Source: Paraspadella gotoi (taxonomy: Eukaryota > Animalia > Chaetognatha). Taken from it: DNA of 64,000 nucleotides. Location of the stretch: NCBI GenBank assembly GCA_051294375.1, contig CM119266.1, forward strand, positions 4,320,530-4,384,529. The letters run 5' to 3'. Numbering within the stretch: the stretch's first letter is position 1; each line of letters starts with the position of its first letter. The notes beneath the pieces were generated by a model. The model saw only the letters and a program-made list of their open reading frames with translations, made no database searches and was not told where the DNA came from. Positions 1 to 64,000 of the stretch are shown piece by piece. Position numbers and translations under genes: made by a program.

Positions 1-47
1 ATATTAGATTTATTTGTTATTTTGTTAAAGAGTTTAATATTAATATA

Positions 48-3000
48 TTAGAGATAAAGTTCATCATCTAATAATTGGCTGCTTGCTCTGATGGCTGGAT
101 CTTGGTGAGAAGTTAAGAAAACCCTGTAAAGTAAGTTAAGAAGACCTCTTTTAGAGAGTTAATAAGTTAAGAAGACTTTTTTTCATTCCTCTGCCTTTTC
201 TTTCACAGGCCCAAACCTGTTTTTTTTTTAGCCCCATGTTGCCGACCATGACCCTCACCACTACTTTGAAAAGTTCGTTGCTTAGCCTAGCTGGGCCATC
301 ACCTCACCATCTCAGGCCCTACTTTGTCTGGCTCTGCTAAGTCTGAATTTTTCAATCATTGTTCAATAACTTACCATTCAATATGATATGTTTATACAGT
401 AGGGTGGAGTGATGAAAAGATTGAGTGATTGAACATTATTTTTTTGCTGCCTATGGACATATAATTAATGAATTTTAAATCCTTTTAAAATTTTTTTTAG
501 CATAACAGTATAGCAAATTCAATTATTTATGTAGTAATATCCTTATAAAATCGTCAAATTTCAAAATAAATTTTTTTTATTTTTAAGAACTGATTTGGAT
601 TCGCTGTAAAAAATTAAGAAACTTTTATAAAATATGTTATAAGATATTTTAATGTTTAGATCACAAAAAATGACTAAAACGTTTTAACATATATAAGTTT
701 CTACTACAGATAATAAAAAAGTCAGGAATTTTCACCTTTTTTCTTATTTTAAACATTGAAGATGACAGAATTTTTGATAACATGTTTTATATTTTTGATT
801 CAACTTTTTATGAAGAATCTGAATCTTTATTAAAAGTTTTATAAAAATTATTTTTAAAATTTATTATTTTATAAGGATATTACTACAAATATATTATATT
901 TTACTATTCTGTTCCCGACATAATATGAACAAAATATTTTTTGTACTAGTCAATCATACTATCTCACATCTAAATATCATTGTTCGATCATTCAAATAAA
1001 TTTTTTGTTCTTGAGTGCTCCACTCTATTATACAGTACATTCTAATGAATGAGTTAATTCAGACACATTAATTATATATTCAATAACTAGTCAATAAAAC
1101 AATTGCGTTTTATTTCTCTTTTTTTTAGTTAATAATTATTTGATAATTTATGCATTCAGGAACTGATGACAGATTGCAGACCGGTAACGGCAGGATGTAC
1201 GCCGATCCAGCGATGGCGTTCGAAGGAGGTTGGATCAACAAGGTTTTGCTCAAACATTGGAAGGTTTCATTCGCCAATGGATTGTTTACTGAGGTAAAAT
1301 TAATAATTATGTCATGTCAAAAAAGTTAAAGGATTCTGTATGATAAAGTCATGCAGGGGAAAAAAACGCTAGCCTTGCAAGACTCATAACTGCAAATCTT
1401 ACAGCAGTCCACCCCTACTGCTGATTAGGGTGGAGTGATGAAAAGATTGAGCGATTGAACATTATTTATTTGCTGCCTAAGAATATATAATAAACAAATT
1501 TTAAATCTTTTTAAAATTTTTGTTAGTATAACAGTATAATAAATTCAATTATTTATGTTGTAATATCCTTATAAAATCGTTAAATTTTAAAATAATTCTT
1601 TTTATTTTAAAGAACAGATTTTGATTTGCGTAAAAAACTAAAAAAACTACAGAATAAAAAAATCATAAATTTTTACCTTTATCCCATTTTAAATACCCAA
1701 GATGACAGAATTTTTGATAATATCTGGCATCTTGATTCCTCTGCGATGATATATTTTAAATTTTTGATTCAACTTTTTATGAATAATCTGAATCTTTATT
1801 AAAAGTTTTAAAAGAATTATTATATTAAAAAAATATTATTACAAATATATTATATTCTACTATTCTGTTCCCGAGACTATATAAACAAAATATTTTTTGT
1901 ACTAATTAATCATACTATCTCACATCTAAAAATCCTTGTTCAATCATTCAAATAATTTTTTTATTCTTGAGTGCTCCACTCTACTGTTGATGAACTGTTA
2001 ATGAAAATTCGATTCGAGGAGGAGAGAGAATGCTTAATCTTAGGCCACTGGATCTTAATTTTATGTCACTGGAGTTGCTGAGAAAATTTGACGGGTGATA
2101 TTTTGATATGTTGCATGACTTCAATGAGTTTTTGTTCCCTCAGGTTCGGTTTACAATGTGGAAAGCTGATAAACCTGTTGTTGACATATTGTTCGATGGT
2201 AAAGGCAGCAACACGAACTTCTGGTTTTACCCCAAGAACATCATTAAAGTCCTCCAAGGCCCCAGCATTGATGTGGATGGAGAGTACAACCAATTCAGTG
2301 TCATAGCTGCACATGCAGCTGGAAGGCATTTCTATGTCAACCGAAATTATGGCGGATGTATAAAAGATTATGGATATTTCTTTATATCAGACAAGTGAGT
2401 TTGATAAAAAAATGCGTCCTCCCAAGTTTTTTCTTTTCCATTTTCAGCAAAGATAATATTTTTGGATACTTATTTTTTCAGAGCAAATGATCCATGCCAG
2501 GGGCATTTTAATGACGGGAAAAAATGGGATAATTTCCCGGTTTTCTTTTACTCATTGGATAAAGAAGGGACTCTATGGACGAAAGCCTTGGGAATGGCGG
2601 ACACAGTGACAATCACTGTTTTTTAAAAAAAAAAGAACAACGCCTTCAATATGACTAAAAAGTCTTTCATGATATCATTCCAAAATGATACATAGTTACA
2701 GAAAAATACATGTTCTAGCCTAATTTGTAGTTCATTCAAATAGCGATGTCGCCGGCGATTCACGCACGAGTAGCAGGTGTGGTTCTAGTTGGTTGGCGAC
2801 TTTGCCATGGCGATATCGCCAAAGCCCTGGCGATATCGCCATGGCGAAGTCGCCAACCAACTAGAACCTAAGATTTGTACTTTTAACAAGTTTGAGCAAA
2901 TAATGTCGGATCTGCCTACAATAATTACGTGGTAATCAGCTAATCAGATGATAAATCACAATAATTCTTTCAATTTGTGATCCTAACTGATCATAACAGA

Positions 3001-6000
3001 TCATAACATGTAAATCGCCTGAAAGGGATTAAACTGAACTGTTAGTATGGTAGAAATAATTATTATTAAAGTACAAATAATTTCTTTAACTATTATTATT
3101 TTTTCAACTTGCATCATTTTTTAAACTTGCCTCATTTTTTAAACTCGCATCATTTTTTCATCTGGCATCCCTTTTTTAACTCGCTCCATTTTTTCAACTT
3201 GCATTATTTTTTGAACTTGCATCATTTTTTCAACTCAAATCAGCAGATTCCAACTCTATAAATCACTTTGTTGGTCCGTCGGTCTCACCCCTAAATCTTG
3301 TCGGTAAATCATTTTTATCACATCAGAACATCATATTATGCTAAATTAAGCCAAAAAAAACGATGTCTGTCTGACTGTCTGTGCATAACATAAGTCACAA
3401 TAACTTAAATCTTTTTACTAATTTTAACCCATAATTACTCGAATTAATCATAATTGGATGGATAGATTGAGATTAAATTTTGTGTGCGGGTAGTAAAGTG
3501 TGTGATGAAGCTGGATATAAAGTTTAGATGGAATCGTGCGAGTAAAAATGAGTTTAAATGGAAAAAACAAAAGTCACTTTTATTTGAATCTTTTTAATAA
3601 TTTTAATTAAACATTCATGAGTAAGCAGAAATAATAAAATGGAGCAAGATAAAAAAAATGATGCGAGTTAAAAAAAGATGCAAGTTGAAAAAAATTATGC
3701 AAGTTGAAAAAAATGATGCAATTTGAAACAAGTTTGAGCAAACAATGTCAGATCTGACTACTATAATTAAGCGGTAATAAGCTAATCCGATGATAAATCA
3801 TGGTAATTTTTCTGACTCTCAATTTGTGATTATGACGCGATGTACAGTCTCGTAGAATAAACTGCAGTTAAAAAAAATTTTTCATTATTGATTTTTTTAT
3901 TTTTTATTGTTTCTCATCCTAGGTCATTACTCCGTGAATGTTATGTATAAAAATTAATACAAAATTTCTTAAAGCTCTCAATAAATACATAAATGCCGTC
4001 AGAATTCAAACTAAAAAGAAGATTGGTTTACTCTGTACTGTATAAACAATATATCTCTTAAAAAACAATCTCCTCTGTTAAAGCTGTCGTTTGATATAAA
4101 AAACTTCAAACATTTGTCTGTTCATCTGTCTGTCTGTCCGTCCTTTCTCCTATACCTTTAAAGTCTTATTACTTATGTTTGGATAAATCAATTGAGTTGA
4201 AATTTTGTCCGTGATTAATAAACTAGTTCATTGAGCTGGAATTCCAGTTTCAATGGAATCAAGCTAGTGGAAGTAGGTTTAAATAAAAAAGTAAAGTTAA
4301 ATTTTAGTTTATTAAATTAATTTGTATTTAACATTATTTTTAGATGCGCCGAGATTAAGAGCCACGCAAGTGTATCAAAAACTGGTCAGTGTGTCTGTCA
4401 GATTGTCTATCCAACCTATGTACATAAAAACATACACCATAATTTGGCTTGGAAATTGCGATAAAAAGTTTTTATTTTTGTTATATTCTGTCAATTTTGA
4501 TTAGACCTAAAGCTAATCTTCAATTTTTATTTACTACAAAATTGAATATATGAAGTCGTTTGAAAATAAACGACACAATTTATGTAATTTATTGTAGTAA
4601 CAAGAACCATAACATCAACTGCAAGCTTGTAAAATTTGCAGAGCTTTAACATATCTCACCCTTAACTCTGATGATTTTGAGGCAAAGTCACTGTCTCTCT
4701 TTCTCTCTCTCTTTCTTTCAGATAAAATTATTGATTGGCTGATTGATTAGTTGATTAAAAGATCATCAATGATCGATTATCATTGCATACATTGTCACAA
4801 TAATAAATGGTTATCATTGCATCAATAAATCCTTTATATTTTTATATCTCTGAGATAAAATGATTGATTGACTGAATTCAATCACGTTGATTGACAGATT
4901 CTTTTATTGATTTATTAAAAAATCTGTTATGATTACGTAATAGGGCCATGATAAAAAGTTTTAATAAACTTAAACCAGTAATTTCATTATTTCCACCCCC
5001 TAAATCTTGTCGGGCATTCACTCAGATCATGTCAGATCCGACATTGTTTGCTCAAACTTGTTACTTTTAAATTAATATTTAACATTGAAAAAATCTTAAT
5101 GGGTTTTCAAATGACAGTGTTTTTTTACAGGCACTTGTAAAATTGTCACCATGTACAATAGATTTCATTACCGTTGGTCACTTTGTTGTACATACAATTG
5201 CTGACTCTCTTTCTGTCTCTCTCTCTTTCTTCCTAAACTAGTGCCACGCTTTCACTTTTCAATCACCTGGTTACAAAAAAAAATAATTGTGATAGCCTCG
5301 AACGAGCAACCTTAGCATCTTAACAATCAGAATTCTCTCTCTCACTTTTGCTTTGGCTCTCTCGCTCTCACTCTTTGCTTCACTCTCTCTCTCAGTCGCT
5401 TTCTCTTTGTTTCTGCATCAATTTCAGAACTTTTGCTCACTTAAAAAACATTACAGTATTATTATTAAAAGTAATGGTTTATCAAAATTAATAGCAAATG
5501 ATCACAATAACATAAGATAACAAAAAATTGTCCTCCATATCCTTTTTGAATACTTATGGAAAACATAAAATAAAAAAAAATAAAGAAAAAATGAAAAATT
5601 TACCAAAAAAATTTTCAGACCATGCTCACTGAGAATTATAATTTTGCCTAAAAAATAAATAAGTCAAAAAAATAAAAACATCAGATTGTGACAAAATCAA
5701 TTGGGAAAAATCTGATTTTTTTCAAAATGCAAAATTATTTCACAAGTTCCTTATTTATAATTCTCAATGAGACAAATGTTTTTTCAAAAATGTTTTATTC
5801 AACTTTTAAATTAATTAAAAATCATTTTAGTATACTAAATTTTAAAATATTTTTATAAAAATATATACCTAAAGTTCTAAGAAGATGAATTTCCCAAAAA
5901 TGTTACTTAAATCTTTCTTAAAACACCAAACAAGTCACAGCTACAAAATGAATACAAAAAACTAGAAAAAAGCAATATTGTTTTGTCATTCTGATTTAGA

Positions 6001-8071
6001 GATATTTGGTTGATTGTTATGCCTTAAATTTCCTTTAAATTAAAAAATAATAGGTTTAAAAGATAGCTTTTTATCTCTAGTAGTAAATTGAGTTTGAATA
6101 TAACTTTTTTTTATCAGCAAGTTTAACCCAGATCAATTACAATGACGATGGTATTAAATTTTTTTACCGTTTTAAGCTACTTTTAGCCTGATTTTTTACA
6201 TATTTTGATTATCTTTGCGACCTTACTGATAAAAAACAGTCATGGTAAAGAGAGCCTATGTTCGTTTAAATATAAGGCATATGTTAGTAATCAGACAGAG
6301 TAAAGATTTTGGTCACAATATAAAGAATTTTGCATGAGAATAGCGTGAATAAATTTTTCCACGAGACTGTGCAGTGTGCACCGCGACTTATAACAAATCA
6401 TAACAAACTTCTTAATAAATCTTTGAAAAATTCTATAAATCAAAAACTTATATCTGGCTTAATCTCATAGTTTACTACCCACACACAAAATTTTATTTTC
6501 ATTTATTTATCAAATTTTTAATTAATATAATTATTATGAGTAAAAATATAAGTAAAAATGCTTCAGGTAAATATGACTTTTGTTTTTTCCATTGAAACTC
6601 ATTTCCACTCGCACGATCATTAGCGATAATTAATTAATTTGATCCGAAATGTTTGTTTTTAGGTCTTTTCATCACTTACCATGACAAAAGCAACGACGAC
6701 GATGATGGCGACGGCAACAATAACGCTGATATCGATTGACTAAATTGATTGATTAAATAATTAATTAATTGATTTATTGATTAATTAATTAACTACTTGA
6801 TTAATTAACTGATTAATTATTTGATTAATGAATACATCTTGCATTTACTTTTAATATAAAAATAAAAAGAAGCATAATCAATTAGTGAAACAGGTTTTTT
6901 GTTTTTTCCATTTAAACTCATTTCCACTCAGACGATTCCATGGAAACTTTATTTCCAGCTTAATCACACACTTTCCTACCCACATACAAAATTCAAGGTC
7001 AATCGCCCTATCCACTCATGAGCAATTGGTGTTCAAATAGTGAAATATATTTTTTTGTTTTTCCAGTTAAACTCTTTTCCACTCATACGATTCAATCGAA
7101 ACTTCATATCCAGTTCAATCACACACTTCCCTACCCACACACAAAATTTGAAGTCAGTCGTCCCATCCACTCTTGAGTAATTGGCGTTCAAATAGTGAAA
7201 TATATTTTTTTGTTTTTTCCAGTTAAACTCTTTTCCACTCGTACGATTCAATCGAAACTTCATATCCAGTTCAATCACACACTTCCCTACCCACACACAA
7301 AATTTCATTCCAATCCATCCATCCAATCACGAGTAATTGGAGTTTTTTGCTAAGGTAGGACGGATGGACAGACAGACAGACAGACAGACGGACGGACGGA
7401 CATTGTTTTTTTGCATATTATATCATAATTCGATATTCTGACATGATATATGTGAATGCCCGACAAGATTGAGGGGGCGGACCGACGGTCCGACAAAGTG
7501 AATTATAGAGTCGGGATCTGCTTATAAGCAGATCCGACTAAAAATACCAAGGACATTTTCGATGTTGACCTCTTACCTAGACGGCGAATCCCCGTCGTAT
7601 TTCATTCTCGATCTTTTACGTTTATCTTCCCAATCTTCAGCGTCGATGACCGACGAGCCGATTGCGATGTGATCGTGTGAGCGCCTTTTGTCTCGATCTT
7701 AAGTGATAGAATAAATAGAGCAAGTTTCAGTGGTTAAGATCTGAGGGTAGCGCCGCTTAATCGACTCGTTCTTCTTGTGAGACTCAGCATGGCACGAACC
7801 CGAAACCTTTGTGCTGGAAGGGGCTGGTGACCGCTTTCGCGGACATGGCCCTCTCACTTTCCATCTTATATTTTTGAGCAGTCATCATCGGCGGTAAAGA
7901 AAAATCACCTCTTGCAACTGGAAATTGAGAACTTGACACGTAGACTTCCGGCGTTGACATCGTCCGCCTGGGAACGCCCCTTTTCAACGCCGTCTCGGTG
8001 GGGGAGTGTATCGGCGAACCCGCTCGACATCGCGAAACAGAAAATTCCTCATCTTCTTCTATCGCGTCCAT
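48..8071 (-). CDS. Uncharacterised ~150-aa protein, 3 predicted exons (8071-7809, ~7698-7577, 123-48)
   Basis: ATG at 8071 gives MDAIEEDEEF...SPFQHK. A phase-1 junction leads to DRDKRRSHDHIAIGSSVIDAEDWEDKRKRSRMKYDGDSPS, which ends at donor GTAAGA. The phase-2 acceptor TTACTTTACAG at 124 gives RVFLTSHQDPAIRASSQLLDDELYL-stop. No recognised family, and the last exon is the least certain. Confidence 0.55.
400..1027 (+). mobile_element. Non-autonomous hAT-type MITE, copy 1 (~630 bp)
   Basis: Ends TAGGGTGGAG...CTCCACTCTA form an imperfect 10-bp TIR. Perfect 8-bp TSD TTATACAG at 392-399 and 1028-1035. Homologous to the copies at 1426 and 42595. Confidence 0.9.
1160..2625 (+). CDS. 3' part of a gene for an uncharacterised invertebrate domain (exons 1160-1293, 2144-2394, 2482-2625); 5' end not found
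   Basis: Canonical splice sites join one frame: ...GWINKVLLKHW...EVRFTMWK...ILFDGKGSNTNFWFY...FSV...RHFYVNRNYGGCIKDYGYFFISD...PC...FPVFFYS...W...GMADTVTITVF-stop. Confidence 0.75.
1426..1983 (+). mobile_element. Non-autonomous hAT-type MITE, copy 2 (internally deleted), in an intron of the 1160-2625 gene
   Basis: Same termini as copy 1. TSD CTGCTGAT/CTGTTGAT matches at 7 of 8 bases. Confidence 0.88.
2781..2868. repeat. Near-perfect GC-rich palindrome (~41-bp arms), probably a collapsed MITE
   Basis: GGTTCTAGTTGGTTGGCGACTTTGCCATGGCGATATCGCCA ... TGGCGATATCGCCATGGCGAAGTCGCCAACCAACTAGAACC, with one mismatch. Confidence 0.8.
2886..5061. mobile_element. Cluster of fragmented Helentron/DINE-1-like (HINE) elements with ~19-20-bp TTTTTTCAACTTGCATCAT tandem arrays
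   Basis: The terminus AACAAGTTTGAGCAAA..ATGTCGGATCTG recurs at 2886 and 3727, and reversed at ~5030-5061. GTCT/GTCC microsatellites at ~3365 and ~4125. Core similar to 6900-7330. Confidence 0.65.
6580..7545 (-). mobile_element. HINE/DINE-1-like non-autonomous Helentron with ~3 central tandem units of ~156 bp
   Basis: On the minus strand it starts TTTTTAGTCGGATCTGCTTATAAGCAGATCCCGAC (subterminal IR plus stem-loop). A (GTCY)n microsatellite at 7358-7402 and tandem repeats at ~6900-7330 follow. A closely similar copy is at 43991-44598. Confidence 0.75.
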
Positions 8072-9257
8072 GATTGTGACGATTTGGATTTAAAAATAAA
8101 TTATAATAATTTGGATTTGATATTAGTAGAGCGGATTTAAAGTTAATAAAAGTAAGAGGCTATTGAAACGGGGAAGAAAAAGCGCGAGCGGTTTTCTGAA
8201 ACAATTACAACAATGTTTATGATAGATAAATATAAGAATTAAGTCTACACGAAGGGAAAATTTGTTTTTCCCTCGCTAGATCATGAATCGTAATGTCAAT
8301 GGTTGTATTCATTGTTTGTAAAATTAAATTAACCCTGCTGTACCAATATTATTCTATTTCTAATTGCTTGGTTAAACTCATCGCTCAAAGCTCGTTTTTA
8401 TTTTTCAAATTGCAGTATAAGGGATGAAATGGCAAGCTACCAATCAAGCAATCAAAGTAATTTTCTGACTAACTTTCTATGTGAGGCGACTTACCACCGG
8501 TCTCTCTCTCTAAACCCTTCCTCTCTCCTCTTTCTCCGAGCCGGTCTATTCCACTCGGTCACTTTGCCCTAGCTTTGGCAATGACCTTAGATTGACCGGA
8601 CACAGTAATAGAGCCGAGGCGACCGCCTCATATGTTTATATTTTATATTCTCTTTTTATATGTATTTCTCTTCCTTCCTCGACTTCATATCTCGTAATGA
8701 AAAGTAACTAAATGATTTAATCACTGCATTACTAGCAATAATTGTAACAAACAATGTATTAAAACAATTCTGTAAATTCGAAATAAAGCAAAAGTATAAA
8801 AAGAGCAATTGTATGTTGTCTTTCCGCGCACCATAAATCAGCTGAATGAGAAAAAAAGAAAAACGGACGAGCGCTGACAGAAGGAAGACAAAAGAGAAGT
8901 TCGCCAGTGCTGGATAGAATTAACTGTGGGGCGGAATTTTAAATAAAATGTAATCATAACACTTATAAATTAACTTATTAATACTACTCTAAACAACCAA
9001 GCCACCTTAACTCAATGCCCCGTCGCGGCGGAGCAGTAGTTGTCCCGTCGCCATGACGACCGCATGAAAAAAGGAGCCAAGCACGAAAAGGCTTTTTTTG
9101 TGCTCCTTATTCGCTAATCGCGTCCATCGCGCGGAATCGAATCATCCATGAGATGTCAACCGAAACCAAACACTTTTATCAGTTTCCGACATCTTAACCA
9201 CGAGAGATAAAACCTCGGACCCAAAACTCGGAACGAGCAACGGTTTTTTTAAAAAAA

Positions 9258-12200
9258 ATGACTTCGTCCAACGACCACACTCGCCGCAGCCTTTCGTCCA
9301 GATTTCGCGGTCGCGGTGGAGGAGGAACCGTCGCCCGCGTCCCTCGTCTCCCGGAATTTCCCGCGGGCGACGCTCCGCCCGTCGCCGACTTTCCTCTCCC
9401 GTCCTCGGCGTCAGGCCTCAGGCTGAAACGGAGAGACACGGCCGAGGATCCGTTGGCGCGTCTGTTCAACGAACGAGCCACGCCCAATTTCGAATCGCAG
9501 TTCGATGAAGATGGAATTTTGTACGACGGTTCGCACATTTGCGATGAAGTTGGGGAGGAGATGAGATCACCCACAGTGGTGAGGGAACGGCCTCTTTCTT
9601 AAATTGTCATACATAATATACGTAATTATGTATATGTTAAATAATTAATAACAATGTTTACCATGATGGAAAAAAAAAGTGTCGCGGTTACTCTCCAGTT
9701 ATTTTTTGGCATTTTAATGTAAGAATCGAAAAATAAAATTAAAATATTAAGAAACTTTGGCCTTTTGTGATTCATTTAAGCTGTGTCTCATTTATGTATG
9801 ACAAAAAATACAGAATTTCTATGTAAAAGAAAATGCGTTGTCCAAAAAAATGCTTCCTTAATTTTTATCTTTTTTATATCTACACTTTTTATTTATACTC
9901 ATTTCCGGTTCTTTTTTATTATTTTTTGAGTTTATCCAATACTATTAAAAATCCCTGCCTTTTCTTAGTCTCAAGTCAAAAGGTTATTGCATTATCTCTA
10001 TTAGGATAGATTCAGGAATGAATCTTAATTCATAAGTCAAAAAAAGAGCAATATTAAAAATACATTGATGCTGTAAATATTACAGAATATTATTTTTAAA
10101 TTGTATCAAAAGTTATAAGGTTCCGAGTAACCTTTCTGTAAGCAAAATTATAATTTTTATTTACTTTTGGATGTATTTTCAGAATCAATTATCAAACAAC
10201 TCCAAATATTAAAAAAATAAATATTTTATTGAAGTGAAAGACAAAGACAAAGCTTGGTTTACTTTATAGAAGATTAATCTTTTTCACTGCTTGCTAAGGA
10301 CCATTTTTTACCCCAAATCTGATAAAAAATATCATGTCAGAGATATAATTTTAACAATAATATGAGTAGTTCTCTTAATCAAAAAGAAGTAAAAACAGTT
10401 AGAGTCAACCTCTTTTGTAAGTATTTGAATGTATTGAATAATTTAATGCTTTTGAGAAATAATTATTTTATTCAGTCTTAGGGAAGTCATATTATCTATC
10501 AAAACTTATTTATTAGCCAAAAAATATATTTGACAATAAAATTAACTGGCTTTTCCAAACCGCGACACTTTTTTTTTCCATCATGGTATACAATATTATT
10601 TTATATAGATACGGAGGTAAACTGCTACTATTAATACATAGTAGTGAATCGAAGAGGTTGCAGCAGTTATTCGTTATGATTTGGAAATAACAAATAAAGA
10701 CATATCACATAAAATCATGATCTAAAATTATAAAATATAAAAATAAATAATACTTGTTTTCTCAATTTAGTACGACGAAGAGCTAGACGATGGTTGGGAA
10801 TCTCAGTCCTTAACGGGAAGCCAAGGTAATCTATTTGTTTTTTGCGAAATTTAAAATTATGTATAAAATTACTTTGTTTATATCCACATTCGTTAAGGTA
10901 AATTCTTTTCATAATTTTGCGAAATATCCTTTTCACAGGTGTTCGTTACATCACGGAAGAGTTAATAAAGAAAATCGCCAAAGAAGAGGATCTGACGCAA
11001 ATAACACATTTAACGCTGACGCTGGTTCCTAGAGAAGGAGGCAAGAAAATCCGATTCATCGAAAATCTGGGGAAACTTCGTCGGCTGACCATTTTGGATT
11101 TGAGGTACAATTGTAAAAGAATAATAAACAAGATTGAATAAATGATTAGAAAACTAGGGCCGAAAGTAATTGTAACCTTGTGTTGTAGAGATGCTTCCTC
11201 CATTTCCAGAAGGCAACACTAATATCTCTCTCCCCATTACATTATTGAATATCAAATAAATACTAATTAAATCTATTACTTATGTGAAATATATCCAACT
11301 TTTATGTTCGTTTTAAAATTTTGTCTAATTTAGTTTAATGACAAATACAGTATAGTAAAACAAGTACATAATCTTACAGTTTTTCATATCTAATTGAGAT
11401 AACAACCATTACTGTTTCCAGCTACAATATTATCGAAAGGATACAAAATATCGGCCACTTGATTCAACTTAAAGAACTTTACCTTGTCGGAAATCGTATT
11501 TCCTCTTTGAACGGACTGGAGACGCTTCTGCGGTTACAAGTGTTGGACCTGACGGATAATTGCGTGGAATCGATTCCGCCCTGGATCAAAAAGCTTCGAT
11601 GCCTTCGCACGTTGAGGTAGCGTTAATTGATAATCGTTATTCTTCAGTAATTTTTAGACTTAGCCAACATGAAATAGGTACAAACCAATATTATAACTAT
11701 TTATCCAGATAATAAACAATCTATTTTGCCTTAGACTTTGGATGGGCAATGAGGGCCCTCTAGTATTCTTTAAACAAGATATTAAGAAATAACAAAACTA
11801 AAACCTGAAAACATTTTATAAAGACTTTCGCGGACTACATAGTGGCAATGGTATAATATTTTTAAATGTAAATAAATTTGTATGTTTTGAAAATTGGAAG
11901 ATTAGAAGTATTATTGATGTCATTGTCAATTATGACGACAGACTCGCAGACAACGAAATTGCGTCGATCTCGGATGTGATGCGTCTCAAGCCGCTCATGG
12001 ATCTGGTGACTCTGACGTTGAACGGAAATCCGATATACGACATTCCTCATTCTCAATCCTTCATCATTAATATTTTGCCGTCGCTCGATGATTTAGACGA
12101 GGAAGTCATTGATCCGCAAATGAGAGAAAATGCACAAAAAAGGTAAATGTAAATATGTAAATATTGACCTTAAACTATGAGACGTGAAAGTAGACAAAAA

Positions 12201-15200
12201 ATAACCATTTGTTTCCAGATTTCAAAATGAGCAGCTGGACCAATTGCAAAATCATCTTAGCGAAATCGAAAAACAGTTGACGAATGTCCAAACCCAAAAC
12301 GAAAATAGTAAGGATTTATTAGTCGATAAAAGAAATTTTTTTTTTTCCAAAGGTTTAATTTGACCAGTAACTCGGTTATTACTTAATATCGTGTGAAATT
12401 AGGAGCTCTGCAGATCGAAATTACGAATGAATTCTCAATTATTTTTTCTTGTCCGATTTATATTAAACAGCTACTAAGACCGCTCATGAAGCACAGAAAA
12501 ACGAAAAGCGAGCTCTGGAAAAGGAGCATGAAGCCCTCGCCGCGAAAAGTCTATTAGAAGAAGAATTAGACGCCAAGGTGTGCCCTTAAAAATACCCTAG
12601 TATGATTGACTTTACTATGATTGTTGTATGCAGTTGCTATTTTCACCATTTAACCTTCAACAGAACGCCCTGCTAAAGCGAAAAACGGCGGAATTGGCCG
12701 CCGCTTGCGAGAAACATTACCATCTCGAGCAAGAATTGGCGTTTTTCAAAATCGACGCCAAGTTCGACAAATTAGGACGAGAACCGTCTCATCCGGACAC
12801 CGACGAGAGTCTGGCAAGCGTAGCCGGCGAGAGTCCGTATGTGGGGAAAGGACAATTCTCGGAAAAGCGGAGACAAAGGGAAAAAGCGAGAAGGAGACTC
12901 GCCGAGGAATTCGATAAGAAGTAAGAATGAAAAAAAAGGAAAGATTACCGAATTGAGTGGTCCTGTTAAACATTGGGAGGGTATATGACTAATTGACCAG
13001 CTATTTTCTGAAGATTATTAGTCACACTTATAAAATTCTTTTAGTACCGACAACGGAACCACAGCGGAAAGAACGAAACACGAAAATGTGTTGGATGACA
13101 TGATATCGAGAAAAAAGAATGAACTGAAAGATCTGGAAGATTCGTACAGAAAACGAAAAGATAAATTGGGAACTGCTACGACTCGACTGAGCCAAGTTGA
13201 AAAGCGTCTGGATCAAGCGAAGAAACAAATTAAACTCATGGGAAACGGAATTGAAAAGTTGACGGGAAAATCAATCACCGGTCCCCGCGACCTCACTCAC
13301 GAATTACAATTGCAACAGAAGGTAAGTTTGTAGGCTAGCTGTGAAGAATAGAGAAAGGTTCTCATCACGTTTTCCAACTTTCAGAAAGTTCACGATTTGC
13401 GAAAAGATCACGAGGAATTACAGGAAGAGCAAGAAGAACGTGAAAAAATAATGAAGAATTTAGAATTGAGAATCCGAGATATGAGCGAAGATCATGATCG
13501 TTGCAATCAAGGGGATTTGGAATATGGGAGAATAAAGGTGACTAATTAGTTTAATTAGTTAATTGCATTACGTGGTGGTATTTATTAAATAGAGACTTTT
13601 TAGGTTCAAATGGAAAATGAAGAAATGCAACTAATGGAAGAAAGGAAACATTTGGCTCAAACACAGGAAAAATTGGAAAGAAACTTAGCAATTTTAATAA
13701 AGGAGTCTCAGAAACTGCAAAAACTTCAACAAGTTTTTGAAGAAAAATCCAAAGGTAACCTTCTCTTTATATTTAAAAGTATATGAATAATAATAATATA
13801 CATTAAATGAATTATAATAGGTAATACTGATGATGATGATATAAAGAACGAGTTGGACTCAATTATCACTGGACTAAGTGAATATCTTGACAGACAACAA
13901 GAACTGGAACTTGATCAGAAAAAGGAAAATTCTGATCAGCAACAAGAAAATGCGAGACTTCAACGAGAGTTAAGCGAATTGAAAAGTAAGAACTTTCAAC
14001 CCAAATTCGTATAATTTGTTTTTATCAAATAGAATGAAAATGACCCTGTGTTCGCATTTTTTTTTAGACCTTTCAAAATCGTCAGAAACGAAAATACAAA
14101 CGTTGACTAAAGAATTGACCGATGCCAAAAATGTAATCGAGGACGTTTCGAAAGTTAACGAAGACTTGAAATTCAAAGCCAATCAGGGTAACTCTCAAGC
14201 ACAATTGGAAACTCTCCAAGAAAGTTGGAATCAAGAACGAAAAATATTACGAGACAGATTAAATGAAGCTCAAAGCAGCGAACAAATTCAAAGAAGAAGA
14301 ATCGAAGAAGATAAAAAATATTTAGATGAAAAGAATCGGGATTTAACGATTCAAGTTCAATCTTTAAATCACGAACTGTCTCAATATAGATTTAACCAAC
14401 AGAAAAGCCAAGACGACATCGTCAACATAATGAACTCGATCATCTATTCTACGTCAGACGTCGCTCATCCAGATGTCTTCGCTCGCCTCCAACAGCCATT
14501 GCAGGAACCAATGAAACGCTTGCACCAAATCGTAACTGAAGCCAAAGATGAGTGTGAAAAAGCGACGAGAACGAAATCTGAATTGGCATCGCTCGAATCG
14601 ACTTGGAAAGGGGAGTTTGCCAAATCGGAATCTGCGGCCAAAGCCATTGAGGAGCAACTCCGCGTCGCTGTAGAGAATTCTCGCGTCATGAAAACCAAGT
14701 TCGAGGAGGAGAGAGAGGAGTGGAAGAATCGAGCCGCGAATTACGAGATGGAGTTGCGGCGTTTGAAGAAAGAACCCAACGTTCCGTCCCCAGAGGGCGT
14801 CGTCAAGAGTCACTCGAGAGAAACGGGAACCAGCGGGGTTTTCTCGTCCACGGATTTGCCGACGGAAATGGAAAACCCAGGAAAAGAAAGAGAATCGGCG
14901 GAGATGACGGCCGCGTTGAGCGAGTTGAGAGATCAAGTTGCCGAACTTAAGGATCGATTGATGAAGAGAAGCCAAGTTGGAGATCGAGTCGTCGAACAGA
15001 AAGATCGAAGAACGAGGAACGACGCTAAATATAGACGTGGAGACGAGAGAAGAGACGAAACCCCGAATCCAACTTCAGATTCTAGAGAAGATGAGACGGA
15101 CGATGGAATTCGACCGGAAGGCGATTCTCGGAACCGGAATAAAGCGAGATCCTTCAAGGGACGGAAGTTGAAAAGCTCGAGGGAATCGATGGGAAGCGAA

Positions 15201-16223
15201 AAGACTCGGTTATACGAAACGGAAATCGAAGATTTAACTTTATTGATAAGACAAAGAGAAAAGGAAATTGAAAGTTTACAAACGGCGATGGAAAAAGAAA
15301 AGATCGAAAGGGAACGACACGTCGATGAAGATCGACAAGGATCGGATTTAAGACGATGTCAGGTAATGCGTTGAAAATAGAAAATAGCATACTTTATTTA
15401 AATCTAAATAAATTCAAATTAATTTAATCTTTTAATCTGTAACGCATCGCTCGTTTAGCTTTGCTTCGACGTTATCGAACGGTGGGACGCCCATGCGCCG
15501 GAATGCAATGGCCGTCATAGAGGAACTGTTCAAAGCCAAACGAGCCTAAAATCTTTGCCAGGTAAATAAATATTTACCACGATCGTACATCATACTATTT
15601 ATAGACTAGATTCCCTAATTGCCACACATGTTACAGATCTACATCCTCAATACTCGTCCACGCCAAACGTGGCTACGAACTTCATCGCCAACCGTCACGT
15701 TCAGAAATCACATATTTTGACGCGCGCGGGCGACGAGATGGGATCGCTCGCGCCCTCGAGAGGTGCGCCCACCACGCGCGTCATCGTCAACGTGGGTTCG
15801 CCGATTCGTAAAGAAGAAAAGATTCGGCCGACGAGAGTTTACTTCGACAACTTTGACGACGACGACGACCATGGCGACAACGTCGGAATCGAAGATAATC
15901 TTCCCGAGACGATCGTCCGAGACTTTCCCGTCCATCATGACCCGGATGAGATAAAGGAGACGCTCGACATCCGGGGTCGAGGAAGAACCCGCGACAAAGA
16001 AAACTTGGCAGAGAAGACTCGGAGAAAAGCGTCGAACAAAAGAAAACTTCGAATGGAATTGGAGAAAAAAACTGAGAGACTAAGAAGCATCGAGTCTGAC
16101 TTGAATTACAGGCGTAGGAGTTTGGATCGACTTCTGCAGGAAGAGGCTTTTTTAAAAGCTAATCGGGAAGGAACGAGAAAATCTTTGAAGGAGATTAACG
16201 ACGCTTTGTCTTTGAATGATTGA
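9258..16223 (+). CDS. CNTRL: Centriolin-like protein (N-terminal LRRs plus coiled coil), ~15 exons, ~1,380 aa
   Basis: Exons approx. 9258-9578, 10771-10825, 10939-11104, 11422-11616, 11942-12142, 12220-12307, 12471-12577, 12664-12920, 13044-13321, 13385-13537, 13604-13753, 13821-14008, 14069-15362, 15459-15561, 15637-16223. The motifs GVRYITEELIKK...GGKKIRFIENL, the SDS22-type LRRs and LLKRKTAELAAACEKHYHLEQELAFFKIDAKF match centriolin. Confidence 0.88.
9661..10586. mobile_element. Tc1/mariner-type MITE (~930 bp) in CNTRL intron 1
   Basis: 29-bp TIR CCATGATGGAAAAAAAAAGTGTCGCGGTT at both ends, flanked by TA on each side. No ORF. Confidence 0.85.
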
Positions 16224-16691
16224 AAATTGGGATTTGCCCGAAATCCGGATTAACTTATTTTTATACACGAGTTTTGTTCGATGTTAAAATCGGTTTATGT
16301 TAATGTTTTTTTAACGATTGTCTCACAACTGATTATTGTTAACTGTTAAACCACTATGGTTGATAGAACGTTACTATACGTATTATTTATTTATTACTAA
16401 TTTTATTAAGAGATGTTGACGAATTTAGTCTCAAGAGAGAAACTGCAGGACTTGTAGATTGACAAAAAATGAGAGGCAAATAGCTAACTCCTAATCTACC
16501 GATCAATTTAAAAGAAAAAAATATTTTTTTAAACGTCATTAAATAGGATTTGTATTTTTTTCTCTCGAACAAACTCGTAGAAAACGTTCAAGTATCTTCG
16601 TTTATTTCGAAAGTAGAAAGATTAAAAAAAAATATCAGTAAAAATAATCCGAAATTAAAAACTTTAGAAAGTAACAGAGTTTGTTTGTGTT

Positions 16692-17225
16692 TCAATCATC
16701 GCTTCTATTCATGGGTTGAGACTCGATCGGCGCGTCCTCCGGTACGGAACTCTTCACCTCCGCCGCCGACGGGTCTGCACCCCCGAAGTCCTCACCCCGC
16801 ATATCTTTAGGAAGGCATCTCCCGCAGCAACAATTGCAGCACATGCAACAGCAAAAGCAGCAGTAGCAACAAGTGAGGATGCCGCAGCAGAGGATGAAGG
16901 CTTTGGTCCAGGGGTTCATGAGTTTGCAGTAGAGATCCGCCCGTTCCGGTCCGAACATGTCGGAAAAGTAGAGGCCCATGCTGCCGTACTGGTCGTACAC
17001 TTGACGCTGCGCATCATCGGACAGAATGGAATAAGCGCGGGCGATCTCTTTGAACCGTTCCTCGGCGGTCGGGTCGCCGGGATTTTTGTCCGGGTGATGT
17101 CTCAGCGCCAATCTGCGGTAGGCGCGTCGGATTTCCTCGGGTGACGCGCGTTTGTCCACGCCAAGGATGGCGTAGAGGCTTTGGCCCTCCGTGGAGAGCT
17201 TTCGCTCCCGCCCGCCAGAGTTCAT
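16692..17225 (-). CDS. DNAJC5: Cysteine string protein (DnaJ subfamily C member 5-like), single coding exon, 177 aa
   Basis: [23 protein letters not shown]-domain with HPD (HHPDKNP), [10 protein letters not shown] linker and cysteine string [25 protein letters not shown]. Confidence 0.95.
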
Positions 17226-17925
17226 CGCGGAATCAAGAGTCGTTCGCTCCACAACATTGTTAAAAATTTAAAATGTTTTTAACGTCGCGCGTTTCGACTT
17301 CGCGCTCAGCGTTTTAAGCGATATATATCTTGATACATCAATTCAATAATGAAGAAAAAACTAACAAGCTGGGTTAGATCCAACATACTTTCTTAAATAT
17401 TTTCTTACTTTTAAATAAATAACGAATTTTCATAAAATTTGAATATTCGAATCATACCATTTATTTATTTATTTATTTATTTATTTATCAAACATTGTTG
17501 GATCAATCTCATTAAACCAATAATGTATGTAGACATAAAATAAACACTTAAAATTATCAAGGTAAAATAATAAGGTTATAAAGATATCACAAATATTTAA
17601 ATGATAGTCGTTTTTGAGTTATAAATTCCAGAAATCGTTACTCAGGTAATATCAAAAATTGAATACATCAAATCAACAATATATAGATTGTTATTCAAGA
17701 ATAAATTAATGTTCAAAAGGAAACTTGAAAAATAACCGTTTGACTAAAATGTCATGTCAAAAATCAAAAATATTTTGACATAATCAGGATCAACTTTTTC
17801 GTCCAGATTGTCATTGTCGATCGCTTAGTTCGATGTTTTGGTTCGGTCAATAATATCGATGAGAGTCTAAACAAGTTTGTTAACCTTACCCATTCCCTTG
17901 GTAAGGGTAAGGGTCCCTTTGCCCT

Positions 17926-20900
17926 CTAATCGTCGTCGTCGTCGTCCTCTCCGTACATCCTAATCGGAACGAGACCGACTCCAACGCCACCTTCGTGATT
18001 AATCATCGGATCTACGACGTCCCATCGATCCGTCTCGGGATCGTAGCACTCCATCGAATTCAAATTGTTCTCTCCATCGTAACCTAAGAGTTAAGACTCA
18101 TCGCGTGAAACTTACCAAGTATCTTCGTCGTCAAATCTCTCGTCAAATAACTTACCTCCGATGGCGTAGAGTTTTCCGCAATTGACGATGATGGCGACGC
18201 GAGATCTTTTGAAATTCATCGGAGCCACGTAAGTCCAAGTGTTGGAGGATGGGTCCAGCGTCTCTACGCTGCAGAGAAATTTGGAGCCATCGTAGCCTCC
18301 GGCGCAGAAGAGACGACCGTGTAGCACGGCGCAGCCGAGGCGACACCTGACAATATTGGCAAGCGATAATTTCTATTAATTTATTCGCTTCGGTCAAAAC
18401 AAATAATGATTCACGAATCAAGTGATAAGATTTATAATTAATTTGAAATTTTATGACTTCGTTCGTAAGCCCCCCCCCCACCCAGAATGTAACTCCCGAC
18501 ATAATTCTTTAACAATTGTCACCTTTTCTCGAGCATCGGCGGCACCGACGTCCACTTTCCTGTAGATGGCGTGAACTTTTCCACGGAGAAGAAAATCTGA
18601 AGTCCGTCGTGTCCGCCGGCGACGTAGATGTCGTTTTCGAAGACGGCGACGCCGGCGGCCGATCGCGGACGAGACATTGGTGAGAGGAGTCTCCACACGT
18701 TCTCCTTGAATCGATCACGAAATTGAGCTCTTGTCTTCATAAAACTCTCCTTCTTGGCTCGCCCATTTATATAGTATGTCTAAATTTTTAGTATATTTAC
18801 ACTTACTGGGACTTCAGTCTAGATTGATACGAAGAACGTGTAATAATAACCCAACTAAAACCTCTCGCGTAATAAAATAATTGATCCTAGTAAAATACTC
18901 GTCTTTTAGCCCACAATTCCAAAGACAAGCTTGTCTTCTGAAGAACTAACATGTTAGTAAAACGGTTAATTTCAGAAGTATCACCCTACTATAAAATCCG
19001 TGTAGTTATTTCCACAATCCTATTACATCCAACCTCACCTTAGGACTAAAGACTTCCACTGAATCCAACGACGTTTGTCCATCGTATCCTCCGCAGACGT
19101 AGATCTTGGAAGAGTAAGCGATGGCGCCGAGCGCCGATCTCTTCGAGTTCATCGGCGCCACTTTGTTCCACGAATCCGCGTCGGGGTCAAAGGCTTCGAC
19201 GCTGGAGAGTCGCTCCCGCCCGTCGTAACCTCCGACGGCGTAGAGCAATCGATCGAGGACGGCCACGCCCACTCGGGATCGTTGCGTCGACATCGGCGAG
19301 GACATTCGCCATCGGCGAGTCAACGGGTCGTACATCTCGACGGTCGAGAGGGAATCGCCCGTCGACGCGAGGCCTGAGACAAAATTGAGGGAGAAAATGA
19401 AAGAAGATGATGACAGAAAATTGGGTCGTTGAGGCCGAAAATTTAGGGGAAAAGAAATGAGAAATGAAGAGCGAGTGAAGTGACGATGAATGTAAAATGA
19501 AAGGAAATCAAGGGAAGGACGAAGGGAGAATAAAGAAAGAATTAGAGAAAATTGGGGCAAAAAAAAAAAAAGGATAATTCTTATTTCAAAGGGAACCCGT
19601 TCTTTTAACGTACGTAGAAGAATGAAATTAAAAGACTTAAGTAAATTGTCTCAAATAATATTTATTCTCACCGCCGACGGCATAAGTGTATCCGAGGACA
19701 TCGAAGCAACATCTGGGTCGAGTTCTGAACGTATGAAGTCGAGGCCGTCGTTCGGGCATCAAGTGATAATCTATCAAAATTAGGATTCGAGACGCGACTT
19801 TTTTTTCGTCAAAGACAAAAATGCAAAAGAAAAAGTGGAACCTTTAGCTTCGTCCAAAAGATCGCGACAATCCAGAGATTCGTGAACGAGATCGTCTTTG
19901 GCCACGACGTCTGTCAGGTAAGCGGGACTGAGTCCAAAAACGAGATTTGCCATCAATTAGGACCGAGTTGTGGTCATTCTCTTATCGATTCCATGATTTT
20001 AAACAAACCCGTACCTTAGCAACGGGAGTCTGACGAGGACGAGAAGATCTTTGAGCAAACTCTGCCGACTTTCGACGTCGTATCGCGTCCACTTCATGGC
20101 GGCGGTGAAGACGACCTCTTCCGACGAGACGTGGAGATCGTCTCGACTCAAGATGGCGCTAACGTCGGAGAAATCGAGAGACAGAAACTCTTCGTGTCGA
20201 ACGACCTTGAAAAGGGAATAAGGAAATAAGACAAATACTGAGCTCGTTTAAAGTACAATATAGTAGTGCCCGATCTAATAATAAGGGGATCCTTTTATAC
20301 AATCGAGACATACTGAAATGTTATATCACTTCATTTATAGGGGAGTCAGGTTCTCTGGATGTGAATAAACCAGACTGTGAGATAGTCTTGATTGAAAGCT
20401 TGCGGGCACTGCAGGGTCTTGCTATGAAATTCTTTTGTGAGAGGTATGGCAGTCCTGAACCCACCATAGCCTGTCCAAAGTCATGGGCAAGACAGCTTAT
20501 TTATAAAATGAATGGATAATTGTACCAATTTCATAAAATTATTAGAGGACTTGACTTGTCCAACATTAAACTGACCTGAGGGAAGTGCTTAGTGATAAAT
20601 TTGTTAGCGGCGTCGACGAGGGACTTGCAGTGATGCTGATCACCGAAAGATCGAAACCCGACGACGTTGCGAGGATGAAGTCGAGCGACGAGGAAATCGC
20701 AACAAGCGTCTTTCACTTTCTGTCGCCGGGGTTAATGATTCAATATTTAAATAATAATACAAGGAAATACTAGTTAATAAAGATTGACTTTTCGTATTGG
20801 ACAATATTGAACCGTTGTTGGTTGTACAAATTTTATAACTTACAGCTCCTTGAATTTTGAAGCTAGTACTCTTCCTTGATTTACTTCTTTGGGTAACAGT

Positions 20901-22250
20901 TCTATCAGCGATGAGAGAGTACTTTGGAATTCTTGTTATGGTATAATCTTGTAAGAGGAATGAATGCTTTTCCCAACCATAGCCTATCAAAAGTCACGAC
21001 TGATTTATTTATTTATTAAATAATTTGTAGGACGAACTCTCGTAGTTCGTAGCTCCTTTTGTTATAATTCTATTGATATGTTAGAGAGAGCAAAGAATTT
21101 TGAATTTAACAACGATTTTTTTATTAGTAGTTGGACATGTTTCGGCTTGCTTATTTCAAGCCTTCATCACCTATGAACAACGAAAAAGAAAGGATTAACG
21201 CATCATATTGATATGTTTTAATTATATTTTCCTTTCATACAGATTGTGATAATATTAATTAGCCATCGTCAGGGTTTAGTATTAGTTTCGTGTTTTTGTT
21301 GCCCGTATGTCATTCTATATGCATTCCATATGCGTTATGTCATTGAATAGGCTGAGCTTACAGGAGAGGTCATTGCGATTCTGATTGTATTCCGATGCTT
21401 GCTTTTGCTTATCACCAGATCAGGATCATACTTGATCCCAAAGACTTGCGTTTCATGAGACTTACTTTGAGATTGAGATAAGAAGCTCCGACGAGAATCG
21501 ATTGGACGTTGGACATCGTGATATCGATTTTTCCGCTGTAAGCGAAACCAATGAGATCCTCCATGGCGTCCGGCTCGATGCTCGAAATGGTCACCTTGAC
21601 ACCAACACTGGATTGTAACTACTTATGGCCAAAGGACATTCAACAAAACCAAGTTTGTTCGAATCGATCATGCGACATTCGTGAATAAAGGCAATATATA
21701 CGTATATATAATTCTGTCGTTTATAACTAAATAAGGTAACTAATTATACGAAATGCTATAAACTCGTGAAACTTTACCAGTGCGCTAAATCGACATGATC
21801 TTTGCAGTTTGAGCCCCATTTCTTTTAAGGGCTTTTCTCAAAAATGTCAAGAACCTACCTCTTCTTGCTTCGCTTCCCGCATGTCGTTAAGAAACATGGC
21901 GTGAAAGTAAGGCACTGTGGCAGCGAGTACGATTCTATGAGCTAAAATTCGCTGCGACCCCACCTAGGGGCGGAATAAGGAAATTTAATAAAACCCGACT
22001 CTAGAATTGAGTAATGAGACTACAATTTTCATAGAAAACTATTTCATTCATGTACGACTTAAATATCTCTTCAAATACATATCGTATGTGGAAGTACGAG
22101 CGACATTATTTATTAAGAAAAGGCTTTTACCTTGATCACAACGTCGCACAACTTTTGGGATTTTAAGATTTGTTCCATGACTGGATAACCTTCCAAAGGC
22201 AGCTCCTTCTCACAAAATTTGTAACTCGCTTCACGAGAAGAATCATCCAT
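17926..22250 (-). CDS. KLHL18: Kelch-like protein 18 (BTB-BACK-6xKelch), 11 exons
   Basis: BTB ([32 protein letters not shown]), [22 protein letters not shown]...FRTRPRCC and kelch repeats including [13 protein letters not shown] and the terminal HEGGVGVG, typical of KLHL18. Splice phases are consistent. Confidence 0.93.
21095..21205 (-). mobile_element. Penelope-like remnant with a degenerate minimal hammerhead ribozyme core, in a KLHL18 intron
   Basis: Minus strand gTGATGA-AGGCTTG-aaataag-CAAGCC-GAAA-CATGTC (first core C missing), followed by AATAAA..TCGTTG. The family tail ACAACGAAAAAGAAAGGATT lies on the opposite strand. Confidence 0.6.
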
Positions 22251-23191
22251 TTTTTCTTCGAAATCACATTTAGTTTGTAATGACTAAAATAGTTCAAAGT
22301 TGTTCTCACTATAGCAGGGTCATTTCTAACTTGAACATGAACATTTCTAAAGTTTTAACTGCAACGAAGCAAACTTCACTTTAAATAATAACGAACAAAA
22401 AATATTGGGTTAGAGCTATATTGTCTATTTTACATACGATTTCGAAATCAAAGCTAGGAACTGTTAACAACGATTTTTAAATTCGATGAACTGAAAATGA
22501 AAAAAAAAAACACATTTTGTAGCATGTACATACATAAACAAATTAAATTTTTTTTGAAATTTTTTTCTGTTGGGTGTTCCTGGTATCCTGTATAGCGAAG
22601 AAAATGGATTAACAAAATATTTTAAATTAGCACGAATAATCTGCTTTAAGTAATACTAGCTTTCGCATGACTTTTGCAATACAATTTAAAATTTTTAAAT
22701 GAATTTAGCGTTTGATTAAGTCTGAATTTTGGCGAATGTAGTTCTACGAAGAAATACAAGAGAATAATGTACACGAAAAGATGAATAATATGAACCGCGA
22801 TGGTGGGAAGGTGGCATTTTGGTCAAAAATTCCAAAACTCTGTCCAAGAGAATCAAAAGTCAACCGCATTCACTATCACACTGAATGCCTTTTTTTAGCA
22901 AACTTCCATTGATTCCGATCCGAATATTTAAAAAGTTTTTTATCGAATTGCGAACAGAAAAAAAAACTGAAGTTGAGGGGGAAAAATCCTGTTAATTAAA
23001 CGGATTACGAAGAAGTCAAAAACACAGATATCATATTCCAATTAAACGCAGGAAACAGCTGAAGCCGAAATTAAAAAAAAAGAACGAAAATTGAAAAACA
23101 AAACTTTTGAAATAATACAAACCTTGAAGAAAGTCTTACCAAAAAAACACACAGATAGCTTACCAAAGGAGAGAGACAAGCAAATTCATAG

Positions 23192-26100
23192 TCACTGGGC
23201 CTTGTAATTGAGGGAGATCTCCTCGAACTCGGGATCGAATCCTTCGCCGCTCGTGTTGGCCTCGTCCTTGTTCTTTTTTACCTTTTTCTTCTTCTTGCTG
23301 GCGGCCAACTGGGCCTCCAACATCTCCAACTCCTTCTTGAGATCGGCCAACTTTTTCTCAGAGTCTTTGAGCTTCTTCGTCTTGGGCGGACCACTTCCTT
23401 GGGCATCTTCCTCGATCTCCTTGGCCCTCTTCCTTTCCTTCTCCCGCTTTTCCTTCTCTTTTCTCTCGGCTTCTTCCTTGGCCATCCTCTCTTCTTCCTC
23501 TTCTCTCGCTTTGGCTCTCTTCATCTGTTCCTCTCTCTCTCTTTTCGCTTTATCTTTTCTTTCTTCGATCTTTTTCTCCCTTAATCTTTTGGCTTCGGCG
23601 GCGGCGGCGGCCTTTTGCGCCTCTCTTCGTTTCGCTTCGGCTCTTTCCTCCTCCGAATCTGTGGCGTCGGATCCCCGCTTCTCCTCCGTCGGAGCTGCGG
23701 CGGCGGCGGCGTCGTCTACAGTGGTCCACCCGCTGCGAGAAAACTTTTGCGGACTCTCGGGCGCCTCTGACTTTTCTCCCTTTTCTCCTCTTTCTTTTTT
23801 CTTGTCTCCGCTGCGTCGTTTGTCTTCATGACGTCTGCTCTTCGGTTGACGCTCTTCTTCTTCGTCCGAATAAGATGAATCGGATCCTTCCCTCCTCTTT
23901 CTCTCTTCTCTCGTTCTCTGCCTCTTGTCCCAATAATCCTCTTGATCGCTCCATTCCTCTTCGTTCTTTCTACTTCGCCTCTGACTCTCTTCTCTTTTCT
24001 TCTTCCTCTTCTCCTCTTCCCCGCTGATCCCGAAGATCATTCTCTTCTCTTTCTCCTTCCAATCTTCCACCTCGTCGTTGGGTCGGCCTCTGTCCCCGTG
24101 CCATCCGCCGCGGCCACGCCCTCTGCCGCGGTGAAAGTCCGGGTCCGTCCGTCCCGTGATTTTGGCCAGACGCAATTTGTTGGTGACTCTAGGATCCGGA
24201 GGCGGCGGAGGCGGAGTCTCGCTGCGACGACGGTCTCTTTCCCGCTCCCGCTCTCTCTCTCGTTCCCTCTGCTTTTCTTTTTCCTTTTCCTTCTCTTTTT
24301 GCTTTTGTTTTTCTTTTTCCCTTTCTTCCCTTTGCCTTTCTTCCTCGCGCGCCCTCTCTTTTTCTCTTTCTTCGTCCTTTTTTCTTTCTTTTTCCTTCGG
24401 CGCTCCGACTCGACACCATCGTCCACCGATGAACTTCCAATTATCGCCGCCGACGGAAGCGTCCTCTTCGGTCGGGACTTTTTCCTTTTCGTGTTGGTCT
24501 TGATCTTTGGGGATCGCGGATTCCCTATAGAAGACGCCTTCGTACCAAGTCCCGGCGTCGTCGTACTTATTAAGAACAGACTCGCGGTCCTGCTGCGGCT
24601 GCTGCTGCTCCTCCACCGGCGCCACCGCAACTGCATCCTTTTTCGGCGGACGAGTGACTTGAAAGTCTTGTTGATCTCCTTTGACGAAAGCGGTGAAGTT
24701 CCAGCTGGGTTTCTTCGGCTCCCTCCGCTCTTCCATCTCCTGCGCCTCCGGCGTCTGCTGCTCCTCCTCCTCCTCCTCCTCCTCGCGCCACTCCTCGTCC
24801 TCCGCTTTCCCTGCCGCGGCAGCGGCGCCATCTTCGAACAACCTCGCCTTGACGGGTGATTCCGCTCTCTGCGCGACTTCTTCTTCGAAGCTGTCATTTT
24901 CGATCTGTTCCCAACTCAAGCTCTGATAAAGAAGTTCGTGCGGGACTCTGTTGACGTTGAGGCCTCCGGAGGGGAGCGGCTCCACGTGCTCCTCGACAAA
25001 CCTGTGGACGGCGTCGATGCCTCCGTCCTTGTAGAGGGTCTTGGCTCTATTCAAAACCCACTTGGTCTTGTTCCTCAGATTAACGTATTGCTCCTTGTTC
25101 AACTGCAGCATCTTGCGATCCGCGGAGACGTTGTGGGCGCCGAGCATCTTCGTCTTGTGCTCGCATTCTCTCCTCAGACTCATCAACCTCTCGAAGGCCT
25201 CCCTTCTCTGCCGAGCCAGTTCCGCCACGAGCTCCACATTTGCCCATTGACGATCGTCACGACCTTCGCCGCTGGCGACGCGGCGCTTGAGCGTCGCCCT
25301 GCGGCGTCGCTTGAAGCTGAGCCAATCCTCCTGGTCGACGCAGAACATGGTGGTCCCGACATGTCGCTCGCCCGAATGACCTGCTGTGGGGGAAGAAGCA
25401 TCATCGAAAAAATCATCGTCATACGCGCACAAAAAGTCCATGGGAATGTTCGTGGGAATATGAGGACACTCCGGCCTCATGATTTCCGCGCAGCATTGGA
25501 AGTACGGGGATTTTTCGTAAAAGAGTTCCCGGTCTTCGTCGAGCGAGGGCTTCTTGCGGGTCCATCCCAGCGGCGCCGGAACGTGGGCCTTGCGGGGCTG
25601 CGGCGGCGGAGGCAGGGCGGGCAGCGGGGACCCGGGTTTCGTCGTCTCTAACCATTTGATCTTGGGATTCTTCGGTTTCGCCTCGACTTCTGCTGCCGCC
25701 GCTGTCGCCGCCGTCGCAGCTGCCGCATTGGCCTCCTCCGCCGACTCGGTCCGCTGACGCGGCGCGGAAGAAGATTCCGCCGCCGCCGCCCGATCGAAGG
25801 GCGTCGATTTGACCTGCGGGATCGAACGACTCGGTTGGTATTGATTCAAGTTGACGTTGACTTTGATTCCATCGTCGTCGTCGGAATCCGATTCGGTCTC
25901 GTCCTTCGCTTCTCCTTCTTCCTCTTCATCCAAATTATCCAAATCGATCTCGTCCGGATTTTTCTCTCTCTCTTTCCTCTCCGCCTCGCGTTTCTCCGCA
26001 GCGGCCTTTTCCTTCTCCGCCGCGGCGTCCGCGGCTGGCGTGGCATCCTCGCCGCTAATGCCCAGCTCGGCCTGCAGCTGGGGCAGTTCCCGTTCCACCA

Positions 26101-29100
26101 GCTGAGTAGGAAGATAGTTGCCCAGCTTGGCGTTGGCGTTTTGTTTCTCGTAGGATTCGTACTGACGCATCAACTTCATGAGTTTCTTTTTCATCTCCGT
26201 CTTGTTGAGGAAAGTGGGATGAGGGGCGGGCGGCATCCCGGCCTCCTTCCACTCGAAATAGGCGCGTTTGTTGTTGGCCATCAAATCCCTGATGACCTTT
26301 GGCCATCTTCGATCCGCGTCCCATTTTTTGCCCCTTCCCTCTTTCAGCGCCGACGCCTCCGCGACCACCGACGCCGACGGGAAAGTCCCGTCCTGAACGA
26401 CTCCTTCGACACCTGTAGATTTTTTAGCGAAAATACCACCTTCCGCACCACCACCTGCGTAATCGCTAGAATGATCGTAACCAAAAGACATAACATTAGC
26501 ATTGGCAACATTGTAATTATCATTGAGTCTTTCTTCATTCGGATAATTTCCCTCGACGACGGACGAAGGCTCGGAAGCGCCTCCTCCTTGAGACGCGAGG
26601 AACGCCCTCACGGCCTCTTGGGCGTTCTGGACGCTGGAGACTTCTTTGGGTCGCCTTCGATCTTCGCCCTCCAGAGAGGCTTCACTGCGACCGGCTTTGT
26701 AATAAGAGTAATGCGGGTCCGACTCCTCGCCGGCGGCCGGAGCGGGCGGGAGTTCCATGCTGAGTCGCTGGGCCAATCTCTTCGCCGTGGGCGGGATGGA
26801 GGAAGACTGCGACGACCCGGTTGGCTGACGGATTCCGCGGGCGACAACGTTCGAGGAGGCAGCCTCCGCCGGAGTCGCCGTGGGAGTCGGGAAAGCGGCG
26901 GCGACGGCGCCAGGGACGGCGCCGGGTTTGGGAGCGGGGAAATTGGGAGGGGGACGAGATGGGTCGAAGGGAAGAGGCATTTGGGGCATGGAGGGCATGG
27001 AAGGCATGGGTGGAGGGTGGGAAGGAGGAGGCTGCGACGGCGGGGGCTGGGCGAGTCCAACGTTACCGCCCGCGGTCTGCGTCAGATGCTTGGTGATGAT
27101 CCCGTCGCCGATCTTGAGGAAATCGGCGAAGGAGACGACGCGGTGTCCGTCGAAGACTCGCATCACTTTGTGGGCGTCGGTGCAGCTCTAATGACGATAT
27201 TAAACATTAATAATAAATTTAAGTTAATTTTAATTACATTTTAAAGTTGAAACCAACCTGGCACAAAAAGGTTTTACAATCGGAGCATCTGGCGACAGCG
27301 ACGCCCGATTCCTTGCAGGATGTGCAGACGATGATGGAGTTGACGGCCGCCAGCAACTTTGGGTCCAGATTGGAAGACCCCGACGCCGCCCCAGTCGGAG
27401 CCGAACCCAGCGACGTTTCCTTCATGTCCGACTTCTTGGATAATTCGCCGCGAGGAGGAAGATCTTCAACGCCGACTGAATTCCAAGAGGGAAAATGGGG
27501 CGATGAAGGTAAATAAATAAATAAAGGTAAATAAACTTAAGAAAATATTCCAGATCATCTTCTCATTTACTATACATATAATTTGTTATGATAAAGAAAC
27601 TAATAAAATTAAATGAGCGAAAACGGACTAAAATTTATAGCGCTTTAACAAAATTGTGAAAAAATAAAAGTTTTATAGATGAGGGTAAAATAATTAAGAG
27701 GATTGCCCCTTTTAAACTTACCCGTATCGTCCCTGACCGGAGTCCCCGATCTATCGTCATCGTCGATGGGCTCCTCCCCCGGCGGCGGGGCGTCCGACGA
27801 GATGCTCGAGGACGCCCTCGCTCTGTCGCTGCCCGAGAAATTGATTCCCCCCGGACCGGAGCGAATCGTGAGGCCGACGCCGGAGAATAAAACCGTCGAA
27901 GTGGGCGGGGCTCCGGCGGAGGGCGGCATCACTCCGTCGGGCTTGGCGCCGGGCATCAGACCGGAGAGTGCGGGCGGCATCGGTGGCATTCCGGGCGGAG
28001 GGTAGATGGTAGGAGGTGGACCGGTGGGAGGAGCTTGGTCGCCTGAATCAAAGAATTAAAGAGAATGAGAATTGAGGTGAGAATTGAGGTGATAAGAGGA
28101 CAAGAAACCTTTGAGTAACGAGGGAGGCGGCATCGGAGGTGGCGCCAGATTCATGAAGGGCGGAAGAGGCGGAGGTCGAGGCGGCGGAATCCAACCGTTC
28201 CCCGGCATCGGACCCGGATAGGCGCCAGGGATGTTGGGCATCGGCGGGGGACCTCGAGGAACGGGCGCCACTAAAGGCGCCGGAGAACCGAGTTTCTTGC
28301 CGTGCTCCAATTTGGCCAACTTCTCTTCCATATCCCTGAAGCAAAACAAATGAAAAGAATTGAAAGAAAATAAGAAATTGGGGGAAAATGACAAACTTTG
28401 ATACTCAAAAAATAAAATTTAATACAAATGTAAAGAGGTCGTTATGTTTTATACATAACAAACTTGTCTTAATATATGAAAAAAATAAATATAAATAAAA
28501 ATGAAATGAATGAATGAAATGAAATGATTGAATGAAATGAATCGAATGACATGAATAAATGAATGAATAAAATTTAAATTTATTTAATTTTAAAAAATGA
28601 TAGAATAGAGATAAATTGCATAGAGTAAATAAATTTAAAAGTAAGAACTAAATTAATTAAACGAATTTAATTGATTTAATTTAATTGAAGAAATTTAATG
28701 TGAGAAATAAAATTTAAAAAAAGGAAAAGATGGTAAAATGATAACATGCGCGACTGTCATGCTTAACATCTCGAGTTCGAGAGAGAGAGAAGAGAATGAG
28801 AAGAGATAAATAAATCCTCACCTCAGCGCCCTGGCGCCGATGTCTTCGAAATCCTTATCCCGATTTCTTCGATCTTTTCGTTCCGACTTTTCGCGCCTCA
28901 ACTTCTCCATCTCCCTCAGCGCCTTTTCTTTGACCGACTCGGCGCGGCGCTCGGCTTCGCGCTGCTCGCGGCGCCGTCGATCGTCCTTGGCCTGAAGAAG
29001 AAGAGAAAGGAAAAGAGGTCAGCGCATCTCGAGTCAATTGGGTCATCGTGGGTCAATTTTTTTTTTACAAACGGACTGAGGTCGATGTATCCCGGTGATA

Positions 29101-32017
29101 AGGGAAGTGAAGAGAGATATTTTCTAAGGCCTCTCAGCTCCTTTGCTAAAACAAGAAAATCTAGTATTTTCAATGTTTAGAATTAGCGTACGAGAGATAA
29201 AATAAAATAATAAAATACTACCTGGTGCAGAGTGAAAATCCTTTAAATTTATTTTATAGACATTATGAAAACAATTTAAGCCGTATGGGTTATCCTGTTT
29301 TATACAACACAAAATATAAAAGATACCAGTGTTAGCCCACAATATTATTCGTTTCTTCGAAAAGTAAAAGCAGGAATGAAAAATTAAAATTAGCATAAAA
29401 CTTTCTGATATTACCGTACGTATTTTACAAGGCAATATATTAAAATGCATCAAACCGCCATTTTTTTTATTCTCAATCTAAACTAAAATAGGAGAAAAAG
29501 TAATTAGCGAAAGAAAGAAGATACATCTCTCACCCTTTCCTCCTTTTGTCTTTTCTTCTTCTCCTTGGCCGCGTTGAGAGACTCGATCTCGGCCTCCAAC
29601 GCCTTCATTCGATCCTGAGCTTTCCGAATTTCCTCCGACGCTGGATCCTCGCCCTTCGCCGCCTCCGCCGCCTCAGACGGTTTCCTTGGCGAAGACTTCG
29701 GCTTCTGATCAAATTAATTATCATAATTACTATAAGTGACAAGAAATATTTAGACGACAATATTGTATCCCATTAAGATGAATTGTTGAACAATAATACA
29801 TTATTATTTAAATATTTAAGGTAAGAATAAGTTGATGATGTACCTTTTCTTTCCCGAGCGGTTTTGCCGGTGACGGCGTTCGCTTCGCTTCCACTTTTTC
29901 CTTCTCTACTTTTGCTTCGGGTTTATTCTCTTCAGTCTTCTTTCCTAACGAAGAATCAGGACTGCGGACGGGAGAATCCTGTCAAAACATTATAATTAAT
30001 TTTATAATTGTTTTTATTAGTTGTACCAATTTCTTGAGTACATAAAACTTGAAGAAAAGGGAAAGAAAGCTGGGCCTACCTGGACAGGAGTTCCCACGGA
30101 ATCTGGGAGCTCTCCCTCTTCTCCTTCAGAATCGGAACCTAGAAGCGCTTTAGGGGGACTGGGGGCTCTCACGGGCGCCAATCCATTTTCTGAAAGTAAA
30201 AAAGGGTTCAAATTAATTTAATGGCCTTTATGAAATTTCACCTTAGCCGAGTACTAAATATTGACTAAATTTAACATTAATTAATTAACTTACAACACAT
30301 AAAAAACTTTAGCGGTAATTGCAGCTCCACTATTTAACATGCGATGAGTCACATGTTTGCCATACCTAATTTGAAATACTAGGAAAGAAAGCCTTCCGTA
30401 TTTTTATTCCACCTTACCTTTTCCATCGGGATTATCCTTGGATTCGGCGGAGGTCTCCTCAACCCGCTTGTCCACGACCTGGGCCGATTTCCCCGTCGCC
30501 GTCTCCGGCGATTCGGGATTCTCCTCGGCGGCCGCAGCATCCGCAGCTGACGCGGCGTCGCGCTTGTCGCTTCGACCGTGACGGTCTTTGCCAGCGGGCG
30601 ACGATGAAGATCGCTTTCTGGGTTTGTCGGATCCGCGCTCGGGACTCTTGTTGGACTTGCGGTCAGAATGCCGCGAGATCTTGTGTCCCGGACTTCGAGA
30701 TCGCTGTCGATCTTTGCGACTCTTGGCTTCTGGACTCTGAGACCTGTTGGCTCGTTTGCCGGAATCGGAAGATTTTCGATCTTTATCTTTCTCTCGATCT
30801 TTTACGCGACTTTTCTCTTTAGGGCGGTCTCGTTCTTTCTCTCGATGCCGTTCACGCTCCTTGTCCCGATCTTTGTCGCGTTCCTTGTCCCGATCCTTTT
30901 CGCGATCTTTGTCCCGATCCTTCTCCCTCTCCCTCTTTTCTCCTTTTTCCCTCGCTCTCTCTTCCCGCCGAGAGGAGCTGGTGGATCTAGGGGGATCCCA
31001 TCGAGGGTCGAACTCTTTCGTCGACTCCGTCTCCTTGTTAGGGATTTTGACGATGGAAGATTTGGAGGCAAATCGACGTTCGACTCTTTGATCTTCCGAT
31101 TTCTCGGAGGAAGCGACTTCTTCGTCGGCGGACATCTCATCAACCTCTCCCTCTTCCTGCTCGCCCTCTCGAGAGACGTCGCCTGAAGCGAGGGTTCGAG
31201 CGCGGGCTTCGACACGCCGCGCAGGATCCGCGTGGCCGCCCGAACGATCGCGTCTTCGCCCTTCGTCTCCGTCTCGCGATCGGTCGCGAGATCGACCCCT
31301 GGTCTCGCTATCTCCGTCGTGATCAGAGGCGAGACGTTTACGCTTTAACTTTTCACTGAGATCTTTTATCTTCTTTTTCTTTCCTTCGGAATCTCTGTCG
31401 GCGTCGTCTCGTTTGTCGTCGACGTCGTCGTCGTCGTCTTCACGGTCCGAAGACTTTTGCACCTTCCGCTCTTGACCCTGAGCGCTGACGGTGATGCCCT
31501 CGACCTTCCTCGTGATGGAGACTTTGCGGACTTCGCCGCCGACGGCGTCGCTCTCTTCGTCAGACTTCTTGGAGAGGACTTTGGCCACGGCGTCTTTGAG
31601 ATCCTTCTTCAGCGGGCGAAGGTCGACGGTTTTGCCGTGGACCTCGATCGTGGCGCCCTCGTCGTGCGACTTCAGCTTTTGTCGAAGATCGGCGATGTCG
31701 AGGGACCGACGGGTGGCGCTTTCGACGCGATCCATTACGGCGCCCACGCGACGGAGAGGGCGCTCCACTTGGCGAGATCGATCGCTGCCCATGACTTCGA
31801 GGTCGTTAAGGTTGATGTCCCTTCCGTCGGAAAAGGGGTCGTCGTCGTCGGCGGCGGCGTCGAGCGGGTTATCGCGATCGTGGTAGTTGTATTTCTTGCT
31901 GGAAGACCCGCCTTTCAACTTTTCCCCGTAAGACGACTTCTGTTCTCCGGAACTCCAACGTCCCCCGAAGAAACCGGCGCTGTGACGGTTCTTGTTTCGA
32001 TTCCGCCCGCGATTCAT
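23192..32017 (-). CDS. Large (~2,300 aa) low-complexity protein (RS/RD-rich, Pro-rich, KE coiled coil) with a single B-box type 1 zinc finger; 9 coding exons
   Basis: Exons approx. 32017-30418, 30189-30080, 29978-29844, 29703-29533, 28991-28822, 28335-28109, 28043-27721, 27476-27258, 27187-23192 splice in frame. The B-box CTSCKESGVAVARCSDCKTFLCQ/SCTDAHKVMRVFDGHRVVSF spans the last intron. Confidence 0.85.
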
Positions 32018-32759
32018 CCTGATGGCAGCCAACGAAAACGCTTACAGAGTCTGCATTAGCGCTCAACCAAATAAAATAGAAAGACTAATAAGGATATCGT
32101 TCAAAAGAAAGAAAAAAGTCAGAAGCACACAAGCAAATTAACGCCTGAAAAGAAGAAAATATTTGAGAGTAAATTAATATAAGAAAATGCAACAAAAAAT
32201 AAATTTAATGAAAAATTATAGCGTCGGAGTTGAAAATCGCCGATTTGCCCTTGTTCGGATAATGATGATCACAATCGAGTTTTTTTTTCTCCCTAAAAAA
32301 GTCCAACAAATGCAAAAAAAAAATGAAGTCAAATGAAACCTGACATTCGGTGAAAAGGTTTTCCGGTCAAGAAGCCAACGGAAGACAAAGAAACCGGCGT
32401 CAAACTCGAATCGAGATGAACACAAGAGAAAATAAAGTGGAAACGAATGCACCAAGGTGACAATGAAAGAGAAGATGGCGGCGTACAAGGGGAGGCCGCG
32501 CGGTTGGAGAAGAAAGAAGATGAGGAAGAAGAAAATCATGTTGAAAGAGAAGAGAAAAAGGAAGAGGAAGAAGATAAGAAGAAGAAAATAACAATTGAAA
32601 CGAAGGGAAAAAGGAAGAGGAAGAGGAACAAAAAAGAGAAAAGTCACGATGCTTGCGGGAAAATTATGGAGAACTAGCGACATCTAATTATCTTAATTAA
32701 TAAGAATTACTTTCATAACATATGAACATTGGCAACACATCAACAACTATTTTTTTTAT

Positions 32760-32900
32760 ATTTGTGATAATCCTTTCTTTTCGTTGTTGTTTAATATTTA
32801 GAGAAAACAAAGTGTTTTTGAATTTGTTACAACGATTTATTTTAAATAAAATAAAATAAAATAAATCGTTGTCACAAATTCAAAAACACTTTGTTTTCTT
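32760..32900. mobile_element. Penelope-like terminal remnant forming a palindrome with ~40-bp arms
   Basis: AGAAAACAAAGTGTTTTTGAATTTGTTACAACGATTTATTTTA ... TAAAATAAATCGTTGTCACAAATTCAAAAACACTTTGTTTTCT, plus the reversed family tail ACAACGAAAAGAAAGGATTATCACAA. Confidence 0.6.
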
Positions 32901-33077
32901 TAATTATTTTATATTTATATATTATTATTAATATTATAATTATTATTATAATTATTATTATATATTTTTTTCTCGTTCACCTTTCTCTTTGACAACAGCC
33001 AATGACGCGAATTTTCTATTCTTGTTGTTTTTCTCCTTTCCTTTACAGAAAAAAAATATTTAGAAATAATTTCCTCA

Positions 33078-33240
33078 CGCCGGCGATTGGTGCGATGTTA
33101 AGCCCTCCCCAAGCCTAAATCTTCACCTCGATTCCCGCTCCTTCAGCGCGGCGATGGGATATCACCTCGGAATCCCGCTCCTACAGTCGGGACCCTGCCG
33201 CTCTGAGACTTGAGACCATTTTGAAATTTCAACTTACATC
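33078..33240 (-). other. Probable non-coding 5' UTR exon of the large B-box gene
   Basis: GC-rich island bounded by TTTTCAAG and donor GTGAGG. All three frames contain stops. Contains a short uORF. Confidence 0.45.
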
Positions 33241-33253
33241 CTTGAAAACAAAG

Positions 33254-33905
33254 TGAAGAGACAGTAATTATTGTTATGTATTAGTGACAGAACCGTTCAA
33301 TATAAGCAGTCCCTGAGCTTCGGATCAGGCTGTAACACCATGTTACAGGCGGGTTAAGCGCCCCGTCCCTCTTAACTGCCAGACGACCACCGGGCTAGAA
33401 CCCCGGACCTTTGGGTTCGGAGGCGAATGACTTGCCTCCGGCACCAATGGTCGCTGATGAACGGTTGGTGGATTTTAGTCCACCATACATCCCCCCCTCC
33501 CGTAGGGAGAAGTCTGTTGCGTCTCTTCAGTGATTGTTGTTGGTGGAAAGTTCGTCACCAAGTTGAGGCATGTCGCCTGATGTGATGTGGGCGGAAAGTG
33601 CATCGCCAGGTTGAGGCATGTCGCCTGAAAGTGTTGTTGTTGCTGTTGTGTTCGGAAGTCGGGCTCACAAATAAAGAGACAGTAATTATTGTCATGTATT
33701 AGTGACAGAACCGTTCAATATAAGCAGTTCCTGAGCTTTGGATCAGGCTGTAACACCATGTTACAGGCGGGTTAAGCACCCCGTCCCTCTTAACTGCCAG
33801 ACGACCACCGGGTTAGAACCCTGGACCTTTGGGTTGGGAGGCGAATGACTTGCCTCCGGCACCAATGGTCGCTGATGAACGGTTGGTGGATTTTAGTCCA
33901 CCATA
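33254..33905 (-). mobile_element. Miniature non-autonomous LTR retroelement (TRIM-like) with tRNA-like LTRs, full copy A
   Basis: Two ~234-bp direct repeats (TATGG...TTCA) flank a ~185-bp internal region with a mutated PBS and the PPT GGGAGGGGGGA. 4-bp TSD AAAG at 33250-33253 and 33906-33909. Confidence 0.92.
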
Positions 33906-34584
33906 AAAGTGTTTTAAAACTTTGACTCTAAATTCCTCCTAACTGGAATACTTTTCTTAAAATGTCTCTCTATTAGTTTTCTACAAATGTTTTTAAGATT
34001 CCTAAAAAAAATTTTAATTCAAAATTCTTGCAGTCGTTTAGGCTGCAACTCTTCAAATTCAGTGTAGATTCAGTGTAGCTCGAATTTCTTTACCATCTAT
34101 TTAACCAAAGATTTTGTTCACAATTGGAAATCCAACCGAGTGATAAGATTAATTGTTTAACTCTGTCCTTCAAAATTTCTCTTTACCGTGTTTTAACTTT
34201 TTACCTACAATTTTTTAACAACTATATAAAAAAGATTTTTTAAAAAATGTGCTTACCGATTTAATTTTACACTTTTCTCATTTACGGATTAAAAAAAATT
34301 ATGTAAAATGGAATGTTTACATATAAAAAAAACTAACTTTTTTTTGTGATTACTGATGACTACGATATATTTCTTGATGTGATAGCTGTAATACATAGAA
34401 GTTTACGAATAGTGAAGCTGAATGACCCTTCCTCTTAAAATAAATTCTTTTGGCGTTTAAAATCTGCTGTGTGTCTATTACCACATTTAAAAAAAAACAA
34501 ATAAATTCCTTAGTCTCTATACAACATTTTAACAATTGCACTATTTGATTCGCAAGAATATTTACATTGTTGTCTTTAAAAAAA

Positions 34585-34990
34585 CAAGTATGAGGAAACA
34601 TTGTCGGATCTTCCTACGATAATTAAGCGGTAATCAGCTTATCAGACGATAAATCACGATAAATCTTTCAATTAATGATCCTATCTGATCATAACAGATC
34701 GTACCATACCAAAACAGTGGCTGCGCCAATACATGTAAATCGCTTGCAAGGGATTAAACTGAACTTTTTTCAACTCGCATCATTTTTTCAACTTGCATAA
34801 TTTTTTCAACTTGCATCATTTTTTTAAATTGCATCATTTTTTCACTTTAATTAATTATTTAATTAAATCATTTATGAGTAAGCATAAATAATAATTAATA
34901 AATATTCAAGTAAATGTGGCTTATGTTTTTTCCATTTAAACTCATTTCTACTGGTAAAATTCCATCGAAACTTTATATCTAGCTCTAACT
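34585..34990 (-). mobile_element. HINE-like fragment
   Basis: The terminus AACAAGTATGAGGAAACATTGTCGGATCT, the CAACTTGCATCATTTTT repeats and a partial core unit are shared with 2886-3240 and 6900-7330. Confidence 0.65.
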
Positions 34991-37459
34991 CATAACTGCC
35001 TCTTTACTTTAGAAGGGAAGTCTGGCGTTAAGCTTCCGAGATAAAAATTAGCGAATAAAAAAGTTGTTATTTTACTCACTGAATAAAAATACTTAAAATA
35101 CTTGCAAAATACATAAAATTGATAAAATTATTATTGTGATAACATTGTCCAATCACATGCAATATATCTAGTGCCTTTTTATTCATTGAAATCGATAGAT
35201 ATTAACTAAAAATATTAGAATTAATTTTTCTTTTTGATATATAAGAGAACCGAACTTTCGTCGCTTGATGTCATCAGGTTACTAGTAAATATTCGTTTGA
35301 GGATTCCAAATCTGTTTTTAAAATTGACCTACGTAGACGCGCATAGACGCGATATGCCATGAAAGCAAGTTGTTTGGTTCCACTTAAATTTTTAGCTTCG
35401 GCCGAGTCACTTAATTGGTAATAAAAAAATTGATTTTCTTTGATATCTTTTGAACCAAAAATGATAGAACGATAAGACTGGTATCATATTAAAACCATAA
35501 TTATGGGGCATCTTTTCCATATAATTTTTTAAAAATGTTTCAAAGGATTTTTTTAAAATCTTGATCGGAATCTTAGTCAAAAGTAAAACAACTTTTGAAA
35601 TTAAATTAAACGCACTTGGCCACATTTAAAAAAATAAATAGAATATAGATTCTGAAAGAGAAAAGATTGAATTATGTTTGTGATATAAAACAAAAATTTT
35701 CTATACCTCAAATGTTTATATAATTACTAAGGATAATGATTATCATTTTGTTGAAAACAACAAAATTTAAAAAATTCATATGATTTAAATATGATAATTT
35801 AGGTGAGGCCAAACTTCGTCAATGGGGTGGGTTCAAACAGTGATGTTTGAGTTTGAGGCGAACTCTTTAGTTCCGAATGAGCATAAGTTAGTACATGAGT
35901 CAGTACGATGGTGCTGGAAGCGAACGAGCCTTTCGCATGAATATGGAGCATATTCTTAGATGTGATTCACAAGCAAAGCATTAGTGAATCATAGATTATT
36001 TTGTAATAGTGTATACGTGCTAAGGGCTGTTTAAGAATATCAGCTGATGCATGGAGCAGACATGTCCGCAATGGACTTTGCATTTTTTGAGTTGAATAAC
36101 TTATTTCATTATGATATAGGAATAGCAGATGATCAACGATTGCTTATGTGAGGATGAATAGGCTGTAGTCCTGAGACAAGCGATAACTGGGTGCATTCGT
36201 CGATAGTGGCTGGGTGTTGCATACTGCTACTGTGATTTTACAATATGAGGTATGTTGAATAGATGAAAGGTCAAGAAAGTATGAGCGGCTGTGAGAGATA
36301 TTAAGAATTGAGTAAACATAACCTTAGAGAGAAAAGATCGATCAGTCTAATCATCTATTGCATTATCGATAGATTGGTTAGTCGAGTTGGGTCGTTTCTA
36401 ATTCTTCTAGTTAATATTAGAAGGCAGATGCCAAAATTGTGTGATAAAAAGGTTGTAGAACTTGATGAGTTATACATGAAAAATAATAGGTGTGTTGTGA
36501 TCATGTTATGAGTTAGTATAGCGCTTGAATAGCTTTTTTTAAGGTCACTCTATCAGAATCAATATTTAAAGAAGAACTTCTGAAATATATACAAGAAACG
36601 GACGAAGTGTTGTCTTGTGGGACATTTATAGTATGTGCAAGACAGATTACTTACAACGGAATCGAAATGAGCGTGTAAATAGTTAGAGGCGTGACATTAC
36701 TATAGCTGTCAATGGCGTGTTTGGAGACATGGATTGTGCGAAAAATAGAATAGATGGTGACGCGGTTCGTGTACAAATGAACTGTAGATAGACGCGCAGA
36801 TAATATGAGTTAGTTCAATAGCTGTTCCCATTAAAGGAATATTGAAATTTGGTCGGCTACCGCTAATTTAGGAGTTCAAACCTTTTGTTCGCCCTCGATG
36901 TCTTAAAAAAATTTTTTCAATTTTTTCAATTTTTCAATTTTTCAATTTTAAAAAATTTAAAAATTTTTTTTTTCTTTTTAATTTTTAAGATTTACCTGTG
37001 TCTACAAGGCCTGGCAGAAAAAAATTATTACAATTTTTTTTTAATGTCATAATGCTATCATAAAATAATTTTAATGCTAACGATGTCTGCTATATGACTA
37101 TATAAAAAAAAATTTCTTAATAAAAATAAAAAATCACCAGACTATCTTAACTTTAGTTATAAAGTCATTCAGTAATATACTTGAGCGCGGAATTAATACC
37201 GTTGGTCAATTCTTGAACATACCATTATGTACAAAACTTTAGTCTTGATGTCTATTTTCAGGTAGAAAATAGTTTGTTTTTTTTAAATTTTAATTTTAAT
37301 GCTTTTCTTGTTGCTCTCAAAGTTAATATATTATTATATAAAGATACAAATTTTTTAATCAATCTTAAATTATTTTTGATTTTTGATTCTAATAGAGCAC
37401 AAAAAGTTAAATAAAAAATATAATTACAACTTTTTAGGAGAAAAACAATTTTTATTTGT

Positions 37460-37560
37460 TTTGACAACGAATTTTAGTGACAATTTGACAGACATGTTTC
37501 GACTCTGTAGAAGACTCTAAAAATACAGAGTCGAATACAAATACAACGAAATCGAAAGTC
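37460..37560. mobile_element. Penelope-like remnant with a partial hammerhead (stem II, GAAAC-ATGTC)
   Basis: GACATGTTTCGACTCTGTA-GAAGACTCT..AGAGTCGAA followed by ACAACGAAA. Homologous to 41676-41848. Confidence 0.55.
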
Positions 37561-38176
37561 TATACACAATATCTAATTACAACTTTTAAAAATTGTTACT
37601 TTTTCTTGGTCAAAATTAAGAAAAACTGACAAAATTATTGAAAGATGATGATTTTTAACGGTTTTTCTTATTTTTCTTATGATCAAAATAAAAAAAAAGA
37701 ATTATACTTTGTCTAGACAACTTTTTGAAAGCTACCTAAATCTGATCTTAAAAATAAAAAATCTAAAAAAAATATTTAGCCTTTCCTATCTATAAACAAA
37801 TATTACAAAATTAATATATAGGGTATAGAGTTAAGTTAAAATTTTTTTCTCTATCCTAATTTAAAAAAAAAATGTTTAAATTTTCGTTTAAGCGGGTACG
37901 TCTTACTGCTTCGCGATGAAGAACCGTTCACTATCCATTTACGTTATATCGTTTTCGTTGCTGCCGCTCTACTATACTCTCTGGATGGTACTGATTTAGT
38001 AATATATAAAATATATTACTGAAAAAAAAACAACTTTCGATATGTCTTTTTAGGAGGACCGAGCAGTACAGGGGACAAATAGACCTAACGGTAGATTTAA
38101 ATTCAACTAATAGGAATTTATAAAAAAATCATATGTATTTTGTGAATGCAAAAGAATTACGACGATAAATTCAGAA

Positions 38177-41100
38177 TTATTTTGGCTTCTTCTTTGGTTT
38201 TTGCGATTGTGGGACTTTATTCCAATACTTTTTAACTGTCTTTGAGTAAGCCTTATATTTCTTTTTGTTCTCCCGTCGCAAATCGGGATCAGTTTCCATC
38301 TCAGCTTCACAAATGAAAAAACTCTTCCAGTGGCAGGGATATGAGTACCAAGTCCATTCTGGCTGAAAATTATGTTTTAATAATATAACATTTGTATAAT
38401 AAAATAGATTTACATAGGTCGTGTAATTTGTTGAAGGGATACAGTAACAGTTTTAAGTATTAGTACTTTTAACGGTTCATACTGAGGTTTTGGCAAAAAG
38501 AAATACGAAAGATCATATCCGATATCCGAAAACCTCATCTTATTACAGCCAGATAAGTGAAATAAAAAAAATGTTAAAAGTTAATAATCTCTAGAGTTAT
38601 TGTTATCATAAGTTTTATATTCCCAAAATTTTCCCCTTTTACGTCTTATTATTAATAACTATTGGTATTGCAAAATCTCTAATTTCAAACACCTGGATTC
38701 TTTCATCATAATTTAATCTTTTTGCTTGGTTGAAGTGGGTAGCAAGATTGATGCAAAATGGAACTCTTTCGTTTTCAAGGGCTTGAATATTTTTATTATT
38801 TCTTCTAAAAAAAAAATAATAAAAAGTCTATCCCGTCTTGTTAAATTGTTAATTTCAATCTTACGACTTTTATATTAAACAATTTTTCAGTACTTACGCA
38901 TATAAAGTAAAGTTGCAATGTCTTTCTTGTGGGTTCGCCTCTGGAAAAAAAAAATTCATGAATCTCTAATTGCTTAATGCTGACGTAGATCAGAGAGGAC
39001 TTGCTCATTTGTTTCGACTGGACAATCGATTTAGATTTAGAAAGTTACAAACATGCTTAACGATTGAATTTAATCTAATTTAATTCCATCTAATAGTCTT
39101 ACCTAAAAATTTTTTTGGTGAATCCTCGAGAAAATAATTTCTATAACTTGTAAGGACAATGCTTTCTTCGAGTTCCAAAAGTCTAGGAAAATAAAGATGA
39201 AAGCGTAATAAGTAAGTAATAAGTATTGTCATGTAAAATTTAAAAAAACAGCCCTTTGAATTCAAATAATTTTTAGAGCTGTTGTTTTTCACTTTACGGT
39301 GAAGCTTTGTAAAGTATTCACCTCTTATTTTCTTTTTTTTTCTCGACTTGAAATCGATCTGTCCATACATTATATCGCTTTTCTAAAAGATTAACACGTT
39401 TTTGAGGACTCTCCCGTTCGACATCCCAACATTCCCCAGAAAGTACAACTGTTTTCTTTACGTCTCCTTGAAAAAATTGTGCAATTTTATTTTTTTATTT
39501 TTAATAGATTCATATCAACTAAACCAAATGTTAATGCTATGGTGGACTAAAATCCACCAACCGTTCGTCAGCGGCATTGGTGCCGGAGGCAAGTCATTCG
39601 CCTCCCAACCCAAAGGTCCGGGGTTCTAGCCCGGTGGTCGTCTGGCAGTTAAGAGGGACGGGGCGCTTAACCCGCCTGTAACATGGTGTTACAGCCTGAT
39701 CCGAAGCTCAGGGACTGCTTATATTGACCGGTTCTATCACTAAACACATAACAATATTTACTGTCTCTTCATTGGTGAGCCCGACTTCCGAACACAACAG
39801 CAACAACAACACTTTCAGGCGACATGCCTCAACCTGGCGATGCACTTTCCGCCCACAACACATCAGGCGACATGCCTCAACTTGGTGACGAACTTTCCAC
39901 CAACAACAACAATTCACTGAAGAGATGCAACAGACTTTCCCTTACGGGAGGGGGGGATGTATGGTGGACTAAAATCCATCAACCGTTCATCAGCGGCCAT
40001 TGGTGCTGGAGGCAAGTCATTCGCCTCCAACCCAAAGGTCCGGGTTTCTAGCCCGGTGGTCGTCTGGCAGTTAAGAGGGACGGGGCGCTTAACCCGCCTG
40101 TAACATGGTGTTACAGCCTGATCCGAAGCTCAGGGACTGCTTATATGAACGGTTCTATCACTAACACATAACAATATTTACTGTCTCTTCAATGCTAATG
40201 TAAATGTTATTTCTACATTACAATTGTGCATAATAGTTTTTTGCTAGAATTCTGTGTGTTTTTTGTTTGTGTTTGATGAAAACTTTATACCGGCCTTTGT
40301 TGGTATAGTTTTTTTTGCCGTCGTCCATCGGAAATCATTAAGTCCCGTTTGACAAAATACATTTTGAGGGTAAACATTTGGCGATTTGTCAGTTGTAATC
40401 CACAAATAGTCCATAAAATATGACAATGTTAAATCTTTAGCTGGAAAAAATGAAGAATTAACAAAAATTATTTTAACAAGCAAAAAACATTCAATAACCA
40501 CTTATAAAAAGAGTAAACTGAAGCATAAAAAAGTAAAAAGAACAGCTAAAGAAAATAATACTCTTCATAGAATTGTTACTTACGATAACCATAAATGCAT
40601 TTCCTTCCTCCTATCCAAAATTCATCATCATTGTGGTAAGTAAGGTTTGGTACTTGAAAGCGAAAGCTAAGAAGATAGGAAATTTAAATTAAACTGCACC
40701 ACTATACAAACAGCTTCCGTTATTAAGATCATAGTTTATGTCCAACAGGACGATTGTCAATTATGATTGAGTCACTCAATTTGAGTGACTATTAAGGCGG
40801 AACAAGGTAAAAACTAAGAGTTCTGTCATATAAATAACGTTAAAGCATCCTTGTGGGATAACGGAATTTAAAAAAAAATTAAGATTTTATGTATAGTTAA
40901 TAGTTAATAACTAATAATTAGTTATTAGTTAATAACATAGAAGCATTTAAAGTTTATCGTATTACTATAAATCATGAAAATTTTATATTTCAAATTCAGA
41001 ATTTTTAAAAACGGATATTTGACGAAATAAAAAATAAAACCGTTGATGTAAAAAGACTTTGTCTTTAATCTCAAATAACACAAACACAACGAAAAAAAGA

Positions 41101-44100
41101 TTAATCACAAATATTAAATTGATAAATATTTTTAATGAGCCTTATTCTTCTTTTATTAGAATATATAATTATATTGTAAAACTAACAAGTTTGAGGAAAC
41201 AATTTTGGATCTGCCCACGATTATTATCGGTAATTAATTAATTAATAATTAGATTATTCAAATTAATTAATTAATTAGGCAATTAATTAATTGATCCCAA
41301 ATGTTTGTTTTTAGGTCTTTTCATCACTAACCACGACAAAAGCAATACGACGCAGAGACAGATCACGCTTAATTTCAGGTGCACGAAAAATAAATTATAA
41401 ATAAATAAATTATAAATAAATTATTGTTCATTGAATTTACTTTGTCTGACCGTTTGTACTAACAAGCCATCCCTTTCTGACAATTATGCTGGACAATTAC
41501 ATGCAAAATATGATTCGGCTAGAATGATACAGTAAAATACAGTGTAAAAGTTGAAATTTGGACTAGATACTTTGTTTCTCTGAATTCTTAAACCATAAGC
41601 CATAAACGAGTAAGACGATGGGTACAACTGAAAGTGATATGTCTGTAAATGATAAAAAATATATTTTTATATATATTTTTAATGTGTAACAACGAATTTT
41701 TATTTCATAGGGACATATTTCGACTCTGATGAAGACTCTCAACCACAGAGTCGAAACATGTTCGTATGAAATAAAAATTCGTTGTTACACATTAAAAATC
41801 TGTTATTCCTTAAACACAAACACAACGAAAAAGAAAGAATCACAACAAAGTTTTTATTTTGCAATTTAGGTATTATACAAATAGGATAAATTTAGATACT
41901 CCCGCTTTGCCGAAATTTTTATTTAACAAAGATTTGTACTGCGTAGTTCAAATCCTTAGTTCTCCGATGATAAAAAAAGTTATTTTTTTGCATAACTTTT
42001 GAAAGAAAAGAGATAGGATGGTGGGCGAGGTATCAAATTAAAGCCATAATCATGGGACACCTTTTTGAAATAGTTTTTATAAATTTTATCCAAAAATGTT
42101 AGGACAGGATTTGTTTAAAACCTAGTTAAAAGTATAACAGTTTTTGGAGTTAAAATTTTTTATGAAAGCATATGAATTCTTTTGTTTTTCTTTCGGATTT
42201 GGAAAAAGGAAAGACTGAATTAAACTTTGATTACCAATAAAGCTCTTTTACTCCATAAATTTGCATGTATTTTTTAGTTAAAGTAAAAAAAACAAGCAAA
42301 AATAAATATAGCAGCATGATAAAATGTTATTTTAAATATGTAAAATTATAAATTAAAAGTTATTTTCAGTTTAATATAAACAGTTTGGTTGTCTACCTTT
42401 TTGTTTGTGAAAAAATAATAATCATTTTTCATTATTTTTAATTGGAAACAAAAAGCTTGACCCACTGCTTGTTTATTAAATTTTATTTTATTTTAAGCTT
42501 TTATCATTTTTTTTATATAAAACATCTAATATTCTGAATTTGGGCAAAGCTTTACTTCTTTAAAGATTTGGAAAAAAATATTCGACTTGACCAATAGGGT
42601 GGAGTGATGAAAAGATTGAGCGATGGAACAATATTTTTTTGCTGCCTTTGTATATGTAATAAAAAATAATTAAACCCTTTTTCAAAAAAAATTTGCATAA
42701 CAGTATCATTAATTGATTTTTTTTATAGTAATATCCTTATAAAATTATAAAATTTCAAAATCATATTTTCTTAATTTTAAAAACAGTTTTGGATTTGCCG
42801 GAAAAAACTGAAAAACTTTTGTAAAATATGTTACATGATATTTTTAGGTTAAAGCTGCGAAAAATGATTAAAAAGTTTCATCATATAATAGTTTCTACTA
42901 CAAAGTGTAAAAAAGTAGAGAATTTGACCTTTTTTTCTATTTTTGACGCTGAAGACATTGAAATTTTTAATAACATATTTTATATTTTTGATCTAACTTT
43001 TTGTGAAGAATCAGAATCTTTAACAAAATTTTTTTTAAAAAATTCTTTTGAAAATTTATGATTTTATAAGAATATTACTATAAGTATATTGTAATTAATG
43101 ATACTGTTCCCCAAACAATATAAGCAAAATATTTTTTGTACTCCTTAATCATACTATCTCACGTTTAAATATACTTGTTTGATCACTCAAATAAAATTTA
43201 TGTTCCCCAGTGCTCCACTCTATTGACCAATGGTCATTCAGAATTTTAGTTTTGCATAAAAAATAAAGATATCAAAAAACTAAAAACATCAGATTGTTCC
43301 AAAATCGAATGCCTGGAATCTGATATTTTTTAAAATGCAAAATTTTGGTTCATAGTCTAGATCTAAAATTCTGAACACAAAAATGTTTTTTTAGAAAAAT
43401 GAATTATTCTATCTTTTTCAATAATTAAAAATTAATTAAGCATATTATTCTTGCATATTAAACAGCCAAATTTATCATGCATATTGGCAAAAGAGTGCTT
43501 TTTTGAAAAATCTTTTTGAAAATCTTTGCTGTTGATGATGATGGTCTATTACAATGCACAAGTTCAAATATAGATAAAAAGAAAAAATTCTTTTGTAATT
43601 CTAGTATCATAATTTATTTGTATATTTTGTACTATTCCCAGATAAAAAAATATTTACTAATGGGTCTGAAATATTGTTCTTTTTCTGTAGATAATGAATA
43701 TCTATTGTTAAAGCTCATTATGTACATTCGTAAGGTAACCAAGGCTCTTAACATAATGCTACTACAATTTTTTGTAAGCATTTTTCTGGACTTTTTGTCA
43801 GATTTCTTCTTTTCCTGACCCTATTGCCCTTCTTGTGGGCGGTTGACACTCATGGAGATAGTACCTTAGGTCTCCGAGTACCAAACAACAACTATAGCTA
43901 AAAGATTATGAATCAAATATGGCGACGAGTGAAGTAAAAATGATTATAAGTAGGGTGGGAAGCAAATTAAGCGTGATCTGTCTCTGCGTCATACGAGGAT
44001 GAGAATAATGCCGATAACGATTGACTTGATTGATTGACTTATTAATTAATTATTGATTAATAATTTGATTAATTAAATACATCCTGCATTTACATTTAAT

Positions 44101-45834
44101 ATAAAAGGAAAAAGAAGCATAATCAATTAGTGAAACAGGTTTTTTGTTTTTTCCATTTAAACTCATTTCCACTCAGACGATTCCATCGAAACTTGATTTC
44201 CAGCTTAATCACACACTTTCCTACCCACATACAAAATTCAAGGTGAATCGCCCCATCCACTCATGAGCAATTGGTGTTCAAATAGTGAAATATATTTCTT
44301 TGTTTTTTCCATTTAAACTCATTTCCACTCGGACGATTCATCGAAACTTCATATCCAGCTCAATCACACACTTCCCTACCCACACACAAAATTTCATTCA
44401 AATCCATCCATCCAATCACGAAAAATTGGTGTTTTTTGCTAAGATGGGACGGACGGACGGACATCATTTTTTTTGCATAATTTATCATAATTCGATGTTC
44501 TGACATGATATAAGTGTGTGCCCGACAATATTGAGGGGGCGGACCGACAAAGTGAACTTTTGAGTCGGGATCTGCTGATAAGCAGATCCGACTAAAAACT
44601 CAAATATCTGCGATTCAAACAGCTAAAACATACTTATATTGTTGAAGCCTTGTTAATTGTGCCGCCACTCTATGAAATTCATTTCCAGTTTCCGGAATAA
44701 ACAAGTAGCTTTTTTTAATTTTCTTTCCCGGCTTTACTTTAGTGCCAATAGCAGCATTGTTCAAATTAGATTTCAGTGACTCGCATTCTTTCTTTGCATT
44801 CCACCAAGTTAACCGCTTAGCCTATAATTTCAAGATCAGACAAAGATTATAATCTTTAATAGTGCTGTATTTTTTCCAGTAGCAGCTAAAGAAGTTTTGT
44901 TACACGAATTATTAAATATATTGAAGAGACAGTAGTAATTGTTATGTGTTAGTGACAGAACCGTTCAATATAAGCAGTCCCTGAGCTCCAGATCAGGCTG
45001 TAACACCATGATACAGGCGGTTTAAGCGCCCCGTCCCTCTTAACTGCCAGACGACCACTGGGCTCGAACCCCAGACCTTTGGGTTGGGAGGCGAATGACT
45101 TGCCTCCGGCACCAATGGCCGCTGATGAACGGTTGGTGGATTTTAGTCCACCATAATATATTAAATATTCAGTTAGGTTTTCGGGGAGGTTATAATCTAT
45201 TTTTTGCGCCTTGTCGGTTGTGAGTTCTCAGATGTCACGTAATAAACTTACATTTGGGAGCGTAGCAAACCAATAACAATGAATATTTCCATTCTCATCG
45301 TAATAATAATACCAAGGATCTGTCTTATAAAGTGGGGGACATATAGAAGCACTTGACCCCCCAAACTCCAGCTGGTTAAGATCAATATTAATATTAATAT
45401 TGTAAAGAGCAATATTAATTACACAGAATTTATATATAAGATGCAGCTGTATGTATTGGCAAACAGCTAATAAATTAATTATTTGCAATTGACCTTTGAT
45501 CCTTCACCAATTTCACCTATACCGCCATACAAGATTAAACGGAAACATAAAAAAACTGTAGCAAATATAATCATCCATAAAATTAAAGCCACTATTCTTC
45601 CGGTTAACGGGCTTCCCTAAAATTGATGTATGATGGAATTTTATAAGATATAAATTTGTGAAATGTTTCGAAACTTATTGATATAACCTTGCAACAATTG
45701 TTTCCTTTTTTCTTATCACCAAGCGATTCTTCTACTGTTGGCGTCGGCGATGATCCCCTGACACCATAACGTTTGAGCCGACGAACGGCTGAGGGAGTCG
45801 AACCCTTTGAAGAATCTGATACTGTGGATGACAT
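38177..45834 (-). CDS. Type II transmembrane C-type lectin-like protein, 458 aa, 11 exons, with an expanded CTLD
   Basis: Exons 45834-45688, 45616-45494, 45371-45252, 44821-44634, 40666-40584, 40440-40291, 39466-39322, 39182-39103, 38940-38898, 38804-38693, 38362-38177 all splice GT-AG in phase. TM segment IVALILWMIIFATVFLCFRLILY. CTLD hallmarks CPP..PW..HCYWF, LTWWNAKKEC, YLFIPETGNEF, FWIGG, FCINL, WYSYPC..FFICE. Confidence 0.85.
39538..40191 (+). mobile_element. Miniature non-autonomous LTR retroelement with tRNA-like LTRs, full copy B (in lectin intron 6)
   Basis: LTRs at 39538-39771 and 39960-40191. PBS TGGTGAGCCCGAC at 39773-39785. PPT GGGAGGGGGGGA before the 3' LTR. TSD ATGC on both sides. 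Confidence 0.93.
41183..41348 (-). mobile_element. HINE-like element, first half (interrupted by the 41349-43990 insertion)
   Basis: Starts with terminus AACAAGTTTGAGGAAACAATTTTGGATCTGC. The sequence TTTAGGTCTTTTCATCACT..GACAAAAGCAA matches 6655-6695 and resumes after 43990. Confidence 0.7.
41676..41848 (+). ncRNA. Minimal hammerhead-ribozyme core within a Penelope-like palindromic remnant
   Basis: CTGATGA(41726-41732)-A-GACTCT-caaccac-AGAGTC-GAAA-CATG-TT, inside an inverted repeat with ~52-bp arms (41676-41798), followed by the family tail ACAACGAAAAAGAAAGAATCACAA. Confidence 0.62.
42595..43222 (+). mobile_element. Non-autonomous hAT-type MITE, copy 3
   Basis: TAGGGTGGAG...CTCCACTCTA with perfect 8-bp TSD TTGACCAA. 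Confidence 0.92.
43991..44598 (-). mobile_element. HINE-like element, second half (two core units, GGAC microsatellite, terminal stem-loop)
   Basis: Highly similar to 6720-7545. Ends GTCGGGATCTGCTGATAAGCAGATCCGACTAAAAA. Confidence 0.78.
44922..45155 (-). mobile_element. Solo LTR of the tRNA-like miniature LTR element (lectin intron 3)
   Basis: Single 234-bp unit TATGG...TTCA with TSD ATAT on both sides. The B box reads GGTTCGAGCCC. Confidence 0.92.
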
Positions 45835-46375
45835 GTTTAATCTTTTATTAAAAGCAGTTTTTGAAGGGCATCGAGTATCAGTTAAAACTAAGGTCGTTTC
45901 TCTACTTAGGTTTTTAGTTGCTGTGATGTACATGAAAAGTTACGATCATGATGTTGATCAAAGTCAAGAGCGAAACTGTAAAATATTAGGGAATTACTTG
46001 TTTTTGTGTCTTAGATTTCAAGTTGATAAAAATTGGTAATAATTTGGTAAAATATTGTTATGTATATATTGGTTAAACAATGTCACATCTGATTGTTTTT
46101 AACTTGAAGTCATATAAATAATCTGGAATACTGCGAAATTGCTGCCATTACAATTACGCGCGTTTATTTTCAGCTAATTATCTTTGCTTTTGTTGTCTTC
46201 TCGAAAATACATTGTCATGCAATTACCGATCAGAAAAATCGCTTCTCCAATTGAAATATCTAAAGAATCCAAAATTTTTTTCTCTCTTTTCCAGTTATGT
46301 CCCTTTTTCGTTTATTTGGAAAAGGGAAATTATAAATTGCCAACCATTTAAAATCACGTATAAATCGAAAAAACA

Positions 46376-48317
46376 ATGGAACAAATAATTCAAGAAAATC
46401 AATCTTGCTTTAAATACGAAGTCCAAAAAGTCGAATCGGGTTTGACCCGACAACATCGGTTCCAGAAAGAAAAAGAAAAAGTTAACCAAGACGCGTCGAC
46501 GCAATTCGCGATTTCCAAAGATATCACAAATGAGGCTTGGGATAAAGTTCATATCTACTGGACAAACGTGATCAAATTCTCACTTTTTCACGTCGCCGCG
46601 GTCTATGCCCTGGTCTTCGAGGTGAAAGAGTCAAAATGGAAGACGCTTCTCTGGTCTTATCTTCTTTATCTTTTCGGTAAGACATTTCTCTGGGTTTATT
46701 TGTAAGGCGGGAGGGTTCGTTAAATACAAAAGTTTATTTCAATGCTTTAGGCATGATCGGTGTGACAGCGGGGACGCATCGACTTTGGGCCCATCAAACT
46801 TACAAAGCTAATTTTCCCCTGCGCTTTATATTGGTCTTTCTACAGACCCTGGCTTTCCAGAATGATGTTATAGAATGGGTCAGAGATCATCGTGTTCACC
46901 ACAGATTCAGGTAATTTCTGAAACAGTTATAGACAAATGAATTACTAATAAATTTTAAAACTTACTGTGGTTTACTGTTCAACGTTAGATTTTTTTGGCG
47001 TGATAATACAATAGTGTAACAGAATTTATGACTTTCGTCGATTCTTGTAGCGAAACTGATGCAGACCCTCACAACGCCAAAAGAGGATTTTTCTTTTCCC
47101 ATATCGGTTGGGTTTTACAAAAGAAACATCCCGATGTCACAACAAAAGGAAAGCACGTGGATATAAGTGACCTCTACAGTGACCCACTTCTTGTTATTCA
47201 AAGGTATTACATTTATATTTATAGAGACATTTGTTTTTAATCGCTTTTGACGTTTAAAAAACTTTTTACAATTTTTTATATATTCTTACTTAACCCCTTC
47301 AGTCTAACTATTAAAAAGATGAAATCTGAAATGTTGGTGACAATTATTACCTAAAACTAAGACAGTATGTAAATGGTTTCAGAAAATTTTACAAACCGTT
47401 GGTTGCACTGATATGCTTCATTATGCCTACCGTCGTACCGTATTATTTCTGGAATGAAACTATTTGGAATGCGTAAGTTAAAAAATTTAATTACGACTCT
47501 TTAAAAAGCGTTTCTTTCCATCCATACTTCAGTTTATTTATGTCCATTGTCCATATCTAGTTATTTCGTCGCCGCAATCCTTCGTTATTGCATCTGCCTT
47601 AATTGCACCTTTCTTGTCAACTCTGCGGCGCATCTGTGGGGGACGCGTCCGGTCGATAGGAAGTTGAATCCCGCCGAGAATTTTATAGTCAGTCTCGTCA
47701 CAACTGGGGAAGGATGGCACAATTATCATCATGCATTTCCTCAGGTAGATCTTACGTTTCCGCTCTTGATCGAGAGATAATTGGATAAATCAAATCACAT
47801 TTTTTAATTGGTTTGTTATGTAACATCACTCTACCAGTTTGTTATGAACGCAAATAACTGTTAAATGAGGCAATGAAAGCTGATGGTCAAACTGACTAAA
47901 ATCTGATGAACCTAATAAACTAATGAAAAAAAAAACACTCTTTTATATAGATTCTGTTGCTTTCCTAGTCAAATTTTTTTTACATTTACATATTTTCCAA
48001 TTTTTGACTTTTTTCTTCAACATCTTAATCGAAATTGTTGTAAAATAGTTCCTAAGATTTTTAAAAATACATATATAATATATATTCCTCACAAGGATTA
48101 CTCGGCGGCGGAACTGCGGTTCCCCATAATTTCATGGGCCTTCAACGGAGCGACCCACTTCATCGATTTCATGGAGAAAATCGGTTGGGCGACAGATTTG
48201 CATCGCGTGGATCCTGACATCGTGGAGAGAAGAAAGAAGCGTTGTGGGGATGGAACCACAATGGTGGACAACATCAGCCTCAGATGGAACGGCGCTGAAC
48301 AGTCAAAGAGTGATTGA
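46376..48317 (+). CDS. SCD: Acyl-CoA delta-9 desaturase (stearoyl-CoA desaturase family), 6 exons
   Basis: Exons approx. 46376-46676, 46751-46910, 47051-47202, 47383-47472, 47533-47744, 48096-48317. His boxes GTHRLWAH, DHRVHH and GEGWHNYHH, plus ETDADPHNAKRGFFFSHIGW and VNSAAHLWG. Confidence 0.95.
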
Positions 48318-49118
48318 TGTTTTGACCTCGCAGCGACGTTTTTGATGCCGACTGTGTTACGGTTATGTGGAGAAACGGTAACGTTCGACGGTGTGTGGTT
48401 TTAGTTCGTTGTTGTTAGTTTACGCAAGTAGTATAGCCCCTTACGGAAAGGCTGTTAAGTGCATATAATCTCTAACTTCGTGATAAATAGTTGGAACAAA
48501 CAGAAATCGTTTTTGAGGATTTTGAACATCCATTTATATATTATCTTTAAGTCGGTATTTCCTTTTCTAGACGTTTATACGTATCATCAACGCTTAATCC
48601 TTCAAATTTTGGTTTTCAAAACTTTTAAATGTTATCTATTTTGGCTCTAGAAAGTTACGTTTATACTATTTTAAATGACTTTTGTTTAAATAAATTTGAT
48701 AAGATTATCTACATAGGCCGTTTTATTTTCTTTTTTTGGACTTTCAACAGGTTGTATTTAAAACGGTAATAGAAAAATATTTGGGGTGAAATTTGCCAAA
48801 ATAGTAATCTTTTAAAATTCGTTCATAAGTTAAGCAATGAGTTAAGGGCTCGTAAATCGTGTGGTAAAAGAGTTTACTCTTTTACAAATAATAATTGAAT
48901 GTTTTTTGTTTTTGTTTTTTTATTGACTAGAAAATACTAAAAATAAAATTCGCTACATGACATAACAGAATTTAGTTTTTTTTTACTTCAACTTTTGTTT
49001 CTGTTTAATAACGATTCATGATCCCACACACCTTGCTTTTCCAAGTATTTCTCTTTTAATCAAAAGAATTCATTCAAGGCAATGAGAATTGTGCATTTTC
49101 ATCTATAATCGATGCTAA

Positions 49119-52100
49119 TCAGCTACTCAAATCAGGATCGTTGTGTTCGACCTGACATCTGCGACACAAATGTCGAATCGCTTGGACGACTTCGCTTTCG
49201 AGAATCGCAGGTCCGCAGTCGGCCAGATTAAGGATGTGAAGTCCAGGCGCCGCGGAGGCCATCTTCAACAGTCCTAGAGATGTAGAAAGATCATTTTATA
49301 GTCAAAACTTAAATCGCGTATGCGCCTTTTTATAAATGTTACAATCTTACCCGCTGGCGTGACCGTCTTGCAGCCAGCCAAAGATAGGCGCCGCAGACTG
49401 GCGCCGCATCCTTGAACGAGCGCCGCAAGACCGGCGTCACTGACGTCGCAACGTCCGGCGTCGAGGGCACGTAGCTTGAAGCAATGACGTCCCAACCAGA
49501 CGAGGGAAGCGTCAGATACGCCACAGCACCCGCGAACGTTTAAATACCTGGAACATAGTTTAGATAATCTTTTTATATAACTGTCGCAACAGCCAACTTT
49601 ATTTTATTGCTAGTCCGGAGTATATTCCGAAATATAATACTTGAGTGAGTGGTCCTTTTATCAAACTTACAATTGAAATACAGAAATGAGATACCCCTTT
49701 TTTGTAATCAGAATCTGTTCCCACAAAACTACCCGATCGAATTTCATGAAATTTTACATGTCCTAATGAAACTAAAATTGAAAATTTTTTTGCTAATTAA
49801 TCGGTGTTTGAAGATGCATGGTTCATCTTTTTTCTCCCAATTTTCCAGAATTATTCCAAATCTGACTCTAACCGCTGATGTTCATGAAGCTGAAACTTAG
49901 GTAAATTAATGAGTAATTAATATTTTTGTGGTAATAAATACGTTTATTAGGAAAAAAAATTTTGAACATTTTTTGCCCCTATGGGGCCCCTCCTGGGGCC
50001 AATTTCTCGGCTCAGGGGTCAAATATTTCATTAAAATCTATTCAGTAGTTTTCTCGTAACGTGTTCTGGTCACAAAAAAGGGGTACCTCATTTTACAATA
50101 TGAAGCCTTCTGTATAGAACTACTTTACTAAAGGGATGTCAGATACACCGGGAGTAAATAAAGTTCACTATGAATCTTGATTGAAAGATTTGCCGGGTCC
50201 TGCTATGTTATTATTTCTTAACCCATTACAGGTTGTCTTAAGATAGCTTACATTGTAACAAATATATAATTTTTATATCGTTTGAAATTTAAAAAAATAA
50301 GGCTACTGATTAGCGCCATCAATCTGACCTCAATTTGTGGCAGTTTTGAGCGACGCATTTGACGCCATCGTCCGAGATAGCGTCGCACTTAGCGGCGCTC
50401 AAGTAGCGCAAGTTTGAACCCAAAATGGTCAGGGCGCGAAGAGACGCGTCCGTTATCTGGGTAAAATGGAAATTAGCGGTCTAACGAAAACTGTTTCTTT
50501 TCAACATTTTTTCTTTTTAACAGTTAAGAAATTTCAGTTAAGAATTGAAATTGATAATATTTAACCTGTTGGCAATCAGCGACGGACACTGCTTGCAAGC
50601 GTCTGCAATTTGTCGTCAGCTGCACGATACCAGAGTCCGTCACATTAGTGCAACGTCGCAAATAAATGTGGGTCAGTTCCGTGCAGTACGTAGTCAGAAT
50701 CTGGAACCGAAAGAATTACATTTGCATAGAATCGATAGATGTAGAATTACATTTTTATTGTAGAAAAAGAGATCTAAATAATCATTAAAAAAAGAATTAT
50801 TATCATGTGAATCGATAATATGCATCAAAGTAATTCAAAGAATTGAGGCACACATCATCTCACCTGAAGACCGCGGTCGTCCAGCGAGGCGCAGTCGCTC
50901 ATGTCGAGATATCGGAGCATCACTTGCCGAGAATCCGCACCGGCGCCGGAGACGGCCAGCGCCATTAGAGCTTCCGGCGTCAGGCCGATGCAACTGACCG
51001 AAGTGCAGCCTAAGAAGACGACAGAGGATTTATGTACAGTACATTGTGCACTAAAGCGTAAAAAAAATATTAAAAGCAAGTATGTAGAATCAAATTCAAA
51101 TATTTATGAACAATTATTTTTTATTTTTCAGTATTCGCATCAACCCTTATTTATACATAATAATTACTCACCATAGAAAAGGTCAAAATTTTTTTTTTTT
51201 TTTTTGAAAAATTTTTTTAGGATTTTGACCCACTTAATCAAATAATTTTCTTTTTATTAACTTTTTGCGAAAAAAAATTAAATAAAATAAAAATTTTGAA
51301 AAGTCTTAATAAATGAATTTTTGATTAATATTTATATTTTATTTTATCAACTTTTTATGAGGAATTCTAATCTGCTTTTAAAACTAAGAACTAACTATTT
51401 TAAAATTTTAAAATATGGGTTAAAGCGAAAATAGAAAAACTTAAATTTTTTTTTTATATATCAATATTATTTAGTTCAAAACTTCATGGTCAACTATTTG
51501 AATTTTGATCTGCAACTTTCACTACGCCTTATTGTACACCCTACTAAATACATACTTTCAAATGAAGATCTCAGTAATCGTAACATTGTAAATTTTTTCG
51601 TCCTGTATGAATCTCTGATATCATGTTGAATACGCAATTCATTTAAATTAGAGAAATTAAAATTTTTCAACTACTACACTCAGAAAAGATTCTTATTTCA
51701 TTTTTAGAGTATTGAAACCATGTAATAAAAGTTGATGGAACTTCGTAATAATCGTAATATGTACGCCGTCGCCTGAATCCCTTACCCGCCAAATCGAGTC
51801 GTTCCAAATTAGTACACGTGGACACGACAGCGAAGAGACCAGAGTTGGTGACGTTGAGGCATCCGACGAGAGAGAGGAAACGAAGCTCGGGACAAGATCG
51901 AGAGAGAACAAGGACGCCCTCGTCGGTTAATAAACGACAACCTGGAAACGAGAAATTATTACTCTATAATTTTTACAACCATTATAAAAATTATCCATTC
52001 ATTAACTAAATAAACTATTTTCCCTTCGGACTTTGGGCAGACTTGCTACCTACTATCATCTAATGATCTATGAAAAGACAGCTGCGGGGCGAGAAGCCTC

Positions 52101-55047
52101 TTTCAGCCAACTTGTAGTTATTTGACTTTTATTTATAGTTTTTAAACCAGTCAGACGGAAAATTGCCCTAGATTTACTCATTGCTCTTTTATTGTATTGA
52201 CCATTTGTCTATAGTAATTACTATTCAACTAATTCCTACAACGACGAATACTTCTGACTCTGAGTAAGTTCAGACATGCTGCGTACGGACCCGAAAGATC
52301 GACGCTTTCTAGTGTCAAACAGACGTTTGGCGTTTCCCGCGAGAGGCGCCGCGTGAGTTGAATGACGGCGGCGTCAACGTTGAGATCCGCGTCGTGCAGT
52401 TCCAGCGCCGTCCACTTTTGCGGCGCCCAAATCACAGAGTGCCATCTGCGGTACCAAATAATAAGGCGTATAAATCTTTACATAGAAAAAAATAATAATA
52501 GACATATCGTCGCATTTAAATTAACAATTATTAAATTTCTCGTCCCAAAATTAGATATATACGCTTTCGTAGCCATTTATCAATGATTATTGATACGTAT
52601 ATATCTAATTTTGTGACGAGAAATGTAATCATTGTTACTTTAAACCATTGATATACCTTGAATTTACCTTTTGCAAACCCTCGACGCTCGCACGATTTCC
52701 TGGGTCGGCAGCAAAGCGAAAATCTTCCACATCTCGTCGTCGCTCAATTTCCCGAAGAGACTCTTGTCCTCTCGTCGCAGCGGGAGATCCGCATCCTCCG
52801 CTCCCGCCGCCGCCGAGCGGAATCCCTGCCGCGCTCGAGGCGAGTGGGCGTGGCGCCATTGTAGCTGCTGTTGGTCCCGCGGCAGAAAAGCTTCGTCGTA
52901 AGCGGAGATAGCTGGATGCTGTGTCGGCAGACCGCCCGGCGGACGCGGCGGCAGCGTCGGCGGTCCACCGGGTCCGTGGTCCGCTTCTCCGGAGTGGGTG
53001 GAGTGAAGGGAGAAGGCCGAGTGACCGGATCGGTTCGATCGGCCTCCGGATGATCCGCCGGAGTGACCCGGCTCTGAACTCCGGCCGGAAAAGCGGAGGC
53101 TGTCGACGCAGCCGCTGTCGTAGGTCGCCGACGCGCCGGAGTTGGAATCCTCGCTTCGCCACCAGGATGAGGTGTCGCTGATTCCTGGAAAACATGAAAC
53201 GTGACACACAGTTGAAATAATTTGAAAACTATTTTAAAATTTAATTACTATATACGTAAATTGGAGTTCGTTCGGCATAAAATACCGCAATAATAACGGC
53301 GATAAGTATTTATGGCTTTTTATATCAAATCCCGGGGTTTGAGTAATTATCATAGATTATTTCCTCTCCTGAGCCAATTTATGATCGGACTCCCTCTATA
53401 TCGACTTTTAAGGCTTAAGCATAAAAAATTATTTGGGACAGAAAAGGGAGAAATTTTGATGGACAGAAGCGTCAAAAAAGATCTTTTCGGCGATTAATTT
53501 CGAGTTTTCCCCCGCCCCCCGTCGCGCTTTGTTTCATTTGTTGGTTTTTGTAAAAAGATATTGAAAAGTCGAGAGGAATAACAAAGTAGACGCGCACGCA
53601 AACCCAGAGTCCAGAGAGAGAGAGAGAGAGTAATTGGAGAAAAGGCTATGAAAAGAAAAAAAGAGAACAAAACCCTGTCTCTGTTGAGTATCGAATGTTG
53701 TTCTTTTTCGCTGGAGGGGTAAGGAAAGAAAAAGAAAGAAAACATGATACAAAGAAATGAAATAGAATAAGAAAGTATGGTGAAAGCTTTAAAAAATAAT
53801 AAAATAAAAAAAGAAAGAAATGCAAGAAAGGAAAAAAGTAAGACGGAACATTGAAATTGGATAAAATAATAATAAAAAAAAATAAAGAAAAATTAAAAGT
53901 AATAAAACAGAAAAAAGAAAGACAGAAAGAATAGAAAGAGAAAAACAGAAAAAGGAGAAGGGAAGCGGAAAAAATCGATGCATTGCGCCGACCGCAGTTT
54001 TTGCTGCGGGACAAAGAAAATCGATAAGAGTTAGTGACAAAGAAAACAGAGAGGGACGGAGACTAAACAATTAAAATCACATCTCGAAAAAGAAAAATCG
54101 AAACTGAGATATGTTTGCATATGGATTTCTACGACAGAGGCCGACGGATAAAGGGTTTGAAACCGACGCCGAAAGAATTGTTATAGTTTGTCGTTCTGCA
54201 ACCGACGATTCGAGAGTTAATTGCAAAAAGAGTTAATCGTAAGGCTGGGATGGGATGTAAATTAATTTATAACAAATGGATTTTAAAGCTGAAAATTGCA
54301 ACATTACAATTACATTACGATCTTACATGATTTGATATATTAATAATAAATATCGGCATTCACCTGTCGGTGATTCCATCTCGTCTCCTTTCGATCTCTG
54401 ATTATAAGGTTTAAACGCGGAGATCCTGCGTCCCTGCGGCTGCTGCTGCTGAAGCGCCACCATTTCGACGGCGGGATCGTAGCGAACCGGACCGGGAGGC
54501 GTGACGAGACCGCCGGGGTAGTAACTCGGATTCGCCTCGAGGTTGCCATGGAAACCGGGGGGCGTTGCCCTGGCAGCGTCACGATGACGCCAATTAGCCG
54601 CCACCATCTCTTGTTCGCGTTTGGAGAGACCGCGTTTGGCGAGGCTGAGGCTGCAGGGGAGATCCTGTGTTAAGGGGAGAGGGAAGTTCAAAGATCAAGA
54701 TCACTTTAGTTAAGTATTACATGAGCTCATTTGAATCCTTTGTACTTCTTAACAATATTAATAAAAACAGAAAAATGGAACTTCATGTAAAACGGAATAT
54801 ATATTTATAAACATTTTTTAAAATTGACTACAAAATGCAAATGAGATTGATGACTTAAAATTTAAATATTAGAAATTTTAAAAACCGCGCCCACGCCCAC
54901 CTGAAACGACGTCGTCTGAGTCCCGTCGACGATCACGTCCGCCTCAACGTGAAACTGCGCGCCGGTCGGCGACGGCGTCTGATTGGTCGACGCCGCGTCC
55001 AGCGAAATTCTTGCTCGCTGATTGGTCGACGCCGCGTCCAGCGACAT
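49119..55047 (-). CDS. FBXL7: F-box/LRR-repeat protein 7-like; 5' end uncertain (may extend upstream)
   Basis: F-box LSDDEMWKIFALLPTQEIVRASRVCKRW, LTRRLSRETPNVCLTLE, Cys-containing LRRs (LRYLDMSDC, LTHIYLRRC, LRYLNVRGC) and C-terminal CRRCQVEHNDP. At least 10 in-phase exons. Low-complexity N-terminal exons at 54363-54664 and from 54901 upward. Confidence 0.9.
49684..50093. mobile_element. MITE-like element (~410 bp) in an FBXL7 intron
   Basis: Imperfect ~30-bp inverted ends AAATGAGATACCCCTTTTTTGTAATCAGAA / TTCTGGTCACAAAAAAGGGGTACCTCATTT. No clear TSD. Confidence 0.55.
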
Positions 55048-55068
55048 TCTTGCTCGCTGATTGGTCAA
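54981..55068. repeat. 39-bp tandem repeat (~2.2 copies)
   Basis: GATTGGTCGACGCCGCGTCCAGCGA(A/C)ATTCTTGCTCGCT x2, then GATTGGTC. Confidence 0.9.
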
Positions 55069-55796
55069 GATCGGCGGCGCCGCTTCTTCGCAGTGGAATC
55101 TCGCGCGGTTTTGATGATGGTGAGGATTTAGACGAGGGACTAGATGAGCAGCGGCCGAAGGGGTGGATTCTCCGGATAGCGGGGGTGGTGGGTCGGGGGA
55201 GAGTGGCGGGGGTGTTGAGATGGATAGCGGGGTGGTTGGGATGATGGAGAAGAGCTGGAGGATCCAGGGAAGGCGATGTGGTCGAGTGAGTGACCATCGC
55301 GTCGCCGGTCATTTCTGGGGGGAAAAAGGAAAAAAGAATAATTGATATTTTTATTTTTATTTCTTGAACAAATTAACAGGTCACCAATTTTGAAAGTTAA
55401 AAAGTAGAAAAATAGGTGAACATAATGGTTACCTACAAACAGATTAAATTTGGCATATAGGTTTAGAGACCGATCTAATATAAAACAAATTTTATCTTAA
55501 TTATAAATTCTCTAGAACAAGATACATAAAGCAAAACATATGAATGTTGAAAGGAAATGTAAGACGCATTCGTGTTACTATACACCAAAGCTCACTGTAG
55601 CACGAACGGCACAACCTTCTCTCCCGCCCACCAATTATCACAGCCATCACATATATCACAAATGTTTCGTGAAACGTGGCTCCCGAAAAACGGTTTCCTC
55701 ACTCGACGAAACTCTTACTCCAGCCTTATCCTTTTTACTCATTCGAGCAACGCGGAAAACGAATAATTCAAACGCTAAACGAGATCTCGTAACAGC

Positions 55797-55905
<109 letters not shown>

Positions 55906-56044
55906 AACCGCCGACGGGATAATGATGCCCGCTTTTCGGCTCCCGTCGTCAGAGGAGCGCGTGTGCTAGTTTAGCGTGTACAGCATGCACGCATTTGCGT
56001 GAGTGCGTGAGTCGAGACGACCGAAGGAAATGGTGAATGCGATA

Positions 56045-56285
56045 ATGCGGGGCGTCACAAAATGCGGGGCGTCCCAAAATGAGTAGCGTAAGAAAATTCC
56101 ACACGGTCCAAAATGCGGCACCCCTAAAATGAACGGAATTTCAAAATTCGCCGCGGTGCTCCAAAATGCGGAGCGCACACAGAAATGCGCTAAAATACGA
56201 AAATGCGCGGCACCAGAAAATTCGCGGCACCCGAAAATGCGCGGAACACGAAAATGCGCGGCGCCAGAGAAACGCGGTTCCAAAC
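56045..56285. repeat. Degenerate ~20-bp minisatellite (AAAATGCG(C)GGCACCC-like, ~11 units)
   Basis: AAAATGCG/AAAATTCG recurs about every 20 bp. Confidence 0.8.
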
Positions 56286-56496
56286 AAATTTCTCGTTTCT
56301 CGTGGTTGTTCATGCGGAAGAGAGATAGGACAGAGAGAGGGAGAGAGGGAGAGAGAGAGAGAGAGAGAAGGGAGAGAAGATGAGAGAGAATTTTCCTCGC
56401 CGAAAATTTCGAGCCAGAAAATTCCGGAGCTGAGACTTTAATCGACCGAAAATTTAAGGGAAAGAAAGAAAAGTCTTTAGTTTAGAGAAAAGAATG

Positions 56497-56583
<87 letters not shown>

Positions 56584-59500
56584 AGACAGGAAGAATGAAA
56601 GAGAGAGATATGTAGAGAGAGGGAGAGTGAATTTTAAATAACAAAAATCTTTTTAGGGATAACGAATTATGAAAATAAGTTGTTATTCGTGATTTGAGAT
56701 TAAATCGCAAAGTTTCTTAATTTAAATTAATTTCTTTATTAGTTTTCAAAGTAAGATTATAAGCAAAGTGAGAAAGCATGTGGGAAGAGAAAGATATAAA
56801 GAAAAAAAAAGAAAGAAAAGGGAAAGAAGGAAAAAGGAGCAGAGTTGAATACACGAATAAGAAAAGAAAAGAAGAGATATGTGTTGTGGTAAAGAAAAAA
56901 GAAAGGGAGGAAAAAAGGAATAAGAAAAGAAGAAACGAAAAAAAGAAGAACAACAAAAAACAAGTAAAAAACAAGTGGAAATAAGAGGATTTAATGAGAT
57001 AATACAAAAAAAGTAATAAGTAAAAAGTGCAAAAAAAGTAGAGAACAAAAAATAAATTACAAAACAGATGGAAATAGATGGAATCTTGGAAAGAAAGAAA
57101 AAAGAAAAAAATATTAAAATAACCGAACGAAACGAAAATAGAAAAGAGATTAAAAAAAATATAAAAAAGCGGGGGAAAAAAATTAACAAAAATAATAATC
57201 AAATGTTTTTGGGAGAAGAAAGGAAACAAAGGGCGTCGGTAAAGAAAAAAAAACAAAAAACTTTAAGAATTAAAATGGCGCCGGAAAAATAAAAGTGAAT
57301 AGAAATGAATTTGTTGAACCCAAAAAAAGGTATCGGGTTCCGGAAAATAGTCTCGTTTTGAAACCGGATGAGGCAGAAAAAAAAGTGGCGTCGCTTTTCA
57401 CGCGTCAATAAACCACTTTGCGCACGCATAGTCACCCGTTCGATTTCAGGGAATTGTTCCGCTTTTTACCTCGCCCTGGCAGCTCCGCGGCACGGTGGAC
57501 AGGCGATATGCGGCAGTGCACGGCGTCGGCAGCTGCACCGGCAGCGGCTCCGACGGAATCGGTGAGTGTCGAATATCAATTCCCTAACAATATCTAAATA
57601 TATATACATTAGTTAATTAATAATCATAGAGAAAGCGCTTTCGTTTCATAACCTCGGGAAATGTTCGTCTGATTCCTTTTATGTCGTTTATGATTACGTT
57701 GTTAACAATTACGTGCTCGCGTTGTACATTGCGCGCGCGCTAGAAAACTTNNNNNNNNNNNNNNNNNNNNNNNNNNNNNNNNNNNNNNNNNNNNNNNNNN
57801 NNNNNNNNNNNNNNNNNNNNNNNNNNNNNNNNNNNNNNNNNNNNNNNNNNNNNNNNNNNNNNNNNNNNNNNNNNNNNNNNNNNNNNNNNNNNNNNNNNNN
57901 NNNNNNNNNNNNNNNNNNNNNNNNNNNNNNNNNNNNNNNNNNNNNNNNNNNNNNNNNNNNNNNNNNNNNNNNNNNNNNNNNNNNNNNNNNNNNNNNNNNN
58001 NNNNNNNNNNNNNNNNNNNNNNNNNNNNNNNNNNNNNNNNNNNNNNNNNNNNNNNNNNNNNNNNNNNNNNNNNNNNNNNNNNNNNNNNNNNNNNNNNNNN
58101 NNNNNNNNNNNNNNNNNNNNNNNNNNNNNNNNNNNNNNNNNNNNNNNNNNNNNNNNNNNNNNNNNNNNNNNNNNNNNNNNNNNNNNNNNNNNNNNNNNNN
58201 NNNNNNNNNNNNNNNNNNNNNNNNNNNNNNNNNNNNNNNNNNNNNNNNNNNNNNNNNNNNNNNNNNNNNNNNNNNNNNNNNNNNNNNNNNNNNNNNNNNN
58301 NNNNNNNNNNNNNNNNNNNNNNNNNNNNNNNNNNNNNNNNNNNNNNNNNNNNNNNNNNNNNNNNNNNNNNNNNNNNNNNNNNNNNNNNNNNNNNNNNNNN
58401 NNNNNNNNNNNNNNNNNNNNNNNNNNNNNNNNNNNNNNNNNNNNNNNNNNNNNNNNNNNNNNNNNNNNNNNNNNNNNNNNNNNNNNNNNNNNNNNNNNNN
58501 NNNNNNNNNNNNNNNNNNNNNNNNNNNNNNNNNNNNNNNNNNNNNNNNNNNNNNNNNNNCAGCAGAAGGGTCAGTCCGCAGCCAAGAGGTCACGTCCGTC
58601 CGTATTTCCGACTCTAATCTTCTCCGTCGAAATTTAGGGGGACGGACGTTCGGACGGGAGTACAAACGGACGGACGGACAAACGGGCGGACCGAACTCGC
58701 GATATTCCAATTGGCGATTCCGATTTGTCGGACTGACGACGCGTCTCGCGTTTCATTATTCAATTCCTTATTTGTTCAGATTCGGAAAAACAAATTGGTT
58801 ATCGATGAATCAAATTACATACGGAAGAGAGAATCGAGGTTATTAAATCGATTGCCCTTTTGTTCGAATTAGAAAAAAATCCTCTTTTTTCGGTAATTTA
58901 TTGTTGTTTTTTTTTAGTTTGAAGTAATTAGTCGAGACTAGAAACAACTATAAATTTATTTCATTACTCGAAACAATAGTAAAAGCCAATTAATATTCAC
59001 GGCCGTTACCAGTTGCGGCCGTCCTTAGATCCGTGCGAAGTTATTGTTAATTATTAACTAAAAAAAATGTTTTTGGCGGAAAATTAAGCGTATTTTCCAT
59101 TTTTTTTCGTAATTAAATCTCAGTTATTTTTTTTAAGTTGTCTTTTTTCCATTTGCGGATTCGGTCCAACAAAAAGTGGAGTTCCATTCATGATGCTTCC
59201 GTCCATNNNNNNNNNNNNNNNNNNNNNNNNNNNNNNNNNNNNNNNNNNNNNNNNNNNNNNNNNNNNNNNNNNNNNNNNNNNNNNNNNNNNNNNNNNNNNN
59301 NNNNNNNNNNNNNNNNNNNNNNNNNNNNNNNNNNNNNNNNNNNNNNNNNNNNNNNNNNNNNNNNNNNNNNNNNNNNNNNNNNNNNNNNNNNNNNNNNNNN
59401 NNNNNNNNNNNNNNNNNNNNNNNNNNNNNNNNNNCGACCAATCGCGTCGCGCGGAAACTTGAGGCCAATCGCAGTGACGAAGAAGCGGAACGCGACGAGC

Positions 59501-60058
59501 CAACGACGGACGACAATCCGTTTTCTTTTATTTTTTTTTCGGATGACACCGAATTCTCAATCGAAGAGCAGCCGACCAATAGCATCTTCGATCGGGCGAC
59601 AGATTATCCAATCAGAGGCGTCGAAAAGCGATTGTAACTCCGATGAGCGACGCGATGTCAAACTTCCATGAGTCTCTCTCTCTCTCTCTNNNNNNNNNNN
59701 NNNNNNNNNNNNNNNNNNNNNNNNNNNNNNNNNNNNNNNNNNNNNNNNNNNNNNNNNNNNNNNNNNNNNNNNNNNNNNNNNNNNNNNNNNNNNNNNNNNN
59801 NNNNNNNNNNNNNNNNNNNNNNNNNNNNNNNNNNNNNNNNNNNNNNNNNNNNNNNNNNNNNNNNNNNNNNNNNNNNNNNNNNNNNNNNNNNNNNNNNNNN
59901 NNNNNNNNNNNNNNNNNNNNNNNNNNNNNNNNNNNNNNNNNNNNNNNNNNNNNNNNNNNNNNNNNNNNNNNNNNNNNNNNNNNNNNNNNNNNNTTTTTTT
60001 TTTTTTTTGCTTTTTTCTGCTTCATTCGTTTTTTCTGCTTTTTAATGGAAGGTCGTCT

Positions 60059-60560
60059 ATGTGTTATGGACTATGAGCGATGGACTATGAGCGAAGGACT
60101 ATGAGCGATGGACTATGTGTTACGGTCCTTGGCCAAGCGCGTCCCAATGCCGATAGAGGGGGTTGCGAAAAATCGTTGCGAAGGCGAGTCGCTGTCTAAG
60201 TCGTTTCATTCATTCATACATATATACATTACATATGTAGGGCTTCGCAAATAAAAAATAACTATTAAGTTGGAGCAGGGATTGCAAAAGCGTTGCAAAG
60301 CGTAGCAATGGCATCGAAAAACGTTTCAAAGCGTAGCAAAGGCATCGAAAAGAGTTGCAAAACCATCGAAAAGCGTAGCGAAGGCTTTGAGAAATCGTTT
60401 TGAAAAGCATAAAAAACTTTTGATCTAACTTTGTCCGGACATTAAAAGAGAAAACTAGATTTTTTTAAGGAGTCTATACTTGCAAATAGGGTTGGATTTG
60501 AGGCCAAGAGCGTTAGATTTGAGTCCAAGAGCGTTGGATTTGAGGCCAAGAGGGTTGGGG
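60059..60560. repeat. Cluster of short tandem repeats (14-bp GGACTATGAGCGAT, GCGTWGCAAA units, 20-bp GGATTTGAGGCCAAGAGCGTT-like)
   Basis: Read directly at ~60068-60118, ~60280-60385 and ~60490-60557. Confidence 0.75.
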
Positions 60561-61172
60561 GAAAACGCTCTTGCCTGAGACGAGGCTTAATTAGTAGAGG
60601 CAGCCAAAGGTAGTCTCCGTTACAGGGTGAAACACTACAAGGTGAGACGCTACAAAGGGCTGCTCGTCTAAATCGGGTTCATAGGAAGGATGCAAGGAAA
60701 AGCGGAGAGCGAATAGGGGGAGAGTTTCTATCATCAGTAAAANNNNNNNNNNNNNNNNNNNNNNNNNNNNNNNNNNNNNNNNNNNNNNNNNNNNNNNNNN
60801 NNNNNNNNNNNNNNNNNNNNNNNNNNNNNNNNNNNNNNNNNNNNNNNNNNNNNNNNNNNNNNNNNNNNNNNNNNNNNNNNNNNNNNNNNNNNNNNNNNNN
60901 NNNNNNNNNNNNNNNNNNNNNNNNNNNNNNNNNNNNNNNNNNNNNNNNNNNNNNNNNNNNNNNNNNNNNNNNNNNNNNNNNNNNNNNNNNNNNNNNNNNN
61001 NNNNNNNNNNNNNNNNNNNNNNNNNGTCGTCGTCGTCGTCGATTCCTTCACCAGAAAATTCGGCGTCGTTGATTTTACGTCTTCGTCGAGATTTCGATTC
61101 GTGGAGTCGATGTTTATGATCGACGACGACGACGACGACGACAAGTCAGAAAATTGAATTCTGACGCTTTCC

Positions 61173-61208
<36 letters not shown>

Positions 61209-61629
61209 TGTCCTTCAGAAACAGATTGAAAATTTAATCTCGTGGCAACAAAATATTCGCGTTAATTGGTTGGGAAGAAAAGGGAAGCGGATCGGGTCCG
61301 CGTCGTCTGTCTGTCTTTCTTTCTTTCTTTCTTTCTTTCTTTCNNNNNNNNNNNNNNNNNNNNNNNNNNNNNNNNNNNNNNNNNNNNNNNNNNNNNNNNN
61401 NNNNNNNNNNNNNNNNNNNNNNNNNNNNNNNNNNNNNNNNNNNNNNNNNNNNNNNNNNNNNNNNNNNNNNNNNNNNNNNNNNNNNNNNNNNNNNNNNNNN
61501 NNNNNNNNNNNNNNNNNNNNNNNNNNNNNNNNNNNNNNNNNNNNNNNNNNNNNNNNNNNNNNNNNNNNNNNNNNNNNNNNNNNNNNNNNNNNNNNNNNNN
61601 NNNNNNNNNNNNNNNNNNNNNNNNNNNNN

Positions 61630-61845
61630 CGCCGCCGCCGCCGCCGCCGCCGCAGCCGCATCTCTTCCTGCCGCCGCTTGACGATGATGGTGAATCCGTT
61701 GGTTCCTTATTTGGTGATGGTGATTGCGCGGGAAATGAGGGTGGGTGGGGTTGTGGTGGTTACGCAGGTGGTTGAGGTGGTGGGCGTGGAGCCTCGTTTC
61801 CGTGGATGACGTCATCGCTTCGTCTTCGTCGAGTGGAATCGTCTG
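61630..61845 (-). CDS. Probable His-rich/poly-Ala exon, running into a gap; parent gene unknown
   Basis: Acceptor TTTTCCTTTCAG, then QTIPLDEDEAMTSSTETRLHAHHLNHLRNHHNPTHPHFPRNHHHQ...AAAAAAA. CpG-rich like the other exons. Confidence 0.4.
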
Positions 61846-62461
61846 CTGAAAGGAAAAACCCGAAGGTTCATCAATCATTTGTGAGAGAGAAAAGAGGGAG
61901 ACCGAAAGGAACGATGAGAATTAGTTATAGCAATGAATTGTTAAGTGTTATGGACTGATAAATTATATTAAATGGGTACAAAGATTATCCATTCTTTCGA
62001 TAATAGGACATAATACAGCTTTTATTTGCAATCAAACTCCAGTTTATTAACTCTCAATAAAGTGGTATAATATTATTATGTCGTATTATGATTGTATAAG
62101 AAATGAAAAGAACCAGTCCTGTATTTAAAGGTTTTTCAAGATATATAGTTTTGCACTGCTTGGGTTGTCATTCGTTTTTATTAGGCCTCGCTTTAAACCT
62201 CATTTGCATATTAGTTTAATTTTCAAAAGATGATAGGAAAAAGAAAAAGAAATAAGTAAAAGTAAATGTAATTCAATTAAAAAGACTGACGGACAGAGAA
62301 CCAGATTAAAAAGACTGACGGACTGAGAACCAGATGCACCGAATTGACTCAAGCGAAACTAAAAAACAATAAAACTGATAAACACGTAACATGAAACAGA
62401 AAAATCAAAAGTTATCTTGAACAAAAGACAATTGATCGTAAAACCCTAAAGGATAAACGAG

Positions 62462-62548
62462 CTTCCACCGATTCCACCAATTCCACTGAATCCGCCGATT
62501 CCACCAATTCTACCGATTCCACCGATTCCACCGATTCCACCAATTCCA
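62462..62548. repeat. 9-bp tandem repeat (TTCCACCRA)n abutting an assembly gap
   Basis: Read directly. Confidence 0.9.
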
Positions 62549-62744
62549 NNNNNNNNNNNNNNNNNNNNNNNNNNNNNNNNNNNNNNNNNNNNNNNNNNNN
62601 NNNNNNNNNNNNNNNNNNNNNNNNNNNNNNNNNNNNNNNNNNNNNNNNNNNNNNNNNNNNNNNNNNNNNNNNNNNNNNNNNNNNNNNNNNNNNNNNNNNN
62701 NNNNNNNNNNNNNNNNNNNNNNNNNNNNNNNNNNNNNNNNNNNN

Positions 62745-62775
<31 letters not shown>

Positions 62776-64000
62776 TTTCCAATTCTAATTCCGTCAGAGA
62801 AAAACGAGGAAAAAAGGAATAAATTTTTACTCTTCCGTCGTAAAAACTAAAGGCGGAGAAAAAGGAGGATAAAATAGAAATGACGACGACGACGATAATG
62901 ACGACGACGACGAAAAAGAAAAACAAAAAAAGACAATTTTTCTAAGCAGCCAAAATCGTCCTTCGATCGTATTAATACAACAACGTGTCTAATTATAAAT
63001 AATTGGGTCGATAAAAATAAAAATTAGGCTTACATTTAATAAATAAACCTTCATCCCACTCACTAGATAATAACTTAAAAGCTTAAAATAAAAATTCTTC
63101 TTTACAGTGTAGATTAATAACTTTTGAAGGTCCTGGATTTTTTTAACTATGAATTAATGGAGGGGAGTATTGCCAATATTGAGTCGAGCTCTCTCCTGAT
63201 CCACTTTTTTTCGTCTTCTACAATATGTTTTTTTTTCTTAAATGTAGTAATTGATTGAAAGGAGATCGAGAACGTACTACGTTGTACCAGTGGTTCGCAC
63301 TTAGTTCATGAAGCCATTTCGCGTCGAATCGTCGACCGTAATATTTTAATAATCGAACGCGACATAAAAGGAAAAAGAAAAAATAACTGAAAAAAAAATA
63401 TGAAGGGTTTTTGACGAAGGGCCATCCTTGGGTTACAAGTGGCTTCAACGCGTGCAAACGGAACNNNNNNNNNNNNNNNNNNNNNNNNNNNNNNNNNNNN
63501 NNNNNNNNNNNNNNNNNNNNNNNNNNNNNNNNNNNNNNNNNNNNNNNNNNNNNNNNNNNNNNNNNNNNNNNNNNNNNNNNNNNNNNNNNNNNNNNNNNNN
63601 NNNNNNNNNNNNNNNNNNNNNNNGTTAAAAAAGAACTGCGGGCATCGGAGAAGGAAGAGGGAAAGGTAGGGGGCGATGGCCAAGGTGGTTTGGGTAGGTG
63701 GTGAGGGCCAGGGGTCCGCGCGATGGGACGCGGAAAGGGAATAAACCCCCACGGGGACGCGAGATGGCGCATCCGACGCGGACGGCCCCTCGGGGAAGGA
63801 AATTCGAGTGGACAAAGAAGTTGAAAGAGGTCGTTGTTCGTCGTCGTCGTTGTTCGTCTTCATAGCCATCGTTATCGTCGTCGTCACGTTTTCGTCTTTG
63901 TCGTTGTTTTTTCCCTCAACGACTTGAAGATGATTAAAAGTGAAACTTTGAAAAAAGGCTGTCACTCTGAGGAGAGTGGAAAGTAGAGGGCGCAATCAGG

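Follow-up and report, generated by a model that had tools for sequence, protein, structure and literature searches.

A miniature LTR retrotransposon of Paraspadella gotoi with a tRNA-like module and a twister-type fold in its LTRs

Each LTR of the element described here has a circularly permuted twister-type fold directly behind a tRNA-like part. The element is a real, protein-free miniature LTR retrotransposon (TRIM), highly repeated and from an animal, and was analysed in a 64-kb stretch of P. gotoi DNA (the window). We tentatively propose that it is an LTR retrozyme of an animal, built in a new way: each LTR would combine an active twister with a Pol III promoter of the tRNA type, giving rise to a 420-nt circular RNA copied by a Gypsy element. 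As modelled, this combined reading is placed somewhat below an even chance.

Element architecture and relation to Helenus

Two full copies and a solo LTR lie at the coordinates given by an earlier sequence-only reading, and no more fragments of the element were found in the 64-kb window. Copy B (39538-40191, + strand, 654 bp) is flanked by the target duplication (TSD) ATGC at 39534-39537 and 40192-40195, and copy A (33254-33905, − strand, 652 bp) by AAAG at 33250-33253 and 33906-33909; the solo LTR (44922-45155, − strand) is 234 bp in length. The LTRs of all three insertions, 232-234 bp long, start with TA (not TG) and end with CA; they are located at 39538-39771 (5′, 234 bp) and 39960-40191 (3′, 232 bp) in copy B and at 33672-33905 (5′) and 33254-33487 (3′) in copy A. 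One base past the end of the 5′ LTR of copy B begins a primer-binding site (PBS) of the tRNA-Trp type (39773-39785, +). The non-coding internal region then includes 2.2 copies of a 48-bp unit (39804-39908, +) and a polypurine tract (PPT, 39946-39957, +), after which TG and the 3′ LTR follow. Copy A has one change in the PBS and one at the 5′-LTR end. The earlier outline of a non-coding element of about 650 bp, with repeats of about 234 bp and with its PBS and PPT in these positions, is borne out. The longest stop-free stretches of the two full copies are 79 and 90 aa, and a Pfam search of these two frames gave no match. A reverse transcriptase domain of a possible helper was sought in 27 ORFs or exons of the window, and none was found. 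The protein DNAJC5 points to an animal host: it shows 44-59% identity to the 120 matches listed, those with names coming from fish, mites, crinoids, birds and a tunicate.

The target duplication is exactly 4 bp at copies A and B. A 4-bp duplication had also been assigned to the solo LTR, which lies within an AT run where 2, 4 or 6 bp would fit. Among the four paired LTRs, 21 columns vary: four split B from A and 17 are singletons, with none splitting 5′ from 3′ and none crossed, which agrees with the claim that the LTRs of each copy share diagnostic variants. LTR positions 22-30 and about 188-197 make up a weak 9-bp inverted repeat; 6 of 200 shuffles match it, and it is predicted to form in the excised RNA unit of A and not in that of B.

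The element has matches in thousands of contigs from public runs (the runs were read as contigs; X10 and X11, with small shares, were left out, and taking X9 as RNA is a guess). The consistent ends expected by the sequence-only reading are found in X1, X5 and X9, where, among the loose ends listed, ends pile up at 39537-39538/39960 and at 40191-40193 and the flanks beyond are mixed (agreement 0.40-0.55). An LTR made up mostly of a tRNA-like head and a structured body is SINE-like, and the copies could be read as tandem SINE dimers or a chance arrangement rather than LTR elements. This reading, against which the sequence-only reading had also set itself, retains hardly any probability: it is refuted by the ends fixed in three runs, the 4-bp duplications, the LTR pairs that match within each copy and the unique internal region with PBS and PPT, to which the CA end and the absence of a tail can be added.

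The element is almost certainly a TRIM of the Helenus kind. Its design is already known, because the definition of Helenus (TRIMp3, animal; Kojima 2024, PMC10886601, cited from part of the paper) covers non-autonomous LTR elements that combine a tRNA-like module with a 4-bp duplication and a Gypsy-type PBS. What is left of the suggested new family is its sequence alone, which appears to be new within this design. In that part of the source, Helenus elements have the same short non-coding order of LTR, PBS, PPT and LTR, a tRNA-like sequence in the LTR, a 4-bp duplication and a tRNA 3′-end PBS common to Gypsy elements, and the window element falls within their size of 311-1263 bp. Some wasp families likewise start with TA, and the tRNA-like part differs from the element's own PBS, as it does here. 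Of the 14 bases that open the internal region, 13 are identical to the Trp-type PBS of Gypsy-32-I_NVi and Helenus-2_SyJa (Fig. S2, PMC10886601, in part). In contrast, none of the Helenus consensuses examined by eye resembles the window LTR, and their A box is less degenerate. Pol III transcription is unproven for Helenus itself (PMC10886601, in part). Within the sections of this source that were covered, the word twister has 0 occurrences and no ribozyme is mentioned in Helenus; three twister loop motifs compared with its supplement gave one match, in an internal region, not in an LTR.

Helenus-2_SyJa and Helenus-2_SyUm from Synergus wasps share the tRNA-Trp PBS and, like the window element, have no T run after the tRNA part (PMC10886601, in part). 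Behind their tRNA-like part lies an apparent complete type III hammerhead, not a twister, as read by eye from its core, three stems, cleavage triplet and complementary loops against the hammerhead consensus. This hammerhead goes unmentioned in the sections of PMC10886601 covered. The 5S-derived TRIMp3 elements Cassandra and Ajax follow the same idea of a small-RNA-derived promoter inside a TRIM LTR, whereas an Rfam search of the window LTRs for 5S and hammerhead gave no match; Ajax also has 5-bp duplications as opposed to 4 bp here. Positions 39644-39663 presumably resemble the 5S box A region. A 12-mer shared by eye with Ajax LTRs was set aside, its length being one that, by a rough estimate, chance could give among the many published consensuses.

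The tRNA-like module

The tRNA-like module in the LTRs is real but, judged from its sequence, decayed. In the B 5′ LTR it spans 39571-39642 (+), as placed by alignment to the LTRs that have an ARAGORN match at positions 34-106, with an A-box-like segment at 39578-39589, a B box at 39622-39632 and an acceptor stem one base short. The other modules are found at 39993-40064 (B 3′ LTR, +), 33382-33454 (A 3′ LTR, −), 33800-33872 (A 5′ LTR, −) and 45050-45122 (solo LTR, −), the last with a consensus B box. At default stringency ARAGORN reports 0 tRNA genes, and an Rfam tRNA search of the kind suggested by the sequence-only reading has no match. Under relaxed settings ARAGORN places a tRNA at LTR positions 34-106 in four of the five LTRs with scores of 85.5-87.7 (threshold 100), and its score is equalled by 21 and 62 of 3000 shuffles. 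The combination of B box and acceptor stem is equalled by 40 and 99 of 50,000 shuffles. The sequence-only reading had named a missing covariance-model signal as a refuting outcome, and with Rfam the signal is missing, but these shuffle tests back a decayed tRNA module. A stricter first test of T-arm geometry failed, the T-loop lying one base off; the rerun allowed an offset of 12-14 in data and shuffles alike.

The proposed likeness to tRNA-Gly is weak as a label, since the relaxed identities are Gly, Gly, Trp and Arg, with the anticodon stem broken. The tRNA-like string ascribed to every LTR is present as a module and varies in its letters: copy A has GCGACC, and GGTTC occurs in four of five LTRs and has been lost from the B 3′ LTR. 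A B box with G or T had been described; the G form is confined to the solo LTR, and the full copies have the non-consensus base. The A box is degenerate, with no exact match to the TRGCY/YGG pattern of most Helenus. Self-priming by the LTR's own tRNA-like part was rejected, as its 3′ end differs from the PBS.

With such an A box, a non-consensus B-box base in both full copies and no tRNA call at default stringency, the tRNA-like part could be a non-working promoter, and the ribozymes would release the element from read-through or Pol II transcripts, as has been suggested for plant retrozymes. Read-through is regarded as one source of retrozyme transcripts (PMC7761336, in part). We consider this reading very unlikely, given the retained acceptor stem and B box and the common family variants that turn a stem G-U into G-C (33383: 66% of depth in X1). 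Schistosome SINEs also set a precedent, with a ribozyme placed behind a Pol III promoter (PMC6765202, in part).

The twister-type fold

In the B 5′ LTR the fold occupies 39644-39719 (+) in the P5 permutation, with P5 at 39644-39649/39714-39719, GA and T1′ at 39657-39661, L4 at 39700-39707, a P3 hairpin and P4, and a predicted cut at 39668/39669. It is located at 40066-40141 (+, predicted cut 40090/40091) in the B 3′ LTR and, with an intact core, at 33305-33380 (−) in the A 3′ LTR. In the A 5′ LTR (33723-33798, −) a T1 pair is broken by one change, and the region of the solo LTR (44973-45048, −; 7.2 bits) is decayed. The fold, the most informative feature of the LTR, is absent from the sequence-only reading.

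A descriptor comprising UAA, GC, a U-NNN-AAGC loop, GA with a Watson-Crick T1 partner, P4 of at least 3 bp and P2 of at least 2 bp is passed by three of the five LTRs, on the sense strand only, with no other match in 64 kb and by 0 of 200,000 dinucleotide shuffles. The catalytic residues and loops (the U/AA cut site, the general-base G and L4) and the pseudoknot positions are intact in these three, and pseudoknots T1 (CCG/CGG) and T2 (GC/GC) can pair. P4 is 5 bp, and the inner pairs of P3, P4 and P5 have predicted pairing of 0.97-1.0. The window fold shares UAA, GC, the U-CCG-AAGC loop, GA-CGG, P4 and the P5-first order with twisters of type P5 (RF02684) and P1 (RF03160), and its P3 sequence resembles both the consensus of type P1 and the examples from S. 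mansoni. It differs by the combination of a one-pair P1, a 2-bp P2 and a long P3, and falls below Rfam detection. A covariance model, R2, was built from 20 phage twisters with the structure set by hand, on a second attempt and from loci drawn from patterns devised with the window motif in view; under it, three LTRs score 21.4 bits (E 0.0017) and the A 5′ LTR scores 18.1 bits (E 0.011), all in the correct register, against a best background score of 8.7 bits. The model R1 also ranked four LTR copies at the top, but with E values of 0.09-0.13 and in the wrong register. Taken together, the LTR fold is very probably homologous to twister.

An Rfam twister search of the window at E up to 5 or 10 gave no match, and weak Rfam matches to aCoV-5UTR, sR38, P26, RsaF and BSR0709 were dismissed as chance, far below gathering scores. 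Rfam calls twister for all 20 phage descriptor matches submitted. The LTR's T1 variant CCG/CGG is also found in phage loci assigned by Rfam to Twister-P5 above the gathering score, in 10 of 20 loci submitted. A swapped T1 pair was therefore rejected as the reason for the Rfam miss, since phage twisters that carry this swap receive good Rfam scores; the miss is more likely due to the minimal P1, the short P2 and the long P3. The first viral scan yielded 120 loci, of which one (L052) passes the descriptor, yet Rfam does not call it twister. None of 31 loci from a metagenome scan for relatives of the motif passes, and a P1-order scan gave six loci, two of which (L386, L388) were sent to Rfam and not called twister.

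Whether the fold still cleaves bears on an alternative in which it is an inactive relic, captured by a SINE or decayed, and the element an ordinary Helenus TRIM with uncut transcripts. The miss by Rfam and the two LTRs that fail the descriptor would suit such a relic. So would P2, which has two stacked pairs and a bulge or mismatch where all 21 natural examples have 3-4 stacked pairs. A competing hairpin would suit it too: with pseudoknots left out of the folding, the native-compatible structure lies 7.7 kcal/mol above the optimum. For natural twisters the median gap is 3.1 kcal/mol, and the LTR value is exceeded by one of 21. Nevertheless, three LTRs keep every catalytic and pseudoknot position. 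Natural twisters include a one-pair P1 (L267) and a 3-bp P2 (L272) and tolerate P1 and P2 flaws, and about 94% of those assayed do cleave, flawed ones included (PMC11662667, in part). As modelled, the LTR fold probably still cleaves, and the relic is quite unlikely.

Variation across the family has a bearing on the same question. Eight positions vary in the twister region, none of which touches UAA, GA, GC or AAGC, and four of them fall among the 10 positions, out of 76, that belong to loops or linkers, an enrichment (P 0.009) calculated post hoc on data already seen. At the 4% level in four runs, no core position varies except two T1 CpG positions, which argues against a relic. For the two partners of that T1 pair, the variant shares are 13% and 7% of depth in X1, and 3-6% versus at most about 1% in the remaining three runs; covariation is not demonstrated, because these shares are unequal and both changes are CpG. 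Core conservation discriminates weakly here because the family is young and conserved throughout, a point that leaves some room for the relic.

Proposed life cycle and its significance

We propose, at an even chance, a cycle of Pol III transcription, self-cleavage in both LTRs, circularisation and copying by a Gypsy-type helper, for which plant LTR retrozymes are the model (PMC4918200, in part). Pol III would start in the 5′ LTR, close to where the tRNA-like part begins, and meet no sense-strand T4 within the element. The twister in each LTR would then cut at U/A and release a monomer without a terminal repeat, predicted as 422 nt in copy B (39669-40090, +) and 418 nt in copy A (33356-33773, −). 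P5 may re-form between the two ends of the monomer and hold them together for ligation; its re-formation in the excised unit is predicted at 0.86-1.0 for five of the six pairs, and the circle junction sequence equals the genomic LTR sequence. The unit structure is otherwise unremarkable (z −1.48; the circular fold is equalled by 8 of 100 shuffles). Host tRNA-Trp would prime at the PBS, and the helper reverse transcriptase could cross the junction and restore a pair of identical LTRs, bypassing the customary first strand jump, after which the helper integrase would insert the product and duplicate 4 bp at the target.

Plant LTR retrozymes (Cervera, Urbina and de la Pena 2016, PMC4918200, in part) have the same non-coding build, with a ribozyme per LTR, PBS, PPT and 4-bp duplication, the same Gypsy-type helper and a cut-to-cut unit without a terminal repeat. 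They differ in having a type III hammerhead as opposed to the twister-type fold, a tRNA-Met primer as opposed to a Trp-type site, LTRs of 300-400 bp and units of 600-1000 nt; no tRNA-type promoter is described in the sections covered, and their circles are shown experimentally, whereas the circle proposed here is a prediction. Animal retrozymes are described in a review as being without LTRs, PBS and PPT (PMC7761336, in part). The Perere-3 twister variants of Schistosoma mansoni likewise serve an animal retrotransposon, which differs as an autonomous non-LTR element with a single 5′-end ribozyme of P1 type (PMC8501958, in part). No LTR element carrying a twister was found in the literature searched.

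The circle as main route is itself about evenly balanced, and a linear template is the principal alternative. Transcripts would be cut only in the 3′ LTR, by slow or partial cleavage, and would keep a terminal repeat of about 100 nt, from the tRNA-like part to the cut, for an ordinary strand jump; the ribozyme would stand in for a terminator. The sense strand of the element is without a T4 run, an absence that is not significant (485 of 5000 shuffles), and the nearest T4 lies 6, 46 or 294 bases downstream of the copies, so that a built-in 3′ end would be useful. By eye, no T run follows the tRNA part directly in the window LTRs, although one does in many of the published Helenus LTRs seen. The short P2 and the competing hairpin could slow cleavage. 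However, the P5 layout is predicted to keep the two cut ends together, and nothing favours a cut in the 3′ LTR alone, because both LTRs share the fold and the upstream context. A linear template is thus rather unlikely, and the circular route is preferred.

LTR retrozymes have been described from plants, with hammerheads. If the fold cleaves, the element would be an animal case with another ribozyme class and a Pol III-type promoter, would join Helenus and retrozymes, lines so far kept apart, and would add a second specific function of twister in retrotransposition. It may also answer how a terminator-less Pol III TRIM sets its RNA ends. Rfam-based annotation overlooks this ribozyme-type motif in a very abundant repeat. 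If the proposed cycle is true, recruitment of a ribozyme would exchange the strand jump between terminal repeats for a circular template, and, together with the apparent hammerheads of Helenus-2_SyJa and Helenus-2_SyUm, Pol III TRIMs would have repeatedly recruited different self-cleaving ribozymes.

Element anatomy, insertion marks and abundance

Three insertions of one miniature LTR element occur in the window, exactly where the sequence-only reading had placed them: two full copies, A (33254-33905, minus strand) and B (39538-40191, plus strand), and a solo LTR (44922-45155, minus strand). Five LTRs and two internal regions are all the matches to B in a BLAST search against the window, and the identity of A and B is 94.8%. 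The LTR termini are TA...CA. The 4-bp target duplications claimed for the insertions are exactly 4 bp at A and B, but at the solo LTR, which is set in an AT run, 2, 4 or 6 bp fit. The PBS does begin one base past the 5' LTR, with a single T between the two, and the PPT precedes the 3' LTR, again as described earlier, with TG in between. Beside these marks, it is exceedingly improbable that the copies are a SINE dimer. Each LTR opens with a hairpin of 8-bp stem (39540-39559 in B), ahead of the tRNA-like module.

The variants reported to be shared within each LTR pair were also recovered. Among the columns of the four paired LTRs, four separate B from A and 17 are singletons; no column separates the 5' from the 3' LTRs, and none is crossed. 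This pattern fits rebuilding of the LTRs from one template per insertion; gene conversion gives a like pattern. Because the LTR pairs differ (5 mismatches and 4 gap columns in B, 8 mismatches in A), both copies are young, though no longer fresh.

All or part of the stretch is present in 11 public sequencing runs from five studies, with 18,394, 2,790, 1,079 and 2 matching contigs in four of them. Loose contig ends of mixed sequence were counted at the LTR start, 39960 (111 in run X1, 62 in X5, 22 in X9), and at the LTR end, 40191 (63, 44 and 13, respectively). The element family is clearly abundant and its ends are fixed, contig counts not being copy numbers. X1 may be the sample behind the assembly itself. 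Some contigs in X1, X2, X5 and X9 are only ~80% like the LTR over its length (e.g. 33 differences in 171), pointing to diverged LTR subfamilies.

The insertions are flanked by a long minus-strand ORF (30404-32041) and by fatty-acid desaturase exons (~46364-48317, plus), with an F-box/LRR gene (49274-55372, minus) farther on, facing the desaturase. The solo LTR sits 1.2 kb upstream of the first desaturase-like exon. The flanking ORF (545 aa) and another at 23192-27187 (1331 aa, minus) are of low complexity and without Pfam match, and a DNAJC5/cysteine-string-protein homologue forms a single open frame at 16692-17267 (minus; 44-59% identity to relatives among the matches listed). A domain scan of 27 ORFs or exons of the window found no reverse transcriptase or integrase domain, so a helper is not visible within it. 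Several other repeats are present. A dispersed repeat of 155-bp tandem units (6831-7410, 44076-44433, also 3437-3595 and ~34900-35000), with an AT-rich microsatellite ahead of the units and a GACA/GGAC microsatellite at 7354-7410, is taken by us to resemble non-autonomous Helentron/DINE-1-type elements. A MITE-like family lies at 400-1049, 1426-2005 and 42595-43244, with inverted arms inside (504-648/769-913). Near-perfect short palindromes with arms of 52-72 nt (32793-32908, 41675-41799, 49684-50093) are possibly small MITEs, and an 18-bp tandem repeat family occurs in both orientations (3045-3266, 3636-3728, 34729-34878).

The tRNA-like module and Helenus

The tRNA-like Pol III module proposed for the LTR stands in part. 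A cloverleaf at LTR positions 34-106 was found in 4 of 5 LTRs by ARAGORN with relaxed settings (scores 85.5-87.7; Gly, Gly, Trp, Arg) and beats most shuffles, the score of the A 3' LTR being matched by 21 of 3000 and that of the solo LTR by 62 of 3000; but neither ARAGORN nor Rfam called a tRNA in the LTRs at default settings. These negatives and a broken anticodon stem rule out a true tRNA. Three of the five LTRs have a B box with a closed 7-bp acceptor stem behind it, as do 40 or 99 of 50,000 shuffles. A stricter form of this test failed on the actual LTRs because the T-loop is displaced by one base. Of the five LTRs, the solo LTR alone has a consensus B box. The A box is degenerate, and an acceptor-stem G-U becomes G-C in common family variants. 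The sense strand lacks a T4 run, and so do 485 of 5000 shuffles. We consider read-through transcription with no Pol III very unlikely.

Helenus elements are TRIMs with tRNA-derived LTR sequence, whose animal families have 4-bp duplications and Gypsy-shared primer sites (available portion of PMC10886601). The element agrees with this definition as far as it is testable, and 13 of 14 PBS bases are the same as in the Trp-type sites of Gypsy-32-I_NVi and Helenus-2_SyJa. A matching consensus was not seen in supplement parts 1 and 5-9 of PMC10886601, parts 2-4 (fungal families) having been covered by motif search.

A twister-type fold in the LTR

The earlier description of the LTR overlooked a 76-nt twister-like region, circularly permuted, which begins two bases past the tRNA-like module. 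It is laid out as P5, P2', GA-CGG, a one-pair P1, U|AA, P2, GC, an 8-bp P3, a 5-bp P4 closing the loop U-CCG-AAGC, and P5'. These landmarks agree with the Rfam twister consensus lines and with the table of S. mansoni twisters in the part of PMC8501958 consulted. A descriptor of the twister core matched three of the five LTRs, in sense orientation only; it had no further match in the window, and none of 200,000 shuffled LTR sequences matched it. In calibration it matched 25 of 47 phage loci, and all 20 matching phage loci submitted to Rfam were twisters. Against the descriptor, one phage locus from a different scan (L052) matched although it is not a twister. L267 has a one-pair P1 and was called P1 type below the gathering score; L272 has a 3-bp P2. 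Tandem twisters joined via a one-pair P1 lie back to back in phage contigs at L207, L267 and L275. When the pattern was given the LTR's own T1 pair (CCG/CGG), it matched 50 of 66 viral loci, near-identical copies being numerous among the 66. This pair is a natural one, since 10 of 20 submitted loci exceed the Twister-P5 gathering score; phage Twister-P5 loci with CCG/CGG are L321, L324, L328, L333, L351, L363, L369, L375, L378 and L381. A 5-bp P4 was attained by one of 151 loci in two scans with a window-like primary pattern.

Two models were built from phage twisters; their training sets were not blind and their E-values are rough. The first (21 twisters, structure automatic) placed four LTR copies on top at E 0.09-0.13, misregistered. 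The second (20 twisters including the T1 variant, structure hand-set) scored three LTRs at 21.4 bits (E 0.0017) and the A 5' LTR at 18.1 bits, in the expected register, the best background being 8.7 bits and the solo LTR 7.2 bits.

The fold could also be an inactive relic. Rfam gave no twister match in the window, P2 has two stacked pairs versus 3-4 in each of the 21 natural examples, and a rival hairpin that takes up T1' and P2 is more stable by 7.7 kcal/mol, pseudoknots not counted (median gap of natural twisters 3.1; larger than the LTR's in 1 of 21). However, the catalytic A and G and the pseudoknots are intact in three LTRs, and natural twisters tolerate flaws in P1 and P2 but not changes of the catalytic A/G or pseudoknots (PMC11662667, in part). 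We regard a relic as unlikely. In the family, 9 of 14 variant rows at a level of at least 4% fall at eight positions of the twister, of which four belong to loops or linkers, one to the P3 loop-closing pair and one to the terminal P5 pair (mainly G-U to A-U), and two are the partners of one T1 pair. The loop/linker excess has P 0.009, calculated post hoc on data already seen. The two T1 changes might stem from a compensated subfamily; covariation is not demonstrated, because the two differ in share and each is a CpG change.

Related elements and a proposed cycle

No mention of a ribozyme in Helenus was found in the available portion of PMC10886601. Nevertheless, by eye, Helenus-2_SyJa-LTR and Helenus-2_SyUm-LTR from wasps appear to contain a full type III hammerhead just behind the tRNA-like part. 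Both have the primer type of the present element. The loops of stems I and II in these putative hammerheads are complementary, by eye. Full-text searches of open literature, in which most hits were judged from the listing and PMC7761336, PMC6765202, PMC5680766 and bioRxiv 10.64898/2026.07.22.740005 from passages or sections, gave no account of a twister in an LTR or of a ribozyme in a tRNA-bearing TRIM; of supplements, that of PMC10886601 was covered.

The anatomy, the mobility marks, the abundance and the two modules, these at the level of sequence and predicted helices, are supported directly. The observation of the sequence-only reading is confirmed and its interpretation partly supported. 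We propose that Pol III would start close to the 5' end of the tRNA-like module. The B RNA would be cut at 39668|39669 and 40090|40091, leaving a 422-nt unit (418 in A) without terminal repeat, whose two ends are predicted to be brought together by P5 re-pairing and ligated into a circle. A linear template, from transcripts cut in part, is a lesser though real possibility. The proposed cycle is modelled on that put forward for plant retrozymes, in which the repeat missing from the unit makes the circle the plausible template (PMC4918200, in part). For the circle, tRNA-Trp would be the primer at the PBS, and a Gypsy-type helper would reverse-transcribe through the junction and then integrate the DNA. 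The chances that the whole cycle operates, from Pol III start to circle copied by a Gypsy-type helper, seem to us about even. The element would then work like the LTR retrozymes, but without their hammerhead and tRNA-Met features.
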